Source of the DNA: a phage
Length of the DNA: 64,000 nt
Strand: one strand, 5' to 3'
Sequence record: PZ445487.1
Shown here: piece after piece, positions 1 through 64,000 of the stretch
How the letters are laid out: each line of letters starts with the position of its first letter
Position numbering within the stretch: the stretch's first letter is position 1
Program-made: the position numbers and the translations under genes
Notes under the pieces: generated by a model
Databases searched by the model: none
Seen by the model: only the letters and a program-made list of their open reading frames with translations
Told to the model about the DNA's origin: nothing

Positions 1-360
1 CATAGCGCCGAAGGAGCTAATCCAGCCGTCCAGATACAGAGACAACAACATCTTAAAGCTGTCATGGTTGCCTTGTGCCACCTTGATGATAAAGTTCGGA
101 CGCCAGTCATCGGGAACGGGGCGTCGCTTAAACTCATCAATGTTTCGCTTGGCACCCTCCCGCATCAGGCGAATGAACCCTTCAGCCCCGATGAAGCATA
201 TATCACCAGCCAGTTCAAGAACGTCCCGAGACTTCAACCCCTGAAAGATACTGTCAATGACCGCAGCGTCATGGGCTTCCTGTGTATCAAATCCACGCGG
301 TTTAAAGACCTTCTTATGCCCAAGATGAGTGTCACCAAGGTGCTTTACAATTCCCGCCAT
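1..360 (-). CDS. Calcineurin-like metallophosphoesterase, N-terminal 120 codons (gene runs off the window start); Mre11/SbcD-like motifs
   Basis: ATG at 360..358 preceded by GAGGA; open to position 1. Translation [15 protein letters not shown]...LAGDICFIG...VAQGNHDSF carries metallophosphatase motifs I-III (GDxHLG, GD, GNHD), as in Mre11/SbcD/T4 gp47-type nucleases. Not in ORF track because it has no stop in the window. Confidence 0.5.
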
Positions 361-701
361 TATGGTTTCCTCAGCCATTCTAAAATCGGTACGTTCACAA
401 ACCCTTTATGCCAACGATGCGGTTTGTGACCTCTATTATGTTCGAGCAAACACGTGTCTGGTGGGACACTGAAGTGGATGCCGTCGATGTCGTAGTAATG
501 TCCATCAATCAGAGTATACACATGACCTTCAATCTGGCTATAATGGATCTCTGCTTGAGGATACACATGCTTCAGAACCAGAGCAACCTGATAGCACTTT
601 CCGTTCTTCCCAACATACTCAACATCCACCTGTTGTGGGAAGACGTCTTTGATAAGATTTATCAATCTCGTGATGTCATTTACAACAACCGAACATTTCA
701 T
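360..701 (-). CDS. hypothetical protein (113 aa), His-rich
   Basis: ORF track 360..701; ATG at 701 abuts the stop of the upstream QueC-like gene; stop overlaps the start of the downstream phosphoesterase (TAATG). Confidence 0.5.
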
Positions 702-703
702 CT

Positions 704-1366
704 CTATGATAACTCATGGCGATGTCGAACACAGGCAGGGCAATCACAATTCTTTTTCAAAATTGGCAATTCACACCATGTCATTAAGTCATGTATTGGG
801 GACATGTGATGATAGAACCAAGATTTCTTGAGACTAATCAATGGATATAAAATTTCAATAGATCTTTCCCCGTCTCTGGTCATCATGTTGTATCCTTCAA
901 TAACTTTATTAAAGGCGGGTATCCAGTGTATTGCGTCATCGCCGTTAACATATGCCAAGATATACGTGGGTGGCAAGCCACTGCCTTTAAATTGCGTGTT
1001 TAATAACCATATCGGGGCTTGTGCTAAACAAGCGCGAAAACCACCGTTCGGGACGTTGATGCTACTGATAGGTTCTTGATGATGTGTCCAACGATACATG
1101 AGAAGTGGGGCATTTTTATTAATCCAGTTGTATATTTTATTCCTCGCCCAATTTTCGCGTTTAGATTTAAATTTATTATTTTCGAGGTGGCAATACACAG
1201 TATGAACTGAATATCCTTTCGATAGCAACCAAATCAACATGTATGTGCTATCCACCCCACCAGACCAGAACAACGTCACTTCTTGATTATTCTGCGGCAA
1301 TGGAGCATCCCCTTGAAGAACACGGTATACAAAATCACAATCAGATATTGAGACAACAATTTCCAT
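704..1366 (-). CDS. queC: PP-loop ATPase, QueC-like (7-cyano-7-deazaguanine synthase family)
   Basis: 220 aa; N-terminal LFWSGGVDSTYML resembles the QueC SGGxDS PP-loop, followed by VH.V....E as in E. coli QueC; C-terminal CDCPAC cysteine cluster resembles the QueC zinc site. Confidence 0.55.
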   Translation of the reverse strand: MEIVVSISDCDFVYRVLQGDAPLPQNNQEVTLFWSGGVDSTYMLIWLLSKGYSVHTVYCHLENNKFKSKRENWARNKIYNWINKNAPLLMYRWTHHQEPISSINVPNGGFRACLAQAPIWLLNTQFKGSGLPPTYILAYVNGDDAIHWIPAFNKVIEGYNMMTRDGERSIEILYPLISLKKSWFYHHMSPIHDLMTWCELPILKKNCDCPACVRHRHELS

Positions 1367-1662
1367 TAAAATATTCCTCTTAAAGAATCATTTATCCTGC
1401 GCAATTCGTTTTCCACTTTTATCTTCATATTTTTATCGTCGTTCACGAAAATCATTTTATCTAAATCTTCGCCATTAATCTTTGTATAAAAATAAATGTC
1501 ATGCTCAAAGAAAATCGTTTTTCCAACAGAACGCATGGCAAAGAACGTTGCGATAGTTCTTGGTAAAGGTTTGAATTTAATGGCATTGAAACGCAAAGCC
1601 TGATAGAGAGGTTTTAATGTTCCTAAGCGAATACAATGCTGGATAATTTCTTGCTCTTTCAT
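1366..1662 (-). CDS. hypothetical protein (98 aa)
   Basis: ORF track; same strand and tightly packed with neighbours; start overlaps upstream stop. Confidence 0.45.
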   Translation of the reverse strand: MKEQEIIQHCIRLGTLKPLYQALRFNAIKFKPLPRTIATFFAMRSVGKTIFFEHDIYFYTKINGEDLDKMIFVNDDKNMKIKVENELRRINDSLRGIF

Positions 1663-1718
1663 TTGTTGTGTGCCATAAAGATATGATGGTACAATGATAA
1701 TACATTATACAAATAGAA

Positions 1719-1740
1719 AAGCCCCTTTCGGGGCTTATTT
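1719..1740. terminator. stem-loop aagcccc-tttc-ggggctt followed by T-rich tract
   Basis: Perfect 7-bp GC-rich stem seen directly; overlaps stop of gene 1735..2025. Confidence 0.45.
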
Positions 1741-2025
1741 GTCTTCAGATTCGTACAAACGCCAATTGCCGATGCTAAACCATTCCCCTACATTATTTGA
1801 ATATCTGGTTGTTCGGACTCCTCCGACTTCATACGCCCATTTGAAGAATTTCCATTTGGACGATAAAGAAGGACATTCGCTTCCAGATTTCAAAGAACAC
1901 GCTGTGAGCCAACGTGTAATACTGAGAGCCTGAAAAATCGGATGGATAAATGAAGAATACAATATCCAAAGCGTTATGACAACAAAAACAATGGTCGTGA
2001 TCACCCCGACAATTTGAAAGAACAT
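1735..2025 (-). CDS. small membrane protein (96 aa)
   Basis: ATG at 2025 preceded by GGAGG at 7-nt spacing; N-terminal hydrophobic segment FFQIVGVITTIVFVVITLWIL. Confidence 0.5.
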   Translation of the reverse strand: MFFQIVGVITTIVFVVITLWILYSSFIHPIFQALSITRWLTACSLKSGSECPSLSSKWKFFKWAYEVGGVRTTRYSNNVGEWFSIGNWRLYESEDK

Positions 2026-2102
2026 TTAAGAACCTCCAAAATATTGAACACAGACTATGAAGAAAACTATGATTGTAAACAACCATGAAAACAAGGAAAG
2101 AT

Positions 2103-2735
2103 TCATCCTTCTACCTTCAGCCCCATCAGGTCTTCCATGGTTTTCTGAATGCGTAGCCAGTCAAGCGCCGCATCATAACGAGGATCATGATAGACCATGC
2201 CTTCCAGTTCCCACGCCTTGATACCAGCATATCGATCCTGCTGCCCAACACCCTTCAGCCAGCTTACGATGTCAAATGTGTGGTGATAGTCCCAAGGTTC
2301 GTTGGAATCTTGCTTACACGTCACCTCAATGATGTGCTGAGCCTTGCGTAGGTCAAACAGATTCCTATCACACCAGTCAACCGATCGCGGGTCGATCCCA
2401 AGGCGATGGCATCCCCTGCGAATTTCATCGGCCAATTTGAAAATAGAAATATCCTTGTCGGTCGGATATAGACTGATAGTTCGGGCGGCGTCGCACGGGT
2501 TGCGTTTACCTGTACCCAGCCACCATTCCACAGTGCCCTGGTCTTTCACACGGCCAAGTTCAATCTGTTCTTTGACATTCAGTTTGATAAATGTCGTGCG
2601 CTCTACAACAAGCTGCTGAAGAGTATAACGCTTGGTCAGGTCGGCGATAGTCTGTGCCCAAGACAACATGACAGCATCATCCCAACGACCGAGAGTTTCG
2701 CTATCAGCGACGGCCAAGAAATTAGATTTATACAT
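2103..2735 (-). CDS. 3'-5' exonuclease, DnaQ/DEDDh family (T4 DexA-like)
   Basis: 210 aa; Exo I-like motif AVADSETLG (DxE), WW motif (TVEWWLG), C-terminal YHDPRYDAALD (H-x4-D Exo III motif). Confidence 0.6.
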   Translation of the reverse strand: MYKSNFLAVADSETLGRWDDAVMLSWAQTIADLTKRYTLQQLVVERTTFIKLNVKEQIELGRVKDQGTVEWWLGTGKRNPCDAARTISLYPTDKDISIFKLADEIRRGCHRLGIDPRSVDWCDRNLFDLRKAQHIIEVTCKQDSNEPWDYHHTFDIVSWLKGVGQQDRYAGIKAWELEGMVYHDPRYDAALDWLRIQKTMEDLMGLKVEG

Positions 2736-3072
2736 CAGTTTCCCCTGCTTTCTCTAAAAGGAGTTTCAAAGGATATGTCCCACAAGCGGTGGCATACTCG
2801 ACTTTGAAATATGAATTATCGTTCATGGCGAAATTTCGATGTGGGAAATATTCCCCGTCATCCAACCCGCCTAATCCCCCGCCGACGCGATATTGTTTCA
2901 ACTCAACTTCGCCGCCATAACGGAGTTGGGCATATAGGCCGATAGGAGCGCGAACGTAATGCTCCAGCCATACCCAATTTCCGTCGTGTAAACGTGTAGG
3001 GATAAATGCAAAACGCACCTTGGGATGAAGAACGGCTTTGGCGAGCATCTCTTCTGTTATTTCACGCTTCAT
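2728..3072 (-). CDS. hypothetical protein (114 aa)
   Basis: ORF track; overlapping start/stop with neighbours in an operon-like arrangement. Confidence 0.45.
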   Translation of the reverse strand: MKREITEEMLAKAVLHPKVRFAFIPTRLHDGNWVWLEHYVRAPIGLYAQLRYGGEVELKQYRVGGGLGGLDDGEYFPHRNFAMNDNSYFKVEYATACGTYPLKLLLEKAGETDV

Positions 3073-3674
3073 CCAATACCTTCCTCTTCGATGATATCTT
3101 CTTCACTAGCGACGACAGAGATTCCGTAGTCCACCATCTGGGAAAGTTCTTGTAAATCTTGTTCAAACCCGTCACCCTGTCGGATATAAAAGACGGGTAC
3201 GACACGACGCCTGGTATCTTCGAAGATAGTCTCCGCGATTTTATTAATCTGACTCACTACATGAAACAGTTTCAAACCACCGATGCCACAGCCGATGGCG
3301 GGTAAACCAACATAGACTGTTTCGTCAGTTTTTGCCTCAATGATATCGTGAACTTGTTCAAACATAATCTGAACTGAACTGATAATGGAAGGCATGCGTG
3401 CGTTAGGACCAGGGTAGAACTGAGTATACAAATTGAATCCCCAGACACCAGTGTCATGATCAAACGCATAGGACATGTTCCCCAAACGTTGTTCCGGACC
3501 ACGTTCATCTAATTGGTCGGCTCGGTAAATTTCTGGGAAATCTAATCGAACATGGTTGGCGATACCTGCGCCCATCACAGACCAACAATTTGCTCCATGA
3601 GCGAAAGCATTGATGAGATTAAAACTCGTAGCGGCTTTCAGTAAATCGCCGTTTGTGATAACATATGTGGTCAT
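3069..3674 (-). CDS. macro-domain protein (ADP-ribose binding/hydrolase fold)
   Basis: Start moved to ATG 3674 (GGAG at 9 nt; ATGA overlap with upstream stop). Motifs NAFAHGANCWSVMGAGIA and LPAIGCGIGGL resemble the macro-domain signatures (NAAN...GGGV and PxIGTGxxG). Confidence 0.6.
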   Translation of the reverse strand: MTTYVITNGDLLKAATSFNLINAFAHGANCWSVMGAGIANHVRLDFPEIYRADQLDERGPEQRLGNMSYAFDHDTGVWGFNLYTQFYPGPNARMPSIISSVQIMFEQVHDIIEAKTDETVYVGLPAIGCGIGGLKLFHVVSQINKIAETIFEDTRRRVVPVFYIRQGDGFEQDLQELSQMVDYGISVVASEEDIIEEEGIG

Positions 3675-3907
3675 GCGTAACGTCTCCATTGTATAATTTC
3701 GTTGTTGACACAGCTAACCTGGATGATACACATATTCTGGCGATGGTCAGTGAGTGTCATAATAAAACTATCTGTCTGTGTCATAACGCAATTGACAGAT
3801 ATTCCTCGCATCATCAAACGAACACAGATTTCTTGATATAATCGTTTCATGTATCCTGAAACTGAAGCGGACTCATACACGCGTTCAAATTCATATAACT
3901 CGTTCAT
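3671..3907 (-). CDS. hypothetical protein (78 aa)
   Basis: ORF track; overlaps neighbours by 4 nt at both ends. Confidence 0.4.
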   Translation of the reverse strand: MNELYEFERVYESASVSGYMKRLYQEICVRLMMRGISVNCVMTQTDSFIMTLTDHRQNMCIIQVSCVNNEIIQWRRYA

Positions 3908-4128
3908 TTATTCAGACCATCAATAGCGTGTTCAGAAATATATTCAACAAATTGGTTATCAGCTGCCATCTTTAAAAGTTCAAATAATTCCGTTCCAACG
4001 GTACTCCCAAACATCCCTTCCAATACACCCTGAACATCTTCATCTATTTCTTCGATGACGAGTCCATACGATTTCAGGCGGCGTGAAATAGCACGGAACT
4101 GGGCAATATCACCAATTTCATTTGCCAT
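3904..4128 (-). CDS. hypothetical protein (74 aa)
   Basis: ORF track; ATGA-type overlap with downstream gene. Confidence 0.4.
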   Translation of the reverse strand: MANEIGDIAQFRAISRRLKSYGLVIEEIDEDVQGVLEGMFGSTVGTELFELLKMAADNQFVEYISEHAIDGLNK

Positions 4129-4177
4129 GTTATTTGTCTCATTATGGGGTTAGGCGGCAATTATACCGCCAATTTAT

Positions 4178-4591
4178 TCAATAGAGGTCTTCGGAAAAGA
4201 GTTTTTTGAAAGGAGTGTTCTTCAAACGGACCTGATTAGTTTGTCCGGCTTCACGGGCGACCACAGCGGCCTCTTCACGGGACATCCATTGCCCATAGTT
4301 ATCAATAAACCCTTGTTCACGAGTGTGGGTGGTTTCGATAATACCTGCTTCCTTCAATCGTTTGAGTTGCGTGTTCATCAATTTGTCGTGATGTCGGGCG
4401 CTTACAACGATCACATCACCATATTTGTTGGCAGCAGCCACAACACGCCGATCAAACTTGGTTGGGTCAGGTATATCACGAGCATACAAGGCGATGTGAG
4501 TGTCGTCCACGTCCCCTTTCACTTCAGAGTATAATTGACACCCATTAGGAGATCCAGTAGGCAAAGAACGAAAATATCCAAGTAATTTCAT
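4178..4591 (-). CDS. hypothetical protein (137 aa)
   Basis: ORF track; same strand as flanking genes; no motif recognised. Confidence 0.45.
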   Translation of the reverse strand: MKLLGYFRSLPTGSPNGCQLYSEVKGDVDDTHIALYARDIPDPTKFDRRVVAAANKYGDVIVVSARHHDKLMNTQLKRLKEAGIIETTHTREQGFIDNYGQWMSREEAAVVAREAGQTNQVRLKNTPFKKLFSEDLY

Positions 4592-4594
4592 AAT

Positions 4595-4906
4595 CTAATC
4601 TATCCATATTTCAGGTTCAGGAATATCGACCATCTCCACGGTTTGATTCTTTAATTCGTGGAAACAATCTCCAAGGAATTGTAATTTACCATCAGTCAAG
4701 AACAAATGACAACGACTCGCCGGATGAGAATGATTCACCAACAGACTAGGAGTGAAAGTCGGTGATTCGAGATCGTGATTCCATTGCCATATTGGGCCAG
4801 GCATTTGCCCTGAAATGCGATAAGGATGAAGCATATTACATCCAGGACAATGAAAATATATGGAACCACCCATTGATAATAATTTTGGAGTCAATAATTT
4901 TGACAT
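4595..4906 (-). CDS. hypothetical protein with CxxC zinc-ribbon-like motif (103 aa)
   Basis: Start moved to ATG 4906 (GGAGG at 7 nt); contains HCPGC...C...C. Confidence 0.45.
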   Translation of the reverse strand: MSKLLTPKLLSMGGSIYFHCPGCNMLHPYRISGQMPGPIWQWNHDLESPTFTPSLLVNHSHPASRCHLFLTDGKLQFLGDCFHELKNQTVEMVDIPEPEIWID

Positions 4907-4907
4907 A

Positions 4908-5186
4908 TCACGCCTCCACTTCTTCATCAGGATTGTATGGGTGTAATTCTCCAATTAACTTAGGGAATAATGCGAATCCAAATAAATTAAATGAACGCAT
5001 GGTGCCAACCATACCCACTTCATCCGATTCGGTTACATCAGAAAGAGCGCAAAGAGGTATCCATAAATCTTGTTGGCCTTCATGATTGACAAAAGCAACT
5101 TCCTCTTTAATAAAACGAGGGCATAAGATATCGAACAACCAATAGAAGAAAGTCAGCAATGAGAGACTGCGGAAATATACAAACAT
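4908..5186 (-). CDS. small membrane protein (92 aa)
   Basis: Start moved to ATG 5186; hydrophobic LSLLTFFYWLFDIL segment; stop adjacent to next start. Confidence 0.4.
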   Translation of the reverse strand: MFVYFRSLSLLTFFYWLFDILCPRFIKEEVAFVNHEGQQDLWIPLCALSDVTESDEVGMVGTMRSFNLFGFALFPKLIGELHPYNPDEEVEA

Positions 5187-5228
5187 GGTGAACCCCTTGC
5201 TTGTTTGGAGGGAATTCACCCTCCGGAT

Positions 5229-6560
5229 TTATAGGCCCAATGCCTTTTCAAGATCATCTAAATCTTCAGTATAAAGATCGATGTCTTGCTTATTATTTAA
5301 TTCTTCTCGTTGAACTTCTAAATTCTTTATCTGGTTCAACAAACGTTCACGGGCATCTAGTGTAATTGATGATAAAGACATCTTGAATAAATCATCGAGA
5401 TCGCCATCAAAATCAGGATAGTCTGTCTGGAATAACGCTTTCAGTTCCGTGAGGCTCCGGCGCATATCTGTAACGACAGCCCACCCAATGAATATGGCAC
5501 GATTGTTCAAACGGTGTATTTTGTCGGTCAATTCCTTGATAAGATACTGACGTCTATCTTCATAGCGACTCAGGCGATAATTGAAAAATGGAAGCAACAT
5601 ATCTTTCCAACCATCGTAACGGTGAATAACACCATCTTCATCCCAAGCTGTCCACACGGGCTTATTAGCTGAGTAGAGGCGGAACATTTGTTCAACCTGT
5701 TCGTCATTCAACTTAGACAATTCACCCCGCTTGAATACAACAGTGATATCCCAACCATCTTCGGTCGTATCGTTAGCATATTCAGTGAGTATGCCGGATT
5801 TGTACAACGGCAACAACACTTTGGTCTCATAGGTTTTAGAGAACCAACCAATAGGAACCTCGGTGATGTTCAGAGTGGTTGCATTGACGCGGGTGAACAA
5901 ACCACGACTGTATGCTCTTCCTTCCTCAGTATAGCCTGTCTCTCCTTTGAAACCATTCCAGTACGGTTTTAAGTCCTTCGGGTCTTCGCCACGGAGAAGT
6001 GCTCTCAGGGCACTGAGTACGGACTTAACGCAGTGACATGGGGTGTCGGTGGCATAACCCGAGCCGATACCATTGATACCATTCACGAGAAACATGGGCA
6101 GGATGGGTAAAAAGAATTTCGGCTCCAGTTTCTCTTCCCCAAGATAATTGTATTCCAATATCCCATCGTCCTCCTTTCGGAAGATTTTACGGATAACTTC
6201 AGACACTGCCACTGAAATATAACGAGCGGAAGACGCTTCGCGCCCCATGATTGAACCAAACTGTCCGTCGCGGTCAAAGTATGGGATGTTATTCGTACCT
6301 GGGAACCCCTGAGCCATGTTCACGATCGTACCGCTCATGTTCTCACCACCGGATTTGTAATTCGTGCGAGCGGCGGCGAACATGCCAAGGCGGTCAACAA
6401 TCTCCTCCTTGTTGTATTCAAGAGCAGCGAAGAGTATCTTGCGCTGGCTTGGCTTCAGGCTGTCAATCAGCTGAGGGATTTGACGGATGCTGTTGACCAC
6501 GGAAAACTCCTTGTGGTCAGTGTTGACAAAGTCCGTTACAGTAATGCTCTTGGCAACCAT
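5229..6560 (-). CDS. 52: DNA topoisomerase II medium subunit (T4 gp52-like, GyrA-type)
   Basis: 443 aa from ATG 6560 (GAGG 9 nt upstream), versus 442 aa for T4 gp52; motifs IDSLKPSQRKILFAAL, GQFGS...ARYI, FFLPILPMFLVNGINGIGSGYAT parallel T4 gp52. Confidence 0.85.
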   Translation of the reverse strand: MVAKSITVTDFVNTDHKEFSVVNSIRQIPQLIDSLKPSQRKILFAALEYNKEEIVDRLGMFAAARTNYKSGGENMSGTIVNMAQGFPGTNNIPYFDRDGQFGSIMGREASSARYISVAVSEVIRKIFRKEDDGILEYNYLGEEKLEPKFFLPILPMFLVNGINGIGSGYATDTPCHCVKSVLSALRALLRGEDPKDLKPYWNGFKGETGYTEEGRAYSRGLFTRVNATTLNITEVPIGWFSKTYETKVLLPLYKSGILTEYANDTTEDGWDITVVFKRGELSKLNDEQVEQMFRLYSANKPVWTAWDEDGVIHRYDGWKDMLLPFFNYRLSRYEDRRQYLIKELTDKIHRLNNRAIFIGWAVVTDMRRSLTELKALFQTDYPDFDGDLDDLFKMSLSSITLDARERLLNQIKNLEVQREELNNKQDIDLYTEDLDDLEKALGL

Positions 6561-6561
6561 C

Positions 6562-8475
6562 TTATTCATCCTCGGTTTCAAATAGGCAAACATCGCTAAA
6601 CCAGGTTTTGCGGTAATCGGCGGCCTCATCACCGAAGCCATTCTTCAGTGACTGCTTGTATCCATCGTCCAGCGTGACCGTCGTAGTATACGCATCCAGG
6701 TTGTTTAGAATACGCTTGAAGTCTTCAGTGCTGTTACCGCCAAGACCTTTCAGATATTTCTTCTTCGTGATCTTCTTGGCGTCAGGTGTCTTCAGGAACT
6801 CCTCATATTCGGCATTGTTCATGAATTCATGCATTATATTACCACACCACACGCGCATGTATGGGGTACGAAGGAGCTTCAGCCTACCCTGACGAACGTA
6901 TTCAGGCCAGAACGTACAATACAGAGTTATTAACAACCCACGGATGTGAATGCCGTCGTCATCCGCGTCTGTTGCCACGACGGTCTGTGGATAGCGACTG
7001 ATATCAAGCGGCTGGCCTGGCACAGCACCGCCGTGAATGGTGCATAAATTCTTGAATTCTTCGTTCGCCATCACTTTTGAGCGCGGGGCGTTCAAGCAGT
7101 TGATAAACTTACCACGAAGCGGGAACAAACCAATTTTCTTGGTATCACGAGCGTTCAGGATAGGGTTGGATGCGCTATCACCTTCTGTCAGTAGCAGCGA
7201 ACACCCACTGCGGTCGCCTCTGGCGGTCGCCGGATAATACTTCTCAATCTCACGATAATCCCGTTTGCTGATATCCTTCTTCGCCTTTTCAAATTCGGCA
7301 TCTTCTTGTTCATTGCGTAATGAAGCCAGTTCTTTACTCAGCCCTGCTGTCACGAACTCAAGCGCCTTACGAATCAGACGTTCGCTTGGCTTGTAGGTCG
7401 TGCCAAACTGGCTAACAGGAGTCGTCATGCGCTCCTTGGTCTGGCTGTCAAAGCGAGGGTTGTTGATGTCGGCGGCGATGAACAATGACATGTGGTTCTT
7501 GATCATCGCTGGCTTCAGTTCGGTCTTGAACTTCTTAACCAGCTGAGGGCGTATAGCCGCCACGATCTGGTCAGCAACATAATCAACGTGAGGTCCACCG
7601 ATGTGCGTGGCGATTGAGTTCACGTATGATGCATGCATGAACGCACCAGATGAGGGAGTGATAGCAACAGACCAATCATCCGTTTCATCAACAGCCGAGC
7701 CAGCGTAGAAGTAATCAACGAAATGACCAAATCGATCAATGCGGATTTGCTTGCCGTTGAGAACAACCTTCAGGCGCGGGTTGCATGCCGCCACTTCGAA
7801 TGCACGACGGTAAATCATGAGCAGGTTGTTCTGGTCAAGCCCCTTAACACCCAGGCGCGCATAATCAGGGATCCAGGCAATAGTGGTGCCGAACTCTTTC
7901 GGTGTATTGCCGATGACCGGATTGGACTTCTTGCTCATGTTGTCTTCAAACAGCTGAGTATAAGACTTCTTGCCGTCACTGGTAGCAACGCGGAACCACT
8001 TTGAGAACACGTTGACGAGCGAAGCCCCTTCACCGTTCTGGCCGCCGGACTTCTGGTTGTTGTACTCCTCGTCCTCATCGTTGAAGTTGCTGCCCGCATA
8101 GAGCGAGCCAAACAACATCTCAGGGAGCCACTCATTGGTGACGCCATGCTTGACCACAGGGATACCCCCGTTGTCAGAAACGATGATTTGACCGTTCATA
8201 GGGGAGACCGTGACGGTGATTTCCGTCAAGCCTTTACCCTCAGAGGTCTTGCTGTGGTCAACACAGTTGGTGATGATTTCATCAAACTGTTTGATCAGCG
8301 CAGGGGAGTACTCAAAGTTGTCACGGAAGATGACTTTGTCTTTGGTTGGGTCATACACCCACACCGTCCCCACAGACGAACGGATACTGCCCAGATGACG
8401 CTCTGGGCGAAGTAGGATATGCTCTATGTGAGTGAGCTTTTTGTATTTGCGTTCAATATCAATTTTGTTGGACAT
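6562..8475 (-). CDS. 39: DNA topoisomerase II large subunit (T4 gp39/gp60-like, GyrB-type ATPase)
   Basis: 637 aa; GHKL ATPase and TOPRIM-like content; immediately upstream of gp52 on the same strand. Confidence 0.85.
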   Translation of the reverse strand: MSNKIDIERKYKKLTHIEHILLRPERHLGSIRSSVGTVWVYDPTKDKVIFRDNFEYSPALIKQFDEIITNCVDHSKTSEGKGLTEITVTVSPMNGQIIVSDNGGIPVVKHGVTNEWLPEMLFGSLYAGSNFNDEDEEYNNQKSGGQNGEGASLVNVFSKWFRVATSDGKKSYTQLFEDNMSKKSNPVIGNTPKEFGTTIAWIPDYARLGVKGLDQNNLLMIYRRAFEVAACNPRLKVVLNGKQIRIDRFGHFVDYFYAGSAVDETDDWSVAITPSSGAFMHASYVNSIATHIGGPHVDYVADQIVAAIRPQLVKKFKTELKPAMIKNHMSLFIAADINNPRFDSQTKERMTTPVSQFGTTYKPSERLIRKALEFVTAGLSKELASLRNEQEDAEFEKAKKDISKRDYREIEKYYPATARGDRSGCSLLLTEGDSASNPILNARDTKKIGLFPLRGKFINCLNAPRSKVMANEEFKNLCTIHGGAVPGQPLDISRYPQTVVATDADDDGIHIRGLLITLYCTFWPEYVRQGRLKLLRTPYMRVWCGNIMHEFMNNAEYEEFLKTPDAKKITKKKYLKGLGGNSTEDFKRILNNLDAYTTTVTLDDGYKQSLKNGFGDEAADYRKTWFSDVCLFETEDE

Positions 8476-8524
8476 CGGCCTATCCCGTCAATGGTAAACA
8501 CACAAGATTATGTATGGGGTTGGC

Positions 8525-9103
8525 TTATAGACCAAATTTACCACGCCACTTTTCAACTTTGTGTTCTATGGCATGTTCTACTTTAACGATCGTGTTGATA
8601 TGGTTTTGATTATACCCACACGCCAATTTGGCAGTATTGCGTATCAGATTTGAAACCAGGTCCACCATATTATCTTCTGAACGTTGAGGTTGGTTCAGTA
8701 AACGAGTGATGCGGCCTTTGTAATGATTAACCATCGCAAGATATTTGTCTATAGTTTCAACACCACTGCAGAACCAATAATCCTCCAACGTATGTTGGCT
8801 GAGATCAGTTGTGTGATTGGCCGTAGCCAAAGCAAACACCATGGAGTCAAAGATTTCTTCTTTGGTCATAGACCCATGTTGTTGAACTTGTTGATAATCC
8901 ACAACATATAATAGATCCAGAGCCGAGATGATAACGTCCGCCACTTCACCGTTCAGGGGTTCGGATGCAGCGATTCCATAAAGCACATCTGATAGTTCAC
9001 AAGACTCTTCCACGAGTTTGCAATATACAAACACAGGAGAACGATTAGGATCGCGCTGGCTGAGTTCATATGATGTGTTGAAGATAATTTTTAGAAAATT
9101 CAT
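8525..9103 (-). CDS. MazG-like all-alpha NTP pyrophosphohydrolase (T4 gp56 dCTPase analogue?)
   Basis: 192 aa; KLVEESCELSDVL and EVADVIISALDLLY resemble the paired E-x-x-E / E-x-x-D helices of the MazG/HisE family. Confidence 0.45.
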   Translation of the reverse strand: MNFLKIIFNTSYELSQRDPNRSPVFVYCKLVEESCELSDVLYGIAASEPLNGEVADVIISALDLLYVVDYQQVQQHGSMTKEEIFDSMVFALATANHTTDLSQHTLEDYWFCSGVETIDKYLAMVNHYKGRITRLLNQPQRSEDNMVDLVSNLIRNTAKLACGYNQNHINTIVKVEHAIEHKVEKWRGKFGL

Positions 9104-9116
9104 TTCAAATATCCTT

Positions 9117-9599
9117 CTAGACGGAAGCGGTTAATATGCTGTATGATAAAATCCATAGAGTTTTGAAAACTGTATTTCCCTGATGCTCATATGCATGAAT
9201 AAGGGGAAGACGGCTGTGGGCCAATTGGAATCTCAACTTGGATGGCATTGTCAGCAATTTTTGACTCGTCGCTGCGATAATGTCTCGTTTAAATTTGGGA
9301 TCATCAGGGGACAATACAACGATGCGTGACTTGGCCAGGGTTTGTCCAAATTGCTTGGCGTCGTTCCCGTAAAGACTACGCAAGTCGTCGTGGCGATATT
9401 TTAGCCAATACCAGTAGCCTTCTATTGAGTTGAAATTACCATCAACAGTATCCATGGGATGGTATGCAAAATGGGAAAGGAATCTGCCTAGTTCTGTGCG
9501 ACTTCGACTGTATATGTTGTAATGGGTCTTACCTTCACTATCCGGCGTCATACGTTCTTTTGGAACATTGAGTAATGGGAGCATGATATAGGGTCTCAA
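9117..9599 (-). CDS. hypothetical protein (about 160 aa; start uncertain)
   Basis: ORF track; first codon of the listed ORF is TTG; internal ATGs at 9584 and 9551 lack clear SD. Confidence 0.45.
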   Translation of the reverse strand: MRPYIMLPLLNVPKERMTPDSEGKTHYNIYSRSRTELGRFLSHFAYHPMDTVDGNFNSIEGYWYWLKYRHDDLRSLYGNDAKQFGQTLAKSRIVVLSPDDPKFKRDIIAATSQKLLTMPSKLRFQLAHSRLPLIHAYEHQGNTVFKTLWILSYSILTASV

Positions 9600-9863
9600 A
9601 TCAAAATTGCTGTGTGTGTGTTAAATCAGATCTTTTTGTACGCTTTCAAAGCACTAATAACCGAGACGCCGCCAAATAGAACTAACAATATGAATCGTTC
9701 CATCCTGAAATCAGGAAGGGAAAGCAGTCCCACAAGGCTGTCTAAAGCAATCATGAACGTTACTCCAGTCAGCATGCCCAACTTAAAGGAGTTGGAACCT
9801 CTTTTGCAACGTAGCATAAATCACCTCCGATTCAAATGGGGAGTTCTCTCCCCACACAGATAT

Positions 9864-10373
9864 CTAGCCCAGAAACACTACTAAAGTCAAATTTGTGAGA
9901 CTGGTCCGAGCATCCTGCAACATTTCACGGGCAGCGGCTAAACGTTTTACATCATGTAGAGTGTCAGAGAACACGATTATGTTAGCCTTATCGATCCTGG
10001 TCCCCATGAAATGGGTGATTGTCGTCGTGCTCTCTTTCTTGTCGACATCAGGGATAAGTAATTCTTCGCCCGTCTGAGGGTTGCGGGAAGGATAGAAGAA
10101 TGCATCACGTTCACGAGAAGTATGGAAGACGCCAAACACATATGCGTCGTTTTCGACCTGAAACTTTTTAGAAAGTAGTTTCTTCAGAGCGGCTGTATGT
10201 CCGGTCTGGCGGAGCATTCTGTAGTAGAGCATGTTGCCGGAGCAAATAGGGTCTATCACTCCCCTAATTTGACGTTCCTTTTGTATCTCATACGCATCTG
10301 CCACAAGCTGCTGGATCATATCGACATGGGCATTCATGGAGATTTCTATTTTACGTTTGATCATAGATTGCAT
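9864..10373 (-). CDS. hypothetical protein (169 aa)
   Basis: ATG 10373 preceded by GAGGA at 8 nt. Confidence 0.5.
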   Translation of the reverse strand: MQSMIKRKIEISMNAHVDMIQQLVADAYEIQKERQIRGVIDPICSGNMLYYRMLRQTGHTAALKKLLSKKFQVENDAYVFGVFHTSRERDAFFYPSRNPQTGEELLIPDVDKKESTTTITHFMGTRIDKANIIVFSDTLHDVKRLAAAREMLQDARTSLTNLTLVVFLG

Positions 10374-10424
10374 TTGGTATATCCTCAGTTAGGTTCCGCT
10401 CATGGGGAACGGGTCCATTATACA

Positions 10425-10462
10425 CCCAATGCTGGAAATGAAAAAGAGGCCGAAGCCTCTTT
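10425..10462 (-). terminator. rho-independent terminator-like hairpin (aaagaggc-cgaa-gcctcttt) with T-rich tract on the minus strand
   Basis: 8-bp perfect stem directly at the stop of gene 10461..10682. Confidence 0.5.
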
Positions 10463-10682
10463 AATCGTCGTATTGGCCTGTCCTGAAATTCCATTTTCGC
10501 GCCTTGGATAAATCCAAATCTTTGAAAATGCTGCCAAAGATCTTTTTAAAATCAGACTCTTCTTCAAGATCTTTTGGTTTTTTGACAGGCTCCTTAACCA
10601 TACCGCCTTCGGGTTTCCCCACATCGGCGGTCGTGGTTGCCGGAGCAGAAGAGTCTTCAAGGAAATCCTGGAAGCTCTTCAT
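10461..10682 (-). CDS. hypothetical acidic/lysine-rich protein (73 aa)
   Basis: ORF track; ATG 10682 right after the stop of the Ig-like gene; followed by terminator hairpin. Confidence 0.4.
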   Translation of the reverse strand: MKSFQDFLEDSSAPATTTADVGKPEGGMVKEPVKKPKDLEEESDFKKIFGSIFKDLDLSKARKWNFRTGQYDD

Positions 10683-10685
10683 AAA

Positions 10686-11507
10686 TTACACCACAGCCAT
10701 TTCACAACGAGTAGACGTGACAGAATGGCCATCTGCATCAGAAACAACACACCAATATTCGCCTTCATTTGCGGCTTCAACTGCTGTGATAACCAGGTTA
10801 GCAGTGGCGGCGGTGGCATTAGTGCCAGCATCGATAACTGACCCCGCACCCCCAGGAGTATCAGAGAAATGCCACACATAAGTGTATGGAGTTGTACCGC
10901 CCGCAGCAACAACACTAAAGGTTCCGTCTTGTCCAGAAGTCACGTCTTTGGTGGCAGGTAAATCAGTCGACAGCGATAGAGCGCCTGCAACTGTAATAAC
11001 CGTAGAATCTGTGTGATTCCCTTCAACCGTGACACCATAAACCGTTACAGTTCCTGAAGCCAGCAATTTGAATTTACCACCACCGACATGTACAGCTTTC
11101 GTAATATCACCAGAATACCAATTAACGCCTTGATATGTGGCATTGGCAGGGGATACCGTCGCTAGCAATTCAACAAATTGTCCGATCTCTCCGCTGGCTG
11201 TAGCTGGAGTAATCACAAGTCCGGTGGTTAAAATAGCATTCGGATCGTGGATTTCATAAGATACTTGAAAGCCGATAGGCTTGGTGGGATCCACTTTGGT
11301 GACACCGTCCGCTTGTAAATTGCTCTTGGTGAGCAGAGCGTCAAGACCTTTACATTCGGTCAGGATCTCATCAGGATCTTGGTTGAGGCTGGTCTTTTGC
11401 CAACCCTTTGCAACACCCGTCACGACATGATTGCGTTCGGTTTCGGGTTTGTTGCGGACAACTTCCGGTGCGACTAATACTGTGATTGTTGGCATGGTTT
11501 CCTCCAC
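10686..11507 (-). CDS. Ig-like domain protein (Hoc-like surface or decoration protein?)
   Basis: 273 aa rich in T/S/G/V beta-strand pattern; C-terminal EGEYWCVVSDADGHSVTSTRCEMAV is a typical Ig-domain Y-x-C motif. Confidence 0.55.
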   Translation of the reverse strand: MEETMPTITVLVAPEVVRNKPETERNHVVTGVAKGWQKTSLNQDPDEILTECKGLDALLTKSNLQADGVTKVDPTKPIGFQVSYEIHDPNAILTTGLVITPATASGEIGQFVELLATVSPANATYQGVNWYSGDITKAVHVGGGKFKLLASGTVTVYGVTVEGNHTDSTVITVAGALSLSTDLPATKDVTSGQDGTFSVVAAGGTTPYTYVWHFSDTPGGAGSVIDAGTNATAATANLVITAVEAANEGEYWCVVSDADGHSVTSTRCEMAVV

Positions 11508-11866
11508 TCATCCAAATCGTTGTTCAGAGCCATCATCAGCTCATTATCTGGTTCGTATGAACCGGAACATAAATCATCTCGCCAAACTCCTAACGTCAAC
11601 AGCGCTGCTTTAAGACGAGGATGTTGGTTCTTATCCGTTTTCAACACCAACATTCGGCACACGGCTTCGGTTTCAAAGGTATTGAAAAGAATAATCAATT
11701 GATTGATAAGTACTCGAGGACTTTTCCCTGGCACAAATCTTTTCAATGATTGATTAATTAGCGAAATTCGCTGAATGTCTACCATCAAATCATCTCTTGA
11801 GACACCAGGGGTGATATAATGTCTTAGAGCGTACTCCATCAAATTGCTTTCGTCAACGATAGCCAT
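11474..11866 (-). CDS. hypothetical protein (130 aa)
   Basis: ORF track; same-strand packing. Confidence 0.45.
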   Translation of the reverse strand: MAIVDESNLMEYALRHYITPGVSRDDLMVDIQRISLINQSLKRFVPGKSPRVLINQLIILFNTFETEAVCRMLVLKTDKNQHPRLKAALLTLGVWRDDLCSGSYEPDNELMMALNNDLDEWRKPCQQSQY

Positions 11867-11898
11867 ATTGAATTATAATCAGCAGTTATACACTGGGA

Positions 11899-12312
11899 TT
11901 ATTTAATCTGCAGTTTTTCAGCCAATTGCGAGATTATTTCATTACGGTCAGTCGCGTCGATACCCAGGGGTTCCGCAAGTGTTTTAAGATCATTGATATC
12001 GAGCAAAAGAAGAACTTCAACTGTAATATCGGTTGATACCACAGTACCTGGTTTCATCGGCTTACCGAATTTATCTAACCCATAACGGCGCAAAGTTCCG
12101 GCAAGTCCGGTGAGTTCCTCTAGAAGCTCCTTAGAGCCGTCTTTATATTCACACACCCAACCGTAGTCACCAGCGTAGACAATACCGCCGTCGCCGCCCT
12201 GAGGCACGTTATCCACCACGCGTTGCAGATAACTGGGAAGTTTATTTTCTTCCTGTGCAGTGATTTCTTGGATGGTTTGGGTGTTTTCAATTTTCTTTTG
12301 TGTCTTCGCCAT
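11899..12312 (-). CDS. hypothetical protein (137 aa)
   Basis: Start moved to ATG 12312 (GGAG upstream); the longer ORF start would overlap the upstream gene. Confidence 0.5.
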   Translation of the reverse strand: MAKTQKKIENTQTIQEITAQEENKLPSYLQRVVDNVPQGGDGGIVYAGDYGWVCEYKDGSKELLEELTGLAGTLRRYGLDKFGKPMKPGTVVSTDITVEVLLLLDINDLKTLAEPLGIDATDRNEIISQLAEKLQIK

Positions 12313-12586
12313 GATCAGTTCTCCTATAGACTGTAATATATTTACCACAACAATTGCAGCAATAAACATGCATGGAATATCCGTCGTCGTTAAAGTCACA
12401 GCCGCCACAACGACAAAATAATTTCACGAACTGGTCGCCTATGACTTCTCTCGGAGGAAAATTCCTGAACGAGTATTCCTTGAGTTCTCCATCAAATTGG
12501 AATGAATCAACAAGGAACTTTGTTTTTCGGCGCAGTGATCCAAATGCCTGTTGCTCATACACGAAGTAAACATCTCTGGTTTCCAT
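12287..12586 (-). CDS. Cys-rich zinc-finger-like protein (99 aa)
   Basis: CRCGGCDF...CCNCCGKY cysteine clusters; ORF track. Confidence 0.45.
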   Translation of the reverse strand: METRDVYFVYEQQAFGSLRRKTKFLVDSFQFDGELKEYSFRNFPPREVIGDQFVKLFCRCGGCDFNDDGYSMHVYCCNCCGKYITVYRRTDHGEDTKEN

Positions 12587-12639
12587 ATCGACCTCAAAGA
12601 AAAGGAGGCCGAAGCCCCCTCTTTTATGTCAGTTCGCGG

Positions 12640-14223
12640 TTACTTGTATAGACCTTCAACATCAATGGATTTATGTTGGCGGTTGTATTCCGTGGTGTAA
12701 TCGTCTAATACCAGATATTCACAGCAGCGGATTTTACTGGAGCCATAATCATCAGTGATAGACACGATATCTTTCGGGTTCAGTTTGCAACGGACAACGC
12801 GTTGTCCCAGGCTACCAAAACATTGTTTCAGATAAGCCAGAGAACAAACGTGAAGACCGTAAGAGCACAGATCTTTGTTGTTATCGTTCACGAATGAGCG
12901 AGCCATCCGAACAATGGTGCCAGGAGCATTACTAACTTTTCCTGTGCGCTTGTCCATGTAGTTACCGCGAACGGATTTATACAGAATGATATCACCGTCT
13001 TCATGAATTTCGATATCCGAATATGCCATGAATTCATAGATTCGACCGGACTGAACCAGCGCGGCGCTCGGGTTTTGGAACATTTTGTCCAGGAAACGAC
13101 CCAAGCGTTCCAAGTTCGGATAATCGCCTTTTAATGCCAAAGCCAAAATGCGTTTGGCAACGGAAGTTCCGGTGATATCATAGCCACCCCAGCGAACACG
13201 ATTGTCTGAAAGGTCAACCATGCCTGTGGTGAATTGTTTGATGGCTTCACGCGGTTTCATCAGAGTGTACGCTGTTTTGACGTCACGATTTTTAATCGCT
13301 TCAACAATACGGTCATACGCCTGGTGGCTCGTTGTGATCGTTTCCGGTTTACCATCAACCACGATCACGATACTTTCCGGCAAAATCATGATCTGGTGTT
13401 CGTTCAGGAACACAGACAGATCTTTTTCATTAAATGAATTCTGAGTTTGCTTGTCGCCTGTTTCTCCAACAACTGCAACAGTCTTGACCACGAATAATAC
13501 GGATGACAATGCCAGACGAAGTGTACGGCCTAAAATTACATCAAAGTAACCCACGCGCCGACGGGCATCAAGGGAACCGCGCATCGGGTATGTTTCGCCG
13601 TCATGTTGTACACTGATTACCACGCCATCATTGACTTTGGTAACGCCATCAACCAGTGCTGTCGCCAATTCGGCCAACGGCGAAATATTTTCTTCATTGA
13701 AGCGGCTTGACCGAGTTTCTAACGGTTTCAGTTCTTCGCTTCTGAAAAGTTTGGCCTGAATAGCAGCAGAGCTATCGTAACGCATACAGATAAACACTGT
13801 TTGGTTTTCCAGGAAACGGCCAACATACCATTCTTCGCCTTCAGAATCGACAGACACCGAACCTTCCAGAACTTCATAGGTGTCGGGGATTTTCCCTTCT
13901 TCAGTCAATTCTTTAATTGGCGAAATCACGACCACGTTATTAGATTCTTTGATGATACGAACCATCAGGGCGCGGGCAATTGTTTTGGCACTGACGCCAT
14001 AAACTGATGCCAGAGAAGAATTGCTTTCACCTTTGCTGCTCTTGGTTTGTATTTCTTGAATCTGTTCAGTGGTCAGAGACTTAATCGAAGCTGGATCCAC
14101 TCCCAGTTCTTTATCCGACACGCGTTGTATCATTGAGCGCGGTACGCCCAATTCACTGGCTATTGAACTTTGACTTCTGTTCTCATTCAACAGCTTGAGA
14201 ATACGTTTTTCTATAGCATTCAT
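12640..14223 (-). CDS. rIIB: rIIB-like protein
   Basis: 527 aa; C-terminus (EDGDIILYKSVRGNY...GKVSNAPGTIVRMARSFVNDNN...SYGLHVCSLAYL...RVVRCKLNPKDIVSI) parallels the T4 rIIB C-terminal region; N-terminal HTH-like segment; directly downstream of rIIA. Confidence 0.8.
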   Translation of the reverse strand: MNAIEKRILKLLNENRSQSSIASELGVPRSMIQRVSDKELGVDPASIKSLTTEQIQEIQTKSSKGESNSSLASVYGVSAKTIARALMVRIIKESNNVVVISPIKELTEEGKIPDTYEVLEGSVSVDSEGEEWYVGRFLENQTVFICMRYDSSAAIQAKLFRSEELKPLETRSSRFNEENISPLAELATALVDGVTKVNDGVVISVQHDGETYPMRGSLDARRRVGYFDVILGRTLRLALSSVLFVVKTVAVVGETGDKQTQNSFNEKDLSVFLNEHQIMILPESIVIVVDGKPETITTSHQAYDRIVEAIKNRDVKTAYTLMKPREAIKQFTTGMVDLSDNRVRWGGYDITGTSVAKRILALALKGDYPNLERLGRFLDKMFQNPSAALVQSGRIYEFMAYSDIEIHEDGDIILYKSVRGNYMDKRTGKVSNAPGTIVRMARSFVNDNNKDLCSYGLHVCSLAYLKQCFGSLGQRVVRCKLNPKDIVSITDDYGSSKIRCCEYLVLDDYTTEYNRQHKSIDVEGLYK

Positions 14224-14255
14224 CTTGTAGTTCTCACTGTGGGGTAATGGGGCTA

Positions 14256-16997
14256 TTATGCCCCGAGAATACGTTTTGAAATAGCCTTCACAAATCTAGT
14301 GGCATCTTCAATCGCGTTGTGTGCCGAAGGCTGATATGTTGACATCATGAATTTCACCAAACGATGACATTCAACTCGGTATCGGTTTTTGGCCTTTTGC
14401 TTTTGAGATATAGTGCTAGTGACCTTTATCTCATCAAATCCTTCAGCAGTTAATTTTTCATTCAATAAATCAACAACTTGAGTTAACTGGTTACAGGCGC
14501 GGAAAAATCTCGTAGTTGAGAAAGGCATTTCTATATGATAATGTAATTCCTCAACAGCCTTGCGGAAATAACCGTACCCCGATCCAGACGGATTTCGTTT
14601 GGCCAGCATACGAACAATCTTCCATTCTTCTTCAGTGATTTGTTGTTTCGCATAACTGATGATTGCTTTTGCCCTGTGTTGATGATGGGCATAGCCATCC
14701 GTAACTTTTCCATGGGAATCAATCAACAGCTTGGCACCATAATCAATGCGATGAGACATGATGTTTATGCCCTTGCGAAGTTTCAGGAGTTTCTTAGATT
14801 CAAGCGCCTGAAATTCATCTTTATAATGCTCAAGCAACATATCAAACACTGCGTCAATGGGGATGAATACTTCTGGGAATTTCTTCATCATCGGAACAGA
14901 TTTACGACGCGCAAGAACGATTGTTGGATGTGCTCCCAGCAAATCAAACAGGTTTTCGTTTCCATTCTCGCCGAACTTCGTTCTTTCCATCGCTTCACGC
15001 AAATGTCCAGCCGCGGATTGTCGTAAGGTATTACCATGAATTTTATGGATACCTTCTCGGCCAGATACTTCGATATATACGATCTTTTTGCCCGAATCAA
15101 TAATATCTGAAACGGTTTTTCCATCTAATTCATAAACGCGGTCGAAGTTAAATGAATTGTAATGGAAACTAAACATCCCAGGATCTTTTTCAACGGTCGG
15201 GCGAACATATTCCATTTCATGCATGAAATAGACTTCATCCGGATTGAATAAATCGCCAAAGACCTCGATCAGTTTATCGGCAAAGACCAGGTAGTCCGGC
15301 GTTGTTTCTTGTACACCGATCCATGATTCAAAATAAGACTTCAATTCCTCATGGTTGGTAAATGATTCTTTATGTGCCGCCAGCTGATTCCGATTACTGA
15401 AATAATTTTCATTCGGTTTGACGACGATAACGACATTGAAGTTATTGCGTGCTGTTTGTATCTTCAGGTTTCGAGCACGATTCGAGTTATCAATAATAAC
15501 AGCAATTTTTGATTTAGATTTCAACCAATTTCCGACAGAGTTCACATAAATGCTGTCGTGTACTACACCGTTGTCGTGTACTTCAATTTCGTAAGGACTA
15601 CCAATAGACCGGAAAGGTGCATCCAAAGAGTAATCGCGCACGACGTCCGGCGCTCCGATATAACGGAACGTGCCTTTGTAGAAACGGTTATCTGCAGGAA
15701 ATTCCCGTTCGACCAATTTACGGAAACCACTACCGAACATATCAGTCAGCTGAGTCTTTTTCATATACAACATAAGAGGACCCATAGATTCGGCCTGGCG
15801 AAGTTCATACATCTTCGCCTGCATAATATTGTCAGCCACATGCTTGAACACGCGGTTCAGGCTTTCACGGGTGAACTCGTCATATGACAAGTCTTCACGT
15901 GATGGAGGAACATTCAATTCTCCAAGTTCGAAGAAGGTATAGGAACTCGGGAATTTTTCCAGCACGGTGCATATTTCAGAGTCCAATTGGTCGAGATCTA
16001 TCGGGTAAGAAACCCCGCCCATGACAGCATAGTGGATGTTGTCGGAATCTAACTTCGGTTGGATATATGTGTTGCCTACACGGTTTTCGAAGTTGATGTC
16101 AGACCAACGGAAAGAATAACTGGCGTTTTCAACCTTCGGTCGCATTGAAGGTCGCATCACTCGACCCAAACGGACCAACTCTTGTTCAAAGGCGGTAAAA
16201 CGCTGATTCTTTACAGGAACTTTAACAGTCAGGCCGTTGAACTCATCAGTGTCCTCCGGTTTAGGATCACGGGTATCTAAATCCTTGGTAATGAGATCCA
16301 CAGTTGGGATTCTGTCCGCATTCAGATACATCAGGAAACGATACAGTTTCCCTTCATAGCGACTTTCTACTGTAAATGAATCAGATACAGCAAATGGGGA
16401 TTTAGAACCTAGCCCAAACGCCCCTATTTGCCCGTCGTCGTCCTCTTTTGTACTATGGAAGAGTGTTGTATACAAACCAGGTCCACGAATGATCTCGCCA
16501 TCCTCAGCGCGGAATACCAGTACCCCATTATAATAACCAGGTGTACCAATAACAGCAGTGCTATCAGGGATTTCGTCTTCCTTCACGACGATATTACCTT
16601 CAACCAGCACTTCATCTTCACGCGCTGTAATAGGCTCGCCGATGATCATTTCTAATGGAAGACCAACCCCATAATCTTTAATTTCCAGCCAGGGTTCCAT
16701 AACATCCGGTAAATGTACAACAACAGGAGTTCCCTTGGGGGCAAGATGTTTGCTGTATCGTTGAGGCATAGGAGTGAGAGGAGCATAATGCGATGGCATC
16801 CAGCGTTGTTGGCGATCACGCATATTATGTGAGTCTATACCATTACACAACGTCTCACGCAAAGACGCCGCCTCTTTATATTTGTAGAGACTTGAAAATA
16901 ATGTTTCAAATAATTTATCCGTCATCTTGACATTGAATGTCTGTCCGACGATGGTAGAAGAAGAGCGCACGAAATGCTCGGACTTGCGCATTTTCAT
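14256..16997 (-). CDS. rIIA: rIIA-like protein (GHKL-ATPase-type)
   Basis: 913 aa; position immediately upstream of rIIB; ATG 16997 with AGGAA upstream. Confidence 0.8.
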   Translation of the reverse strand: MKMRKSEHFVRSSSTIVGQTFNVKMTDKLFETLFSSLYKYKEAASLRETLCNGIDSHNMRDRQQRWMPSHYAPLTPMPQRYSKHLAPKGTPVVVHLPDVMEPWLEIKDYGVGLPLEMIIGEPITAREDEVLVEGNIVVKEDEIPDSTAVIGTPGYYNGVLVFRAEDGEIIRGPGLYTTLFHSTKEDDDGQIGAFGLGSKSPFAVSDSFTVESRYEGKLYRFLMYLNADRIPTVDLITKDLDTRDPKPEDTDEFNGLTVKVPVKNQRFTAFEQELVRLGRVMRPSMRPKVENASYSFRWSDINFENRVGNTYIQPKLDSDNIHYAVMGGVSYPIDLDQLDSEICTVLEKFPSSYTFFELGELNVPPSREDLSYDEFTRESLNRVFKHVADNIMQAKMYELRQAESMGPLMLYMKKTQLTDMFGSGFRKLVEREFPADNRFYKGTFRYIGAPDVVRDYSLDAPFRSIGSPYEIEVHDNGVVHDSIYVNSVGNWLKSKSKIAVIIDNSNRARNLKIQTARNNFNVVIVVKPNENYFSNRNQLAAHKESFTNHEELKSYFESWIGVQETTPDYLVFADKLIEVFGDLFNPDEVYFMHEMEYVRPTVEKDPGMFSFHYNSFNFDRVYELDGKTVSDIIDSGKKIVYIEVSGREGIHKIHGNTLRQSAAGHLREAMERTKFGENGNENLFDLLGAHPTIVLARRKSVPMMKKFPEVFIPIDAVFDMLLEHYKDEFQALESKKLLKLRKGINIMSHRIDYGAKLLIDSHGKVTDGYAHHQHRAKAIISYAKQQITEEEWKIVRMLAKRNPSGSGYGYFRKAVEELHYHIEMPFSTTRFFRACNQLTQVVDLLNEKLTAEGFDEIKVTSTISQKQKAKNRYRVECHRLVKFMMSTYQPSAHNAIEDATRFVKAISKRILGA

Positions 16998-17074
16998 AGT
17001 ATAGAATTCCTGTTCAGATCAAAGAAGAACACATTATTGGGTAAGGTTATGATACTGGCGGGTGGTTCAATAGA

Positions 17075-17096
17075 AAAGCCTCCAATCGGAGGCTTT
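17075..17096. terminator. perfect 9-bp hairpin aaagcctcc-aatc-ggaggcttt
   Basis: Seen directly between gene 17105..17458 and rIIA. Confidence 0.5.
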
Positions 17097-17104
17097 AATC
17101 AGGA

Positions 17105-17458
17105 TTAACTTCCCTGAACGTTTACAACGGTGGCGTTGAAATTGAATATCGGGTGGGTGGCACCTGGCTCTAACGTCTCTTCCAGATAACCCACAATATT
17201 GCGTGTCACAGATTTCGGCTCTGCGCGGGAAGGCTTCGTTGCGCCGAGGTCAATAATGCTCGAAGTGACTTGTTCAACCTGAGTGTGATTGACAACAAAA
17301 TGATAACGACTACCGAAGGCCGCAACTTCAACTTCTGTTATTTCTAAACCACTCAATTCAGAGCTGTTCAACTGCTTCACATTCAATTGAGAGCGGAGGT
17401 GCTCTACAATATTGCTGTAAACATATTGTGGTGTGATCAGCTGTTCAATAGAACTCAT
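17105..17458 (-). CDS. hypothetical protein (117 aa)
   Basis: ATG 17458 with GAGGA at 7 nt. Confidence 0.5.
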   Translation of the reverse strand: MSSIEQLITPQYVYSNIVEHLRSQLNVKQLNSSELSGLEITEVEVAAFGSRYHFVVNHTQVEQVTSSIIDLGATKPSRAEPKSVTRNIVGYLEETLEPGATHPIFNFNATVVNVQGS

Positions 17459-17627
17459 GACATATCCTCATTTCTTTGGGGGTTTATTGTTACTTAAACG
17501 GATCACCTCTGCTCGAAGGAAGAGGATTTCATCGGCCATCATTTTACCTTCTTGAAACATAACATGACATCGTGATGATCTGGGTTCACCTTCCGATAAT
17601 GCGTAAAGGCGATATTCGGGGATGACA

Positions 17628-17834
17628 TCATTTACGGCGTTTCTTTTTGTTCTTTCCATGGGTCTTGGCCTTTTTAGGACGACTGACGGAAGGACGAGCA
17701 TGCCCAGGTTCCCCAGGGGTACACCCTTGTGCATAACGATGATCATCCCAGAGACGACCATTATGCGTCATATCTTCAGCCATGGCGGACAAAGCAAGGG
17801 TTGCTACAGCCGCAGCAGATAATGGTTTAGACAT
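17628..17834 (-). CDS. small secreted/exported basic peptide (68 aa)
   Basis: ATG 17834 preceded by AAGGAG at about 6 nt; N-terminus MSKPLSAAAVATLALSAMA is signal-peptide-like; C-terminus KKAKTHGKNKKKRRK highly basic. Overlaps alternative frame 17468..17761. Confidence 0.4.
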   Translation of the reverse strand: MSKPLSAAAVATLALSAMAEDMTHNGRLWDDHRYAQGCTPGEPGHARPSVSRPKKAKTHGKNKKKRRK

Positions 17835-18273
17835 TTGTTTCTCCTTTTGCTGCATACGACAGAGCTTTTACGATCATAACAGCCAAACCGATAGGATCGT
17901 ATGCATTGTCGAATTCTTGTTCTATGTTCTGACGAATTTCATCAGAAGATTGTACTTCAGAGCAGTTCTTACTCTGTCTGCGTTGCTCTTGCTCGACTAG
18001 ATCTTTGAACAGAAGGTCTTTGAAAGAATACTCATCGAAGTTTTCAAGATACCGTTGGATGCTTGGTTGTTTTACATCCATCGTTTGACGCAAATTGCTA
18101 ATAGTTGAACTTGCCTGTTCGCGGTGTTTGTTCATAACAGCAAAGTTAACGGGCTTGCCCCAAGCATTCATCACTGGATTAGAGCATACTTGGCCAAAGA
18201 GATCTTGGAAGGCATCATCCATGTGGATCAACGCAGTGGCCAATTCCTCATAAGTCGGTTTTTGAGTAGTCAT
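17827..18273 (-). CDS. hypothetical protein (148 aa)
   Basis: ORF track; same-strand packing. Confidence 0.5.
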   Translation of the reverse strand: MTTQKPTYEELATALIHMDDAFQDLFGQVCSNPVMNAWGKPVNFAVMNKHREQASSTISNLRQTMDVKQPSIQRYLENFDEYSFKDLLFKDLVEQEQRRQSKNCSEVQSSDEIRQNIEQEFDNAYDPIGLAVMIVKALSYAAKGETNV

Positions 18274-18635
18274 TTTCGTTTACTCCGATTTTTATATTTC
18301 TTAGCCTGACGTTTATGTTGGGCGGCTCCATATAGGCGCGGCGGCTTTTGATAACGTTGTGACGCAATTATGTCTCTGTCATCGGCTTCACAATACGAAA
18401 TATCTGCCTTCCGTAACTGAGCCACCGCTTGAGATACCAAGGTTTTGCGTTCACTTTCTACCAGATCATCACAAATTATCATGCGTTCACCTGGTTCACA
18501 ACAACGTTTAGGAATATCGTCTACACTGATACATTCTACTTCAACACCTTTCAACTTTTCTTGAAGGATAATGGCCATAGTCCGAGCGCCGATTCCTCCT
18601 CCAATAATCGCTATCTTTCTTGTCTTGTCTGTCAT
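18270..18635 (-). CDS. hypothetical protein with N-terminal Rossmann-like GxGxxG motif
   Basis: KIAIIGGGIGARTMA dinucleotide-binding-like motif; start ambiguous (TTG 18665, ATG 18647 or 18635). Confidence 0.4.
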   Translation of the reverse strand: MTDKTRKIAIIGGGIGARTMAIILQEKLKGVEVECISVDDIPKRCCEPGERMIICDDLVESERKTLVSQAVAQLRKADISYCEADDRDIIASQRYQKPPRLYGAAQHKRQAKKYKNRSKRK

Positions 18636-18650
18636 GTTCTTGCCCATGAA

Positions 18651-18695
18651 AAGGGGATAGAGCAATAATACCCTATCCCCATTTATTGAAGAACT
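18651..18695 (-). promoter_or_regulatory. conserved intergenic hairpin element (ggggatag / ctatcccc, loop with TATTAT) preceded on the sense strand by TTCAATAAA
   Basis: One of three similar elements upstream of minus-strand genes (also 21637..21680 and 26262..26300). Confidence 0.35.
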
Positions 18696-18696
18696 A

Positions 18697-19119
18697 TTAG
18701 TCTTCCGAACCTACAACCCCACCACGCAGATCCTGTGCTGGCTTACCATCAGGTGCCATGACATAGATGGTATTGATAGTCTCAAACCAAGACAATAAAT
18801 CAACTCCTTCGGTGTATGGCGTTACCGGAACAGAAGTTTTGATTTCTTTCTGTTCATCCTTCAAATCCGGATGACTTCCCGATAGGGTTAACCAAGCGAA
18901 TCTTCCATTGGGATAAATAATGCCTTCTTTGAACATTACAATCTTTTTGCGAGGATTATTGGCTTCACCCAGGCACACCACCAGATGATGGATCATTTCG
19001 GGGCGCGTCAACAACGTGTCATCTTTGATAATGCCCTGCTTGACAGCAGAGATTACCACTTCATCCAGCAACGCCTGTTGCTGTTCCAGCGTCAGAGATT
19101 CGGTTAGTTTCACGCTCAT
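18697..19119 (-). CDS. hypothetical protein (140 aa)
   Basis: Start moved to ATG 19119, just after the stop of the upstream gene. Confidence 0.5.
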   Translation of the reverse strand: MSVKLTESLTLEQQQALLDEVVISAVKQGIIKDDTLLTRPEMIHHLVVCLGEANNPRKKIVMFKEGIIYPNGRFAWLTLSGSHPDLKDEQKEIKTSVPVTPYTEGVDLLSWFETINTIYVMAPDGKPAQDLRGGVVGSED

Positions 19120-19123
19120 AAGA

Positions 19124-19693
19124 TCAGCCTTTGAAGTTAATCGGAGTCTGGACACCAGAGTCAAATGCGGCCTGGGTGCGGGTGTCACTCACCACCTGAC
19201 ATGTCTTGTCAAGATCGATACGCGGATATCCAAAGATTCCTGCTATCAGAGAACCAGGGAACTGGCCAAGTTTAGTTTCATAGATCGCACATGCGTCCAA
19301 TTTTTTAGTTTGGCTAATGCGGAATTCATCCCGACCTGAGCTGATAACAACCTGAATCTCTTTGTACAAAGATGAATCAAACTGAATATTCTGTTCCTGA
19401 ATCCATTGCATTACTGCTTTAGAACCGTCTGCGCCATAACGGCCTTGGAAAGTATCTTTGATCACTTCCTTCAAACCGTTTTTGTACATGTCAGGAATCT
19501 GCGCCGTCTCCTGAACTTTGAGCGTGTAGTTGCTCAGGTGGTTTTCAGAATCTTTGTTGAACTTTTTGACCTGTTGTTCAATGCGGTTGAAGTCATTGAA
19601 ATAGCTAACCACACTGCCAATCCCAATTACAGCAAATGCTAGAATCGCCAACCCAACAATCCAACCAATTGAAATACCTTTACGTTGTGACAT
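19124..19693 (-). CDS. membrane-anchored protein (189 aa, N-terminal TM helix)
   Basis: N-terminal ISIGWIVGLAILAFAVIGIGSVV hydrophobic helix; ORF track. Confidence 0.55.
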   Translation of the reverse strand: MSQRKGISIGWIVGLAILAFAVIGIGSVVSYFNDFNRIEQQVKKFNKDSENHLSNYTLKVQETAQIPDMYKNGLKEVIKDTFQGRYGADGSKAVMQWIQEQNIQFDSSLYKEIQVVISSGRDEFRISQTKKLDACAIYETKLGQFPGSLIAGIFGYPRIDLDKTCQVVSDTRTQAAFDSGVQTPINFKG

Positions 19694-19708
19694 CTTTACT
19701 TCCTCTTG

Positions 19709-20818
19709 TTAAAACAAACGTTTATAAGTTCGACCATTGTACTGCATGCGGCCTAATATGAAAACTGCGGTAAAAGGGATACATCCAAACAGCACGACGA
19801 TAATCACTTCCCAAGTTTTAAGATCTCGCCATTTCAGATATTCCATTTCCTTCATCTCAACTCGGTTGTATCCCTTACTGATATTGACCGCAACTTCTTG
19901 GAACACGGATATGCCCATTGGTTTCCCAGTCAATGAAAGTCCGTTACGAGAATGGAGTTCCATGTTGTTCATGCCGTCGGCAAATGACGTAGACTTACCC
20001 CAATTAATTTTCATATCCTTTGAAATATCGGTGACTACAATAACATCGTTCTTTTTACCGCCAGACCATGCATATAGAAGTCCCTGAAAATATTCAACAG
20101 GCTGGCCAGAAGTCACAACCCAAACGATATTAACCTGACGTGAAGCACCTAATGTTTTCAGAGTATTGTTCAGATAATCATTCCAGTAATCAACAGGAAT
20201 GTCCATCCCTGACATATTCAGAACACGAGTTACTCGGTAATAATCATACACCCTCGGATATGAAGGGATATGCTCTTTGAACTTCTCGGCGAATTTCTGG
20301 TCAGATTTAGAGAATAATGAATCTTTGTTGCCCAGCACATAATTCATATATGAATGTTCACGTGCCGCAGGTTCCCCGATTTTAACTTGTGCCCAACGCG
20401 GAGGCTCTGTAGTACCCTGACGATCAATACGGTCAATGCTCAGATCACCGACGGTTGTTAATACGTCCCAATCAACGTCATAAGAGTGCTCATAGCATGT
20501 GCTGCAATGACGCGTTTGTGTACAAGATCGGTTATTTCCTGAACCTGTACAAGATGTTGTGTAATAACACATACATTCATAAGAATGTTCACAACCCACC
20601 TTATTCCGTTGCTTATCAGTTACATATCCATTCAGGATTTCCACGTCCCCAGAACTACCAAGGGAGAAAGCAGCATATAATCCCGACTGGATAAGGCAAG
20701 ACAATACGATAACAATGGCCGTGGCGATCAAAGTCTCCTTTGGCTCATGAGTCTTGCGGTGATATATCACAAACAAGATGGCCAAAATTACAGGAACCAC
20801 AAACAGAAGGTAAATCAT
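19709..20818 (-). CDS. membrane protein with N- and C-terminal TM helices and Cys-rich central domain (369 aa)
   Basis: N-terminal LLFVVPVILAILFVIY and C-terminal VIIVVLFGCIPFTAVFILG hydrophobic segments; central region with at least 10 Cys. Confidence 0.55.
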   Translation of the reverse strand: MIYLLFVVPVILAILFVIYHRKTHEPKETLIATAIVIVLSCLIQSGLYAAFSLGSSGDVEILNGYVTDKQRNKVGCEHSYECMCYYTTSCTGSGNNRSCTQTRHCSTCYEHSYDVDWDVLTTVGDLSIDRIDRQGTTEPPRWAQVKIGEPAAREHSYMNYVLGNKDSLFSKSDQKFAEKFKEHIPSYPRVYDYYRVTRVLNMSGMDIPVDYWNDYLNNTLKTLGASRQVNIVWVVTSGQPVEYFQGLLYAWSGGKKNDVIVVTDISKDMKINWGKSTSFADGMNNMELHSRNGLSLTGKPMGISVFQEVAVNISKGYNRVEMKEMEYLKWRDLKTWEVIIVVLFGCIPFTAVFILGRMQYNGRTYKRLF

Positions 20819-21201
20819 AACACACCATCCACGAGTTGTTCCTTCGTCATACCAAGAAGTTGATTTTTATGCTCAGATTTAGCCCCATTTTTCAACAACA
20901 GATCCCAACGTTCTTCATGATACTGTGGAGTCATTGCATCGTCAAAAGAAACATGGTGGAGATGCATAATTGTTGCAACGGTATGAAGAACGATTGCTGT
21001 TTCTCTTTTTAAAGCACGTGTATCCGTGATATGGTCTTCATATTCGATTCCCATCAAATCGAGTTCTTTTCGGATATATGCTATAGACAAATCACCTTCA
21101 GAATGCAATTTAACAATAGTCGCTTTCTTAGGATGTAACACGCCGTCTGTTTCTTTCATGAACAGATCGTACAGGTACTGTTTGTATTCGGACTGTGTCA
21201 T
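20815..21201 (-). CDS. hypothetical protein (128 aa)
   Basis: ORF track; 4-nt overlaps with neighbours. Confidence 0.5.
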   Translation of the reverse strand: MTQSEYKQYLYDLFMKETDGVLHPKKATIVKLHSEGDLSIAYIRKELDLMGIEYEDHITDTRALKRETAIVLHTVATIMHLHHVSFDDAMTPQYHEERWDLLLKNGAKSEHKNQLLGMTKEQLVDGVL

Positions 21202-21410
21202 TTAGATTCTCCCATGACGATAACAGGAGCGCCATTACGGAAACAACTATATTCTGCAGGAAGACCTTCGCGAACCTTCTGGGCGAACGCTTCAGAAACA
21301 ACCAAACGACCAACCAGAGGTTCTTTTTGTTTTGGGGTGGACTCAAAGTAATCACCAAAAGTCGCTTCCATATCGAGCACAGACATGTCTTCAATTCGTT
21401 GCATTGCCAT
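21198..21410 (-). CDS. hypothetical protein (70 aa)
   Basis: ORF track; ATGA-type overlap. Confidence 0.4.
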   Translation of the reverse strand: MAMQRIEDMSVLDMEATFGDYFESTPKQKEPLVGRLVVSEAFAQKVREGLPAEYSCFRNGAPVIVMGESK

Positions 21411-21421
21411 GATATAGGACC

Positions 21422-21613
21422 TCAGTATAATTTCGTATAAACTTGTTTAACGCCAATATCGGCAGGAGCTGTGCTCTGCTGCATATTATAGAATGCCAAA
21501 TCTGCTTGTTCTTTGTTTTCAAAATCAACTACAACTGTGTGTACTGATATTGCTTCACCCTGTCCATAAGCATAACAACGGCTGGTGACCAATATTTTGT
21601 ATTGAGGTGTCAT
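21422..21613 (-). CDS. hypothetical protein (63 aa)
   Basis: ORF track. Confidence 0.4.
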   Translation of the reverse strand: MTPQYKILVTSRCYAYGQGEAISVHTVVVDFENKEQADLAFYNMQQSTAPADIGVKQVYTKLY

Positions 21614-21636
21614 AAAATCAATCCTTGCAAAAAGAA

Positions 21637-21680
21637 AGGGGAACGGGCTAATAATAACCCATTCCCCTTTATTGAAGAAC
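21637..21680 (-). promoter_or_regulatory. conserved intergenic hairpin element (aggggaa / ttcccct, loop with TATTATT) plus TTCAATAAA
   Basis: Paralogue of the element at 18651..18695; upstream of gene 21422..21613. Confidence 0.35.
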
Positions 21681-21695
21681 GCAATCGCAATCAGA

Positions 21696-21863
21696 TTACT
21701 TTTTCTTCAGCTCGTCCAGTTTGGCTTCGATTTGTTCCAGGATGTCTTTACCCTTCTGAACAATCACTTCACCGTCTTGCGCGTGTTTGCGAAAGACCAG
21801 AGCGCCAGCGATGAAGCCGACAACCACACCAGGAAGCGCATAAACCAACAGATCTTGTAACAT
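21696..21863 (-). CDS. small membrane protein (55 aa)
   Basis: Not in ORF track (<60 aa). ATG 21863 preceded by GAGGA at 8 nt; translation MLQDLLVYALPGVVVGFIAGALVF... has one TM helix. Confidence 0.4.
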   Translation of the reverse strand: MLQDLLVYALPGVVVGFIAGALVFRKHAQDGEVIVQKGKDILEQIEAKLDELKKK

Positions 21864-21898
21864 GATAATATCCTCACTTTATAGCGAGGATATTTATA

Positions 21899-23140
21899 TC
21901 AGCGTTTCAAGAGTGTCATGAGGTTCACACTTTTAGAAGGATACACAGTACCATTTCGGCTCATGGTGTCCAATTTACCAACTGACAAACAAACCTCAGA
22001 CGGTTCCCAACGTGTACCCTGCTGTAAATGCCAGATATGTAGAGGAACACCCGTCTCAAAGAACACGGGCATCTTCCACTTCTGGACGCCTGGAACGTGC
22101 CCTGCAGGAGCCTTCTCACATAACAGGGTATCTGGTAGCCAGAGTGAACGGGCTTCCCAGAGAGGTGCACAGGAGTATTCAGGCCAAATACGTTCCATAT
22201 AATCGATCTCGTCCCATGTACGCTCGGCGTCCCACCCGATGTAACGGGTATTCTTCAGTCGGAAGAATTTCTTCAACCAACAAGCACCGGAGGTCTCAAA
22301 GTTCAGACGATTGATAAACGTGATGTGGCCAAACTCTTCAACGCATTCCTGAAACGCTTTCTCAAGGTCGGTTTCGAGTATATCACATTCTTCGTCTGTA
22401 ATAGGACAACCGTTAATCTTTTTCTTCCCGTGCTTGGTCACCCAATCATCACGGTTGGATAAGAATGCCGCGCCGTTACGATTGGATTCGCTACCATCAC
22501 GGTCACGCAACATGAAACCAGGGACGTCTATATCCCATATGTTACCGAAGACCATGTTCAGGGCTTCCAGGAAGTTCCATGCGCTCAGGCGACCGAAGTA
22601 TTTCCATGACATCGCCGTATTCCACAGTTCGGTGAATTGGTCTTCCTTGGTAGTGCATTCCAACATCCAACGAAAAGAATCCATTTGGGTTTTACCACCC
22701 AACCAATCGATATAGGACTGAACGCACGGAATCATCTTCGACTTACGATAACGACAATCTGTATCGAAGCGCATACGATCAAAGTTCAGGTTATACCAAT
22801 CAGAAAATCGCTGAAACTCTTTCGGAGATTGTGGGGGTACAGGAAATTCACTGTAAATTGTCCATGGTCCAATCCCATTATAGCAACAACCCCACAAAAA
22901 GGCCATCCAAATCTTGCGCTCGATCTTCTCGAGCTGTGTGATGCCTTCTGTAACCTCGATGGCATAATCCATCAGACGGACTTGCTGGTTATGCTCTTCA
23001 GTGTAGGATAGCGCCTCCACCCATGCCTTGAGCAGGTACATGCGATTTTCTGGCTTACGATAATCTACTGCCAGATCAATCGGGTATTTCCATTTTTCAG
23101 GGGCTTTATATCCCTGCGGCATTTTAGAAATGTGTATCAT
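21899..23140 (-). CDS. hypothetical protein (413 aa), Trp/Cys-rich
   Basis: Long ORF on the coding strand; no motif recognised. Confidence 0.55.
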   Translation of the reverse strand: MIHISKMPQGYKAPEKWKYPIDLAVDYRKPENRMYLLKAWVEALSYTEEHNQQVRLMDYAIEVTEGITQLEKIERKIWMAFLWGCCYNGIGPWTIYSEFPVPPQSPKEFQRFSDWYNLNFDRMRFDTDCRYRKSKMIPCVQSYIDWLGGKTQMDSFRWMLECTTKEDQFTELWNTAMSWKYFGRLSAWNFLEALNMVFGNIWDIDVPGFMLRDRDGSESNRNGAAFLSNRDDWVTKHGKKKINGCPITDEECDILETDLEKAFQECVEEFGHITFINRLNFETSGACWLKKFFRLKNTRYIGWDAERTWDEIDYMERIWPEYSCAPLWEARSLWLPDTLLCEKAPAGHVPGVQKWKMPVFFETGVPLHIWHLQQGTRWEPSEVCLSVGKLDTMSRNGTVYPSKSVNLMTLLKR

Positions 23141-23322
23141 CCGATTTTACTCCCGAGTTCAACACGGAACGCCAGATAGAAGAAAGTGGCGATCGATACT
23201 GGACAGATCACCAAGAATGGGCGCTGTTGCACCCCTTCTGTGACCATGACGCCGACCAGCGAAACCGTAAAGATAACGAACATCAGCATCATGAAGATAA
23301 AATCAACATGCTTGATTTTCAT
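23137..23322 (-). CDS. small membrane protein (61 aa)
   Basis: Two hydrophobic segments; ATGA overlap with downstream gene. Confidence 0.4.
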   Translation of the reverse strand: MKIKHVDFIFMMLMFVIFTVSLVGVMVTEGVQQRPFLVICPVSIATFFYLAFRVELGSKIG

Positions 23323-23689
23323 CTTTCACTTCCTCTACAGGAGAAACAACTTCAGGCTCAGCTTCGGGAGCCAGCTGAATTTCTTCGGGGCTTACTACGG
23401 GCTGTCCCAGAGACCAGATAGGCAGGAAACGACGATCATTCGTCACCAACCAAATTTGCTTGGCGGTTTTCGTCTTTTCGGAAATAAAATGCTGGGCATT
23501 GACCTGGGTACGAGCCAAACCCACCTGACGCCAAGAACCGAAATCCTTAGAAGAAGGATTGGTATTCAGTTGAAATTGTGGGACGATTTTATTCTGTTCC
23601 GGATAATAACGGACAGCGTTAATCATCTTCGCATCACCACGGTAATCAATAGCAACAGCGACAACGTTGCGTGGAATGAGGATTTTCAT
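23303..23689 (-). CDS. hypothetical protein (128 aa)
   Basis: ORF track. Confidence 0.45.
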   Translation of the reverse strand: MKILIPRNVVAVAIDYRGDAKMINAVRYYPEQNKIVPQFQLNTNPSSKDFGSWRQVGLARTQVNAQHFISEKTKTAKQIWLVTNDRRFLPIWSLGQPVVSPEEIQLAPEAEPEVVSPVEEVKDENQAC

Positions 23690-23690
23690 T

Positions 23691-23894
23691 TTAATTCCTT
23701 TTGAAACTCTGAATTATGTTATAGACGAAAGGCGTTAATAAGATAGCACCCCCCAAATAATATAACGCGTAAACGTTCAATATTTCGGTTGAATCCAACT
23801 CAACGATGCCCAAATATTTCATGACACCGACAAGCACAGCTGTGATACACATCACCAATCCGACGAACACAAAATATTTAGACATCTGTTTCAT
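23691..23894 (-). CDS. small membrane protein (67 aa)
   Basis: Two hydrophobic helices (FVFVGLVMCITAVLVGV, YYLGGAILLTPFVY). Confidence 0.45.
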   Translation of the reverse strand: MKQMSKYFVFVGLVMCITAVLVGVMKYLGIVELDSTEILNVYALYYLGGAILLTPFVYNIIQSFKRN

Positions 23895-23896
23895 TT

Positions 23897-24802
23897 CTAA
23901 CCCTTACTCAACAGGCCGAGAAGGGATACAGAGGACTTTGTTACCTCTCCCTTGGCGCTCGCCTTGGTTTTAGATTTGGTCGCCTTCTCAGGGACTCGAT
24001 GCGCTAGAGGATCATCCCCACCGACTTCACGCGTCATTGGGTCAGTTTCACAGAATCCGTAGAAATCTTTGATGTCCAGACCCATGGCGTGAAACTCACC
24101 ACGCATTTGATGATGAATAGCGTTGCCAATCACCCATAAAGGTGCATCAAACGGCATCATGGCTAATTCGCTATCATTTCCTGTTTTGAATTCTTGAGTG
24201 TTTGTAGGCGATTGACGGTACAACACGTCTTGCCCGCTGTAGTCATTGACCACCACTTCCCAACCCAGCACCAGCATTTCAGTCTTCGACTTCTCAAACT
24301 CCTTGGAGTAAGATTCGTTGCGTGACCAGCCGGAGTCCCCTGCTTCCTTACCAGAGCGACCACGGATGCGTGCATCATACTGATAGCGGTCTGGGTATGC
24401 AAAATAAAGCAACGCCAGAGATTCAATCGGATAGTTCTTGAACATCCATTCAGGACGCCATTTATCCGATAGCATGAGGGGTTCACCCTCGCACACCAAA
24501 GTGTAACCCTGAGCCAGCCAGCCTTTGACCAGATCACGGGCGATATCACCCGAGCCTGTGGCGGCGTGGATGGCGTCCATGGAAGTCCAGGAAGCCAGGC
24601 CGGATTTGTTGGACACAGTATACTGGCCAACGAAGATTAACTTCAGCTCTTCGAACTTCAGGCCGAATGGGCGCGTCTTGTCACCAATGGTGTAGGTGAG
24701 TTCAGTAGGCTCCAGCTTAGTTCGGAGCCATTCGATGAACTGGACTACTCTCGTACCCTTGCCCGTGGCCGAGGTGCCTTTCACTACAATTATTTTAGCC
24801 AT
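23897..24802 (-). CDS. P-loop kinase (dNMP kinase gp1-like or 5-hydroxymethyluracil DNA kinase-like)
   Basis: N-terminal Walker A IIVVKGTSATGKGT resembles the T4 gp1 N-terminus pattern. Confidence 0.55.
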   Translation of the reverse strand: MAKIIVVKGTSATGKGTRVVQFIEWLRTKLEPTELTYTIGDKTRPFGLKFEELKLIFVGQYTVSNKSGLASWTSMDAIHAATGSGDIARDLVKGWLAQGYTLVCEGEPLMLSDKWRPEWMFKNYPIESLALLYFAYPDRYQYDARIRGRSGKEAGDSGWSRNESYSKEFEKSKTEMLVLGWEVVVNDYSGQDVLYRQSPTNTQEFKTGNDSELAMMPFDAPLWVIGNAIHHQMRGEFHAMGLDIKDFYGFCETDPMTREVGGDDPLAHRVPEKATKSKTKASAKGEVTKSSVSLLGLLSKG

Positions 24803-25050
24803 TATGCATCTTCCTCAATACGCCAGCTCACACCGCCCAACCAGGGAGACCAGAAAACAGCAACCTGTGGACGTTCGTTTTCTACAAACTTCACTTTATA
24901 CTGGTCTTCAAAGTTATAGAAAATTTCATCGTCATCTGGTGCCATACCGTTTTCTATCAGAACACGCTTTAACTCCAGCGCCGCACCAACGGAAGTGGGT
25001 GTGGTTTGTTTACGAATGAAGTTGTTCACATGGATAATAACGCCATCCAT
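24802..25050 (-). CDS. hypothetical protein (82 aa; start uncertain)
   Basis: Start moved to ATG 25050 to avoid overlap with the HAD gene; stop overlaps kinase start. Confidence 0.35.
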   Translation of the reverse strand: MDGVIIHVNNFIRKQTTPTSVGAALELKRVLIENGMAPDDDEIFYNFEDQYKVKFVENERPQVAVFWSPWLGGVSWRIEEDA

Positions 25051-25117
25051 ATCGCTATCACCGGAACGCTTGTCTGGGGTTTCCCCAAACTTAGATTGTT
25101 CTTGCACGATGTCCTCC

Positions 25118-25900
25118 TCAACGGACGTATTGATAATGGCCAATCAGGCGATTCACCACTTCGACAATATTACGGTTCAGGAAGTCGAAGTGGTTCTGGC
25201 CTTCTACTGGTTTAATATAAAGCATATCTTCCGAGTTCGAAAGATCCAGTTTTTCATAATTTCCCTGAGGAACAAAGATGACAAAAATATTGTTCATCGC
25301 ACAGGGTTCAACGTATTTCGGGTTATCATCAATTAAAACATCACCTGCCAAAAGATGCTTTTCGTCGGTGCTGACAAACCCGTTGAAGATGCCAGGGAAC
25401 TTGTCATAGACAAACTGGCGCTTGCTGCGCTCGTGTTCTGGCTCACACTTAGATACTGCGATCAATTCAACATTTTCAAAGTCTTCGAGTAGGATCTTCT
25501 TCAGATTCACCAGGAACTCGTAAGCGCCTGGAAGCGGGTTCATCTTGGCATACAGGTCCGGCATGCGCCACCAATCCATAGGATCACGTCCTGTAGGTGA
25601 ATCCATCCATTGACCAGCAACAAACACACGGCGTGTCAACCATGCTGGGTGAGCGCGTTCCCGCATGAGGATCGCCAGATCACCAGCATGAGCCATATAG
25701 CACTCTTTGGTGATTGGTTGAAATTCAGATGGGTAGTCGTGACAACCCATGTTTTCCGCAGCAGCTTTTGAATTGGAAATATTAAACCAATCCACCCAAG
25801 GGGAGAGGCTATCAACCAAAGTCAAGTCTACGTCTACCAGGATACGATACATTCCACCGATTTTAGAATTGGCATCATACAGACCAACATGATTATTCAT
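25118..25900 (-). CDS. HAD-superfamily phosphatase (5'-deoxynucleotidase-like)
   Basis: Start ATG 25900 (GGAG at 8 nt); motif I ILVDVDLTLVD (DxDxT) and later LIDDNPKY (DD motif). Confidence 0.5.
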   Translation of the reverse strand: MNNHVGLYDANSKIGGMYRILVDVDLTLVDSLSPWVDWFNISNSKAAAENMGCHDYPSEFQPITKECYMAHAGDLAILMRERAHPAWLTRRVFVAGQWMDSPTGRDPMDWWRMPDLYAKMNPLPGAYEFLVNLKKILLEDFENVELIAVSKCEPEHERSKRQFVYDKFPGIFNGFVSTDEKHLLAGDVLIDDNPKYVEPCAMNNIFVIFVPQGNYEKLDLSNSEDMLYIKPVEGQNHFDFLNRNIVEVVNRLIGHYQYVR

Positions 25901-26237
25901 CAGACTTCTCCACTTGATCATAACCAGTTGCGGTGCATTGCTCTTCTGTGCAATCTGCATACAGAACCACAGAAGATTCCTTCACGTAAGTGGTGCAGTG
26001 ATAGGTTTCATCTTCCTGGATGGAATCATCATAATTGCAAACAGTTTGCAACGGACCAGGAGTGGTGTTGTCCAAAGCTGCATGTGCCTTGATGGTGTCT
26101 TCCATCTTATTCACCGCTTGCTGATTGGTGAACGTCGGCGCATCGAGGTCAACAGTAGACGCAACGTCCAGAAGGGTAGAGCATGCAGTGGTAGAGAAAG
26201 CCAGAGCACACACCAGAAGAATCTTATTGAGTTTCAT
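25893..26237 (-). CDS. putative lipoprotein (114 aa)
   Basis: Start ATG 26237; N-terminus MKLNKILLVCALAFSTTAC is signal-peptide plus lipobox-like. Confidence 0.5.
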   Translation of the reverse strand: MKLNKILLVCALAFSTTACSTLLDVASTVDLDAPTFTNQQAVNKMEDTIKAHAALDNTTPGPLQTVCNYDDSIQEDETYHCTTYVKESSVVLYADCTEEQCTATGYDQVEKSDE

Positions 26238-26261
26238 AACAATACCTGTTGTCAAAGGGAT

Positions 26262-26300
26262 AACAGGGGGAATTATATCCCCCTTTGGTTTATTGAATCA
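26262..26300 (-). promoter_or_regulatory. hairpin ggggg-aattatat-ccccc (sense loop GATATAAT) between DNA polymerase stop and lipoprotein start
   Basis: Third copy of the TTCAATAAA-plus-hairpin motif; the -10-like TATAAT lies in the loop. Confidence 0.35.
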
Positions 26301-29294
26301 ACCTTTCTTGCCCATCATGGACAACAGATTAACTCGACGTTTATGAGACCAACCAACCACATCCAAGATAGACTGAATTGGCTCTATAAAGGTCTTTTCA
26401 AACGTGGTGTGGTAATCCACCCATTTATCCAATCCCAATTCTGGAGGAAGGAAGTCAGGGAAGGCTATGCGATCATTCCCCACAGGATTGCCAGGTTTCA
26501 GGTTGATGATTTTAACCTTATCACCGGATTCGATAGGCGGAAGACCGAGATCTTCGTGCTTATCGATCAGCTTGTTGTACATAATACAAGCCTTGGCAGC
26601 AAAGTGCGTACCGCTGATGTAATTCCCGTTCGCGTCTAACCACTTCTCAATATCGCTCACACCAGATGCCTGAGCGATATCATCCACGGTGAGTTCCATA
26701 TATTCCTTTTTGTATCCAGCGATTAATTCCTGAACCTCCGCCTCAGTACCGAGCAGGACTTTCTCATAACATTTGACAAGACGCTCACGACACCATTCCG
26801 GCGTTGTAGATTTACGCGCTTCCAGACCTTTGAATTTGATCTTTGGTTTCTCATACTTGATGCCTTCGCTATCGTATACTGCCATGCAATACATCTTCTT
26901 GGCTCGCCATACAGCAGACGATGCGATGACCTCACGTTCCCAGACCATGCGCTGCTCAAACCCGTTCATGGTATTACACAGCAATTGCGCCCATTCACTA
27001 GTTTTTGGTTGGTAATTCTCTTTGATCCATTGGTCGATGTTATCAACAAGTTTATGATGATCCTTTTCATCAGGCCATAATTGCTTGACCAGGCGTTCAA
27101 TGCAAATATAATTGGAGTCTGTATCACCTGCGATAACAAAATCCTGACCAGTAGTACCACAAAGTTTGTTCAGATAATCATCAGTGTGGCGTTTGTTCCA
27201 TTTATTGATCAGCTGGCCGGAAGTGGTAATTGCTTCAGCGATGTTGATGTTGAAGTATTCTTTAAACCAGACGTTAGAAATTGCACCATATCCTGCGTTC
27301 ATCAAGATCTTCAGACCTTGTTGTAACGTATCTTGGGCAACTCCCAAATCTTCCCACTTGTGCATGACTTCGGTCAGGTGATCAAGGTCGATATGCTTGT
27401 GTTCTTCATACCATTCAGGATCGTAGAAACGAGACTTCATGGCGGATTCAAGGTGGAAATCACCTTTAGACATTTCCTTACACCAACCAGCCCATTGCTC
27501 ATACTTCAGGCCAGTTGCTTTCTCTCCTTTACGGTCAGCGTATATGCCTCGCATAATTTCGGAAAGGAAGGACATCTTCTCATTACTGAAGAACTGAACG
27601 TTCGGGGTAAAAGAAACGTTATAACGGCGTAACGTTTCAAAATGGAATTCACCCAGCGCGACCAATTCATCAACAACTTGTATGCGTTCATCAATAGCAC
27701 GCTGCAGCTTGTCGTGAAGATTTTTGAGATGACGGCGCTTGTTCATAGGCGTTGTCATATCATTCATCGCTTTGGTCAATTCTTCACACATGGACTCAAT
27801 GATATCGCGACGTGTGTGCTTGTCAGAAACGATAGTCTCAGGACCAAGGTTGTATTGCTGTATGATGTGGGGATACAGGGAGTTTAAGTCCTCAGAGAAT
27901 ACCCAGAAATATATCCCTGGTGCAACCTCCATGACATATGCGCCTTCAAAGTCCGTTGGACCATCATATACACGCTGTATTTTAGGGACAATCCCCTTTT
28001 CATAAAGACGATAGTAACACATCGCCAGCCATGGTGCTACAGTCCCAAGACCGTCTTCATAGTTAGATTTGGTGCGATACGCCAATACGAACATCAGCTG
28101 TATCAAACGCAGCTTTTGTTCTAAACGCCACACGAGTTTGACGTCTTTGATACCATATCGGGTGTGTTTGCAATAATCATTAAAATATAGATCATACAAT
28201 GACTTGCTTTCACTATAATCCAACTTCTTCTCACCGAGTTCACAATAAGCGATCCAATCCAGTGAGTATTTTTCGCGGGTCGTGTACGTGTGTTTCTTGT
28301 AAACTTGCATGTAGTCCATCATAGGACAACCGACGAATTGATAAGAAGTCACGTCGCCTTTACGGTCTTTGATGAAACGTTTCTTGAGTTTGCTCCAAGG
28401 ACTGAGACGCTCTGCCTGAGTTTCACCGAGAACCTGCGTAATACGTTCAACCAAGTACGGGCTATCAAACGTTTCGATGTTCCAGCCAGTCCAACCATCA
28501 AATTGACGTTCAGACCAATAATCTAAGAAAGCGCGAAGAAGTTCTTGTTCAGTAGTGTATTCTTTGTATTCAACCTCAAGACCACCTATCTCTTCATCAT
28601 TTGGATCATATTTGAATTTATGGCGATCCTTAGAGCACGGCATACCCCAGACATAGAACTTGTTGGTGTTCATGTCTTGAAGCTGGATGAGCGTAATAGG
28701 GAAGGCGGCATTCATGTTCTGTGTGATCTTCCCATTACTATCAATGATAGGGAACTGGTCAGTCACGTTGTTGGAAATAAAGGAACCTGGGAAATGCTCT
28801 CGAACGAAATCATGGTTGGCCAACACTTGCTTATGAAATCGGCGAACACGCGCCTCGCTCCCCTTAAACGTGTGGGATTCAATCGTCGCGTGAGGAAATG
28901 GACCTTTAGTCATTTCTCCATCGCGCCACCCAGCCGAGAAAACTTCGATATCCACGTTGGCGATGTGAATATTTGAGTAATCGGGGGTAATCATCCCAGG
29001 AAAACTATGCGCTATGAATTGATATGCATAATCCGTTTGCCCGTAAACGGCAGCGCCTTCGACCTCCTTATATTCCTCCAGATAGTTGTCGGCGTCACGC
29101 ATTGACGCAAATTTTTTAGACACCAACGGTTCATTGAGGAGGCCAATCTTTTCAACTTTGGAATAATCGGCTGTGGGTAAATACAAGGTGGGTTCGAATT
29201 TCTTACGCAACATACGGCGATTGCCGTTGTCGTCTGCAATACGAATCAGAAGGTCGTTACCCTGTCGGGCAACGTTCGTATAGAAAACAGTCAT
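26298..29294 (-). CDS. 43: DNA polymerase (T4 gp43-like, family B)
   Basis: 998 aa from ATG 29294 (MTVFYTNVARQGNDLLIRIADDNGNRRMLRK parallels the T4 gp43 N-terminus); the ORF-track start at 29453 adds 53 unsupported residues. Confidence 0.9.
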   Translation of the reverse strand: MTVFYTNVARQGNDLLIRIADDNGNRRMLRKKFEPTLYLPTADYSKVEKIGLLNEPLVSKKFASMRDADNYLEEYKEVEGAAVYGQTDYAYQFIAHSFPGMITPDYSNIHIANVDIEVFSAGWRDGEMTKGPFPHATIESHTFKGSEARVRRFHKQVLANHDFVREHFPGSFISNNVTDQFPIIDSNGKITQNMNAAFPITLIQLQDMNTNKFYVWGMPCSKDRHKFKYDPNDEEIGGLEVEYKEYTTEQELLRAFLDYWSERQFDGWTGWNIETFDSPYLVERITQVLGETQAERLSPWSKLKKRFIKDRKGDVTSYQFVGCPMMDYMQVYKKHTYTTREKYSLDWIAYCELGEKKLDYSESKSLYDLYFNDYCKHTRYGIKDVKLVWRLEQKLRLIQLMFVLAYRTKSNYEDGLGTVAPWLAMCYYRLYEKGIVPKIQRVYDGPTDFEGAYVMEVAPGIYFWVFSEDLNSLYPHIIQQYNLGPETIVSDKHTRRDIIESMCEELTKAMNDMTTPMNKRRHLKNLHDKLQRAIDERIQVVDELVALGEFHFETLRRYNVSFTPNVQFFSNEKMSFLSEIMRGIYADRKGEKATGLKYEQWAGWCKEMSKGDFHLESAMKSRFYDPEWYEEHKHIDLDHLTEVMHKWEDLGVAQDTLQQGLKILMNAGYGAISNVWFKEYFNINIAEAITTSGQLINKWNKRHTDDYLNKLCGTTGQDFVIAGDTDSNYICIERLVKQLWPDEKDHHKLVDNIDQWIKENYQPKTSEWAQLLCNTMNGFEQRMVWEREVIASSAVWRAKKMYCMAVYDSEGIKYEKPKIKFKGLEARKSTTPEWCRERLVKCYEKVLLGTEAEVQELIAGYKKEYMELTVDDIAQASGVSDIEKWLDANGNYISGTHFAAKACIMYNKLIDKHEDLGLPPIESGDKVKIINLKPGNPVGNDRIAFPDFLPPELGLDKWVDYHTTFEKTFIEPIQSILDVVGWSHKRRVNLLSMMGKKG

Positions 29295-29373
29295 TGTTTG
29301 TCTCCGGTTAACCGTGCCGTTAGCACGTCCCCGTAATTTAGCCGAGGAACGTTCAATGACCAAGGAGTTTATT

Positions 29374-29946
29374 ATGGCAATCCCCTTTGTGAGTATGATC
29401 CCAGGGGCGCTCAAGCAACTCTGGAACCTCGGGACTGATTTGATCCAATACAAGCGGGAAGTTGTTCAGGCCAAACACGATGTCAAGCTAGAGGCTATCA
29501 AGTCCTCCTCAGATTGGGAGCTGTCTAAGATCACCGAAGTCGGCGGGTCTTGGAAAGACGAATTCTGGACTATCGTGTTAGCTGTTCCCGCTATCCTCGT
29601 CATGACTGCTCCGGTTGTGGAACTAATTCTGTTCCCTGATGAGTATCATAAAGGGGATTTCATCAAAGCAGTAATCGACGGCCTCCAGGCGCTCGATACC
29701 GCACCTGAATGGTATACCTATTCGTTATTGACAGCAATTAGTGCATCATTCGGTATCAAGGGGTATAACCATTACAAAAGCAACAGCCGGAAGGCGCAAG
29801 CTGTGGATGCTCTCAAGCAGTTTGGGGTCAAAGTGGTTAACAAAGATCCCACTGTTGTTACTCAGTCGGGTTCTCCCGATCTTGAGTCTGCTCCCCCAGC
29901 TGGGTCTACTGCGACCTCTGGTGCGTGGCCTGATCTGAAGAAATAA
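29374..29946 (+). CDS. hypothetical protein with central TM segment (190 aa)
   Basis: ATG 29374 preceded by AAGGAG at 6 nt; divergent from the polymerase; FWTIVLAVPAILVMTAPVV hydrophobic. Confidence 0.5.
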   Translation: MAIPFVSMIPGALKQLWNLGTDLIQYKREVVQAKHDVKLEAIKSSSDWELSKITEVGGSWKDEFWTIVLAVPAILVMTAPVVELILFPDEYHKGDFIKAVIDGLQALDTAPEWYTYSLLTAISASFGIKGYNHYKSNSRKAQAVDALKQFGVKVVNKDPTVVTQSGSPDLESAPPAGSTATSGAWPDLKK

Positions 29947-29987
29947 GTTAGAGGGGAGGAAACTCCCCTTTCTTTTGGTGTTAAGGA

Positions 29988-30200
29988 ATGAAAGTGGTAA
30001 ACAAGAGATTGCTGGTCACCCAAGGCGGGGCGACGATAGTGAGAGGAAGGATTTACGAACAGATTCAGCTGGGTGATCATAAGACACGCCTGACTGTCAA
30101 AGCACCGGACGGCGGATGGCCCACAAAGGTGGTTGTCCCCGACGGCCTCATAGAACGAGGGAAAGCAGTGTACAAAGGAGCAGAGTTCAAAATTTATTAA
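29988..30200 (+). CDS. hypothetical protein (70 aa)
   Basis: ORF track; AAGGA upstream. Confidence 0.45.
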   Translation: MKVVNKRLLVTQGGATIVRGRIYEQIQLGDHKTRLTVKAPDGGWPTKVVVPDGLIERGKAVYKGAEFKIY

Positions 30201-30295
30201 AATATTTATTGAATAAAGTTTACTTCTTCAATAACTGGCGTATACTTCTAATTGTAGTACGAACAAACAACAATCTGAAGAGAAGGAAATACATC

Positions 30296-30853
30296 ATGGC
30301 AATCGAAATTATCGCTCAATCTAAATCCGGCAAAACTGTATTGTTCGGCACCGAAGAAGGCCGTGTAATCACCACTTTGGGCACAGTTGACGGCAGCAAC
30401 CCCGTAAAAGGCGGTCGCTTCCTGGTTGAGTACGGTTCTCGTGTCGTGATGGTAAGTAAAATTGATGGGCGTGATATCACCGCTCCTCGTCAAGAATTCT
30501 TTGATTCACGTTCTGCCGCCATGCAATTCTTTCTCTTCCAGAAACGTCATGAACTCTTTGTAGAAGCGAAAGACGCAGGTCTGGACGACGAAACGGCTGA
30601 GCTGATTGCCGAAGGTAAAATGACTCTTGAGACTGCTCTGGGAGACATGGATTGCGAAGCCGAAGCGCATTATATTGAATATTCCGCATATCAGAACGAA
30701 TGTGAAGATGATCCGGAAGACGACGGATTCGACCCTGACCTCCACGGCGGCGAAGACGATAACACCCCTTCCTTAGAAGTTCTGATGGCTGGCGGCCAGG
30801 CCGCTTGGGAATGGCAGAACGAGAAGAACGCCTGGCTGGATTCCCGTATCTAA
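30296..30853 (+). CDS. hypothetical acidic protein (185 aa)
   Basis: Start moved to ATG 30296 (AGAAGGAAAT upstream); acidic C-terminus. Confidence 0.5.
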   Translation: MAIEIIAQSKSGKTVLFGTEEGRVITTLGTVDGSNPVKGGRFLVEYGSRVVMVSKIDGRDITAPRQEFFDSRSAAMQFFLFQKRHELFVEAKDAGLDDETAELIAEGKMTLETALGDMDCEAEAHYIEYSAYQNECEDDPEDDGFDPDLHGGEDDNTPSLEVLMAGGQAAWEWQNEKNAWLDSRI

Positions 30854-30860
30854 TTGACTG

Positions 30861-30885
30861 AAGCCCCTTCGGGGGCTTACTTTGA
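30861..30885 (+). terminator. rho-independent terminator (aagcccc-ttcg-ggggctt, then T-rich)
   Basis: Perfect 7-bp stem directly after the stop at 30853. Confidence 0.55.
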
Positions 30886-30901
30886 ACTGAAGGACTATAT
30901 C

Positions 30902-31054
30902 ATGATTTTAATCTTATGGTTTGTATTCACATTTCTGGCCATGGCCGACATCGGCAAGTATCACGTTCTCCCAAGCGACCTGACCGTCCTGCTATACGGC
31001 ATAGTTTCGTTTGTGCTGGGTTCCTTGCGCGCCCATATGAGGACTATATCATGA
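30902..31054 (+). CDS. small membrane protein (50 aa)
   Basis: ATG 30902 after AAGGACTATATC; two hydrophobic helices; ATGA overlap with next gene. Confidence 0.4.
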   Translation: MILILWFVFTFLAMADIGKYHVLPSDLTVLLYGIVSFVLGSLRAHMRTIS

Positions 31055-31593
31055 GCACCCCAAAAACTCCTGTCCGTATCGCTGTTGAGCCTCTGCTGGT
31101 TGATGCTGAGAATGCTGCTGAGCAGTACGCGAACAAAATCATCAAGAACATAATGGACGATCTAGCATCCAACGGCTGGGACGTTGAGAAGTGCGCTCCG
31201 TGGCCATCTTCGGTTGGCGTCAAGTTTGGTGATCCAGATTACCAACGAATGAAATCAAAACACGCACTCTACCGTTCTTTGACCCAGGCAGTGAATCCTT
31301 CTTACACACCTGGGAAGCCGGATATTGTCAAAGCTGATCCTGAACGCCATGCTCTATTTGTCAAGGAAGCACGTCGAAACGCTGCGATGCAATATGAGTC
31401 TTTCATTTGTAAACTGGAAGACAAAATTGGTGGGCACAGCGCGGCTGTGCTGAATGGTTCCCATATATGGGGTTATTCAATCCTAACCGTGACTACACCA
31501 GAGGGGATCGAGCGCTGGAAGACTCAGACGATTATCAATGTGTCCAAGCTGGGCAAACTCTTTAACCAATATCCAACGAGGAAGGTGAAATGA
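31051..31593 (+). CDS. hypothetical protein (180 aa)
   Basis: ATG 31051 preceded by the same GGACTATATC context as the previous gene. Confidence 0.5.
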   Translation: MSTPKTPVRIAVEPLLVDAENAAEQYANKIIKNIMDDLASNGWDVEKCAPWPSSVGVKFGDPDYQRMKSKHALYRSLTQAVNPSYTPGKPDIVKADPERHALFVKEARRNAAMQYESFICKLEDKIGGHSAAVLNGSHIWGYSILTVTTPEGIERWKTQTIINVSKLGKLFNQYPTRKVK

Positions 31594-31964
31594 TGAAAAA
31601 CTTCGCACAAGAATTACAGACTACGATTGACCAGGCTCAGATTTGGGAAGCCATGGGGATAGTTGAAAAAGCCGTTGATATCTTTGTTTGCAAAATGAAG
31701 AAGCAACTCGTTTCCCAAGCAAATCGCGGAGTTGAAATTGATGACATGGTGTACGCTGTTGGTGGCCACAGGTTTGACGAAATATTAACCGCATTTCAAC
31801 AGGCATATAAGTCTCAAAAATACCCAACAGACAAGCAAGTCGAAAAGTTCAAAACATTGTTGGTGGCGAGTCTTCTGAAGGAAGGTTTGAAGTTCGAATT
31901 ACACAAGGATGAAAGAACAGATGTCGTAACAATGAGATTCACAGTACACACAAACGATATCTAA
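31590..31964 (+). CDS. hypothetical protein (124 aa)
   Basis: ORF track; ATGA overlap with upstream gene. Confidence 0.5.
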   Translation: MMKNFAQELQTTIDQAQIWEAMGIVEKAVDIFVCKMKKQLVSQANRGVEIDDMVYAVGGHRFDEILTAFQQAYKSQKYPTDKQVEKFKTLLVASLLKEGLKFELHKDERTDVVTMRFTVHTNDI

Positions 31965-31995
31965 AACAAAGGGGCATTAAGCCCCTTTGTTTATT
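31965..31995. terminator. bidirectional terminator hairpin (aaaggggc-attaa-gcccctt) between convergent genes
   Basis: 8-bp stem flanked by A-run and T-run. Confidence 0.55.
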
Positions 31996-32449
31996 TCCCA
32001 TCCCAAAAGTCGTCTTCATCGTCTACTTCATCAAACGCAGAATCCAATTCTTCGTCAGAGTACTCTGGAAGACGACCATTCTGTTTCAGATATTCAATTT
32101 CGTCATCTTCCAATTGAAGATCCGTGGCTATAAACAGCGCCCCTGTTTCTTCATCGTGCTCAATACTGTAAGATGTATATTCAGCACCCTGGACTGTAAT
32201 GATGATAGACGTCGGGTCTTCTGGGTCCACATGGGCTTCAAACGGGATACCGTCAATCGGGGCGTCCTCTAAAAATGTAGCAAGAGCTACGGCGGCGCGG
32301 ACGACGTCTGTCCCTTGCACGGAAGCATAAATCTCTTCAGCGCCTGTTTCCCCGCGCTCAAAGAATTCAATCGTAGTCCCGTCTTGAACACCAGTCCAGA
32401 TAGGCATGTCTGCTGGGGAATCCGCTTCAAATAATTTCGAAATTGGCAT
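31991..32449 (-). CDS. hypothetical acidic protein (152 aa)
   Basis: ORF track; highly acidic C-terminus. Confidence 0.5.
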   Translation of the reverse strand: MPISKLFEADSPADMPIWTGVQDGTTIEFFERGETGAEEIYASVQGTDVVRAAVALATFLEDAPIDGIPFEAHVDPEDPTSIIITVQGAEYTSYSIEHDEETGALFIATDLQLEDDEIEYLKQNGRLPEYSDEELDSAFDEVDDEDDFWDGK

Positions 32450-32484
32450 GGTAATGTCCTCTTGAATAAACCGCTTTGGACTAT

Positions 32485-32934
32485 TTAGGCTTCTCTGGTC
32501 GCCAACCCTGGCTTAAACACCACCATTTCCTCAACGTTATTGGCACTCATAGAGGCTATAGAATCGAACCCTTTGTTGATAAGTTCTTTCACATTATCAT
32601 GTATCTTACCAGGCTTTATCCCCAACTCTCGCATTTTATTTTCCCACACCGAAACATTGTTGGAATCTATTACAAGAGTCTTCTTGGCCTTGACACGAAA
32701 TGCCATGACAATAGGTTCACCAGATTGACGATAGCGCACGGCATTTTCTGCGTAGATCTGTGCCTTTTCTGGATCCCCCGTCAGGTAAAACCCAGCACCC
32801 ATCGTACCAGAGTCAGTCTGGCCAAATTTTTCAAAATCAAAGATATCGAATTCAACATTAGACCCATGATACAAAACGATATTCGTAAAATCAGGTAACG
32901 TTGATTCGCGATAAAATTCTAGAAAGGTTTTCAT
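32485..32934 (-). CDS. ADP-ribosyltransferase-fold protein (PARP-like H-Y-E class; Tpt1/KptA C-domain-like)
   Basis: 149 aa; VLYHGSNVEF ... MGAGFYLTGDPEKAQIYAENA parallels the PARP/Tpt1 NAD-binding signature (HGS, GxGxYFA, second Tyr). Confidence 0.4.
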   Translation of the reverse strand: MKTFLEFYRESTLPDFTNIVLYHGSNVEFDIFDFEKFGQTDSGTMGAGFYLTGDPEKAQIYAENAVRYRQSGEPIVMAFRVKAKKTLVIDSNNVSVWENKMRELGIKPGKIHDNVKELINKGFDSIASMSANNVEEMVVFKPGLATREA

Positions 32935-32973
32935 AGATACCCCACACTGGTCGTATGGGGTATTTAGGATGGA

Positions 32974-34167
32974 TTAGCTGGGGACAAACTCATTCACAGG
33001 AACATGTTCAGGTATTGATAATTCAGGACAAGCAGCTTTCATCGCTTCCAGATATGGCTTGCTACCCACGATCCAAAACAATGAGTTCTCATTAAGCAAT
33101 TCTGGTTTGTGTTCCTGTATCCATGTCATCACCTTCCCTTCATAACGAGGATGCAACTCAATATCTCCCCACTGGTAATCCATGAGGTCGTTGTAACGAA
33201 CCCAATTAGTGGTATGAAGATCCCAATGGTGTACCTCAAAACGAGGAAGCACGATATCCGGCTCGTTCTTTGGCCTGATACCACTTAGGAGGCCAGCCAG
33301 CGAAACGCTCTTAGAGGCATGCTGGAGATCCTTCTTACCATACACATAGTCTGGGTTGTCGTGATAGCGACGAGTGAAATCAGTTATGTGAGGGAGGTTT
33401 GCTTGCTTACCGATAATGCGCAAACGACTTTCAATGAAATCTAATCGGTTTGGGCCAATCCCGATCAGATAAACATTCTTCAGATTTGGTTTCGGATGCA
33501 TCGCCAAACCTGTCAGGATACTGGTGCATGAATTACAAGAACCAGCAGGAATGATCAGATCAGTGATATGGTCTGGGATATTGGCAACCTGCTCGCCACC
33601 CAGCATATGGAATCCAGCAATGCGTTCTGGTGAATGAACGGTATGATCCAATGTAATGCCATATTCCAGATAATACGCCTTTGGATTTAATTGTTCAATG
33701 AGTTTCTTACAGCGCGGCTGAATGGTGCTATTGTAACCAGATCCAACAAAGTTGAACTCACTACCAAACCATGCTGACATTGAAACCATATCATGATTCA
33801 TGCATGTGGTTGGTTTAGTGGCACCCAGCACAGTGGTTGTCTTACCGCCGAAATGCCGTGAGACTGCCGTCGCCATAGGGGACTGCGGACTACCAACGAC
33901 AGTACCATGGATAAGATCTGGGGATCCTCCAGCTTTCAGATGCTCCATCATGAGCCAGATGGCCTGACGGAGTTTGCTGCCATTGATCCCCTGCTTGCCA
34001 TTCATATAGCATGACAAAGGCGCGAAGTAATCTTCACGTTTGAACCAAACCTGCTGATTGGTTTCTGGATTGGCAATGAGTTCGCACGGGGTGTGTTTGT
34101 AGAGATAATCTTCCCAATGAACCAGATCGCGGTTGAGGGAAAGAGTATCGAAGATGGTTTTGTTCAT
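32974..34167 (-). CDS. PLP-dependent enzyme, fold-type II (ACC deaminase / D-cysteine desulfhydrase-like)
   Basis: 397 aa; NGSKLRQAIWLMMEHLKAGG resembles the GGNKxRKLEF PLP-lysine motif. Confidence 0.5.
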   Translation of the reverse strand: MNKTIFDTLSLNRDLVHWEDYLYKHTPCELIANPETNQQVWFKREDYFAPLSCYMNGKQGINGSKLRQAIWLMMEHLKAGGSPDLIHGTVVGSPQSPMATAVSRHFGGKTTTVLGATKPTTCMNHDMVSMSAWFGSEFNFVGSGYNSTIQPRCKKLIEQLNPKAYYLEYGITLDHTVHSPERIAGFHMLGGEQVANIPDHITDLIIPAGSCNSCTSILTGLAMHPKPNLKNVYLIGIGPNRLDFIESRLRIIGKQANLPHITDFTRRYHDNPDYVYGKKDLQHASKSVSLAGLLSGIRPKNEPDIVLPRFEVHHWDLHTTNWVRYNDLMDYQWGDIELHPRYEGKVMTWIQEHKPELLNENSLFWIVGSKPYLEAMKAACPELSIPEHVPVNEFVPS

Positions 34168-34236
34168 TCTATTTCTCCTGTAGGCATTGGCTTATCATAG
34201 CGTATCTACAGGAGTATAGAAAAGGAGAATCTCAGA

Positions 34237-34923
34237 TTACTTAGTCAGGAAGTCCAGCAGACGGCGGAAGAACGATTTGCGATCTACTGGTTTCTTCGAT
34301 TCCGGTACAGGATATTGAAGGATAGGTGGGAGTTCAGGGTATCCACCAGGGAAACATTTATCCAGATCATTTAAACTACAACTGGCCAGAGGAGTCGGCT
34401 TCAAAGATTTAATTGCCTGATTCAAATCGGAATTATCCACGACACCCACTTCTTCACCGACCGTAACGCATGGTTTGATTAGAACGGATTTCTTAGATTG
34501 CTCATATTGATGAGCGATATCCAGATATTTCTTGCGCTCTGCGTAGAAATCAACATTCTTTACTTTACGGCGGCGAGCAGTAGAACTCTCTTCACCATAG
34601 AAATCATAACCATTTTTGAATAACCAATTCACGGCTTGCTCAAATGAATTGAATACCATATACAGGCCGCGCCGCCCGTTGACCATATCGTCTTCGCTGG
34701 AATAACCGATGAACACCGCTTGGCCTTTCTTGTTCAGATCAAATGGGGTGCAGACGCCCGTATCATCTAGGGAACGCGGTGCGAGGTGCCCGTCTCTGTA
34801 AATGTAAGCCGGATACAAGAACTCATTCAGAGTGCGCTTGTTGCCTTTATATGTGTACAGACGAGCAAATGGAGGCAGATCACAAACAACATCATTGTAA
34901 TCCCAAATTGTTACATTGCGCAT
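34237..34923 (-). CDS. hypothetical protein (228 aa)
   Basis: ORF track. Confidence 0.5.
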   Translation of the reverse strand: MRNVTIWDYNDVVCDLPPFARLYTYKGNKRTLNEFLYPAYIYRDGHLAPRSLDDTGVCTPFDLNKKGQAVFIGYSSEDDMVNGRRGLYMVFNSFEQAVNWLFKNGYDFYGEESSTARRRKVKNVDFYAERKKYLDIAHQYEQSKKSVLIKPCVTVGEEVGVVDNSDLNQAIKSLKPTPLASCSLNDLDKCFPGGYPELPPILQYPVPESKKPVDRKSFFRRLLDFLTK

Positions 34924-34994
34924 GGTGTTTCCTCAAATCAATGAAGGGGTTTATAAACGGTTAAATTTTAAACCCCTCTTCCTCATTGAACAAA

Positions 34995-35513
34995 TCAAAT
35001 ACTAGTCATATAGAGTGGGACAACCTGCTCAGCGATCAACACGACCTCGGTAATGGTAAAATCACCACCATAAGAGTACAGTTTCATTTGCGCCCCGTTG
35101 GTCGCCAGGTTCCCATCCTTGTCAACGCTGAAGAATGTAATGAAAGACAAAGTGTCCGGCGGCGGTACGCTAGCATCACGACTTCTTGATAACTGGTTCC
35201 CCACAGAACCCACAAAATCTAATATCATGGTTCTATTAGAAGTAGACCCAGACCATGATCCGACAATATTAACCTTCACAGGAAGAATAGAATCATAGGG
35301 AAACGCATGAAATTTGTGATCTGATAATTTAAAGAACGGAGCCAAACCAGTAGGAGAAGAAGGGTTCGGAGTCTTCCCATCCAACACAGTTAACAAATCT
35401 ATTCCAGTTGCCCCAGAAGTTAGAAGTTGTGACAAACCGGAAAATCTGACTTCTGTTTTGATGCGATGGGTCTGAAGCATATTCCCCAAATAGGGAGATA
35501 TCAAAATGGCCAT
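34995..35513 (-). CDS. hypothetical protein (172 aa)
   Basis: ORF track. Confidence 0.5.
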   Translation of the reverse strand: MAILISPYLGNMLQTHRIKTEVRFSGLSQLLTSGATGIDLLTVLDGKTPNPSSPTGLAPFFKLSDHKFHAFPYDSILPVKVNIVGSWSGSTSNRTMILDFVGSVGNQLSRSRDASVPPPDTLSFITFFSVDKDGNLATNGAQMKLYSYGGDFTITEVVLIAEQVVPLYMTSI

Positions 35514-35522
35514 ACTCCCTCC

Positions 35523-35756
35523 TTAAGAAACGATAACCGTCGCATCAGAATTAATTGCCTTAACCCATCCCACCGTCGGCGGGGTTAAAACGACCATATT
35601 TCCTTGATATATGACATGCGCGTTGTTACCCGTTGGAGTGCTGGGGCTATCACACAGATACACAGAACCGTGAGTCACTTGAAGAGTTTTCAAAGATGTG
35701 CCGTCTGAGACTTGCGTCCATGTACTTGCGTTTGGTGTGATCTTAGCAGTTGCCAT
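35523..35756 (-). CDS. hypothetical protein (77 aa)
   Basis: ORF track. Confidence 0.4.
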   Translation of the reverse strand: MATAKITPNASTWTQVSDGTSLKTLQVTHGSVYLCDSPSTPTGNNAHVIYQGNMVVLTPPTVGWVKAINSDATVIVS

Positions 35757-35884
35757 AATAGACCTCCTTTACAAGTCAGATCTATTTATTACAGACAAAA
35801 AGAAACCCGATCATCCTGATCGGGCTATGTTAAACCATCGTGGGGATGGAAAGACTACTCACAGCAATTTCTGATAATGGGCGT

Positions 35885-35913
35885 TGGGAGAGTGCGTCGG
35901 GAATCGAACCCGA
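35885..35913 (-). other. orphan tRNA 3'-module (T-arm tcggg/cccga, 7-nt acceptor strand, no cloverleaf completed)
   Basis: Sense reads ...TCGGG-TTCGATT-CCCGA-CGCACTC-T-CCCA; nearest complementary 5' acceptor strand (GAGTGTG) is about 150 nt upstream at 36034..36040. Confidence 0.3.
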
Positions 35914-36047
35914 AACCGTCAGGACAATGAAAAGCTATTGCATTTCACCTTGCATATCCTCCGGCTTTCTTAACTTCCTTAACCCCAGATTGTTATGAAG
36001 TCGGCATGCACACCTTCTTCATCTTCAGGAAGTCACACTCATTGTTC

Positions 36048-36136
36048 TGGTTGCTTCAACTGGATTCGAACCAGTGACCTCAGGCACCTTGTTCTCTCGA
36101 AACTTTCCTGCGCTCTACCACTCGAGCTATGAAGCA
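36048..36136 (-). tRNA. tRNA-like gene with non-canonical anticodon domain (possible pseudo-tRNA or insertion)
   Basis: Perfect 7-bp acceptor stem (TGCTTCA/TGAAGCA), D-arm GCTC-GAGTGGTA-GAGC, T-arm ACTGG-TTCGAAT-CCAGT and encoded CCA; the anticodon region is a 4-bp stem CAGG/CCTG enclosing 22 nt, and no 5-7-5 anticodon hairpin is found. Confidence 0.4.
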
Positions 36137-36139
36137 ATT

Positions 36140-36228
36140 TGGCGGAAGGTGAAGGATTCGAACCTTCGGGGGCTAAAAGCCCCACTCGATTAGCAGTCGA
36201 GTCCCTTAAACCTCTCGGGCAACCTTCC
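36140..36228 (-). tRNA. tRNA-Ser (anticodon GCU), class II, encoded CCA
   Basis: Hand-folded: acceptor GGAAGGT/ACCTTCC, anticodon arm CTCGA-CTGCTAA-TCGAG, long variable arm TGGGGC-TTTTA-GCCCCC, T-arm GAAGG-TTCGAAT-CCTTC, discriminator G, CCA. Confidence 0.85.
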
Positions 36229-36232
36229 AATT

Positions 36233-36316
36233 TGGAGCGGGAGAACAGGATTCGAACCTGTCCAGTGATCGTCGCCGATGATCAGTCGGCTACTGGCCAA
36301 CCCCTATGGCTCCCGC
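36233..36316 (-). tRNA. tRNA-Ile-like (anticodon GAU), atypical (12-nt variable region, one-nt bulge before acceptor 3' strand)
   Basis: Acceptor GCGGGAG/CTCCCGC (7 bp), anticodon arm GCCGA-CTGATCA-TCGGC (perfect), T-arm ACAGG-TTCGAAT-CCTGT, CCA encoded; D-stem has one A.A mismatch. Confidence 0.45.
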
Positions 36317-36319
36317 GAA

Positions 36320-36930
36320 ATTAGGACGGGCTTCACACCCGATTGTGCATTTGATCTGCCGTAGCCCAACTCCCCGCGCTTATCAGCGCCGATTGGTTAA
36401 CTGGCACCAGTGCCTTCTGGTTCGATCTCCTGGAACTTTACAGGCTTCGCGCCCGACCATTTCTGGAAGTTGGGGCATCGTTTTCGATGTGGAGTCACCC
36501 CATTTTATACACAGCTGGCTGCAACGCTTACTGTGTTTGGTCTACCACCACGTGCTGGGCCACGCTTGAGGACATCGGCCATCCTTCCTCAGCTAATCCA
36601 CGCAGTGATAGATTTGTATCAGAGTGTCCGGTGTAGCTTTCCGTGAGGTGCGCACTACTGTAGCCTCTACACTCTGAATTTGGTGGGCGTTACTTTCGTC
36701 GGGTTCAGATTCCGTTCGGCTATTGGACGTCGCTCGAGAGAACTTGTCGTTCGCGTACTTCGTGCTTACTTGCTTTCGTTTCACACCCATTGTTTGTCGT
36801 CGGGCGGGGGATTCAAACCCCAATCTTTAGTTTGCGTTTCTTCAAAGCTATCATATGTTCACTTTGAATACTAGACTCCCCTGGACATCAAAACAGGATC
36901 TCTATTCCATCCTGCAAGACCCGACATAAT
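36320..36930 (-). other. GC-rich ORF-poor spacer between tRNA genes with a T-arm-like motif (ggggattcaaacccc at 36806..36820)
   Basis: No convincing ORF; only a low-complexity 76-aa frame; candidate stable RNA. Confidence 0.3.
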
Positions 36931-36932
36931 CC

Positions 36933-37008
36933 TGGCGACGACGGCAGGACTTGAACCTGCGACATACGATTTAACAGACCGCCGTTCTACCGACTGAACT
37001 ACATCGTC
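36933..37008 (-). tRNA. tRNA-Asn (anticodon GUU), encoded CCA
   Basis: Hand-folded: acceptor GACGATG/CGTCGTC, D-arm GTTC-AGTCGGTA-GAAC, anticodon arm GCGGT-CTGTTAA-ATCGT, T-arm GCAGG-TTCAAGT-CCTGC, discriminator G, CCA. Confidence 0.8.
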
Positions 37009-37182
37009 TCTATTCTTACTTTCGTAAACATTCTTTATTCTGCATGAAGACCCAGGGCAGGATCATAACGATCGTAAGTTTTTGGATGAGACCCGTTCTT
37101 GATGCTCACCATCCGACCTTCCCAACTAGCGCGAATTCTGTTGGAAATTACCACCCAAATATTCTTCATAATATAGAACCCT

Positions 37183-37383
37183 TCAACTATGTTTATTCGC
37201 TTCGATCGCCCCTAATTGGGCGTCCGCGTCAGCTTTGGTGTCATGTGTCCCAAGAACTTTAGTCTTGGTGTGGTCAAGGACAACCCACTTATCGCCTCGC
37301 TTTTCAACAAACTCAACAATCTCTTTGTTGTCAGTAGCGAGACCATCCCACTCAGTAAGAAACTCACCGAACGTTTTCATCAT
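37183..37383 (-). CDS. small hypothetical protein (about 66 aa) inside the tRNA island
   Basis: ATG 37383/37380 after GGTGAG; CTAAATA-like motif (plus-strand tatttag at 37412..37418) upstream. Confidence 0.3.
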   Translation of the reverse strand: MMKTFGEFLTEWDGLATDNKEIVEFVEKRGDKWVVLDHTKTKVLGTHDTKADADAQLGAIEANKHS

Positions 37384-37420
37384 ACTCACCAATTGTTTAT
37401 TGAACAACTGGTTTATTTAG

Positions 37421-37495
37421 TGGTGACCCTGGCTGGACTTGAACCAGCGACCAATCCCTTATGAGGGGGCTGCTCTACCACTGAGCTACAGGACC
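37421..37495 (-). tRNA. tRNA-Met or tRNA-Ile2 (anticodon CAU), encoded CCA
   Basis: Hand-folded: acceptor GGTCCTG/CAGGGTC (two G.U), D-arm GCTC-AGTGGTA-GAGC, anticodon loop CTCATAA (one C.A mismatch in stem), T-arm GCTGG-TTCAAGT-CCAGC. Confidence 0.7.
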
Positions 37496-37941
37496 TTTTG
37501 TTTCTTCAAATTATCTAACACATGTGGATTGGATTTCAACATCTTCTTCATGTTGGCCTCCTTACTCAGCAATTGTAAATTCCACAATACGCAATTATAC
37601 TTATTTTCATCAACATGATCTATTTCAAACCCTTCTGGGACTAGACCATTAAATGCAACCCAGACAAACCAGTGTAGATATTTCCTGAAATATTTGCCCT
37701 TATATTCTACTTTGATTTGCAAATAACCAGTTCCATTGTCTACGCCCACCAAATATCTTTCAGGTAGTTTTTGTTCATATTCTCCAAACTGATTTTTACG
37801 GCGTATAGTCAGTTCTGGCTTTTTAATTTTTCCATAGTTGCTGACAAATACATGAATGCCAATTTTGTCTAAATACAACTCTTTCCAAATCTCTTCCATA
37901 ACAACTACCCACAGCAATATGAATTTGTTGTGTCCAATCAA
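37486..37941 (-). mobile_element. HNH homing endonuclease gene (free-standing, abutting tRNA-Met)
   Basis: EIDHVDENKYNCVLWNLQLLSKEANMKK is a classic HNH motif; AT-rich relative to surroundings; 3' end overlaps the 5' end of tRNA-Met; start ambiguous (ATG 37899 or alternative start 37941). Confidence 0.55.
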
Positions 37942-38132
37942 GGACTGTCAACCTTTTATCCCGTTTGTGCATGATCAGTTCATGCAGGCCTCTTTGTGCG
38001 CCTCACGGCAACGCGCTTCTGTAGGTCATTGACTTGCACCGTAGTCTCACCACAGGCGTTTATTTTTCCAGGGCTTTCCACTTACAAGTCTTAACCAGAT
38101 CGGGATACGGGCTTGTAAGATCAGATTGGACA

Positions 38133-38210
38133 CAACTTTGATGGCTCTAGGACTAAAGATCCCGCGTCACCCATAGACTTGGTTTATAAAATCTAGAGCC
38201 ATCAAAGTTG
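38133..38210. repeat. perfect 18-bp inverted repeat (caactttgatggctctag / ctagagccatcaaagttg) enclosing 42 nt
   Basis: Seen directly; arms at 38133..38150 and 38193..38210. Confidence 0.7.
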
Positions 38211-38585
38211 CAACCAATGTCGCAACTCGCACTTCAGCGTCTTCGTCTCGCTTCAGCACTTGTCCTCTACGCTCGGACCAAACGAGGCTGGCCGACAGAA
38301 ACATGACACCACTCATCACTAGAGCGAGGATGTGGTTGATAGCCACGATGCTATATCTCTGTCGCAGAGTGATCACACTTGTCAGGATGATCACTGTTTT
38401 GCGAACTTGAAAATACTGCGCCTGTCTCGGGTTTCCCCTTAGTTCGGCCTCTCATTGTTCGTCTAGTCAGGGAGCTACCCTTGATGACCAGCTTATTTTG
38501 AGATCTTCGCCAGCACCCACTAGTGTCTAGAATATGTAGGTGTCGAGGTCTGCAAGGCATTGCCCTATTTCATACAACGCTCTCT

Positions 38586-38730
38586 CAAGTACGCAAATCG
38601 AAGTTCTCTGGGCTTAACAGGTTCGACCCAACATGTTGTATATCGCCTAACTTACTCATGGGACGGCCACTTCTGTGTACAGACCTTGAGGGTTAAAAGA
38701 TATACCCAAAGAACTTCGATTTGCGTTGTG
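38586..38730. repeat. long-range inverted repeat (17-bp core acgcaaatcgaagttct / agaacttcgatttgcgt) enclosing about 100 nt, followed by hairpin gtgggggc-aaa-cccccac
   Basis: Core arms at 38591..38607 and 38710..38726; hairpin at 38728..38745. Confidence 0.6.
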
Positions 38731-38884
38731 GGGGCAAACCCCCACACGGCTACTTCTTTGACAGGGATTGCTAGCCCTGGGGATTCCACTGTTTAAGGCT
38801 TTATCCCATAACGCCCGAGGCGCGTTTTAACTTATTGAAGCTTGCATAACTGCAAACTGATGCGCTGTGAGACACATCTTTGAG

Positions 38885-38992
38885 GGCACTCAGTGTACGA
38901 CAGGCTCCGATATTTCATAGGGCATTACTGCCTCGGATTTAAGTTGCCTTTCTCCTGAAACTCCATACAGTCTCGCGTCTGACGCGGAATGC
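38885..38992. repeat. long-range inverted repeat (atctttgagggca / tgccctcaaagat) enclosing about 82 nt
   Basis: Arms at 38885..38897 and 38980..38992. Confidence 0.55.
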
Positions 38993-39003
38993 CCTCAAAG
39001 ATA

Positions 39004-39031
39004 TGGAGCCGTTTTAGGGAGTCGAACCCAA
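39004..39031 (-). other. orphan tRNA 3'-module with encoded CCA (T-arm TTGGG-TTCGACT-CCCTA, acceptor AAACGGC)
   Basis: No canonical D/anticodon arms within 120 nt upstream; a possible 5' partner GCCGTTA lies at 39121..39127. Confidence 0.3.
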
Positions 39032-39130
39032 ATGCTTGGCCAGCGCTGACCTTACATCCCATCTGACTTAGGCAACCCACCTCTGCTTACTCAGGAGCTT
39101 ATCCCCTTTGGACAGTCAGATATAACGGCT

Positions 39131-39158
39131 TTGGGATTGGAGGAAGGACTCGAACCTT
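39131..39158 (-). other. orphan tRNA 3'-module with encoded CCA (T-arm GAAGG-TTCGAGT-CCTTC, acceptor CTCCAAT)
   Basis: Upstream 41 nt is too short for D plus anticodon arms and no 5-7-5 hairpin is found. Confidence 0.3.
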
Positions 39159-39231
39159 CTCATGTACGCTCCTGATTTCTCAGAAGTAGTCTGCTCCCAT
39201 CGACCTATTAAGTACACGCTCCGCTCATTGT

Positions 39232-39262
39232 CGGCGGGAGATTATTAATCACACCCTCCCGC
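39232..39262. repeat. hairpin ggcgggag-(15 nt)-ctcccgcc
   Basis: 8-bp GC-rich stem seen directly. Confidence 0.5.
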
Positions 39263-39545
39263 CTATTTTAGTGCGCCGAATTTTGTTATGAGGAATCGGA
39301 AGACCTCACTGGTGTATGGCTATTAAGCTACTGCCAGGAACGTGTTATCATTAGCGATTATTTTTGTGGTCAGTTTCTAAAAACCCGCAAAGTCACGCAC
39401 AACGAAAACGAAAACCTGTTTGAGTCCTAAACCTACCTGTCTTGGTCTCACATCGCTATGAGTGGCCAGGACTCAAACAGCTTGCCGTTCAGTGAGTTAA
39501 CTATACTTTGTAACCCGTTATTGATAAAACCTTTTATTTTTGTTG

Positions 39546-39569
39546 ACGAGGGTGTGGAATCGAACCACA
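39546..39569 (-). other. orphan tRNA 3'-module without CCA (T-arm TGTGG-TTCGATT-CCACA)
   Basis: Possible 5' acceptor partner about 100 nt upstream (39644..39650). Confidence 0.25.
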
Positions 39570-40273
39570 CTTCTGAGCGCCACCCCGTGTCACCAATGCA
39601 CCACCTCACCATCGATTTGCCGGAACTTACGCATCCGGCCTCGTCCTGTCGGTGTTCTTCTGAATCCGGGAAGATCAGCAGGAACTATGAATCAAGTTAA
39701 TTCAACCAACAGGAATCCTCTTGTTGCCCTTTGACGCAACATTATGAACCCTCTATGAAGACTCATAATGTTGTCGGCGTGATGGAGATTAGCGCCCCCG
39801 ACCTCCCCTTATATGTTGGTGTCGACTTGCCAACGGGGTGCTCTCGTTTTTCTGAGCTAATCACGCTACAACAGGGAGTTTCGTTCTCCGACGGTCAAGT
39901 GCGTCCACTGACACCAGCGAGGTGGCTATTACGCCTCTATTCACACAAGCCCCTGAGACTAGGGGTTAACTGGTTTTGGGCTGCAAACCCGACTCCCACT
40001 GTGTTATTTCCCTCATGTTTAATACTTTACCGCAGCCCAGCTAATTTGAAAAGTCCTCTCCCCTTTGAGCTACACTGCCCACAGCAGTGCGGACGAACCT
40101 TCACTCAAAACCGGATGCGCCGAAGTGGGCAACTGTTTACCGGACTGATCAGGTAGACCCAGGAGAGAGCAGGTAATCCCGATCAGGAGGATGAGGAGTA
40201 ACATCATGTAAAACATAGTGTTCCCTCCCTTCCATGCAACTAACTTTACTACAATTATTTATTGAATAAAGCG

Positions 40274-40846
40274 TTATTTTACCACTTTTAACTTCACATC
40301 GCGCTCAATCAGATACACATATTCACGGGCGGCGGCCTGTGACATATAATGAGTGGAAGGAGTGCTGTGTTTGTTCAGTGTCTCTTTTAATTCAACGCGC
40401 TCAGCCCACCCATTGATGGAGGTGCCGTAGAAACCGATCACGGCGGCAAAATAAATGTGTTGAGAGCCTGGCTCGACAATATAATTTATCGTGAAGCAAG
40501 TGTCAGAACGGATTGCCTCCAATTTGATTCCAACGCGGGTGATCGGTAAATCATTAGCAACACATAAATGACGAAAGCGGTCACGGCGAGATTGTGTTGA
40601 CTGCATTAATTCACCCATTAGTGTCGCAGTGGCATCGATATTAAAAGAGAATGTCGAAGATGTTTTGAAGTCAGACTTTGCAAGTTCTACCCCAGAAGAA
40701 AGTACACGACGGTAATTGACATCTTTATTTGTCAGACGCTTTATTTCGGTGCGAATTTTCTCAAATGGCACTTCAGACATTACTTTCCCTTCATATTTTT
40801 CTAACAAAGGGATGATATGTTTTAATACAGCAGTGTTGATATGCAT
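40274..40846 (-). CDS. hypothetical protein (190 aa)
   Basis: ORF track; divergent from the late structural module. Confidence 0.5.
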   Translation of the reverse strand: MHINTAVLKHIIPLLEKYEGKVMSEVPFEKIRTEIKRLTNKDVNYRRVLSSGVELAKSDFKTSSTFSFNIDATATLMGELMQSTQSRRDRFRHLCVANDLPITRVGIKLEAIRSDTCFTINYIVEPGSQHIYFAAVIGFYGTSINGWAERVELKETLNKHSTPSTHYMSQAAAREYVYLIERDVKLKVVK

Positions 40847-41151
40847 GAGAGGTTCCTTGATAACGGTTGTTTGTCCAGACTATTATATTCGTACAAGTGT
40901 TATTGAATTAAAGGCCAACAAAATAGGAGCGTGATTTATTAATAGGTAAAAACTACTTTTCTACAACATCAAGAAACTGTATCTTAACGCGGTGCCCTTC
41001 GAGTTGTGAGTGTTAACGAACAACGAGAAGCAGCCTCCATGGCTGTGGAATGGGACTGCCTGTCAAGGCGGTGTTACGAGCGAGGGCGTCAGCCCCCTCG
41101 CGAGTATATTCGAATAAATTAAACGCGCGCGAGCGTTTTGATTCCCGTTGG

Positions 41152-41162
41152 CTAAATATCTT
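41152..41162 (+). promoter_or_regulatory. late-promoter-like motif CTAAATAtCtt upstream of gp6
   Basis: T4-type late promoters are TATAAATA; CTAAATA-plus-pyrimidine-run recurs upstream of late genes here. Confidence 0.45.
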
Positions 41163-41198
41163 CAACACCATATTCAAACTCAGGTGATGGAGATTATC

Positions 41199-42980
41199 AT
41201 GGCCACGCAAACAGTTCCTTCACTCGACGTCAGAGCATTTGAATACATTATTAAACAGCGAATGAAAGCTGATCCCACCTTTAAAGATTATGACTTTGAA
41301 GGTTCTGGTCTTAGTGCGATTATTCGTTTGTTGGCATCTGACGCGAACGCCATAGCCTTTATGCAAAACATGCTTAATGGTGAAGGCCATTTGAAGACAG
41401 CAAATCAACGTTCAAACGTCGGTTTATCTGCTGCATTTCTTTCCTACACGCCTGACAACTATCGGGCAGCATACATGTATGTCAACATCAAAGTTACGCC
41501 TTATGACGCCAGCACAGCCCCCAATGAGATCATCATGGATCGGCGCGTAATGTTCGTTGGGGCAAAAGACGGCAGTTCCTACAACTTTACTGTTGAGAAA
41601 CCAGTGTCGGCAACGTTGACTGCAGACGGTTATTACATGTTCAACAATGTAAAGTTGGTACAGGGGAATTGGTTGTACAAGACATATGATGTTGAAGGAA
41701 GCGCGATTTCAACATATACGATTCCTTCTGGGAATGTCGATATCAATCATATGGTCGTGCAAGTACAAGAATCAGAGTCTTCCGACGTTTCGACGACATA
41801 TCAACGTTACAACAGTCCATTTGATCTGAGCCAATATGCCTACCTGTATTTCGTAGAATTGGGTATTGATGGTCTGTATGTGTTTGAATTCGGAGATGGT
41901 TATCTTTCGCGTCGAGTAGAAGATGGGAACGTCATATTCCTTCAATACTTAGAAACTTCTGGTGCTGATGGGAATGATATTACAAGCCTGTCATCAGCGT
42001 CATCCATAGGCGGGTTTAACCAGGTCGACGTAGAATTGGTTTCCGAACGTAGCGCAGGTGGAGACGATCCGGAATCTATTGAGGACACTAAACGGTTGGC
42101 TCCTTTAGCTTATCAGGCTGATGGTGCTGCGGTTACAGAAACAGATTATGGTGTATTGACTGAAAGGTTATTCTCCAACGTCTCCCGAGCTAAATCATAT
42201 GGTGGTGACACGCTGTCTCCTCCTGATTCTGGCTATGTTTACATCGCTGTTATACCTTCTGTTGGTGAGACACTTTCGGACGCTGAGAAGGCCGATATCG
42301 TTGCTGCTCTGGACAAGTATAATGTGGGATCTATTACCCCCAAAATAGTAGACTCCGAGATCACATATATCCAAGTCTCAACGACTATATTTTGGGATCC
42401 TACTTCTACAGTCTACGTTGAAGAACAGATGAAAGTTGTTGTTGGAAACAGTATCGTTAAATGGGGTGAAAATAATCTCGGCGGATTTGACCAATTGTTT
42501 GACAAAGAAATATTGCAGGAAGCAATTACGAAAATGGAACGTTCTATCAACTCGAATATTACTTCAGTTGGTTATAAACGCCATTTCAAACCTGATTATG
42601 GAGTCTTAGACAGTTTCACATTCAGTTATGGACGAAGTATCAAACCTGGTTCTGTGAAAATAACGGGGTTCAAACCGCTTCCTGCCGAGGTGGATTTCAC
42701 TTACTACATGCGCGACAATAATGGCGATTTGAACATGTATAAAGTGAATAACAATGACACGACAAAAGAGTTTTTAGTTCAAAAAACAGGGGTTGTGGAT
42801 TATGCAAATGGGGTTGTAGACCTTCAACAGATCACGGTCTCCAACTATAACCCTGAAGGGGTGACCATAGTCGTGTTACCGGATGGACTGAACCAGAACA
42901 TACAGGCTACACAAAACCAAGTATTCAAGATTGGTGATGTGGTTGTTACGCCAGAGGTGCGCTATGTCCAAAGATCTTAA
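41199..42980 (+). CDS. 6: baseplate wedge protein (T4 gp6-like)
   Basis: 593 aa from ATG 41199 (GGAG at 6 nt); FKDYDFEGSGLSAIIRLLA...TANQRSNVGLSAAFLSYTP parallels the T4 gp6 N-terminal region. Confidence 0.8.
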   Translation: MATQTVPSLDVRAFEYIIKQRMKADPTFKDYDFEGSGLSAIIRLLASDANAIAFMQNMLNGEGHLKTANQRSNVGLSAAFLSYTPDNYRAAYMYVNIKVTPYDASTAPNEIIMDRRVMFVGAKDGSSYNFTVEKPVSATLTADGYYMFNNVKLVQGNWLYKTYDVEGSAISTYTIPSGNVDINHMVVQVQESESSDVSTTYQRYNSPFDLSQYAYLYFVELGIDGLYVFEFGDGYLSRRVEDGNVIFLQYLETSGADGNDITSLSSASSIGGFNQVDVELVSERSAGGDDPESIEDTKRLAPLAYQADGAAVTETDYGVLTERLFSNVSRAKSYGGDTLSPPDSGYVYIAVIPSVGETLSDAEKADIVAALDKYNVGSITPKIVDSEITYIQVSTTIFWDPTSTVYVEEQMKVVVGNSIVKWGENNLGGFDQLFDKEILQEAITKMERSINSNITSVGYKRHFKPDYGVLDSFTFSYGRSIKPGSVKITGFKPLPAEVDFTYYMRDNNGDLNMYKVNNNDTTKEFLVQKTGVVDYANGVVDLQQITVSNYNPEGVTIVVLPDGLNQNIQATQNQVFKIGDVVVTPEVRYVQRS

Positions 42981-43818
42981 TAATGGACACAACGGGGTTA
43001 AGTATGAAACTCCGTTGTTCTACCAGAATGATTTCCCTCTGTTCATAGAATTTATGGACACGTTCTTCAATTGGTTGTATAGACAGCAGGGGTTTACTCA
43101 AGAAGAGATCTTGGCATATCTGGCAGATACGTCTAGTTGGATGAATCCTGAGAGTGAAGATTCTCCAGTTAAGCAGCTGATTGATTTAAAGGCTGACAAG
43201 ACCCCAGGCTCAGAGGCCAAGGATTATTTGTCAGATAAATTTTTGGTCAGAACATTTGAGAACATGATGGCTCTGGATGCCGAAGAACTTTTAGATGCCG
43301 ACGGAAGGCCGCTACTGTCAATAGAAGATAAGAACAAACAGATAGATGACTGGTATAATGATTTTGGTTTCCAACGAACTGTTGATAAATCATTTCAGGA
43401 ATTTGGTCATTTTATCCCAGTTGGTTCGGATTCTTTATTGACGGCCACGGGCGATACGTTCTCTGTTTATATCGAAGGAACGAAACGAAGAACTCTGGAT
43501 CATCCGCGTTGGCTGAAATTGTTGAAACACATCTATAAAATACGTGGAACAAAGAAAGCGATTGAATTGTTCTTTTGGATATATTTCGGTTGTCCAGTCA
43601 GCGTCTATTTTACGAAAGAAGACATAGGCGGTCTGGACGGAAATTTTGAATGTGACGGCACGACAGGGATGCGTGATGATTACTATTATGATGAATACAC
43701 TTATGTTATAGGAGTCCCAGGCGACGTATCTGATTTTGAAGGTGTGTTTGAGCGCGTCTTCCGTCAGCATTTTCATCCTGCTGGATTTACTGTATTCCTA
43801 GAAAGCACAAGGAGCTAA
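42964..43818 (+). CDS. baseplate-associated protein (284 aa)
   Basis: Start ATG 42964, overlapping the gp6 stop; position within the baseplate/fibre operon. Confidence 0.5.
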   Translation: MSKDLNNGHNGVKYETPLFYQNDFPLFIEFMDTFFNWLYRQQGFTQEEILAYLADTSSWMNPESEDSPVKQLIDLKADKTPGSEAKDYLSDKFLVRTFENMMALDAEELLDADGRPLLSIEDKNKQIDDWYNDFGFQRTVDKSFQEFGHFIPVGSDSLLTATGDTFSVYIEGTKRRTLDHPRWLKLLKHIYKIRGTKKAIELFFWIYFGCPVSVYFTKEDIGGLDGNFECDGTTGMRDDYYYDEYTYVIGVPGDVSDFEGVFERVFRQHFHPAGFTVFLESTRS

Positions 43819-43820
43819 AA

Positions 43821-45011
43821 ATGGCCGATTTCCTGAGTCAATATACAGGTCAGCAGATAGATCAGATATTGGGTTCTGTTGACGACAAAGTAAGTAAAAA
43901 CGACGTCATTGATGATTTTGAAGTCAGCGACTCATTGTTTCCACCGTCTGCTCGCCTGACATACGAGTTGAAAAGATCTGTTGACACAATCAATGATACT
44001 CTGGCCAACAAAGTTATTCGGACAGATAGTGGTGAACAAACAATCAATGGCAAAAAGACTTTCAATGCGTTGTTGGTGACCAATGGGGGCATACAAGTCC
44101 CTGCTGGAAAATCCGTTTCAATCACAGATGAACCAACGAACTCGACAGATGGTGTTAACCTGAGCATGTTGAGAAAGCATGGCGTCAGTGAAGACACAAC
44201 CCCGCCCGGTTCTGGTTTAGCTGGGGAGTTGTTGACATCCGGATATTACAAATTCAATTTGGATTTCACCAGATTGTCTGCGTATACCGGACCAACGTTG
44301 CCGACTTCAGTTCCAGTACAAACAGATTCTGGAGCGCATTATTGGACAATGACTGCATTTTTTGATGCGTTGTTTGCAGATAACCGATTTAATGGATATG
44401 TGACAACGACAGCGTATGATGCAGATATGCTGAGTTTAGAGTCCCAGATTAATAACATCAACACGTCGTTGAACGGGAAAGTCAACACCTCGACTTACAA
44501 CACTAAGATGGCGTCATTGGATTTGAGTATCTCCAATATCAATACGTCTCTGGGTAATAAAGTCGAGGTTAGCACGTACAACACGAAGATGACATCTCTG
44601 GATAACAGCATCAGTTCTCTTTCCAGTGATAAAGTTAGTGTATCAACGTATAATGCCAAGATGACCTCTATCGACAATAGTTTGGGGAACGCCGTTTATC
44701 GTACCAAAACGAATTTGTCGTCATACACGGTTTCGGCTTCTGGAACGACGGCTCTTCCAGATTTTGATTTGGTGAACCTTTGTCAAATACTGGTAACTGC
44801 GCAATGGGGGACAGGTAACGTTGTTGACACATATCGAGTAACCATAACTCGTGACGGAACGATCAAAACAGAGTTGTTGGTTCAGAAAAGTACGAGCGGT
44901 ACAGTGACGTTCACAGGGGCTGTGGTGGGTGGTAAATTGAGAATTTCCGTTGTTAATGCAAACACGACAACTGCTTGTTCTGTCGACTATTCTATTGCAG
45001 CTTCTTTCTAA
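43821..45011 (+). CDS. tail fibre protein with tandem 21-aa repeats
   Basis: AAGGAG RBS; repeats NINTSLNGKVNTSTYNTKMASLD / NINTSLGNKVEVSTYNTKMTSLD / KVSVSTYNAKMTSID. Confidence 0.7.
   Translation: MADFLSQYTGQQIDQILGSVDDKVSKNDVIDDFEVSDSLFPPSARLTYELKRSVDTINDTLANKVIRTDSGEQTINGKKTFNALLVTNGGIQVPAGKSVSITDEPTNSTDGVNLSMLRKHGVSEDTTPPGSGLAGELLTSGYYKFNLDFTRLSAYTGPTLPTSVPVQTDSGAHYWTMTAFFDALFADNRFNGYVTTTAYDADMLSLESQINNINTSLNGKVNTSTYNTKMASLDLSISNINTSLGNKVEVSTYNTKMTSLDNSISSLSSDKVSVSTYNAKMTSIDNSLGNAVYRTKTNLSSYTVSASGTTALPDFDLVNLCQILVTAQWGTGNVVDTYRVTITRDGTIKTELLVQKSTSGTVTFTGAVVGGKLRISVVNANTTTACSVDYSIAASF
44451..44690 (+). repeat. three tandem copies of an approximately 63-nt (21-codon) repeat inside the tail fibre gene
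   Basis: Seen directly in nucleotide and protein sequence. Confidence 0.6.
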
Positions 45012-45013
45012 AA

Positions 45014-45053
45014 CTAAATACCCCTAGATGACATGAATACATTTAGGGGTATT
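45014..45053 (+). promoter_or_regulatory. late promoter motif CTAAATACCCC overlapping a 9-bp hairpin (atacccctA...Taggggtat) upstream of TSP4
   Basis: Same architecture upstream of TSP3 and TSP2. Confidence 0.5.
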
Positions 45054-45057
45054 ACAA

Positions 45058-48000
45058 ATGGCCAACAAACCAACACAGCCTCTTTTCCCTTTGGGTTTAG
45101 AAACTTCTGAGTCTTCGAACATAAAAGGCTTCAACAACTCCGGCACTATTGAGCATTCCCCTGGTGCCGTAATGACATTTCCTGAAGATACTGAAGTTAC
45201 AGGTCTTCCATCTTCTGTGCGTTACAATCCTGATAGTGATGAATTTGAAGGTTATTACGAAAACGGTGGTTGGTTGTCTTTGGGGGGTGGTGGAATACGC
45301 TGGGAAACGCTCCCTCACGCTCCCTCTAGCAATTTGTTAGAAGGTCGTGGATATCTCATTAATAATACCACAGGGACATCTACAGTGGTTCTCCCTTCCC
45401 CTACGCGTATTGGGGATTCCGTTACTATTTGTGATGCTTATGGGAAATTTGCCACTTACCCATTGACCGTGTCTCCTTCTGGAAATAATTTGTATGGCTC
45501 CACTGAAGACATGGCTATAACAACTGATAACGTATCAGCAACGTTCACTTGGTCTGGACCTGAACAAGGTTGGGTTATTACATCCGGCGTCGGTCTTGGT
45601 CAAGGCCGTGTCTACAGTCGTGAAATCTTTACACAAATTTTGGCGTCTGAAACAAGTGCTGTCACTCTCAATACTCCACCAACAATTGTGGACGTGTATG
45701 CTGACGGAAAACGTCTTGCGGAATCCAAATATTCATTAGATGGGAATGTAATCACTTTCAGTCCTTCTTTGCCAGCCAGCACTGAATTGCAGGTAATAGA
45801 ATATACTCCTATTCAATTGGGTAATGGCGGTGGTTCTGGTTCTTCTACGATTACCTGGGTCTATAATGGGGGTTCAGCGATTGGCGGTGAAACCGAAATC
45901 ACGTTAGACATCGTTGTTGATGATGTTCCGGCCATTGATATAAACGGAAGTCGCCAGTATAAAAATCTGGGGTTCACATTCGATCCATTAACCAGTAAAA
46001 TCACTCTTGCGCAAGAACTGGATGCAGAGGATGAAGTTGTTGTAATTATCAATGGAACGCCAAACATCTATAATCAAATTGATTATACTTTGCGGGAAGT
46101 GGCTCGCGTAACCAATGTTAAAGATACAGAGGTCATTTATTTTAGTGTTGGTGCTGTGTTAAGCGGGTATAAAGTTATCTATGATAAAGTAACACAGAGA
46201 TCATATTTTATTCCAGAGCTACCGACTGGAACCACGGCAGTCAGCCTTAGTTCTTCGGCTATACTTGTGCATTCTGCTGGTAGTGTTGATCTGGGCGCAT
46301 TAGCTGTATCTCGTGAAGAATATGTTACATTGTCTGGGACATTTGATTCTGGTGCTGTCATCAATACTAAAAATGAATTACTCACCCATACTGATGGAAA
46401 GTATCGTTGGGATGGTACACTTCCTAAAACTGTAGCTGCTGGCTCAACTCCAGCAACAACTGGAGGTGTTGGTTCGGGAGCGTGGTTGAGTGTTGGTGAT
46501 GCATCTCTGAAAAGTAATTTAAATAAACCAAATGGCTTATCTTATATAGGAACCGTATCATCAGTTTCTGAATTATCATCAATAGCAGGATTAATTGGTG
46601 ATTCTATAATTCTTGATTCGTATGTTGACGGGTTTAATCTTGGTGGCGGTGTTATGGTGGCTGTTAACTCAGATACTGTGGTGGATAATATCGTTACTTT
46701 CCAAGGCAATGGTGTCGTTTGGAAAAGGAAATTATTCAACGGTGTGGCGGATGTGTACGAAGCTGGTTATACTGGAACCGGAGATTTGGCTATATTCATC
46801 AATAAAATAAATGCCGTCGGATTTGACTGTATAGTCCCTGTTTCTGGTGAGATAACAACACCGATTATTTTTGATATAGCAAAAGGTGCACTTATTGGAA
46901 AAAATAAATGTACTCTAATAGAATCTGCATCTGCAACGGGCGACTACTATCTAACCATCGTTAATACAGACACGGATTACACCAATAGAGATGTAATTAA
47001 CGCAACTGCGTTAATGACTGGAGTGTCATTTGTTGGAAAAGGGACCAGGAAATTGGCGATCGGTGGTTCTACCAGTGGAGAAGTCTCAGAGTTAAGAATA
47101 TCTAATTGCGGGTTTATCTCAACTGCTGGAATTGAGTTTCTTGATAATGCATATCGTATTCTTTTTGATAAATGTGCGTTGTCCAGAAGTTTTACAAATT
47201 CTGTTATTTTCAATTCACCAGCGAATTCCGGTGAAGTTATAAAATTTAATCATTGTTGGATGGTTGACAACGGTGGACCTTTTACATTCAAGAATGGACA
47301 ATTTATATTCGATAGCTGCTCTCTACCAGCAGGTAAAAAATCAGGATATTTTGACCCTGTTGTTGCGTTATCAGATAACGCAACAACAGTTTTCACAAAT
47401 GGCAACATTGAGTACCAACCTGGTCAGAGTTTCGTTGGGTTTACTGTAGATGGTAGTTCACGATTAAGCATCAGTGATTCGACAATACTGTTGCCGAATG
47501 ATTATTCTACAGTACCTATTGTAAACAACGGGGATGGGGTTGTTAGTCTAAATAATTGCTCGTTACCTCTCTATGGAAGCACAACGATTGCTACTGGGTT
47601 TGCCACACGGCAGTTGATAGGTGGGTTGAGTAAAAAAATAATGTCCAGAGGTTGCTATCCACGAGCAGGGTTTATAACAAGTAACTGGAATTTAGGGTGC
47701 ATTGTAAGCCCTTATATTAATAGTGTTAGTAATGGCTCAGGGCAGTTTGAAAATATATCTAACTGGACACTCTCACAAACTGGAACAGACGTTGTCACTG
47801 TTACTACAGGAAACGATGTTCCTAACGATTTAATGTTTTCAACTTCTTTTGTCTTATCCGTACCAACAGTGGGTGCAGCGGCTAATTTCACCCAGACAAT
47901 CATTGACTGTGAGCCTGGGCGTTATTTTCAACTTGGGTTTTGGGCTAAAAATACAACAACCACCCTGGCATCAATTAGATTCCTGGACCAGCAAGGAAAT

Positions 48001-48168
48001 GCTGTCGCGGATTCCATAGGATATAACATCCCAGTAGGAAACACGTTCAACTTTTATGCTTTGGTGGATTGCGTTCCGCCAGGAGCTTACAAAGCTGAAA
48101 TTAATTTCAATGTTTCCTCTATTGTTGGTGGTATCGCAATACACAATGTCATTTACGGATTGATATGA
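45058..48168 (+). CDS. tailspike protein TSP4-like (1036 aa)
   Basis: Size equals the 1036 aa I recall for CBA120 TSP4; long N-terminal extension plus shared module (VKDTEVIYF...AVSREEYVTL...GKYRWDG) and beta-helix-like C-terminus. Confidence 0.8.
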   Translation: MANKPTQPLFPLGLETSESSNIKGFNNSGTIEHSPGAVMTFPEDTEVTGLPSSVRYNPDSDEFEGYYENGGWLSLGGGGIRWETLPHAPSSNLLEGRGYLINNTTGTSTVVLPSPTRIGDSVTICDAYGKFATYPLTVSPSGNNLYGSTEDMAITTDNVSATFTWSGPEQGWVITSGVGLGQGRVYSREIFTQILASETSAVTLNTPPTIVDVYADGKRLAESKYSLDGNVITFSPSLPASTELQVIEYTPIQLGNGGGSGSSTITWVYNGGSAIGGETEITLDIVVDDVPAIDINGSRQYKNLGFTFDPLTSKITLAQELDAEDEVVVIINGTPNIYNQIDYTLREVARVTNVKDTEVIYFSVGAVLSGYKVIYDKVTQRSYFIPELPTGTTAVSLSSSAILVHSAGSVDLGALAVSREEYVTLSGTFDSGAVINTKNELLTHTDGKYRWDGTLPKTVAAGSTPATTGGVGSGAWLSVGDASLKSNLNKPNGLSYIGTVSSVSELSSIAGLIGDSIILDSYVDGFNLGGGVMVAVNSDTVVDNIVTFQGNGVVWKRKLFNGVADVYEAGYTGTGDLAIFINKINAVGFDCIVPVSGEITTPIIFDIAKGALIGKNKCTLIESASATGDYYLTIVNTDTDYTNRDVINATALMTGVSFVGKGTRKLAIGGSTSGEVSELRISNCGFISTAGIEFLDNAYRILFDKCALSRSFTNSVIFNSPANSGEVIKFNHCWMVDNGGPFTFKNGQFIFDSCSLPAGKKSGYFDPVVALSDNATTVFTNGNIEYQPGQSFVGFTVDGSSRLSISDSTILLPNDYSTVPIVNNGDGVVSLNNCSLPLYGSTTIATGFATRQLIGGLSKKIMSRGCYPRAGFITSNWNLGCIVSPYINSVSNGSGQFENISNWTLSQTGTDVVTVTTGNDVPNDLMFSTSFVLSVPTVGAAANFTQTIIDCEPGRYFQLGFWAKNTTTTLASIRFLDQQGNAVADSIGYNIPVGNTFNFYALVDCVPPGAYKAEINFNVSSIVGGIAIHNVIYGLI

Positions 48169-48179
48169 TTAACAACCAT

Positions 48180-48207
48180 CCCCCGCTTTTGGCGGGGGTC
48201 TTATTAT
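48180..48207 (+). terminator. rho-independent terminator (cccccgc-tttt-gcggggg plus T-rich)
   Basis: Directly after the TSP4 stop. Confidence 0.6.
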
Positions 48208-48264
48208 AAATTTTATTGGTTCTCAGACTAAATACCCCATATTGGTCATCCTTTATGGGGTATT
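48208..48264 (+). promoter_or_regulatory. 57-nt conserved element: late promoter CTAAATACCCC (48228..48238) plus hairpin ataccccat/atggggtat
   Basis: Nearly identical to 50202..50258. Confidence 0.5.
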
Positions 48265-48267
48265 AAC

Positions 48268-50151
48268 ATGATTTCTCAATTCAATCAACCACGCGGCTCC
48301 ACTTCCATAGAAGTTAACAAACAATCTATCGCTCGAAATTTCGGTGTCAAAGAAGACGAAGTCATTTATTTCACTGCTGGTATTGATCTCAGTGGATTTA
48401 AAGTAATTTATGATGAGTCTACCCAACGGGCTTATTCTCTCCCTTTCGGTATTGTTTCAGGGACAACTGCAATTAGTCTGGATGAAAGAGCTATCCTCAC
48501 TCATTCCGCTGGCTCTGTTGACCTTGGGGAATTAGCAGTAAGCCGCGAAGAATATGTGACTTTACCTGGTTCTTTTAATTTCGGCCATACCATTAATGTG
48601 AAAAATGAACTTCTTGTTCACGATGATAAAAAATATCGATGGGATGGTTCTTTGCCAAAGGTAGTTGCCGCTGGTTCTACTCCAGATAGTTCAGGTGGTG
48701 TTGGTTTAGGTGCATGGTTGAGTGTTGGTGACGCGGCATTGAGGGCTGAGTTAAATACAAAGGTCTCAGATGGAACCTTCCCTGCAACTATAAAATATAA
48801 ATATGGGTTGCCATCTGTTATTGATGGTGCTATATACAGAACTGTACAAGATAAGCTGGATGATTTTGTTTTTCTGGAAGACTTTGGAGGCAAGGATGAT
48901 GCTGGTAGTACCGACAATAGCATAGCGTTTCGGAAGGCTTTTGCTTCTGGTGCAAGAAAAATTAGGCTGCGTGGTTCTGGTGTTTATGGTATGGCGACCA
49001 GAGATATTGAGCTTCCAGCAAAATATGAAATTATCGGCAATGCAAAAAATCCAGAAATCAAATATTTAGGCACAGATACATCATTCACTATGTTCACCCT
49101 CACTGGTAGTGGGCCTGCTTCTAACCAGTGGAAACAGGGTGGCATGTTCCGTGATTTAATCATTTCTTCTGATGTGAAGATCAACTGGATGCTAGGCCGA
49201 CATGTACAGAACTTGGATTATGATCGTGTATTCTTCTACAACTCAGCTACTGTGCTGAACAACTATCACTATGTGAACTTTACTCGATGCGAGCGTTGGG
49301 GTAGTGCCTTCATTGGTCGTGCTGATTTGAACACAATACAGTTCATTAGTGAGTCACCTAAGTTCCACTTGTGCTTTAGCTCTGGTTCACCAATTGATGT
49401 GTGGGACACAGCAGACTTGGCAATCACCAAGTGTACTATGTTCGCAGGTGATTATGCAGTTCGTACCCGTGTAACACAGAAACAGGTAACAGCACCAGAC
49501 TTGTTCGCAGGATACCCTGTGCTCATCACGTGTAGTGTGTTCGATGCGGTACGTGGCCATGCTTGGGATTTGGAGGGTTCGGTCTACTCTACCATCACTG
49601 GCAACCTTGTGAGTGCTGGACGTGATACAAACAGTCACGGTGCATACATCAAGGGCGGGCGTAGTTTGTCACTTACTGGCAATGTGTTCACTTACTGTGG
49701 TAACTATGGATTGGTCCTCGAAGATGTACAGCAGTCTGGTTTCGTTGGTAATGTCTTCAACGGTAATAAGACAGGCGGTCTAGGAACCCTCGCCTGCAAA
49801 GACCTCAGCATTGTTGGTGGTAGTATGGGTACAACCTATGTACGTGGTGGGTACTACACTCAGCCTGTAGGTTATTCTGATATATCAAGTAACTCAACTG
49901 GCATTTTACTTAGTGGTGTTGCTTTCGATGAAGCCTTAACTACTAAGGTCTACTTGGACACTAGCATCACTACAAGGAACAAAGTTATTAACTGCTCAGG
50001 TGTTCCTGATACAATAGCTCGTGGTAGTACAGCCAATAGACCTGCCAATCCACAGGCAAGTTATCAATATTATGATACTACTTTAGGCATTCCTATCTGG
50101 TGGAACTCAGTTAGCGGCACATGGAAAAACGCGGCTGGAGCTGATGTTTGA
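48268..50151 (+). CDS. tailspike protein TSP3-like (627 aa)
   Basis: Size equals the 627 aa I recall for CBA120 TSP3; shared N-terminal module; beta-helix-like C-terminus. Confidence 0.8.
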   Translation: MISQFNQPRGSTSIEVNKQSIARNFGVKEDEVIYFTAGIDLSGFKVIYDESTQRAYSLPFGIVSGTTAISLDERAILTHSAGSVDLGELAVSREEYVTLPGSFNFGHTINVKNELLVHDDKKYRWDGSLPKVVAAGSTPDSSGGVGLGAWLSVGDAALRAELNTKVSDGTFPATIKYKYGLPSVIDGAIYRTVQDKLDDFVFLEDFGGKDDAGSTDNSIAFRKAFASGARKIRLRGSGVYGMATRDIELPAKYEIIGNAKNPEIKYLGTDTSFTMFTLTGSGPASNQWKQGGMFRDLIISSDVKINWMLGRHVQNLDYDRVFFYNSATVLNNYHYVNFTRCERWGSAFIGRADLNTIQFISESPKFHLCFSSGSPIDVWDTADLAITKCTMFAGDYAVRTRVTQKQVTAPDLFAGYPVLITCSVFDAVRGHAWDLEGSVYSTITGNLVSAGRDTNSHGAYIKGGRSLSLTGNVFTYCGNYGLVLEDVQQSGFVGNVFNGNKTGGLGTLACKDLSIVGGSMGTTYVRGGYYTQPVGYSDISSNSTGILLSGVAFDEALTTKVYLDTSITTRNKVINCSGVPDTIARGSTANRPANPQASYQYYDTTLGIPIWWNSVSGTWKNAAGADV

Positions 50152-50162
50152 TTGTGATTAAT

Positions 50163-50190
50163 AACTCCGCTTCAGCGGGGTTATTATTAT
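50163..50190 (+). terminator. terminator-like hairpin (ctccgc-ttca-gcgggg) plus TTATTATTAT
   Basis: Directly after the TSP3 stop. Confidence 0.5.
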
Positions 50191-50201
50191 GCCTTTGTTC
50201 A

Positions 50202-50258
50202 TAAATTTTATTAGTTCAGACTAAATACCCCATATTGGCAAATCCTTTATGGGGTATT
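50202..50258 (+). promoter_or_regulatory. 57-nt conserved element: late promoter CTAAATACCCC (50221..50231) plus hairpin
   Basis: Paralogue of 48208..48264. Confidence 0.5.
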
Positions 50259-50263
50259 TTCAA

Positions 50264-53029
50264 ATGACTAGAAATGTAGAAGAATTATTCGGCGGTGTAA
50301 TCACAGCTCCCCACCAGATTCCTTTCACGTATAAATCAAATGTCGGTGGAGAAACTTTCCTTTCCTTGCCGTTCTATCCTGTCACTGGCGTAGTCACAAT
50401 CAACGGTGGTATGCAAGTTCCGTTAGACAACTTTGAAATCGAAGGAAATACATTGAATCTCGGACGCGCATTGTCCAAAGGCGATGTTGTGTATTGCTTA
50501 TTCGATAAAATTCTTTCGCCAGAAGATACAGCCAAAGGTATCCGCATATACAAATTTCAGGCCGTAGGAGGTGAAACCGAGTTCACTCCTGATTTCACAT
50601 CTTATGGAGTCCAATCTCTTTATATCGGTGGCGAGTACAAAACACCCGAAATTGAATATTCCTATGACAGCACGACAGGAAAAGTATCTTTGCAAACTGC
50701 ACTGTCTGCAGGCGTTTGGGTAGTCGCTGAAATGTCTGTTAAACAACCGAATATCAGTCCGGCGTTTGACCGAAGTATTCAAGAAATCGCCCGTTCTGCT
50801 AATGTGAAAGACTCTGAAGTCATCGTTAGTACGGACACCATATCTTTGTTGGATGGGAAGAAAGTTGTTTATGATATAGCGACGCAAACCAGTTATGGTT
50901 TACCAACCATTCCTGATGGTTCTGTCATTTCTTCTGTATCTGCTGGGAAATTGAATTACAACCCAGGTGATGTGCAGGTTGATTTGTTGCCTTTAGAAGA
51001 TTCATTTATTAACGTGATAAACACTCTGGGGCGCAATGATGGTGCCAAGTATATTGGAGAATGCCATTCTGTTGCTGATCTCAGGAATACTGAACCCACT
51101 ATGGATGGACAACGCATTATTCTTAAGCAACACACTGCGGGTACTCTTCTTGGTGGAGGGGTATTCCGTGCGTTAATTGATGGTACAGGAAAGACTGATA
51201 ATAACGGTACTGTGATCAAAACTGTTGGCGGCGCAGCATGGTTACGTGTTAATGCTGATAGAGTTAACCCATTCATGTTTGGTGCTTTGGGTGGTTCTAA
51301 TGATGATACTATTCCAGTACAATCTTGTGTGGATAGTGGTAAGGCCACACAATTAACTGATGCACATTACGTTAGCAATATCCAGTTAAAATATAATACG
51401 TCGTCTATTTATGGGTCTGGATTACATTACTCAAGGTTGCATCAGTTGCCTTCTGCTACTGGGAATTGTATTACCATAAAAGATACATGCTCCCTTATTG
51501 TATTAGACGCCTTTGGGGTATATGGCACAGGTGCACAACAAGGCACGTCATTTACTGCGGGTACAACAGGTATCTATGTAGAAACTCCTTCAGGTCTCTC
51601 AGCCGATTATCCGTTCCACACTACCGCAGACCCAAGACGCGACTTGTGTATTTCTAAAGTCCATATAGCAGGTTTTGATGAATATGGGTTAAATATTGAT
51701 AGTGGTAACTTTAGTGTTACTACAGATTCTCTTTTAGTCAACCACATCAATCAGGTGGGTGTCCGTTGTGCTACTACTGATTGGACTTGGACAAATATCC
51801 AGGTTAATACCTGCGGTAAACAATGTCTAGTTCTTGATGGTTGTGGTAATGGTCGTATTATTGGCGGTAAATTCATTTGGGCTAACTGGCAACCTTATGG
51901 TACAGTAGGACAGTTTCCAGGCATTACTATTAATAACAGCCAGAATATGGTTATTAATGGTATTGAGGTACAAGATTGTGGCGGGAATGGTATTGAGATT
52001 AGCGAGTCATATTCAATTTCCATGAACGGATTGAACACCAATCGTAACGGCATCAATGCTAACAACACTTTCTACAACATCGTATTTAACAAAAGTGATG
52101 CAGTTATCAACGGATTCGTAGGACTCAATTATGCCGCGAATAGTGGTTCAGGTGCTAACTCTAGTGCAGGCAATTTTCAGTTCCTGTCTAATGATTGTAG
52201 TGTCACCATTAATGGTGTGGTTGAGACTGGTTATATGGGCATTAACTTTATTGGTGATAACAATATTATCAACCCCACCAATTCCGACCTGAGCATTAAC
52301 GGATTGGTTAATTATTCCAAGACTGGTTTGCAAACCATGAACGAGACCCCTACATTTGATGGTGTTAGCACTACACCTGTTTATGTAAGTGTCCCATCTT
52401 CTGTGGGGCAAGTAAATGGTCTGAGACTATCACAAGCCAACAAAGATAAATTACTGTACTCAAGAACAGCAGGTCCAGAAGGTATTACCATGGCTGCTGT
52501 TATAGTACCTACCATATCTGGAGCTGAAGTATTTAACTTCATGGCCATTGGTTCAGGGTTTAGTGATACATCCAACAGTCTTCATCTTCAATTAGTTATA
52601 GACGCTTCTGGAAAACAAACAATTGCTTTGCTATTGGGGGGCGATGGTACAACCCAAATTTTATCTGGGGATTTACCTAACGACCTTAAACTACAAAGTG
52701 GTGTGCCATATCATATAGCTATTGGTGCTAAACCTGGATATTTCTGGTGGAGTATTCTTAATATTCAGACGGGTAAGAGAATCAGACGGTCATTCCGAGG
52801 CGCTTATTTAGCCGTACCATTTAATTCTATATTCGGATTAACTTCCTCATTAACATTCTTCTCGGATAGCAATGCTGGTGGGGATGCTTGTTCTGGGGTG
52901 GGCGCTAAAGTGTATGTTGGTATGTTCTCTTCTGAGAACGATTATGTAGCTTCACGATACTACAACCTGATTAATCCTGTAGACCCTACTAAGTTAATTA
53001 GTTACCGTATATTGGATTCTTCTATTTAA
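50264..53029 (+). CDS. tailspike protein TSP2-like (921 aa)
   Basis: Start at the second ATG (50264, MTRNVEELFGG) gives 921 aa, matching the size I recall for CBA120 TSP2; ORF-track start 50249 lies inside the promoter hairpin. Confidence 0.8.
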   Translation: MTRNVEELFGGVITAPHQIPFTYKSNVGGETFLSLPFYPVTGVVTINGGMQVPLDNFEIEGNTLNLGRALSKGDVVYCLFDKILSPEDTAKGIRIYKFQAVGGETEFTPDFTSYGVQSLYIGGEYKTPEIEYSYDSTTGKVSLQTALSAGVWVVAEMSVKQPNISPAFDRSIQEIARSANVKDSEVIVSTDTISLLDGKKVVYDIATQTSYGLPTIPDGSVISSVSAGKLNYNPGDVQVDLLPLEDSFINVINTLGRNDGAKYIGECHSVADLRNTEPTMDGQRIILKQHTAGTLLGGGVFRALIDGTGKTDNNGTVIKTVGGAAWLRVNADRVNPFMFGALGGSNDDTIPVQSCVDSGKATQLTDAHYVSNIQLKYNTSSIYGSGLHYSRLHQLPSATGNCITIKDTCSLIVLDAFGVYGTGAQQGTSFTAGTTGIYVETPSGLSADYPFHTTADPRRDLCISKVHIAGFDEYGLNIDSGNFSVTTDSLLVNHINQVGVRCATTDWTWTNIQVNTCGKQCLVLDGCGNGRIIGGKFIWANWQPYGTVGQFPGITINNSQNMVINGIEVQDCGGNGIEISESYSISMNGLNTNRNGINANNTFYNIVFNKSDAVINGFVGLNYAANSGSGANSSAGNFQFLSNDCSVTINGVVETGYMGINFIGDNNIINPTNSDLSINGLVNYSKTGLQTMNETPTFDGVSTTPVYVSVPSSVGQVNGLRLSQANKDKLLYSRTAGPEGITMAAVIVPTISGAEVFNFMAIGSGFSDTSNSLHLQLVIDASGKQTIALLLGGDGTTQILSGDLPNDLKLQSGVPYHIAIGAKPGYFWWSILNIQTGKRIRRSFRGAYLAVPFNSIFGLTSSLTFFSDSNAGGDACSGVGAKVYVGMFSSENDYVASRYYNLINPVDPTKLISYRILDSSI

Positions 53030-53036
53030 AAAATAT

Positions 53037-53062
53037 ACCCCTCTTCGGAGGGGTCTTTACTA
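53037..53062 (+). terminator. rho-independent terminator (acccctc-ttcg-gaggggt plus T-rich)
   Basis: Directly after the TSP2 stop. Confidence 0.55.
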
Positions 53063-53081
53063 GAAAAACAATGAGGTACTT

Positions 53082-55394
53082 ATGAACGAAATGTTTAGTC
53101 AAGGTGGTAAAGGTTCAACTGGAATCTTAACCAATAAACAAGCAGTAGCCAGACACTTTGGAGTTAAACAATCTGAGGTTGTTTATTTCTCAGTTGGTGT
53201 AGATTTAGGTGGGTATAAAGTTATCTATGACAAGGAAACGCAAAGAGCTTATTCCTTACCTGTTGGTATTGCTTCTGGTACTACTGCCGTCAGTCTTAGT
53301 ACTGCTGCTGTACTTGTACATTCAGCAGGTTCTGTAGACTTAGGTTCATTAGCTGTATCTAGGGAAGAATATGTAACTTTACCTGGTTCATTTGATTCTG
53401 GTTCTACGCTTAATGTTAAAAATGAATTACTTACTTATACGGATGGTAAGTATCGCTGGGATGGGATACTACCTAAAACTGTAGCTCCTGGTTCAACTCC
53501 TGCATCAACTGGCGGCGTTGGTTTAGGCGCGTGGATTAGTGTTGGTGATGCTTCTTTGAGAACACAACTGGCAAACGGCGATGGCTCGTTGATTGGAATT
53601 CATCCACAGGGAACGCTAAATAATGTATTAACTGTACGCACACCTGAACAGTACAATGCGGTAGGCGACGGAATAGCTGACGACACTTCAAAATTAAAAG
53701 AAATGCTTTCAGATATAAACAACGTTCCTGAAACACTTCCTGATGCTGCGGCTGTAAACTCATACATGGAGCAAGTAGCAGTAAAAATTGACCTGACCAA
53801 GTTATACCGTTTCACGGAGACGCTATACATACCACCAGGTGTTTCAATTGAAATACCAACATCAAACTTTTTTACTCGTGAGTGTAAGCAAGGATTGTTT
53901 TATGACCCAGTAGATAAGAATACAGCAGCAATTAGCTTAATGGTGTACCGTAAACAGCCAGATGGTTCATACAAACTCAATAAAGATGTAGATTATTATC
54001 CTACTGGGTTAGATATTGATAATGGGGATGCTATAACATGTGCCAGAAAAATTGATATTAATAACCTTAACCTGATTACAGCACCGGGTGTAAAGGTCGG
54101 TGTTAAATGGATAGGTGGGGCAGGTTGCACTACAAAAGGGTTATCCATTGGGGAGAATACAGGGAGCGATATTACAACAGCAAGACTGCCAAGAGTAGGA
54201 TTATTGCAGTCAGCATCATGGGGTTCTATTCATGAAAATCTACGTATCCTGTATAAAACTCAGGGCGCAGTGTTCATTGACTCTAATGGCGGGGCTGCTG
54301 TAAACAATGCTTACATTTCTCGCCTTGGTAATACTAATGGTGAGTTGGAACAAGCGGTGTATAAACCAGCAGGGTTTACTGAGGTAGGTGATGTTGCCGT
54401 CACTCAGTTTGCAGGTTCAGAGGTTAAGTTTAATAGCCCAATCATCGAACAAGCATCCTTCGACTTTGTTCACGCTGGTCGGGATACTGATTCCTATGGT
54501 TTATTTATGGTTGATAAACCCCATATTGAGTCATCTGGCGGGAAGAAAAAACATAGCTTCTATCTTATCAATACCAGTTCGAATGTTACGTTGTCAGGAG
54601 TAGGTCTTTCAGGACAAGACCCTGATTTGGATAGCATGTACTTCCTTAAAAACTGTCCAGAAACTGCCAGAAATGTTGTTAGAGGACAAATGCCAATAAG
54701 TGGCGTAAAACTCGTTAGGGGTACTGGTAATTACCCCACATTGGTACTCGACTGTACAAATATGGGAAGTCAATTCCAATTTGGAGAAGTTGGTGACATT
54801 TTCTATATCAAAGATGTTGTTGGTGTAAAAGCAGATACTCTTTATATAGACCCAGTGAATGGTAATAATTATAACTGGGGGACCAATGGGACTAAACCTA
54901 TACGGGAATTAACTAATATTGCAAAGATATGCCAGCTTTTTAGATGTAAAAGTGTTTATCTTAATGCTGGAGAATCAGTTATTACATCTAACACAGAATT
55001 GCCTATGGTGGTGTTTGAAGGTCCTGGAAGCTTAAAAGCAAATTCTGGTAGTAGTTTCCTTATTAAAGCAGGTGGCACATTATCACTAATTGGCCTTTCT
55101 GGAATATCTACAGATGGTGGTCATATGTTCAGGGTGTCCACAGTAGAGAAGGTAAATATACACACAAACTGTTCAGTTAATGCTGGTGCGGCTTATGTTG
55201 TTCTAAGTGAGGTTCAAGGTAATATTGAATACAGGCAATTATTTTATTCAGTAAACTGTTCTAAGTATATTGGTGCAACTGCTGGACAAACTATCGCTGG
55301 TATTATGGTTAAGACTGCAACAAGACCGACAGGAATCGATGCTGCTCCAGTTGATGGTAATGTTTCTCTAACCTATAAAATTATAGAATCATAA
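53082..55394 (+). CDS. tailspike protein TSP1-like (770 aa)
   Basis: Size equals the 770 aa I recall for CBA120 TSP1; shared N-terminal module (VKQSEVVYF...AVSREEYVTL...GKYRWDG). Confidence 0.8.
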   Translation: MNEMFSQGGKGSTGILTNKQAVARHFGVKQSEVVYFSVGVDLGGYKVIYDKETQRAYSLPVGIASGTTAVSLSTAAVLVHSAGSVDLGSLAVSREEYVTLPGSFDSGSTLNVKNELLTYTDGKYRWDGILPKTVAPGSTPASTGGVGLGAWISVGDASLRTQLANGDGSLIGIHPQGTLNNVLTVRTPEQYNAVGDGIADDTSKLKEMLSDINNVPETLPDAAAVNSYMEQVAVKIDLTKLYRFTETLYIPPGVSIEIPTSNFFTRECKQGLFYDPVDKNTAAISLMVYRKQPDGSYKLNKDVDYYPTGLDIDNGDAITCARKIDINNLNLITAPGVKVGVKWIGGAGCTTKGLSIGENTGSDITTARLPRVGLLQSASWGSIHENLRILYKTQGAVFIDSNGGAAVNNAYISRLGNTNGELEQAVYKPAGFTEVGDVAVTQFAGSEVKFNSPIIEQASFDFVHAGRDTDSYGLFMVDKPHIESSGGKKKHSFYLINTSSNVTLSGVGLSGQDPDLDSMYFLKNCPETARNVVRGQMPISGVKLVRGTGNYPTLVLDCTNMGSQFQFGEVGDIFYIKDVVGVKADTLYIDPVNGNNYNWGTNGTKPIRELTNIAKICQLFRCKSVYLNAGESVITSNTELPMVVFEGPGSLKANSGSSFLIKAGGTLSLIGLSGISTDGGHMFRVSTVEKVNIHTNCSVNAGAAYVVLSEVQGNIEYRQLFYSVNCSKYIGATAGQTIAGIMVKTATRPTGIDAAPVDGNVSLTYKIIES

Positions 55395-55395
55395 T

Positions 55396-55425
55396 AAAAA
55401 CCCCGCTTCGGCGGGGTTTTTATTT
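55396..55425 (+). terminator. strong rho-independent terminator (aaaaaccccgc-ttcg-gcggggttttt)
   Basis: Perfect GC stem plus U-tract after the TSP1 stop. Confidence 0.7.
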
Positions 55426-55448
55426 CTATCCTGTTTGTTGGCTGTATA

Positions 55449-55459
55449 CTAAATATCTC
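55449..55459 (+). promoter_or_regulatory. late-promoter-like motif CTAAATAtCtc upstream of the 1612-aa gene
   Basis: Motif family as above. Confidence 0.4.
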
Positions 55460-55488
55460 TATAAAATGGCACTCTATGGAGCATCAAA

Positions 55489-58400
55489 ATGCAATCTACA
55501 AATTTAAACCGTCGCCCGTATTGGGATGACTGGAATCCTGGGAAACGTTTTTCACGGATTCTTTTTCGTCCGATGCCTATCAAGGTTCAGACTCGCGAAC
55601 TGAACCAGATGCAGACTATTCTTCAGGATCAAATTGAAAAACTGGGCAACCATTTGTTCAAAGATGGTTCTATGGTTATCCCTGGCGGTTTGACGATCAC
55701 TAACGCCGCAGTCTCTTTGAAATTCACTTTGGCGGGTGGTACTGAATTCACCGATCTGGAAGGTATTTCTGAACTCTACGTTTTGGGGAAAGACAATAAC
55801 GCCAAAGCGCGTGTGTTGTCTCTTGAACGTGATCTGTCTGCTCCTGATACGATGTTAGCCATCCTTGAGATGACTGAAGCGGGTAATGCTGACGGATTCC
55901 ATGTTAACGATAATCTGTATTTCCAGACTTACGACGTGAATGATAATTTCATTCGTATTGGTTATGGTATCGCAGCTGCGGTGACTGGTTCTATCGTTGC
56001 TCGTATGACGAAAGGCGTTTACTTCATTCGTGGGATGTTCCTAGACGTTGATGACGCGACTCTTATCGTTGATAAAACTTCGAACACGTCTTCCCACCGC
56101 GTCGGATTTAAAGTCACTGAAACCATCGTGACTGAATCTGAAGACGAATCCCTTTATTCAAATGCTCAGGGAACGATTAACTCCAAAGCCCCAGGCGCTC
56201 ATCGTCTTCGAATAGATCTGGTCTTATCCCGATTTGACTATGACGCGGTGGTTGAAGACTTTGTTGAATTGGCCAAAGTCCGTGATGGTAAAATCCAGTC
56301 TATGGTGACTCAGTCTACCTATAATATTCTGGAAGACACGTTAGCCCAACGGACTTATGAAACCAATGGCGATTACAACGTTTCAACCCATCAGATCGAC
56401 ATCCGCGAACACCTGAAAGTCAATAACAATGGTGGTGTATTCAATGCTGCTGATGGCGGTGACGAAAGTAAATTCGTGTCTGTAATGAAACCAGGTATTT
56501 CCTATGTTCGTGGTCGCCGTATCGAAAACGTCGGGGAAGAGTTGGTGATCGTTGATAAGGCGCGGGATACCGATGTCCTGAACAACACTCCTGTTGCGGT
56601 GGCCACAGGCAATTATCTGGTCACTAAGAATTCTAAAGGTGTGCCAGTGATATCCCGCACCGTCCGATACAAATTACTGAATGCTTCAGGCGTTACCCAG
56701 GCTACAGCACTTTGTATATCAGCTGAACGTAATTCAACAGAATTTCGTCTGTATATGCGCGACCTGGTCGTTACTGGCGATGCATCCACTATCACCAAAG
56801 TGTCTTACGAAGAAAGCGGTATCACCATGTTCTCTGCTGAACTGGAATCCAATCAGTTTAACCAGAGTTCTATGATAGATCTGATCTTCTCTCTTCCGGT
56901 ATTCGGTGTCAAGACTTTAGCACCAACTGGCTCCGTGGATATCAACTACACTGTTCTCAGAACGTATAAAGTGACGTTGGACAACAGCGGCGCGGGTTCT
57001 ATTTCTGCTCCATTGGGATATAGTTTTTCCCCAGAATTTTCGTTATACTCTGCAGCGAAATCAGATGGTTCGGAAGCGCAGTTCGATATCTCTGGTTCTT
57101 TGTCTTTGACTGGTTCTCCGGTCGGTTCGGCGCTGCAGATTTCTCTGGGCAGTGGTAATGCTAACCAGTCAATCAATTTGCTGGCGCTGATGATTCGTAC
57201 CACGGCCACAATCAAAACGAAGACCATCACTGAAACAACTGAAACAGTGACGTTCACCTCGCAGACTAGCCGCCCTTTGGCGAATCACGATGGTTGGAAA
57301 TTGGTGTCGGTCAAAAACGATACTGGCGCAGACGTGACCTCCAGCTTCGTCCTAGATGGCGGACAGCGTGATGCAGGGTATTACAAGTCTAACTTGTTAT
57401 CCAGCGCTGGAGCAATCTCAGGGACGTATACAGTGGTGTATCAATACTTCGCCCACAGTTCCGGTGATTTCTTCTCTGCTGATTCGTATACTTCGATGGA
57501 TTATAAAGATATCCCGAATTATACATCTTCTACATCAGGCGCGGTGTACGGCCTGGCAGATAGTTTGGATTTCCGTCCGAAAATCACCAACGGAACTTCT
57601 GACACAGATATGGTTCGTCCAAACACTGCAGTTATTCTGGACACAGAATATTATCTGCCGCGTATTGACGCGATTTATCTGGCAGACAACGGCGTGTTCG
57701 GAGTGGCTCGTGGCATCAGTTCGAACAATCTGGCTTCTCCAGCAATCCCAGCGAACGCCATGCGTTTGTATGAATTGTTGATCCCGCCGTATACACCGAA
57801 TATTGATGATATTCAAATTCGAACTATTGATAATCGTCGTTATACGATGCGCGATATTGGTAAACTGGAAACCCGTATTTCCAATGTTGAATACTATACC
57901 TCTCTATCACAGCTGGAATCTTCAGCGATGACACAGCAAGTGTTCGACCCCATCACGGGCAATCCCCGTTTCAAAAATGGTATTGCAGCTGATCCGTTCA
58001 AAGACTTCCGGTTGATTGATGACTTGTCTGAAGATTGGATGGGTTCTATCGATACCGAAAACGGACGTCTACGCCCGTTTGTACAACAGAACGTTGTTGA
58101 CATGACTCCTGTTGGCTGGAACAAAGTGATGGATGGGATGGTGGTTTGTAATTACACGCCTGAAATCTCAGTGAACCAAGAATATGCGACGACGACGATC
58201 AACGTTAACCCGTATGCAGTATTCAATTGGGAAGGTTTCTTGAAGATTAACCCGACCACAGACTACTGGTTCGAAAACTATTATGTTGCGCCGCGTATTA
58301 TCAATGAAACGATCAACACCCGTGGTACTGTACAAGAAGGTTCAGTGTACGGAACATGGCGTACTGTTTCTGTTTCTGATCGTGTTTGGGAACCGCATGG

Positions 58401-60327
58401 TGCTGGTGGTGTGTGGTGGGGATATCGTTACCGCACGACTGTTTCTGCCCGTGATGTCACCACATATACATACACGGACAAAACAACCACGACCATGACT
58501 GGTGAACAGATTGTGGAGACGCAAGTTATCCCATACATGCGCGAGATCGATATTTCTTTCGACGCATCTGGGCTGCGACCTTTCACTCGTATGTATGCGT
58601 TCTTCTCTGGTCGTGACGTCAATCTGTATTGCAAACCGAATGGCGGTAATTTCGGAGACCCAATCACCACTGATGCCAATGGTGCTGTTAAGGGTGTATT
58701 CCGCGTTCCACAGAACGATACAATCAAGTTCAACACAGGCGACAACGTGTTCCGCTTAACGGATAGCCCTGTTGACAGTAAATCTGCGGATGATACACTG
58801 ACCAATGCAGAAATTGTTCATAAATCTTTCGGTAAGAAACAAGGTATTCAAAAGACCTTTGTCAACACTCGTGTCCTGGGTTACACTGCCAGTACTCGCA
58901 CCGAAACCAGCACTTCTGAAGTTGTGGTCGACCAATGGCGTGATCCGATTGCCCAATCGTTTATGGTGGCGACTAAGAATGGCGGCGAGTATATCGAAGG
59001 CGTGGAAGTATTCTTCTCTACCAAGTCACGTGATGTTCCGATCACTCTGGAAATTCGAGAGATGGAGAATGGCTTACCTTCTCACACAGTCATTACTCGT
59101 AAGACTTTGAACCCATCTGAAGTGACGATCTCTACAGACTCTTCCGGCGGTACGAAGTTCACCTTTGATTATCCGGTGTATCTGCAAGCATCTACTGAGT
59201 TTGCTATCGTTTTGTTGGCGAATACCCAGGATTACAACGCGTATATCGCGGAAATGGGCAAGAAAAACCTTCTGTCCAACGAATATATCGCCAAACAACC
59301 GTATACAGGGGTGTTCTTCACTTCTTCAAACGGTTCTACATGGTCTCCAAACCAAATGGCTGATATGAAATTCCGCATATATCGTTGTAACTTCGCTGCG
59401 GGGCAGAACGTTGTAACATTTGATCCGAAGCTCGGGCCAAAACAACGTCCGTTGGGATTGAATACTCTGAACTGCGTAAGCGGGTCTTCTGTTGTGACTG
59501 TGTTTGCACCTGGTCATGGTTTGGTTGCTGGGAACAATGTCACTCTTTCTGAATTGACAGGCGGTTGTGGCTTTACTCCTGAACAACTTAACAAAACGTT
59601 TACTGTGACAGATGCGAGCTATACTTCATTCAAGATTGACGTCGGTACGGCAGCAGACAGCAATGGACAAATCGGTGGAGATAATGCTTCTTTCTTGGGC
59701 AATTATCTGGTTGATATGTTCTATGCCAGCGTTACCAATTCGGCTCTGGAAGGTTCAATTCTGAAATTGGAATACCGTTATCGCGATGCCACTTCAAATT
59801 CTATGTCTGATTGGGCTGAGTTTGAAACTGACACTGACGTGGCATTGCCGACTGAAGGTATCTATCGTCAGGTCGGGGATTTCCAAATCCGAGCCACCAT
59901 GACGCGTAGTGAAAACAACGTGTACACTGCTCCAATGATTGATGGCGATGACCTGAGCGTAATCTTCAACTCATACGGTGTGGATCCATTTGAAGATGTC
60001 TTCAAATACGTGACAAAGGACATCGGATTTGATAATCCGTGTTCTACTGTGAAGTTGTTCTTTGGTGCAATGCTCCCATCTCAGTCTTCGATGAAGGTGC
60101 AGGTGAAACTTCTACGAGCAGGGCAAGAGATGGATAGTGTGGCTTGGGAAGACGTCACCCCAACTTCGCCTCTGGTTAACGACGGTTCCACATTCTTTGA
60201 ATATGAGTATGACAAGACTGTGGCGAGCAATAACCCGTTTGTTGGCCTGAAAGTCCGAGCGCTTGTACGGGGGAACCGCGTTGCTCCTCCTTCATTTAAA
60301 GACTTCCGTCTTATTGCTCTGGCATAA
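55489..60327 (+). CDS. large virion structural protein (1612 aa; putative baseplate or tail-associated)
   Basis: Single long ORF with GGAG RBS in the late structural module between tailspikes and neck genes; function inferred from position only. Confidence 0.75.
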   Translation: MQSTNLNRRPYWDDWNPGKRFSRILFRPMPIKVQTRELNQMQTILQDQIEKLGNHLFKDGSMVIPGGLTITNAAVSLKFTLAGGTEFTDLEGISELYVLGKDNNAKARVLSLERDLSAPDTMLAILEMTEAGNADGFHVNDNLYFQTYDVNDNFIRIGYGIAAAVTGSIVARMTKGVYFIRGMFLDVDDATLIVDKTSNTSSHRVGFKVTETIVTESEDESLYSNAQGTINSKAPGAHRLRIDLVLSRFDYDAVVEDFVELAKVRDGKIQSMVTQSTYNILEDTLAQRTYETNGDYNVSTHQIDIREHLKVNNNGGVFNAADGGDESKFVSVMKPGISYVRGRRIENVGEELVIVDKARDTDVLNNTPVAVATGNYLVTKNSKGVPVISRTVRYKLLNASGVTQATALCISAERNSTEFRLYMRDLVVTGDASTITKVSYEESGITMFSAELESNQFNQSSMIDLIFSLPVFGVKTLAPTGSVDINYTVLRTYKVTLDNSGAGSISAPLGYSFSPEFSLYSAAKSDGSEAQFDISGSLSLTGSPVGSALQISLGSGNANQSINLLALMIRTTATIKTKTITETTETVTFTSQTSRPLANHDGWKLVSVKNDTGADVTSSFVLDGGQRDAGYYKSNLLSSAGAISGTYTVVYQYFAHSSGDFFSADSYTSMDYKDIPNYTSSTSGAVYGLADSLDFRPKITNGTSDTDMVRPNTAVILDTEYYLPRIDAIYLADNGVFGVARGISSNNLASPAIPANAMRLYELLIPPYTPNIDDIQIRTIDNRRYTMRDIGKLETRISNVEYYTSLSQLESSAMTQQVFDPITGNPRFKNGIAADPFKDFRLIDDLSEDWMGSIDTENGRLRPFVQQNVVDMTPVGWNKVMDGMVVCNYTPEISVNQEYATTTINVNPYAVFNWEGFLKINPTTDYWFENYYVAPRIINETINTRGTVQEGSVYGTWRTVSVSDRVWEPHGAGGVWWGYRYRTTVSARDVTTYTYTDKTTTTMTGEQIVETQVIPYMREIDISFDASGLRPFTRMYAFFSGRDVNLYCKPNGGNFGDPITTDANGAVKGVFRVPQNDTIKFNTGDNVFRLTDSPVDSKSADDTLTNAEIVHKSFGKKQGIQKTFVNTRVLGYTASTRTETSTSEVVVDQWRDPIAQSFMVATKNGGEYIEGVEVFFSTKSRDVPITLEIREMENGLPSHTVITRKTLNPSEVTISTDSSGGTKFTFDYPVYLQASTEFAIVLLANTQDYNAYIAEMGKKNLLSNEYIAKQPYTGVFFTSSNGSTWSPNQMADMKFRIYRCNFAAGQNVVTFDPKLGPKQRPLGLNTLNCVSGSSVVTVFAPGHGLVAGNNVTLSELTGGCGFTPEQLNKTFTVTDASYTSFKIDVGTAADSNGQIGGDNASFLGNYLVDMFYASVTNSALEGSILKLEYRYRDATSNSMSDWAEFETDTDVALPTEGIYRQVGDFQIRATMTRSENNVYTAPMIDGDDLSVIFNSYGVDPFEDVFKYVTKDIGFDNPCSTVKLFFGAMLPSQSSMKVQVKLLRAGQEMDSVAWEDVTPTSPLVNDGSTFFEYEYDKTVASNNPFVGLKVRALVRGNRVAPPSFKDFRLIALA

Positions 60328-60379
60328 ATAATGTTGAAAGGTGGGCGTAAAGCCCACCAAACCAATAGAGGATAAAGAT

Positions 60380-60628
60380 ATGCGTGGAGTGAAAGTACAG
60401 GGGCACGCATCCATGTTGAGAAGCAGTTCTTGCCCTGGCGCGATTATTTGCACCGATCACGCCGCTGGCATGGCTGCATTGCAAGCCCGTCAACGCAATG
60501 AAACTCGTGAAGCCACCATTGTTGAACAATCAAACCAGATATCTAATCTGGAGGCGACAATCAAAATGATGGCCGAAAAGTTGGGGATCGAAATCCCCGA
60601 AGGAGGTCAGAATGGCGACGCAAGCTGA
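60380..60628 (+). CDS. hypothetical protein (82 aa)
   Basis: Start moved to ATG 60380 (GAGGA at 7 nt). Confidence 0.45.
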   Translation: MRGVKVQGHASMLRSSSCPGAIICTDHAAGMAALQARQRNETREATIVEQSNQISNLEATIKMMAEKLGIEIPEGGQNGDAS

Positions 60629-60953
60629 AAGAACGGGGCTTGACATCCGTGGTATCTTAACCGCTGTCGTGGCTTCTGCATTGGTCTCGGCAGCATCGTT
60701 CCTTTGGTTCATGGGCGGGATGGAAACGCGCGTGAATGTATTGGAACGAGATTCCAACAAGATGGATCAAGTTCTTCAGAAAGTGAATGACATGAGTGAA
60801 CGTATGGCGATCATGAATACTGACCTCGCATATGTCAAACAAAACATGGCTGAGTTAAAACTCAATAGCAGCAGTCTTTCAGATGATGTTCGCACACTGC
60901 GGATTACTGTATCTGATTTGCAGCAAAAGGGGAATAACAATGGCCGTCAATAA
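60612..60953 (+). CDS. membrane-anchored coiled-coil protein (113 aa)
   Basis: GAAGGAGG RBS; TM helix ILTAVVASALVSAASFLWF followed by heptad-like segment. Confidence 0.5.
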   Translation: MATQAERTGLDIRGILTAVVASALVSAASFLWFMGGMETRVNVLERDSNKMDQVLQKVNDMSERMAIMNTDLAYVKQNMAELKLNSSSLSDDVRTLRITVSDLQQKGNNNGRQ

Positions 60954-61692
60954 GATTCGAGACAAAAAATCTTTTATGAATTATGTCTTGCGTAAATTGG
61001 GCGCTCCTGTGATCCAAATTAACCTTGACAGTTCACAAGTCGAAGATGCAGTCGATGATGCTCTGCAGAAATTTTGGGAATATCATCGTGATGGTAGCCA
61101 AGATGCGTTCTTCCTGTACCAAGTTAAACAAGAAGATATCGACAAGGGATATATAGAATTTCCCGATGATATTGACGATGTGATTGAAGTTATCCCTGGA
61201 CCTCCTATTGAGTCAATCGGAAACTGGGCAACTCCTCAATGGCAAATGGCTCAAGCAATGCTTGTCCCCAAAGCAGCGCTGGTTTCTATTCGTCTCATTG
61301 ATTATGTTTCCATGCAACAACGCCTGTCGGATATCACAAGCGTCTTAAATGTTCGCCGTAATTTTGTGTACAAGAAGTTCCAGCGACGCCTTTACCCGCA
61401 GTTTGCTGCCATTGTTGATGAAACCCTGGCTTTTCGTTGTTATCAAAATATCGACCCCGAATCGGAAGAAAACGCTGAAGCATGGAATGATATGTGGTTG
61501 AAAGCGTATGCGACTGCATTGGTCAAGCGCCGTTGGGCAGAGGTGCTTAAGAAGGCAAGAGGCATCCGTCTCCCTGGTGGTATCGAACTGGATGGTGATA
61601 GTATGTTCAGTGAGGCCGAGACCGAGATAGAGCGGTTGGAGGAAGAATTGCGTACTGGCCAGCAATACCCTATCGATTTTATGATGGGATAA
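60940..61692 (+). CDS. 13: neck protein (T4 gp13-like)
   Basis: Start ATG 60940; MNYVLRKLGAPVIQINLDSSQVEDAVDDALQKFWEYHRDG parallels the T4 gp13 N-terminus, and C-terminal LPGGIELDG...EIERLEEEL parallels the gp13 C-terminus. Confidence 0.75.
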   Translation: MAVNKIRDKKSFMNYVLRKLGAPVIQINLDSSQVEDAVDDALQKFWEYHRDGSQDAFFLYQVKQEDIDKGYIEFPDDIDDVIEVIPGPPIESIGNWATPQWQMAQAMLVPKAALVSIRLIDYVSMQQRLSDITSVLNVRRNFVYKKFQRRLYPQFAAIVDETLAFRCYQNIDPESEENAEAWNDMWLKAYATALVKRRWAEVLKKARGIRLPGGIELDGDSMFSEAETEIERLEEELRTGQQYPIDFMMG

Positions 61693-61695
61693 GAG

Positions 61696-61722
61696 AAGGC
61701 GGGATAACCCGCCTTTCTTTTT
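61696..61722. terminator. bidirectional terminator hairpin (aaggcggg-ataa-cccgcctt plus T-run)
   Basis: Between convergent gp13 (+) and gene 61721..61933 (-). Confidence 0.55.
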
Positions 61723-61933
61723 ATAACTTGATGTCGCGTCCGGAAGGATCTGAATTTGCTAGAATATAACCATCAACCACGTTCTTTTCGTCCCACCATT
61801 CAATAAAATCATTTCCCTTTTCGCCTTTGATAAGACCCACAATGTTATATGAACCATCGGCGATTTTAGCATCTACACAGATAATTCTCACACGCCTTCC
61901 GTCACGAGTTTCTTTAATATCTTCAACCTTCAT
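61721..61933 (-). CDS. small hypothetical protein (70 aa) on the opposite strand inside the late module
   Basis: ATG 61933 with GAGGAA at 8 nt; flanked by terminator. Confidence 0.45.
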   Translation of the reverse strand: MKVEDIKETRDGRRVRIICVDAKIADGSYNIVGLIKGEKGNDFIEWWDEKNVVDGYILANSDPSGRDIKL

Positions 61934-61964
61934 TTATCAATTCCTCAAAAGAATTAATGATTGA

Positions 61965-61975
61965 CTAAATACCTT
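61965..61975 (+). promoter_or_regulatory. late-promoter-like motif CTAAATACCtt upstream of gp14
   Basis: Motif family as above. Confidence 0.4.
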
Positions 61976-61994
61976 CAAAATTGAGGGTAAAGTC

Positions 61995-62636
61995 ATGGCT
62001 ACTTCAAAATATTTCAACTATACAGCACATCAAGGTACTCAAAAATTAATTGATGACTTGGTGGTCGAGATGATACAATTGCGTGGGATTGACGTCAAGT
62101 ATATCCCACGTTCTATTGTTGAAAAATACCCAATTTTAAACGAGGCCGAACACAAATTCGACCAAGCGTTTGACATCGAAGTGTATATGCAGGATTATCA
62201 AGGCTTCAACACACAGATGTGGGAAAAGTTCGGCGGTATCCAATTACAAGATGAAGTGACATTCACTATTGCTCGTCGTCGTTTTTCAGAAGTTATTGGT
62301 AATGGTCCAGGCCTTGAACAAATGCCTCAAGAAGGTGATTTGATATATCTGCCTATGGCTAACAAAATATTTAAAGTGAATAACCCGAATAACGATGAAG
62401 AATTCATGCAATTTGGGAAATGGTACACATATTCCCTACCATGTACGTTGTTCCAATACGGTAACGAAGATTTCGATACAGGTGTATCTGAAATAGACGA
62501 TATCGATAAACGATTGCAGGATCTGGAAGGAGACGGTGTGTACAAAGACGCCAGCCTGCAAACGGATAACCAATTTGCGGACGAAATAGAGAAAGATCTT
62601 TCGCCCAATAAAATGAAGATAGACTTCGGGGAATAA
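61995..62636 (+). CDS. 14: neck protein (T4 gp14-like, by position)
   Basis: 213 aa between the gp13-like and gp15-like genes; GAGGG RBS. Confidence 0.55.
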   Translation: MATSKYFNYTAHQGTQKLIDDLVVEMIQLRGIDVKYIPRSIVEKYPILNEAEHKFDQAFDIEVYMQDYQGFNTQMWEKFGGIQLQDEVTFTIARRRFSEVIGNGPGLEQMPQEGDLIYLPMANKIFKVNNPNNDEEFMQFGKWYTYSLPCTLFQYGNEDFDTGVSEIDDIDKRLQDLEGDGVYKDASLQTDNQFADEIEKDLSPNKMKIDFGE

Positions 62637-62638
62637 TC

Positions 62639-63337
62639 ATGGCCAGACCATTTGAAAAATATTTCTATCATGAATCATTGTTGAAATACATACATGTGTT
62701 CAACGCTATCATGTCAGATTTAAAAGTCAAAACCGAACGTGGCTTGATGGAAATCCCGCTGCATATGGCCATTGGCCGCCGTAATGACCTCAACAGGAAC
62801 GTGCCAGCCAATATGCTGCCATTTGCAACAATGTCCTTTGGTCAGTTCGAAATCAATAAACAGGTGACGAAGTCATACCACAACCAAATATCGACCGCTA
62901 CGGCACGGTCCAAACAACGCATTCCGATCATTATAGATTTTGAATACAATATCAGAACTAAAAAATTGGTCGAAATGTTGCAAGTATTAGAACAAATTTA
63001 TTCTGTGTTCACTCCTTCTATTGATTGTCAGATAAAAGACAACGATACTTTATCTCAAGATCAGAACGTGAAGATAATGTTGGTAAATCACACGATTTCT
63101 GACAACTGGGAAGGAGACGCAACAGAATCACCACACATAGATTGTTCATTCAATTTTCAATTACATGGTCACATCTATGGAGAAGATTATTGGGTTGATG
63201 ATGGTTCGGGCGGTGGGGATCCAAACGTCATCAAAGAGATAATTATTGAAATGTCTAATGATTTGAACATGCCATGGTCGGAACTTCCTGAATGGTTCCG
63301 AGTTGATAAAGACGGCATACATCATCCGGAGGATTGA
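62639..63337 (+). CDS. 15: tail sheath stabiliser/completion protein (T4 gp15-like)
   Basis: LLKYIHVFNAIMSDLKVKTE and IIDFEYNIRTKKLVEMLQVLEQIYSVF parallel T4 gp15 segments. Confidence 0.65.
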   Translation: MARPFEKYFYHESLLKYIHVFNAIMSDLKVKTERGLMEIPLHMAIGRRNDLNRNVPANMLPFATMSFGQFEINKQVTKSYHNQISTATARSKQRIPIIIDFEYNIRTKKLVEMLQVLEQIYSVFTPSIDCQIKDNDTLSQDQNVKIMLVNHTISDNWEGDATESPHIDCSFNFQLHGHIYGEDYWVDDGSGGGDPNVIKEIIIEMSNDLNMPWSELPEWFRVDKDGIHHPED

Positions 63338-63339
63338 TC

Positions 63340-64000
63340 ATGAGCAATATGTCAGAAAGGTTACTCGCCACACTTGATGCGGTGACTGCCCGAGACGAAG
63401 TTGGGAAGGAGGCAATGGAGGCTGTCGCCCCTCGTCCAGGTATTGACTTCGATGAAAATACAGGTGAATGGTTTGGTGAACGTCCGGAAGGGTATCAGCC
63501 GATTCCTGAACCGCCTTCATTGGAGGATATTGCTTCCAAGGAATCCAAAGTACCTGAGTTTGCGGACACTGATGCTACAACGGATTACAAACGGATACGC
63601 GACACAACATATGCCATGCAAGAAGCCACAATGTTCATGATGGGACAAGCCGCTAAATTGGCTGCATCCACAGAAGCTCCGCGAGCATTTTCTGTTTTCC
63701 GTGAATTGGGTGAACTCATGCGAGGTCTGAATAAAGACTTGATGGAAAACCAGAAAACCATCAAGGCAGTAACAGGTGATAAAGAACCACCTGTTGATGA
63801 CACGACAGTGGATGTTACAACTTCACCAGACGGAACAACAACAGTATCGGTTGGGAAAAAGGCGCGATCTTCTCGCGATTTATTGAAGACGATCGAAGAT
63901 GCACGCCGCCGCGCTGAAGAAAGAGCACAAGCAAAGGCCGCACAACAACCAGAAGATGAAATCATTGATGGTGAAACAGTTGATGTGAAGGAAGAAGACG
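63340..64000 (+). CDS. 16: terminase small subunit (T4 gp16-like), 5' portion (runs off window end)
   Basis: ATG 63340 with GGAGGA at 7 nt; TDYKRIRDTTYAMQEATMFMMGQAAKLAASTEAPRAFSVFRELGELMRGLNKDL parallels the T4 gp16 central region as recalled. Confidence 0.5.
   Translation, partial: MSNMSERLLATLDAVTARDEVGKEAMEAVAPRPGIDFDENTGEWFGERPEGYQPIPEPPSLEDIASKESKVPEFADTDATTDYKRIRDTTYAMQEATMFMMGQAAKLAASTEAPRAFSVFRELGELMRGLNKDLMENQKTIKAVTGDKEPPVDDTTVDVTTSPDGTTTVSVGKKARSSRDLLKTIEDARRRAEERAQAKAAQQPEDEIIDGETVDVKEED

Follow-up and report, generated by a model that had tools for sequence, protein, structure and literature searches.

The DNA analyzed here, referred to below as the window, is a stretch of 64,000 nucleotides of phage sequence (record PZ445487.1). 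The 5 kb around the gene of interest are 100% identical to Escherichia phage CBA120 (JN593240; Kuttervirus, Ackermannviridae), the plus strand of the window being the minus strand of the CBA120 record. The gene, CBA120 orf221, lies on the minus strand and runs at its 3' end into a tRNA gene with anticodon CAT. Its product (AEM91905.1) is labeled "putative HNH homing endonuclease" in GenBank, and orf221 has been described as a shortened HNH endonuclease that overlaps a Met tRNA and adjoins an unusual 2 kb gene-free region (Kutter et al., 2011; PMC3184105). Hence the gene, its HNH nature and the tRNA overlap were already known from these two sources. As such genes go, orf221 is an ordinary, well-behaved free-standing homing endonuclease gene, and the only additions made here to the 2011 account are a base-resolution description of the mosaic at this locus and a testable prediction of a target in the tRNA gene. 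The features referred to in the text are as follows.

37421-37495, minus strand: tRNA gene, anticodon CAT, called Met, probably Ile2, chimeric in CBA120 (ARAGORN; Rfam, 60.9 bits)
37455-37457, minus strand: downstream crossover in the 3' strand of the tRNA anticodon stem, leaving a C·A mismatch (CBA120/P01/SFP10 alignment)
37456-37903, minus strand: horizontally acquired tract, Taipeivirus P01-like, containing the HNH gene and the first 40 nt of the tRNA (identity profiles)
37486-37495, minus strand: overlap between the CDS and the tRNA, 10 nt (read directly from the sequence)
37486-37899, minus strand: HNH endonuclease CDS, CBA120 orf221, ATG start, 137 amino acids plus TAG (Pfam HNH_3; AEM91905.1)
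37900-37941, minus strand: 5' leader, a TTG-initiated extension in the ORF of the preliminary description, probably untranslated (not conserved as protein)
37904-37910, minus strand: upstream junction, GGGTAGT, 7 nt, common to the HNH-less L034-type backbone and the P01-type donor
37969-37984, minus strand: anchor motif CATGAACTGATCATGC in the leader (12 of 12 GenBank loci from four genera, and 19 IMG/VR loci)

The preliminary description of this DNA had placed an AT-rich HNH ORF at 37486-37941, with its 3' end overlapping the 5' end of the tRNA by a few nucleotides. An ORF of that extent is present on the minus strand (151 amino acids from a TTG start), but its upstream boundary needs revision, as the conserved start is the ATG at 37899. 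This ATG is common to all alleles, whose proteins begin MEEIWKEL, and is the start annotated in GenBank; the sequence 5' of it diverges among alleles with no conservation at the protein level, and in phage Maynard an in-frame stop stands six codons upstream of the ATG of the orf221 homolog. Based on the shared and annotated ATG and the upstream stop in Maynard, we consider 37900-37941 to be leader rather than coding sequence, and orf221 probably starts at 37899 to give a protein of 137 amino acids. The remainder of that description holds, in that the GC content of orf221 is 0.34-0.35, compared to 0.45-0.50 in the neighboring DNA, and the overlap with the tRNA is 10 nt (37486-37495).

The 3' end of orf221 reads ...CAA AAG GTC CTG TAG, in which GGTCCTG is the 5' acceptor strand of the tRNA. 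The last three sense codons fall within that strand and the TAG stop (37486-37488) corresponds to tRNA bases 8-10. The same overlap is found in Maynard, KpS110, P01 and the metagenome contig L013, even where the sequence of the acceptor stem differs, and every HNH allele that still adjoins a tRNA reads into it and stops at tRNA bases 8-10. Since orf221 has neither a stop codon of its own nor a terminator before the tRNA, the two are probably transcribed together. A promoter and terminator scan around orf221 returned no more sites than shuffled sequence did, and a TTGAAA-18-GATAAT site inside the 3' end of the gene (37539-37510, minus strand) was not significant in the same scan.

The neighboring gene had been taken for a tRNA-Met, an identification that our comparisons do not uphold. 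The Rfam/Infernal hit at 37421-37495 (minus strand) has one non-standard pair flagged in the anticodon stem, and the body of the molecule resembles tRNA-Ile: its best Escherichia coli matches are all annotated as tRNA-Ile (85.5% over the full length in all of the genomes listed), it also matches ileZ of Stx phages and the tRNA-Ile of T4, and the GenBank record of fGh-Ecl02 labels the homologous gene as tRNA-Ile. Judged by these resemblances, the "tRNA-Met" is probably a lysidine-modified tRNA-Ile2 (CAU) that reads AUA. AUA codons, which such a tRNA would read, are not enriched in the AT-rich orf221 (14.5 vs. 11.3 per 1000 codons). The CBA120 tRNA has a C·A mismatch in its anticodon stem, as determined by Infernal, and two G·U pairs in its acceptor stem, and its predicted fold (-24.9 kcal/mol) is less stable than those of the parental types (-27.0 and -30.8 kcal/mol).

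Protein family and predicted active site

The HNH motif noted earlier in orf221 was borne out by profile searches. The protein matches Pfam HNH_3 (PF13392) with an E-value of 3.3e-13 and a score of 49.5 bits against a cut-off of 24.8, covering profile positions 1-45 of 46. HNH_3 was the sole Pfam family matched at E-values up to 0.1, no GIY-YIG domain being found in that search. The best PHROG match is to family 959, "HNH endonuclease" (E 1.5e-27), and is nearly end to end, with residues 14-150 of the 151-residue ORF aligned to profile positions 3-122 of 138; 12 PHROG families were matched in total, 11 of which are annotated as HNH. PHROG 959 and similar short HNH_3 phage proteins, which orf221 matches over nearly its whole length, are annotated by homology only, and we know of no member with a mapped target. 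An exhaustive HMMER search returned 4105 homologous cluster representatives at E-values up to 1e-3, and since many of these are 130-140 residues long, we consider the short architecture to be a common type and not the product of a broken gene.

An AlphaFold2 model built from a 50-sequence alignment had a pLDDT of 95.1 and was used in place of one from five close homologs, for which the pLDDT was 37.8. The best PDB match to this model, as determined by Foldseek, is the homing endonuclease I-HmuI of Bacillus phage SPO1 (1U3E; E 1.1e-5, probability 1.00, 123 columns), with TM scores of 0.62 normalized to the query and 0.50 normalized to the target; this was the only significant match in the PDB, with I-PpoI the next. 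I-HmuI was also the only PDB sequence matched by phmmer, in an alignment that places D94, H95, N107 and N116 of orf221 opposite D74, H75, N87 and N96 of I-HmuI, which we take to be the catalytic and metal-binding residues of its beta-beta-alpha-metal motif, as identified in the 1U3E work. Across 50 homologs H95 and N107 are invariant and N116 is nearly so. Both proteins belong to Pfam HNH_3 with these D/H/N/N residues in register, and the model of orf221 shares with I-HmuI an N-terminal beta-sheet region followed by the beta-beta-alpha-metal HNH core and two helices. On the basis of profile, predicted fold and aligned active-site residues, orf221 belongs to the HNH_3, or I-HmuI-like, family of HNH endonucleases.

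The two proteins differ in several respects. I-HmuI has 174 residues and orf221 has 137, a difference of 37. At the C-terminus, I-HmuI extends 78 residues beyond the last catalytic Asn and carries a helix-turn-helix DNA-binding domain, whereas orf221 ends 21 residues past N116, with only two short helices after the core in the model. A C-terminal helix-turn-helix domain like that of I-HmuI is absent from orf221 in both the phmmer alignment and the model, although membership in Pfam HNH_3 does not require one. Furthermore, I-HmuI is encoded within a group I intron and is a site-specific homing enzyme, while orf221 is free-standing and its nuclease is putative, known here from sequence and a structural model.

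Distribution of the gene and mosaic structure of the locus

Comparison with related phages, proposed earlier as a test of mobility, showed that orf221 is far from universal. The gene is present in about 30 of about 323 related phage records (tblastn at ≥80% identity, and DNA coverage), the 323 being those records of the phage collection that match the locus. The 30 positive records comprise 11 with the CBA120 allele, one with the P01 allele, 15 with the Maynard allele and three KpS110-type Klebsiella phages, and so represent only three or four allele lineages. The close relatives SFP10, BPS3 and moki do not have the gene. A 16-mer anchor scan of IMG/VR found 65 loci, of which we discarded 46 that did not have the extended motif as probable chance matches; three of the remaining 19, which have the conserved leader motif, carry the HNH gene. 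The tblastn and blastn searches of the spacers of HNH-less phages found no decayed HNH remnants. Among four alleles the pairwise dN/dS values are 0.03-0.08 at dS values as high as ~1, and each allele encodes exactly 137 amino acids in an intact frame; based on these ratios, we infer that the protein is under strong purifying selection.

To bring the loci into register across the variable slot that separates leader and tRNA, we used the anchor motif CATGAACTGATCATGC. Measured from this motif, the tRNA lies 485-490 nt away in loci with the HNH gene, and 63-67, 175-177, 255, 282, 377 or 667 nt away in those without it. In the shortest alleles (SKML-39, L040, L065 and L078) the site is empty and the leader directly adjoins the tRNA. 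The alternative contents of the slot number at least seven, none of which encodes a nuclease; they are structured non-coding modules that shift position relative to the tRNA among relatives. The position of the HNH gene, in comparison, is constant, as it occupies the same slot in two genera and one metagenome lineage and keeps a constant register with the tRNA in five diverged alleles. No intron family was found in an Rfam scan of 35700-40400. The gene is free-standing: it is a separate ORF between the non-coding leader and the tRNA, and the empty-site alleles join leader to tRNA directly. An HNH allele about 80% identical to orf221 is also present on a JGI metagenome contig of 922 nt (L014, 317-730), in which the last ~16 residues and the downstream DNA are unrelated and no tRNA follows. 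This represents either a different genomic context for the gene or an assembly chimera.

In CBA120 a tract of 448 bp (37456-37903) is about 95% identical to Klebsiella phage P01, a Taipeivirus. Windows of 100 nt match P01 at 93-98% within the tract and at 52-79% beyond its ends, and the CDS itself is 95.2% identical, while the flanks of the tract are 95-99.5% identical to HNH-less Kutterviruses. Upstream, the flank 38726-37904 aligns at 99.5% identity with the HNH-less Kuttervirus locus L034, and 37904 is precisely the last position of this alignment. P01 has GGGGTAGTTGTTATG directly before its HNH gene, and since the last 7 nt of the CBA120 flank, GGGTAGT, thus also stand before the P01 gene, the upstream junction is one of microhomology. 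An earlier placement of this edge near 38045, from differences to SFP10 and Maynard, was dropped, as the closer HNH-less relative L034 sets it at 37903/37904. Downstream, the CBA120 tRNA follows P01 through base 39 or 40 (...CTCATAAGGG) and beyond that is of the type found in HNH-less SFP10 (ATTGGTCGCTGG...CAGGGTCACCA); below 37455, and past the end of the tRNA, CBA120 is 95-99% identical to SFP10. The tRNA of CBA120 is, therefore, a chimera, its 5' part following P01 and the remainder SFP10.

As judged from these identity profiles, the comparisons show that in the CBA120 lineage a Kuttervirus backbone recently received the HNH gene and tRNA bases 1-40 from a Taipeivirus donor resembling P01, and that this import displaced a hairpin element and a structured element of 102 nt and made the tRNA chimeric. 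The HNH gene of Maynard appears to have a different history: the upstream flank of Maynard is 99-100% identical to that of CBA120, but identity falls to 83% in the HNH gene, and the whole Maynard tRNA is KpS110-like, which points to a separate event.

Two elements of this region were characterized in the relatives. One is a hairpin-closed element of ~113 nt with a perfect stem of 19 nt (ATTCATATTGCTGTGGGTA ... TACCCACAGCAATATGAAT), located upstream of the tRNA in some of these phages, in the spacer of L034 (anchor +60 to +175) and in the spacers of L007-L009; CBA120 retains only its 5' arm (37904-37924), directly before the HNH gene. The other, of ~102 nt (GGGGCGAUAGUUUAAGGGA...CAGACCCCGCCA), has three hairpins, a fold z-score of -4.3 and a tRNA-like 3' end, with a first hairpin that differs among phages while its pairing is kept. 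It was found at L002 3463-3570 (minus strand) and in L003, L006, L007, L008, L010 and L012, and nowhere in the window; it had no Rfam family and no ARAGORN call. HNH-less Kutterviruses and Limestonevirus have it 5' of the tRNA, and Taipeiviruses have it on the 3' side; in Kutterviruses this element and the HNH gene are alternatives in one slot.

The gene had also been suggested as a possible cause of some of the local rearrangement and tRNA debris. It accounts for no more than the 448-bp replacement and the chimeric tRNA: the debris region at 35501-37495 is 95.5% identical and collinear in SFP10, and since it is thus shared with an HNH-less phage, the debris further downstream is not attributable to orf221.

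A second matched pair of filled and empty sites is provided by the HNH-containing metagenome contig L013 and the empty IMG/VR locus L078, whose two flanks are 98.1% and 96.8% identical. In L013 there is a clean insertion of 423 nt located 3 nt upstream of the tRNA; the acceptor stem of this tRNA differs (AGCCCCU), and the ORF enters the tRNA, ending ...YHSAP, with its stop codon at bases 8-10. Downstream, six mismatches separate the pair, and five of these are within tRNA bases 20-41, where they consist of one D-loop change and two anticodon-stem pairs that are compensated. In this pair, as in the CBA120 comparison, the linked substitutions end directly after the anticodon stem. The common "CGA" anticodon stem was present in none of the 29 HNH-containing records checked (of 30) and in 16 of 23 HNH-less loci, although these counts are not independent. 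A Fisher test of stem type against HNH status gave p = 0.0008 on the raw loci, a value on which we do not rely, as the loci are related and include duplicates. As the HNH-containing records represent only three or four lineages, and some HNH-less phages carry these variant stems too, we regard the association between anticodon-stem variants and the HNH gene only as suggestive. The 5' acceptor variant GGTCCTG was considered as an HNH-specific immunity marker and dropped, since it is also found in HNH-less Taipeivirus and Agtrevirus alleles.

Probable homing and alternative explanations

We think it probable that orf221 specifies a minimal I-HmuI-like HNH_3 endonuclease and is itself a homing gene of the free-standing kind, located at the 5' edge of the tRNA(CAU) gene. 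In a mixed infection the putative enzyme would nick or cut alleles that do not have the HNH gene, in or close to the 5' half of the tRNA sequence, and repair templated on the HNH-containing genome would then transfer the HNH gene along with a short stretch of flanking DNA (co-conversion). The compensated anticodon-stem variants, and those of the D-loop, with which the HNH gene is always associated may shield the carrier from its own enzyme. Among the points against this explanation, there are HNH-less phages with the same anticodon-stem variants. Homing is favored by a gene history that conflicts with that of the flanks and by flanking markers that appear to have been co-converted, as in the P01-like tract, the chimeric tRNA and the L013/L078 pair. 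The earlier interpretation of the ORF as a mobile HNH homing endonuclease gene is therefore supported, within the limits of sequence comparison, by the strong profile match, the sporadic distribution and the evident horizontal movement.

Free-standing homing endonucleases had been noted before as inhabitants of the tRNA clusters of T4-like phages. CBA120 is a ViI-like phage (Ackermannviridae) and not T4-like in the strict sense, but the parallel with SegB of T4 is apt. SegB is likewise a free-standing homing endonuclease gene among phage tRNA genes that is missing in close relatives, it carries flanking tRNA sequence with it as it spreads, and the site that it recognizes is in tRNA-gene DNA and includes a conserved tRNA motif (PMC2330249); SegB homologs often adjoin tRNAs (PMC13096335). 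However, SegB is of the GIY-YIG family and orf221 is of the HNH_3 type, and since HNH_3 is the only domain that we detected in orf221, the resemblance is one of genomic context and lifestyle and not of ancestry. In addition, the activity and homing of SegB were established by experiment, whereas for orf221 we infer both, and orf221 physically overlaps its neighboring tRNA, unlike SegB. MobE is a free-standing HNH-type homing endonuclease gene of a large lytic myovirus, and is described as mobilizing itself and flanking DNA (PMC2790892). It sits between nrd genes, while orf221 is at a tRNA, and we liken the two by description rather than by sequence comparison.

The most serious alternative is that the slot is modular and prone to recombination, and that the HNH insert is carried in it as a passenger, moved by general phage recombination and not by site-specific homing, with the protein kept for another role, such as that of a non-specific or exclusion nuclease acting against competitors or host DNA. 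Exchange in the slot does not require the orf221 enzyme, given the nuclease-free fillings of 63-667 nt (at least seven), whose structured modules change position relative to the tRNA, and the left junction in CBA120 is a 7-nt microhomology with no long homologous flank, which is atypical for classical homing. Moreover, without the extra helix-turn-helix DNA-binding domain that I-HmuI has at its C-terminus, the site specificity of orf221 is presumptive. A further point against homing is the small number of independent events documented (three or four allele lineages). General recombination does not, however, readily account for the constant register of the HNH gene with the tRNA in five diverged alleles, nor for the L013/L078 pair, in which a clean insertion is accompanied by a short tract of linked substitutions, as homing produces; the nearest structural relative, I-HmuI, is also a site-specific homing enzyme. 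On balance, we consider carriage as a passenger to be unlikely.

A further possibility is that orf221 is a relic, a decaying and truncated homing endonuclease gene whose enzyme is no longer active, as might be suggested by the term "shortened" in the original paper (PMC3184105) and by its 37 fewer residues than I-HmuI. We regard this as very improbable, since dN/dS is 0.03-0.08 with dS near 1, the frame of 137 amino acids is intact in all alleles, the catalytic residues are kept and proteins of about 135 amino acids are a common architecture in the family. HNH proteins with roles in DNA packaging occur in some other phages, but a terminase-associated or other housekeeping function of this kind can be dismissed almost entirely for orf221, which is of the HNH_3/I-HmuI type, is located in a tRNA region and not beside the terminase, and is missing from about 90% of close relatives, all of them viable phages.

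Returning to homing as the preferred explanation, a more specific version would combine two proposals: that the target is the part of the tRNA-Ile2-like gene encoding the D-loop and the anticodon arm, with the stem variants serving as immunity alleles, and that RNase P acts as a brake on the nuclease. The combination is speculative, and we hold it to be rather doubtful that both parts apply together. If they do, pressure from the endonuclease would make a phage tRNA gene diversify without loss of tRNA function, and the chimera in CBA120, mismatched at C·A, would show the shortest tract for which conversion is required. As for the second part, the reading frame of orf221 is closed only within the tRNA, at bases 8-10, so that RNase P cleavage at the 5' end of the tRNA would remove its last three sense codons and its stop. 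Maturation of the tRNA and synthesis of the endonuclease from one transcript would then be mutually exclusive, the processed mRNA would be a non-stop message, and processing by RNase P would provide a built-in brake on a potentially toxic nuclease.

The locus is a clean natural example of the flow of a homing endonuclease gene between genera, from Taipeivirus to Kuttervirus, with each junction resolved to a few bases (one lies within a tRNA) and a second filled/empty pair available alongside. It therefore offers a test case for the choice of targets in tRNA genes by free-standing HNH endonucleases, for the amount of flanking sequence that moves with them, and for whether they shape the tRNA repertoires of phages, whose tRNAs are now of interest as counter-defense genes (PMC13096335).

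Surroundings of the locus

Upstream of the HNH gene there are about 2.1 kb without a credible ORF (37985-40069), the region already called unusual in 2011 (PMC3184105). Its blocks are 73-97% identical across Kuttervirus, Taipeivirus, Agtrevirus and Limestonevirus, with individual modules present or absent, and it looks like conserved, modular non-coding RNA or DNA. No Rfam family was matched at threshold in this region, which had only weak tmRNA-like matches at 39017-39473. A long inverted repeat at 38125-38218, ~230 nt upstream of the HNH start, has arms of 24-26 nt and a loop of 39-42 nt and is conserved across genera, being found also at L002 3779-3870 and L005 3703-3789. The changes in its arms are compensatory (CTCTAG/CTAGAG in CBA120, CTCTGG/CCAGAG in SFP10 and GATACTG/CAGTGTC in KpS110).

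In P01 the gene-free region contains a match to STnc100 (RF02076; L012 3022-3236), which at 53.6 bits is above the gathering score and was scored in P01 only. STnc100 is a prophage-associated sRNA family otherwise linked to Stx and Fels-type prophages (bioRxiv 10.64898/2026.05.13.724894). The stretch matching this locus is about 190 nt in P01, KpS110, Menlow and FKP14, compared to about 26 nt in CBA120, and STnc100 was absent from the Rfam scan of 35700-40400 in the window at E≤1.

On the other side of the tRNA(CAU) gene, the sequence at 36051-36136 (minus strand) scores 48.7 bits with the Rfam tRNA model and has no ARAGORN call; it is probably the "degenerate tRNA" of the 2011 paper (PMC3184105). 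ARAGORN calls a tRNA-Ile(gat) at 36233-36316 (minus strand), which has no match to the tRNA model and only 23 bits with the tRNA-Sec model. Relatives such as BPS3 carry a tRNA-Tyr inserted near 36051-36316. Just 3' of the tRNA is orf223 (37183-37407, minus strand), a small conserved ORF of PHROG 3684, a family of unknown function (E 5.8e-27). In Limestonevirus Ds9CZ the homolog of orf223 is upstream of the tRNA(CAT) called by ARAGORN, a further sign of the shuffling of modules.

Follow-up and report, generated by a model that had tools for sequence, protein, structure and literature searches.

The ORF-poor segment between positions 38133 and 39002 of the window (the whole 64,000-nt stretch of phage DNA analyzed here, sequence record PZ445487.1) probably belongs to a protein-free island of at least five structured-RNA cassettes, which are inherited separately from one another and are made and processed together with the tRNAs among which they lie. 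As far as the comparison of related sequences can tell, its inverted repeats are RNA helices, maintained by selection at the RNA level on the strand that also carries the tRNAs. The cassettes are new RNA families on a known theme, namely the non-tRNA RNAs of phage tRNA operons.

The window is the reverse complement of Escherichia phage CBA120 (Kuttervirus, Ackermannviridae), with 100% identity to NC_016570, and the segment sits within a 2.17-kb unannotated gap (37900-40070) of a minus-strand tRNA operon, bounded by an HNH gene (37486-37899, minus) and orf219. A prior reading of the DNA, made from the sequence alone (hereafter the sequence-only reading), had delimited an ORF-poor region of about 0.9 kb; its ORF-free status holds, but its extent was underestimated, as the ORF-free region is far bigger and takes in the whole of 37900-40070. 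The flanks are those that it had named, with the HNH gene on one side and, on the other, tRNA-like 3' modules that begin at 39003 and continue to higher coordinates. All neighbouring genes and tRNAs are on the minus strand (CBA120 record; ARAGORN, Rfam), the tRNAs near the gap being those for Ser, Ile, Asn and Met plus one with an insertion in the anticodon loop (ARAGORN or Rfam). An equivalent ORF-free gap of 1.25-2.2 kb is present in every Ackermannviridae genus examined, where it is bordered by tRNA-Met (tRNA-Lys in Bue1) and an orf218 homolog; the HNH gene is an insertion found in some of the related genomes only. The conserved proteins encoded in the flanks (orf218, orf219, orf223 and orf224) gave no functional clue in searches against Pfam and PHROGs. 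The only terminator-like site on the minus strand of the gap is a single weak call at 38327-38309, which has a poor T tail and lies within the variable hairpin of block A' (listed below), and a strong terminator is found at 35826-35804, downstream of the tRNA cluster. Occurrences of the T4 late-promoter motif TATAAATA were judged uninformative at this locus.

The CBA120 record leaves the gap empty; other records place small hypothetical ORFs in it, and those of SeKF_64 and May annotate many small CDSs at this locus. ORFs of 45-78 codons do occur on both strands of the segment, and the biggest of them (38167-38394, minus) matches phrog_23307 with E = 4e-44. That the segment encodes small proteins, as these records and the PHROG would have it, is nevertheless extremely unlikely: the ORF is broken in six lineages despite conserved DNA, by three in-frame stops in L020 and by frameshifts in L024, L025, L003, L005 and L007, and the case is further weakened by the lack of any Pfam match to the segment ORFs and by alignments that contain indels of non-multiple-of-three length. 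Like the sequence-only reading, we find no ORF convincing, and the biggest one is not kept open in relatives. One of the spurious small ORFs of this stretch is thus the origin of a protein family, phrog_23307.

The segment had drawn attention by three long inverted repeats, described as nested; they stand in series. The first (38133-38150 with 38193-38210) is a perfect 18-bp repeat around a 42-nt loop and the second (38591-38607 with 38710-38726) a perfect 17-bp repeat that extends to 22 nt at 95%, both as originally described. The third is likewise perfect over 13 bp, but is to be found at 38876-38888 with 38990-39002, about 10 nt from the 38885/38980 first given, and extends to 29 nt at 79%. 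Between them the repeat arms enclose 42-102 nt. The GC-rich hairpin GTGGGGGCAAACCCCCAC is confirmed at 38728-38745. The two helices of truly long range had been missed: 37927-37939 pairs with 38124-38136 over a distance of 184 nt, and 38583-38596 with 38399-38412 over about 170 nt. Such repeats are not expected by chance, as 200 dinucleotide shuffles of 38100-39030, with loops of up to 150 nt allowed, yielded on average 0.005 perfect repeats of 12 bp or more. The 870 nt also fold far more strongly than their shuffled counterparts (minus strand, z = -10.1; plus strand, z = -5.2).

Using helices together with indel breakpoints to set the boundaries, the following modules were delineated, listed here in transcript order, i.e. 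by descending coordinates:

tRNA-like RNA C, CCA end at 39003, minus strand; the I2 module starts directly at that end
I2 module, 38873-39005, minus strand; closing stem of about 19 bp with arms 38873-38901 and 38977-39005
Variable multi-hairpin cassette, 38727-38872, minus strand; predicted hairpins including the GC-rich one at 38728-38745
I3 long hairpin, 38591-38726, minus strand; stem of 15-22 bp with a 92-nt, partly structured loop
B-core, 38399-38596, minus strand; multi-helix domain of about 200 nt with a 13-pair closing helix, 38583-38596 with 38399-38412
Block A', 38219-38360, minus strand; hairpin with an invariant CUAUCAA loop at 38332-38346
Block A', variable hairpin, 38310-38326, minus strand
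Block A', nearly invariant CCUC...GAGG hairpin, 38264-38287, minus strand; kept as far as Erwinia phage Bue1
Block A', small hairpin, 38207-38226, minus strand
I1 long hairpin, 38125-38218, minus strand; stem of 17-18 bp, 42-nt loop with conserved UAUGGGUGAC
M1 domain, 37927-38136, minus strand; 210-nt closed RNA with helix P1 formed by 37927-37939 and 38124-38136, mostly outside the segment

The I2 closing stem is predicted to surround three hairpins, so that the module would take the form of a cloverleaf-like four-way junction. The 3' arm of I3 adjoins the closing helix of the B-core just as the 3' arm of I1 adjoins helix P1 of the M1 domain, so that twice in the island a long hairpin leads into a closed domain of about 200 nt (I3 with B-core and I1 with M1). 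At the bases of both I1 and I3, as read from the sequence, 6-12 nt can either extend the hairpin or close the next domain, and because the same nucleotides fit two pairings the fold at the I1/M1 and I3/B-core junctions is ambiguous. Downstream of M1 come the inserted HNH ORF and then tRNA-Met. The modules of the segment itself have a narrow distribution: a 20-mer scan with I2 gave matches in 5 contigs, all from Ackermannviridae, and the real matches of a B-core 17-mer scan of IMG/VR were confined to the same family. Four further B-core 17-mer matches were set aside as chance occurrences inside protein-coding (apparently terminase-like) sequence.

The evidence for selection on RNA structure comes from minus-sense alignments of Kuttervirus, Agtrevirus-like, Taipeivirus, Limestonevirus and Miltonvirus genomes together with IMG/VR relatives. 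With structures that were predicted on the same alignments on which pairs were then counted, and with covariation drawn from only about 5-6 clades of one phage family, so that the independent events are few, the alignment of the I1 hairpin and M1 domain (A2) contains 66 pairs with 97.4% of cells paired and 23 compensatory pairs, against 1-5 in slid controls, and that of the I3 hairpin and B-core (A3) contains 72 pairs with 99.7% of cells paired and 18 compensatory pairs, against 1-4 in the controls. The observed covariation score was unmatched by any shuffle for A2 and A3 alike. Individual elements differ in how much they contribute: compensatory changes affect 9/17 pairs of the I1 stem, in whose distal part the pairing is kept and the sequence is not, 3/15 pairs of the I3 stem (UA>GC, UA>CG and GC>AU, with 100% of cells paired) and 3/18 pairs of block A'. 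Informative variation is almost lacking in the I2 module and in the variable cassette; the consensus fold of I2 across 6 sequences shows scant variation, mostly of a G-U compatible kind and with one G-C to C-G swap. Thus, the suggestion of a structured RNA in the sequence-only reading, which had pointed to covariation among homologous phage sequences as one way to check it, is upheld by these compensatory substitutions (18-23 pairs per alignment) and by the strand-specific excess of G-U pairs described below.

The same comparisons bear on whether the gap is simply an accumulation of tRNA genes and spacers in decay, with the repeats as leftovers or neutral hairpins that have no role of their own beyond being transcribed. 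Degenerate-looking tRNA-like pieces are common in the gap, and the number of tRNAs at the locus differs among relatives, as such decay would have it. Decaying sequence should not, however, accumulate compensatory changes with almost no broken pairs, nor should its blocks be at least as conserved between genera as the adjacent protein gene; from one genus to another, module C (94-96%) and the core of M1 are in fact better conserved than the coding gene beside them (about 60-78%). Moreover, neither a T-loop nor a tRNA score was obtained anywhere in 38133-39002, where ARAGORN and RF00005 also detect no canonical tRNA, and we regard decay of tRNA genes as an unlikely source of the segment. Intron-containing tRNA calls made by ARAGORN at a relaxed threshold were many, inconsistent and located elsewhere, and were distrusted.

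Minus-sense G-U cells far outnumber A-C cells in both alignments (91 vs 13 in A2 and 92 vs 0 in A3). This excess identifies the minus strand as the transcribed one and speaks against a DNA-level cruciform, for which the two kinds of mismatch should be strand-symmetric. It is thus very improbable that the repeats function as DNA, be it as a cruciform origin or packaging site, a homing or recombination target, or the ends of a miniature transposon, even with an HNH homing endonuclease gene adjacent to the segment and a cassette mosaic that implies frequent recombination: the HNH insertion is present in some genomes only, and repeat arms vary in sequence with RNA-type pairing kept. The related proposal of a degenerate mobile element with terminal inverted repeats fares no better. 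The arms enclose only 42-102 nt, and searches by transposon and MITE criteria recovered neither target-site duplications or other flanking direct repeats nor displaced copies. No further copy was found in the window, and the related genomes carry essentially one syntenic place each (294 in 285 records).

That the island is built of separable units emerges from an identity map that covers 29 loci of 6 genera in 50-nt bins, combined with pairwise BLAST, in which cassettes are seen to be gained or lost independently. LIMEstone1 is without everything between about 38300 and 39460, and at I1 has retained the stem and deleted the loop, and phiMAM1 (Miltonvirus) retains M1 and has I1 replaced by a tRNA-like 3' end with T-arm and CCA. 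I2 is found in just a subset of the genomes, and many Kuttervirus genomes are without 38750-39000. The variable cassette is missing or replaced in many Kuttervirus genomes. In L012, I2 is followed by a different short hairpin in its place, and in L022 and L026 it is replaced by a longer unrelated segment. L024 and L025 have the variable cassette retained and both I3 and the B-core missing. In the Taipeivirus genomes cp19 and P01, the Rfam family STnc100 is inserted in block A' on the same strand. No supported helix joins two cassettes, and this, together with their independent inheritance, leads to the proposal that the island is a string of autonomous units and not a single giant RNA.

The latter alternative, in which the whole ORF-free stretch would be one ornate RNA comparable to GOLLD or ROOL and the repeats its internal helices, has in its favor a location in a tRNA array like that of these RNAs (PMC12990946), very strong folding and the lack of an internal terminator. 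It is hard to reconcile with sub-blocks that swap independently between close relatives with their neighbours intact, with the cassette-local nature of every supported helix, with the occurrence of M1 alone between two tRNAs elsewhere and with the absence of any GOLLD or ROOL match; accordingly, we consider a single giant RNA quite improbable. For the same reason of independent presence and absence, the intron-like large RNA envisaged by the sequence-only reading is not borne out. No group I or group II intron model in Rfam matched up to E 10, and 38133-39002 is not flanked by any split gene or tRNA; the Rfam search was able to detect such introns, as it identified one of group I at an unrelated locus. 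More generally, scanning with Rfam 15 (4227 models), which had been put forward as a check, names nothing in the segment. Matches at the gathering threshold are tRNAs only, all outside the segment; those with E up to 10 (35500-40500) comprise chance-level microRNA and snoRNA matches on I1 and weak tmRNA matches outside the segment, and the 28 related or family-bearing loci searched likewise have nothing named in the region corresponding to the segment. The literature searched contains nothing specific on non-coding RNAs of Ackermannviridae or CBA120.

We infer that the gap is transcribed with the tRNAs as one precursor, from which the closed domains would be freed as stable small RNAs. Where a tRNA or a tRNA-like CCA end lies beside a module, release could be achieved by RNase P and the 3'-end tRNA-processing enzymes; where there is no such neighbouring end, an RNase III-type cleavage is predicted in or near the stems of I1, I3 and I2. 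These stems are 17-22 bp long and stand at module boundaries, a length that is not in itself diagnostic of RNase III and that, at 17-19 bp, is at the short end for this enzyme. The long stems might also insulate or stabilize the modules, thereby preventing misfolding between neighbours. Such processing would fit the comparative data, because distal I1 keeps its pairing, LIMEstone1 keeps the I1 stem and Miltonvirus substitutes a tRNA-like end for it. An analogy is offered by the RNase III stems of the rRNA operon and of the T7 early sites, which are likewise near-perfect stems of about two turns around mature RNAs; unlike these, the CBA120 stems, at 17-22 bp, include two (I1 and I3) whose loops also hold conserved sequence.

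The M1 domain connects the island to a much wider set of phages. It is a divergent member of an RNA family occurring in many phage groups, often within tRNA arrays, and its hairpin loop GCCCGWAUCCCnnUnUGGUYAAGAC recurs unchanged in Klebsiella phage KP13-26 (Stephanstirmvirinae), where the 217 nt that separate tRNA-Asn from tRNA-Thr are taken up by a full homolog whose P1 is compensatory. A pattern scan recovered the hallmark motif from 63 IMG/VR contigs of 13-358 kb, mostly non-Ackermannviridae, and from 2 of 185,579 species-representative genomes, both of these being MAG contigs. Outside Ackermannviridae, about half of the distinct instances of the family (38 tested) are near a same-strand tRNA; several members begin about 20 nt past a tRNA 3' end and are followed by another tRNA, and others have their own terminator or lie upstream of unrelated genes. 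Across 16 diverse members, 22 of the 29 predicted pairs are compensatory. A covariance model of the family, R1, finds all the other motif-bearing loci that were searched, as well as one Casjensviridae phage; it has a single match in the window, at 38053-38131 within M1 (E = 2e-10), and none on 38137-39002, which places the segment itself outside R1. M1 shares with R1 the hallmark loop, a long-range helix of 4-5 bp and the topology of the closing helix, whereas the Ackermannviridae version differs from the rest of the family in its 3' hairpin and junction sequences. None of 22 M1-family loci matched Rfam at E up to 1, and the family is absent from the literature searched.

Three other identifications of this family were considered. 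A cis-regulatory riboswitch was rejected because the genes 3' of M1-family RNAs are heterogeneous, including, by eye, lookalikes of thymidylate synthase, nuclease, ligase and TnpB-type transposase genes. T4 rnaD, with which the strings UGAG and GCUACC looked shared by eye, was dropped as a relative when the covariance model missed T4. Finally, the long-range helix was compared with a miniature RNase P P4, GGAAAGCCCUGG and CAAACGGGAU resembling CR-I and CR-V; no RNase P model scores, and the fit to P4 pairing is partial and is kept as a lead.

The closest precedents for the island as a whole lie in T4. The species 1 and species 2 RNAs of T4 are cut from a tRNA precursor, and species 1 is a substrate of RNase III in vitro. 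Like the CBA120 modules, T4 rnaC and rnaD (species 1 and 2) encode non-tRNA structured RNAs in a tRNA operon and on the tRNA strand, and as the CBA120 operon holds the HNH gene, that of T4 holds the homing endonuclease gene segB. The two systems share no homology, however, the best blastn match of rnaC/rnaD to the gap having E = 0.89 and R1 missing the T4 locus, and they differ in scale, with two RNAs of 119 and 139 nt in T4 as against about ten modules over 2.2 kb in CBA120; those within the segment, furthermore, are without tRNA-like CCA ends. GOLLD and ROOL are single RNAs of several hundred nt, whereas the CBA120 region is pieced together from independent units of 100-330 nt, the location in tRNA arrays being common to both. 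Both have Rfam models (RF01998 and RF03087), which find no match in the window. They were described as complex structured RNAs in the tRNA arrays of phages and prophages, with no function assigned (PMC12990946). STnc100, of the STnc100/PasD family (RF02076), is present in the Taipeivirus island and absent from CBA120; it is described as a prophage-encoded base-pairing small RNA (bioRxiv 10.64898/2026.05.13.724894), unlike a closed domain of several helices.

The usual explanations for the tRNA clusters of phages are codon usage and evasion of defences that cleave tRNAs. To our knowledge, the non-tRNA RNAs embedded in them have gone without an explanation, for some 50 years in the case of T4 species 1 and 2 and lately for GOLLD and ROOL as well. 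The sharing of the gap with tRNAs, the CCA-ended tRNA-like minihelices and a tmRNA-like gene (see below) suggests that the CBA120 RNAs may act on the host translation or tRNA machinery, or on tRNA-targeting defences, or serve as decoys for them. More tentatively, we raise the possibility of an RNA toolkit of lytic phages, in which novel families excised from a tRNA precursor would act in trans as decoys or hijackers and the alternative pairing at the junctions would provide a built-in switch. If so, its members would comprise the RNAs of the segment, the M1-family RNA, the CCA-ended minihelices and the tmRNA-like gene, the processes hijacked might be translation, ribosome rescue or RNA processing, and the hairpin-plus-closed-domain arrangement with its mutually exclusive junction pairing would constitute a processing or folding switch. 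In a well-studied group of phages used in therapy and biocontrol (Kuttervirus and relatives), more than 2 kb is given over to conserved, covarying RNAs. As the cassettes are short and modular and the phages of E. coli, Salmonella and Klebsiella that carry them can be cultured, direct tests of expression, processing and knock-out phenotypes are feasible, and the cassettes thus offer an experimental handle on the role of RNA cargo in phage tRNA arrays.

The tmRNA-like gene, which lies in the same gap, is detected by ARAGORN only at a relaxed threshold and scores below threshold in Rfam. It specifies an ssrA-type tag of ten codons, ANDNTFLAVA (39323-39355, minus), followed by a double stop. In a census of 2014, mycobacteriophages and Bacillus phage G were the only phages listed with ssrA (PMC4131195). 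Among the loci compared here the tag occurs in thirteen distinct versions, with synonymous codon changes that preserve the peptide, and its carriers include Ackermannviridae, HK620, a Felixounavirus tRNA cluster, a Schitoviridae phage and one IMG/VR contig; in HK620 it is located in the late leader, between pR' and tQ.

Within the RNA island, the minus-strand ORF-free gap of the CBA120 tRNA operon, the domain M1 belongs to an RNA family that has no Rfam entry and is spread over many phage groups:

37927-38136, minus strand: M1-family RNA of the window, with the hallmark loop and long-range helix
L033:1347-1563 and 63 IMG/VR loci (L008-L077): further members of the family

The hallmark is a hairpin loop of the form GCCCGWAUCCCnnUnUGGUYAAGAC, the long-range helix covaries, and a covariance model, R1, was built to represent the family. 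A same-strand tRNA lies nearby in about half of the distinct instances outside Ackermannviridae, and the family is nearly missing from bacterial genomes (2 of 185,579 species).

Where long hairpins meet closed domains, the junction nucleotides (38125-38136 and 38591-38596) have two alternative predicted pairings. In one they lengthen the long hairpin, which then reaches 26 or 22 bp; in the other they build the helix that closes the domain lying downstream. The choice is present in both pairs of hairpin plus closed domain; it might be coincidental, or it might act as a switch in folding or processing. The same part of the island also carries a protein-family match:

38167-38394, minus strand: ORF matching phrog_23307 (E = 4e-44)

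In six related lineages this ORF contains stops or frameshifts that break it, and the PHROG family phrog_23307 itself appears to derive from ORF calls on the non-coding RNA region.

Further along the gap lies a tmRNA-like gene, which was detected by ARAGORN at relaxed thresholds only and scores under the Rfam cut-off:

~39241-39420, minus strand: tmRNA-like element, with a 10-codon ssrA-type tag ORF at 39323-39355
L030:1574-1606, L031:1556-1588, L032:1553-1585 and L075:350-382: tmRNA-like tags at further loci

The CBA120 tag peptide is ANDNTFLAVA, ends in a double stop and is preceded by an A-rich resume region; the E. coli ssrA tag is ANDENYALAA. The phage tag exists in 13 distinct versions, with synonymous changes that keep the peptide, and its carriers comprise Ackermannviridae, HK620 (in the stretch from pR'/qut to the late terminator), Felixounavirus (within the tRNA cluster), one Schitoviridae phage and one IMG/VR contig. 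About 390 records fall in the 60-80% identity band; most of them are apparently not Ackermannviridae, and as a group they seem to carry the element too.

Related gaps differ in content:

L034:1270-3404, plus strand: ORF-free gap of Erwinia phage Bue1, 2.1 kb, ending at tRNA-Lys
L004:2755-2969, minus strand, and L029:3031-3245, plus strand: STnc100 (RF02076) in Taipeivirus relatives, a full-length Rfam match (53.6 bits)

Bue1, of a distant Ackermannviridae genus, has just two elements in common with CBA120, the CCUC...GAGG hairpin block and a tmRNA-like tag (here ANDNEFKVAA); its gap has additional long-stem plus T-arm structures, and M1-family RNA was not found in it. In the Taipeivirus relatives STnc100 is inserted in block A', the three-hairpin block, of the equivalent island, which therefore also acquires prophage-type small RNAs.

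The elements that the sequence-only reading had taken for orphan tRNA 3' modules (39003-39133 and neighbours) are tRNA-sized or larger tRNA-like RNAs:

39003-39133, 39137-39207, 39543-39609 and ~39785-39880, minus strand: tRNA-like RNAs with T-arm and acceptor stem
36051-36136, minus strand: separate from these, a tRNA with an anticodon-loop insertion (48.7 bits)

In the tRNA-like RNAs the T-arm and acceptor stem are good, the D and anticodon arms are aberrant or missing, and two encode CCA. The first is 94-96% identical across genera, and 39543-39609 is labelled tRNA-Ala in one GenBank record. The insertion in the tRNA at 36051-36136 measures 22 nt, and ARAGORN calls this tRNA only in a search that permits introns. 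The interval from tRNA-Ile to tRNA-Asn holds a second ORF-poor gap, 616 nt long (36317-36932).

Follow-up and report, generated by a model that had tools for sequence, protein, structure and literature searches.

The four consecutive tailspike genes at positions 45058-55394 of the window (the whole 64,000-nt stretch of DNA that was analysed) are, judged by sequence identity, orf213, orf212, orf211 and orf210, that is, TSP4, TSP3, TSP2 and TSP1 of Kuttervirus CBA120. Taken as a whole we consider this reading very probable, together with three putative late promoters for the cluster, leaders of three of its genes that are predicted to mask their own Shine-Dalgarno sequences, and evolution by exchange of receptor-binding bodies. 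The identity of the cluster and its branched complex are already known, with crystal structures of all four proteins, O-antigen specificities and an assembly model all published. How the genes are switched on is the sole less-charted aspect of this well-studied tailspike cluster of the E. coli O157 phage CBA120.

Identity of the cluster and its products

Over its 10337 nt the region 45058-55394 shows 100% identity with Escherichia phage CBA120 (JN593240, reverse strand; NC_016570), and the whole 64-kb window is the circularised reverse complement of the CBA120 record. The genes relevant to the analysis are as follows.

41199-42980, + strand: gp6 (orf217)
43821-45011, + strand: orf215, conserved baseplate-associated protein directly upstream of TSP4
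45058-48168, + strand: TSP4 (orf213), 1036 aa; PDB 7rej/7rfo/7rfv, 5w6h
48268-50151, + strand: TSP3 (orf212), 627 aa; PDB 6nw9, 5w6f
50264-53029, + strand: TSP2 (orf211), 921 aa from the annotated ATG at 50264; PDB 6w4q (full length), 5w6p/5w6s
50249-53029, + strand: longest ORF of TSP2, 926 aa, from the ATG at 50249
53082-55394, + strand: TSP1 (orf210), 770 aa; PDB 4oj5 and four others
55489-60327, + strand: orf209, DUF4815/VrlC-like baseplate protein with a GGAG Shine-Dalgarno

A preliminary description of this DNA had listed four products of 1036, 627, 921 and 770 aa and likened them to CBA120 TSP4, TSP3, TSP2 and TSP1. The sizes are correct and the ORF coordinates agree exactly (four consecutive ORFs, all on the + strand, with 926 aa for TSP2 from the upstream ATG), and the match goes beyond likeness to 100% identity with orf213-orf210. 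Synteny is kept as well, with the order orf213-orf210 adjoining the baseplate genes gp6-orf216-orf215 on one side and orf209 on the other.

All four products match their own PDB entries end to end (E = 0). In TSP4, residues 1-335 comprise the baseplate anchor and XD1-XD3 (window 45058-46062) and residues 344-1036 the head and beta-helix body; residues 1-338 match PDB 7rej/7rfo, and residues 1-921 of TSP2 match 6w4q. Following the domain assignment of PMC8825819, gp10-like XD domains are found at the N-termini of TSP4 (anchor, XD1-3) and TSP2 (XD2-3), and the searches with these two proteins also gave cross-matches to the 9d80/9d83 fibres. A Tail_spike_N domain (PF18668) lies at residues 416-481 of TSP4 (46303-46500, in the D1-D2 head), 90-155 of TSP3 and 91-156 of TSP1, and a Beta_helix domain at residues 376-506 of TSP3. 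The D1-D2 head is common to TSP1, TSP3 and TSP4 and is followed by the beta-helix body, and the bodies do not differ from those of the solved structures. The branched multi-receptor adhesin that had been proposed from the product sizes is published for these very proteins (PMC8825819). According to that work the four proteins, each a trimer, assemble on the baseplate into a single branched adhesin with the TSP4 N-terminus as anchor, the contacts being TSP4 XD2 with TSP2, TSP4 XD3 with TSP1, and TSP2 XD3 with TSP3, so that the N-terminal XD2-XD3 domains of TSP2 bind TSP4 and TSP3. Each C-terminal beta-helix body cleaves its own E. coli O-antigen (O78 for TSP4, O77 for TSP3, O157 for TSP2), and TSP1 is linked to infection of Salmonella Minnesota (PMC8825819).

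Late-promoter-like motif

Exact copies of CTAAATACCCC stand at 45014, 48228 and 50221 on the + strand and at 32957 on the - strand of the window. With at most one mismatch allowed, 4 matches were counted where 0.65 were expected, a number that none of 100 shuffles attained. The copies in the cluster and two related elements flanking it are listed below.

41152-41158, + strand: CTAAATA late-promoter-like element, 47 nt upstream of gp6
45014-45024, + strand: CTAAATACCCC before TSP4, putative late -10 element CTAAATA and start of the hairpin 5' arm
48228-48238, + strand: CTAAATACCCC before TSP3
50221-50231, + strand: CTAAATACCCC before TSP2
55449-55459, + strand: CTAAATATCTC upstream of orf209, plain late-promoter-like element without hairpin

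The CTAAATA element stands 40-44 nt upstream of the start codons of TSP4, TSP3 and TSP2. There are 25 CTAAATA sites in the CBA120 genome, about 17 of them on the strand of an annotated gene and 30-49 nt ahead of its start, which corresponds to an enrichment of about 50-fold at that distance (estimated from about 205 genes). The genes concerned are mostly structural (gp48, gp22, gp18, gp14, gp6, orf209 and TSP2-4). The canonical TATAAATA of T4 is also present, at orf081 and gp26, and JN593240 has, by annotation only, homologues of gp55 (orf120), gp33 (orf084) and gp45 (orf163). By analogy with T4, we infer that CTAAATA is probably this family's counterpart of TATAAATA, read by those three homologues. 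The CTAAATAcCcc motif of ViI-like phages was reportedly first noted by Adriaenssens et al. in Arch Virol in 2012. It is counted among the group's 'unique regulatory motifs' (PMC7283392), and the group's late promoter was given as unidentified in Kutter 2011. Our literature search found no transcription starts, 3' ends or expression for any Ackermannviridae phage, and in the published work on the CBA120 tailspikes we found no description of the promoters, terminators or leaders of the cluster.

Predicted leader hairpins over the Shine-Dalgarno

Each of the three copies of the motif in the cluster runs into a predicted hairpin.

45017-45053, + strand: TSP4 leader hairpin, 14-bp stem AAAUACCCCUAGAUG / CAUUUAGGGGUAUU, -20.4 kcal/mol, z -6.4
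48231-48264, + strand: TSP3 leader hairpin, 11-bp outer stem, sequesters the GGGG Shine-Dalgarno, -19.6 kcal/mol, z -3.74
50223-50259, + strand: TSP2 leader hairpin, sequesters the GGGG Shine-Dalgarno, -19.3 kcal/mol, z -4.0

GGGG lies 5-9 nt before the ATG in the hairpin-bearing leaders. In the TSP4 leader it is within the 3' arm, and the hairpin ends 4 nt before the ATG; in the TSP2 leader the ATG at 50249 that opens the 926-aa ORF itself falls within the 3' arm. The outer 5' arm shares bases with CTAAATA, and CCCC precedes the predicted +1. Two classes can be told apart within the CTAAATACCCC-type motif: CTAAATA as a general element, at about 17 gene-proximal sites, and a 5-site subset (TSP4, TSP3, TSP2, orf229 and the RuvC-like orf087) at which CCCC(A/T) starts a predicted SD-masking hairpin. 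As a modest new point we infer that the motif's "CCCC" end forms, within a conserved hairpin, the 5' arm that would pair with the GGGG Shine-Dalgarno.

This pairing suggests a mechanism by which the cluster would be expressed late. In the leaders of TSP4, TSP3 and TSP2, ACCCC... after CTAAATA would form the 5' arm and the GGGG Shine-Dalgarno the 3' arm. If transcription starts about 5-6 nt past CTAAATA, as at T4 late promoters, then RNAs from a gene's own promoter would not carry the 5' arm and would be translatable, and read-through RNAs from upstream would have their ribosome site masked. The gating model is an assumption, since its +1 position is carried over from T4. In the fold model the probability that the Shine-Dalgarno window is unpaired was 0.00-0.10 in read-through RNA versus 0.26-0.54 from the predicted +1, the latter figure using the start position assumed from T4 late promoters. 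The TSP4 leader hairpin is kept in five genera, in which loops vary and stem changes compensate. Among 35 distinct gene-proximal copies from IMG/VR, inner-stem pairing had a mean of 3.54 bp versus 0.59 for shuffled arms (maximum 1.17 in 2000) and was spread over 20 different arm sequences, in a search whose pattern prescribed the outer arms and in which many copies are homologous. Matches that are not gene-proximal exceed chance pairing too (mean 2.14), since terminators are among them.

The ACCCC...GGGGUAU hairpins may instead be real without being translational gates, acting as mRNA 5' stabilisers, processing sites, or DNA palindromes for a late regulator, which we regard as possible though on the unlikely side. 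Such roles would suit the strong conservation of the stems, which extends to the outer AAAUA/UAUUU pairs overlapping the putative -10 element. They would also suit the transcripts reaching TSP4, which are probably late themselves and so weaken a rationale based on timing. However, the sole purine-rich Shine-Dalgarno candidate, 2-7 nt ahead of the ATG, always lies under the 3' arm. Pairing persists through free variation of the inner stem sequence and of the loop length (3-16 nt), which speaks for a nucleic-acid hairpin and against a protein site of fixed spacing. At 11-14 bp the stems are also short for RNase III. The 5'-stabiliser variant would require a +1 upstream of the 5' arm; since CTAAATA is found genome-wide at a promoter-like distance even without a hairpin, the +1 is expected downstream of it. 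We prefer the gating reading as the more probable one. Its rationale would differ from the early-versus-late gating of T4 gene e, as the gp6-block transcripts upstream of TSP4 appear to be late too.

Terminators and transcription units

The preliminary description had made each gene its own transcription unit, bracketed by a late promoter motif and a strong terminator of its own. Taken at its strongest this gives four autonomous cassettes, each with its late promoter and efficient terminator, expressed and exchanged independently; we consider this improbable. The three exact motif copies and the hairpins past every stop codon speak for it, as does the paralogy of the TSP4|TSP3 and TSP3|TSP2 intergenic blocks (77-85% identity). 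The signals downstream of the genes are the following.

48180-48207 (hairpin 48180-48198), + strand: terminator-like hairpin CCCCCGCUUUUGGCGGGGG with tail UCUUAUUAU, 12 nt past the TSP4 stop codon, z -3.35
about 50160-50190, + strand: terminator-like hairpin AAUAACUCCGC-UUCA-GCGGGGUUAUU, then AUUAU, after TSP3, -17.1 kcal/mol, z -4.76
53037-53054, + strand: short hairpin ACCCCUC-UUCG-GAGGGGU between TSP2 and TSP1, 7-bp stem
53073-53076, + strand: unmasked TSP1 Shine-Dalgarno GAGG, 5 nt before the ATG
55395-55430 (hairpin 55395-55422), + strand: strong canonical terminator UAAAAACCCCGC-UUCG-GCGGGGUUUUUA with U-rich tail, after TSP1, -19.2 kcal/mol, z -4.72

A G+C-rich stem-loop with a U-tract after the stop codon, as expected of an intrinsic terminator, is present past TSP4, TSP3 and TSP1 and absent past TSP2 on the + strand. 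There the hairpin tail CUUUACU is U-poor (4 U), the better T-run is on the - strand, and the fold of the spacer is unexceptional (z -1.38). Possible roles of this hairpin are leaky termination, attenuation or stabilisation of an RNA end. The 52-nt spacer before TSP1 (53082) contains neither CTAAATACCCC nor CTAAATA nor TAAATA, and the last two are absent from the TSP2|TSP1 spacer in 6/6 Kuttervirus loci compared. From this arrangement TSP1 is most likely translated from a TSP2 transcript that passes the weak hairpin; should that hairpin terminate efficiently in vivo, which it might, TSP1 would need a promoter that we have not recognised. At the other end of the cluster, the orf215 stop codon is 2 nt before the TSP4 promoter motif, we found no terminator between orf215 and TSP4, and the gp6-orf216-orf215 block, headed by the CTAAATA element of gp6, enters the TSP4 leader directly. 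EP75, of the same genus, has no terminator between TSP4 and TSP3, and many of the tailspike genes in the other genera of the Ackermannviridae stand only 10-14 nt apart, without motif or terminator.

With the motif at 3/4 genes and no terminator upstream of TSP4, four independent units are unsupported. The layout suggests three promoter-defined units for four genes, and the cluster would be expressed from three promoters, not four. The claim of separate units is right only in part, with the motif before TSP4, TSP3 and TSP2 and none before TSP1. The bracketing by both signals is complete only for TSP3; TSP4 and TSP2 have it by half, and TSP1 has a terminator without a promoter motif.

A single long late operon gp6-orf216-orf215-TSP4-TSP3-TSP2-TSP1 read from the gp6 promoter, in which the hairpins would serve only for attenuation or stabilisation and the copies of CTAAATACCCC would have no promoter function, would agree with the co-orientation of the genes, the missing terminator before TSP4 and a terminator scan of the region without overall enrichment (18 found versus 13.4 expected), but we judge it very improbable in view of the CTAAATA enrichment upstream of starts, the near-canonical stems and U-rich tails of the TSP4 and TSP3 3' hairpins, and a fold model in which the Shine-Dalgarno sequences of TSP4, TSP3 and TSP2 would all be masked in such a transcript.

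Module exchange among relatives

The preliminary description took its four-unit arrangement to be one that would ease independent module exchange. In comparison with five Kuttervirus relatives, the 3' junctions of the swapped segments agree with this, with homology returning at the stop codon, the terminator or the conserved intergenic block. The 5' junctions do not. They are intragenic, where the conserved N-terminal head domains end (about residue 160 of TSP1 and TSP3; residues 481-492 of TSP4), which also counts against autonomous cassettes. These breakpoints agree with the published recombination model. Judged from the alignments, the exchanged unit is the receptor-binding body and not a promoter-to-terminator cassette; exchange in evolution would replace the C-terminal body between the end of the conserved head domains and the stop codon or terminator.

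Comparison with known systems

At the protein level there is no difference from the CBA120 TSP1-TSP4 complex (Plattner 2019; Chen 2014; Greenfield 2019, 2020; Chao 2022), as sequence, order and sizes are identical, and PDB 4oj5, 6w4q/5w6p, 6nw9/5w6f and 5w6h/7rej are the very CBA120 proteins encoded here. The gp10-like XD1-XD3 of TSP4 and TSP2 dock trimeric fibres or spikes as in the T4 gp10-gp11-gp12 periphery and in phage G7C gp66/gp63.1. However, the partners docked in T4 are a wedge protein and short tail fibres and not four depolymerase tailspikes, and the branched adhesin of G7C has two spikes compared to four here.

The CTAAATAcCcc motif of ViI-like phages (Viunalikevirus, now Ackermannviridae), one of two unique regulatory motifs (PMC7283392), is the same sequence as that of the CTAAATACCCC sites. 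In the literature it is an 11-nt motif, whereas here it is split into a general CTAAATA and a hairpin-starting subset of 5 sites.

For the leaders, the precedent is in T4, where late promoters lie in RBS-sequestering hairpins (PMC3014915, PMC2988022). In T4 e, soc, I-TevI, I-TevII/III and segB, and in Aeh1 mobE, the late -10 is in or beside the 5' strand and the Shine-Dalgarno in the 3' strand. In that class long upstream transcripts would be masked and promoter-proximal late ones would be without the 5' arm. In the CBA120 leaders the fold model predicts the masking, and late transcripts may be without the 5' arm given the +1 position assumed from T4. The putative CBA120 -10 core is (A)CTAAATA compared to TATAAATA in T4. 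Unlike the T4 class, the CBA120 element is a near-invariant cassette reused at TSP4, TSP3, TSP2, orf229 and the RuvC-like orf087, and the putatively gated genes encode receptor-binding proteins and follow genes that are probably also late.

Identity of the tailspike cluster

The stretch 45058-55394 is identical (100%, all 10337 bases, megablast) to the minus strand of 118908-129244 in Escherichia phage CBA120 (JN593240.1 / NC_016570.1; Kuttervirus, Ackermannviridae), and the match spans orf213, orf212, orf211 and orf210, the genes of the tailspikes TSP4, TSP3, TSP2 and TSP1. The window is CBA120 itself, not merely a CBA120-like phage. In full, it is the reverse complement of the circularised CBA120 record, with 1-16997 corresponding to record positions 16997-1 and 16998-64000 to 157304-110302. 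At 16997/16998 the ends of the linear record (1 and 157304) adjoin, which points to a circularised or permuted genome copy. The four open reading frames and product sizes of the preliminary description were found with exact coordinates, all on the plus strand.

Tailspike genes of the window
45058-48168, + strand, TSP4 (orf213), 1036 aa
48268-50151, + strand, TSP3 (orf212), 627 aa
50249-53029, + strand, TSP2 (orf211), longest ORF 926 aa
53082-55394, + strand, TSP1 (orf210), 770 aa

TSP2 is 921 aa long when read from the ATG at 50264, five codons 3' of 50249; the public record annotates this start. The ATG at 50249 (926 aa) sits within the 3' arm of the hairpin in the TSP2 leader. Annotation of this start is inconsistent across the genus, with the 926-aa ATG used for the Kuttervirus phages kage (L008 7305) and EP75 (L010 8846) and the 921-aa ATG for CBA120, S8, BSP101 and S117.

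The match to the CBA120 tailspikes, previously suggested from protein sizes, is borne out by this identity and by the proteins' own crystal structures: 5w6h (aa 344-1036) and 7rej/7rfo/7rfv (aa 1-338) for TSP4, 6nw9 and 5w6f for TSP3, 6w4q (full length) and 5w6p/5w6s for TSP2, and 4oj5 with four more entries for TSP1. The Pfam domain Tail_spike_N was found in TSP4 (416-481), TSP3 (90-155) and TSP1 (91-156). All features of CBA120 TSP family membership that could be tested here were present. The proposed branched multi-receptor adhesin is correct and was published before (PMC8825819). The four trimers form one branched complex attached to the baseplate via the TSP4 N-terminus, which consists of an anchor domain and the gp10-like domains XD1-XD3; contacts are TSP4 XD2-TSP2, TSP4 XD3-TSP1 and TSP2 XD3-TSP3 (PMC8825819). 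O157, O77 and O78 antigens are cleaved by TSP2, TSP3 and TSP4, respectively, and TSP1 is linked to Salmonella Minnesota (PMC8825819). The cluster as submitted is already known, and nothing is added at the protein level.

Separately, a 'long tail fiber distal subunit' that is 29% identical to residues 39-248 of TSP4 (the region of the anchor, XD1 and XD2) is encoded in about 289 records of Vibrio phages, whose genomes measure about 114 kb. The match suggests that phages of a quite different group have reused gp10-like docking domains.

A putative late promoter element

The 11-nt motif CTAAATACCCC (family form CTAAATAcCcc, 7-nt core CTAAATA) occurs exactly at 45014, 48228 and 50221, all on the plus strand and 40-44 nt 5' of the TSP4, TSP3 and TSP2 start codons, with a further copy at 32957 on the minus strand. 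When up to one mismatch is allowed there are 4 matches compared to 0.65 expected, and 0 of 100 shuffles reach 4. The core has 25 sites in the CBA120 genome, about 17 of which precede a same-strand annotated start by 30-49 nt; for about 205 genes this 20-nt window makes up about 1.3% of positions on both strands, and less than one site is expected there by chance. Sites are mostly found before structural genes (gp48, gp22, orf192, gp18, gp14, orf209, TSP2-4 and gp6), and late genes also carry the variants TATAAATA (orf081 and gp26) and CATAAATA (gp5). Given this position upstream of starts and this enrichment, CTAAATA is well supported as a putative late -10 element. Homologues of gp55, gp33 and gp45 are annotated in CBA120. 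Sigma-70 promoters do not explain the arrangement, as the cluster has 49 consensus-like sites compared to 41.7 +/- 6.1 expected, neither enriched nor specific to spacers.

The genes of the major capsid protein gp23 (JN593240 101120), portal gp20 (104994) and tail-tube gp19 (105595) have no exact CTAAATA. Since they carry one-mismatch variants at similar distance, CTAAGTA for gp23 and CTAATTA for gp20 and gp19, the consensus of the late -10 element may read CTAAnTA, or TAAATA between flexible flanks.

Kutter et al. 2011 called the late promoter of the ViI group unidentified, and in a later paper CTAAATAcCcc appears as a 'unique regulatory motif' of these phages (PMC7283392). The words promoter and transcription are absent from a 2024 family review, and no TSS or RNA-seq study of CBA120 or Ackermannviridae turned up in literature searches on late promoters, on transcriptomes and on the motif.

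Leader hairpins predicted to mask the Shine-Dalgarno sequence

In 4/4 exact window copies of the motif, and at orf087 in another part of the genome, CTAAATA is followed by bases that open an inverted repeat, AAATACCCC...GGGGTATTT. The 3' arm stops 2-7 nt short of the ATG and holds the sole purine-rich Shine-Dalgarno (SD) candidate. These leader hairpins fold with -19 to -20 kcal/mol and z-scores of -3.7 to -6.4. Plain CTAAATA promoters (e.g. gp22, gp18, orf209 and gp6) have ordinary SDs and no inverted repeat. The same promoter and SD-masking hairpin lies 5' of orf229 (149 aa, hypothetical; 32934-32967, minus strand), and the cassette recurs as CTAAATACCCA, with a 13-bp stem, before the RuvC-like resolvase gene orf087 (JN593240 44214-44257, minus strand).

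Unpaired probabilities were calculated for read-through RNA and for RNA beginning at a predicted +1, which was placed about 5-6 nt after the element on the assumption of T4 geometry. The mean over the SD window of the five hairpin-type leaders is 0.00-0.10 in read-through RNA and 0.26-0.54 from the predicted +1. At ten plain promoters the SD window is much more open in read-through RNA, with values of 0.12-0.53.

The TSP4 leader hairpin is kept in Kuttervirus, Agtrevirus, Limestonevirus, Taipeivirus and Miltonvirus, with variable loops and compensating stem changes, e.g. TAGATG/CATTTA versus TAATG/CATTA. Searching IMG/VR for the outer arms gave at least 120 stretches. In the 35 distinct copies lying 0-8 nt before an ATG-initiated ORF, which have outer arms preset by the search pattern and many of which are homologous, the stem extends inward by a mean of 3.54 more pairs compared to 0.59 after shuffling (1.17 at most in 2000 shuffles); among these copies the inner arms come in 20 different sequences, and the loops measure 3-16 nt. 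Because pairing is kept across genera and through varied inner arms, above the level of shuffles, the comparison supports a selected nucleic-acid hairpin. A role as terminator of the preceding gene is ruled out at three of the leaders, which are followed by no U-tract. A whole-window Rfam scan at gathering thresholds returned only tRNAs and no RNA family in the tsp leaders.

The exact 11-mer alone is not diagnostic of the Ackermannviridae cassette, since terminator-like copies exist in IMG/VR. In L038, L039, L059, L077, L109, L114 and L115 (contigs of about 10-83 kb) the string CTAAATACCCC(C/T)GAGAAATC(G/A)GGGGTATTTTTATTA recurs, resembling an ordinary terminator with no ORF start 3' of it.

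Terminators and transcription units

Hairpins after tailspike stop codons
48180-48198, + strand, after TSP4, G+C-rich, z -3.35
about 50160-50185, + strand, after TSP3, G+C-rich, z -4.76
55395-55422, + strand, after TSP1, G+C-rich, z -4.72, canonical U-tract

Each of the four genes had been described as its own transcription unit. The motif at TSP4, TSP3 and TSP2 and the terminators after TSP4, TSP3 and TSP1 agree with this; TSP1 without a motif and TSP4 without an upstream terminator do not. The 52-nt spacer between TSP2 and TSP1 lacks the promoter motif and contains a 7-bp UUCG hairpin (53037-53054) and a GAGG SD, nothing else; the same is true of S8, BSP101, kage, S117 and EP75. The 46-nt spacer between orf215 and TSP4 has no terminator because it is occupied throughout by the motif and leader hairpin. 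From the sequence we infer that the four genes form three units, each defined by a promoter: [TSP4], [TSP3] and [TSP2-TSP1]; [orf209...] comes next. TSP4 would additionally receive read-through from the gp6-orf216-orf215 baseplate block. The earlier claim is therefore only partly right.

The hairpin at 53037-53054 is short, with the plus-strand tail CUUUACU. It scores better as a minus-strand terminator (tail AUAUUUUUUA), the T-run being better on that strand, and no minus-strand gene is close by. A degenerate promoter before TSP1 was rejected: 'AAAATATACCCC' is motif-like solely in CCCC, which here is part of the small hairpin, and no relative has a TAAATA core. Nor would TSP2-TSP1 co-transcription mirror direct binding, as the partner of TSP1 is TSP4 XD3 and not TSP2 (PMC8825819).

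Judged from related sequences, this promoter and terminator arrangement is not general in the family. The G+C-rich terminator hairpin between TSP4 and TSP3, present in CBA120, S8, BSP101, kage and S117, is absent from EP75 (L010 6543-6621). Taipeivirus, Miltonvirus, Limestonevirus and Agtrevirus have several tailspike genes 10-14 nt apart, or plain CTAAATA with a GGAG-type SD. In S8 (L006 12052-12228) the annotated start of the orf209/VriC homologue lies 84 nt 3' of an ATG that the other five phages conserve along with its promoter and SD; the S8 record probably has the wrong start codon.

Module exchange in relatives

Region 43500-57000 was compared by blastn to five Kuttervirus loci. In TSP4, TSP3 and TSP1, homology is lost inside the gene and regained at the stop codon or terminator.

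Breakpoints of homology
TSP4, stops at 46502-46535 (aa 481-492), resumes at 48181-48206
TSP3, stops at about 48744 (about aa 159), resumes at 50160-50167
TSP1, stops at 53555-53560 (about aa 159), resumes at 55379-55380

These breakpoints argue that the exchanged unit is the C-terminal receptor-binding body with its terminator. On the aligned sequences, the swapped segment is bounded 5' by the conserved D1-D2 head and 3' by the conserved intergenic block of promoter and hairpin, along with the N-terminus of the gene that comes next. Head-domain DNA of TSP1, TSP3 and TSP4 is paralogous (66-77% identity), and so are the TSP4|TSP3 and TSP3|TSP2 intergenic blocks (77-85%). The suggestion that the arrangement eases module exchange holds insofar as the intergenic block can act as a 3' homology arm; exchange of promoter-to-terminator cassettes does not occur, the breakpoints being intragenic. 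Terminators appear to travel with the C-terminal module, since among CBA120, S8, BSP101, kage, S117 and EP75 they vary with the module they follow. The breakpoints agree with the published view that recombination sites are the conserved 5' parts of tsp genes (PMC8432352, PMC11414711); neither paper discusses the intergenic signals.

A gene-free stretch near the tRNA cluster

About 5 kb 5' of the tailspike cluster and beside the tRNA cluster, 2.1 kb (37900-40070; JN593240 134232-136402) carry neither an annotated gene nor a convincing ORF. Conservation of this stretch extends across Ackermannviridae.

Long imperfect inverted repeats within 37900-40070
38125-38218
38591-38726
38873-39005
39407-39489

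The four repeats fold on the tRNA strand with -40 to -58 kcal/mol (z -4.7 to -7.2). For this stretch Rfam yields only sub-threshold generic hairpin matches, and ARAGORN only the four known tRNAs. Candidates for what it encodes are small stable RNAs or degenerate tRNA-like elements. One part of it, about 100-170 nt long (about 39241-39417) and with no Rfam or tRNA assignment, has 73-80% identity to unannotated DNA of unrelated phages, including FelixO1-like phages, Salmonella phage 7-11, Escherichia phage swi2 and Klebsiella siphoviruses, and could be a small element, tRNA-derived or mobile, that these phages have in common.

Discussion

The tailspike cluster is an established model for branched multi-receptor adhesins and phage host-range engineering. 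Only two points go beyond the searchable literature, namely the proposed layout of three units for four genes and the proposed division of the 11-mer into promoter and SD-masking arm. Under this division CTAAATAcCcc would be a composite of a gp55-type late -10 element and the 5' arm of a hairpin masking the GGGG SD, and Ackermannviridae would reuse a gate of the T4 e/soc/I-TevI type as a portable insulator. We offer this reading tentatively, at slightly under an even chance. Translation of the cassette genes (TSP4 and TSP2, the anchor and hub tailspikes, TSP3, orf229 and the RuvC-like resolvase) would then strictly require that transcription initiate at the promoter of the gene itself. The cassette would shield them from read-through of neighbouring late operons and set the stoichiometry of the branched adhesin.

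For swapping or adding tsp genes in Kuttervirus phages, as in S117 and CBA120 chimeras, it matters that TSP1 has no promoter motif of its own, that the conserved promoter-plus-hairpin cassette in the TSP4, TSP3 and TSP2 leaders may tie translation to local initiation, and that C-terminal modules appear to bring their own terminators along. If true, the gating model would be the first functional reading of a family motif so far listed unexplained, and would place a T4 regulatory device in another phage family as well.

In T4, genes e, soc, I-TevI, segB and others have a late promoter embedded in the 5' strand of a hairpin that sequesters the RBS; long early transcripts are masked, and late transcripts begin within the stem and get translated (PMC3014915, PMC2988022). 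The putative CBA120 late promoters and hairpin gate resemble the T4 systems in their sequence-level features. T4 gene 49 (endonuclease VII), a functional analogue of the RuvC-like resolvase, is regulated by a similar device. The rationale differs between T4 gene e and CBA120 TSP4: since the RNAs masked at TSP4 would originate in an upstream block that itself appears late, the gate would serve as an insulator rather than a timer.
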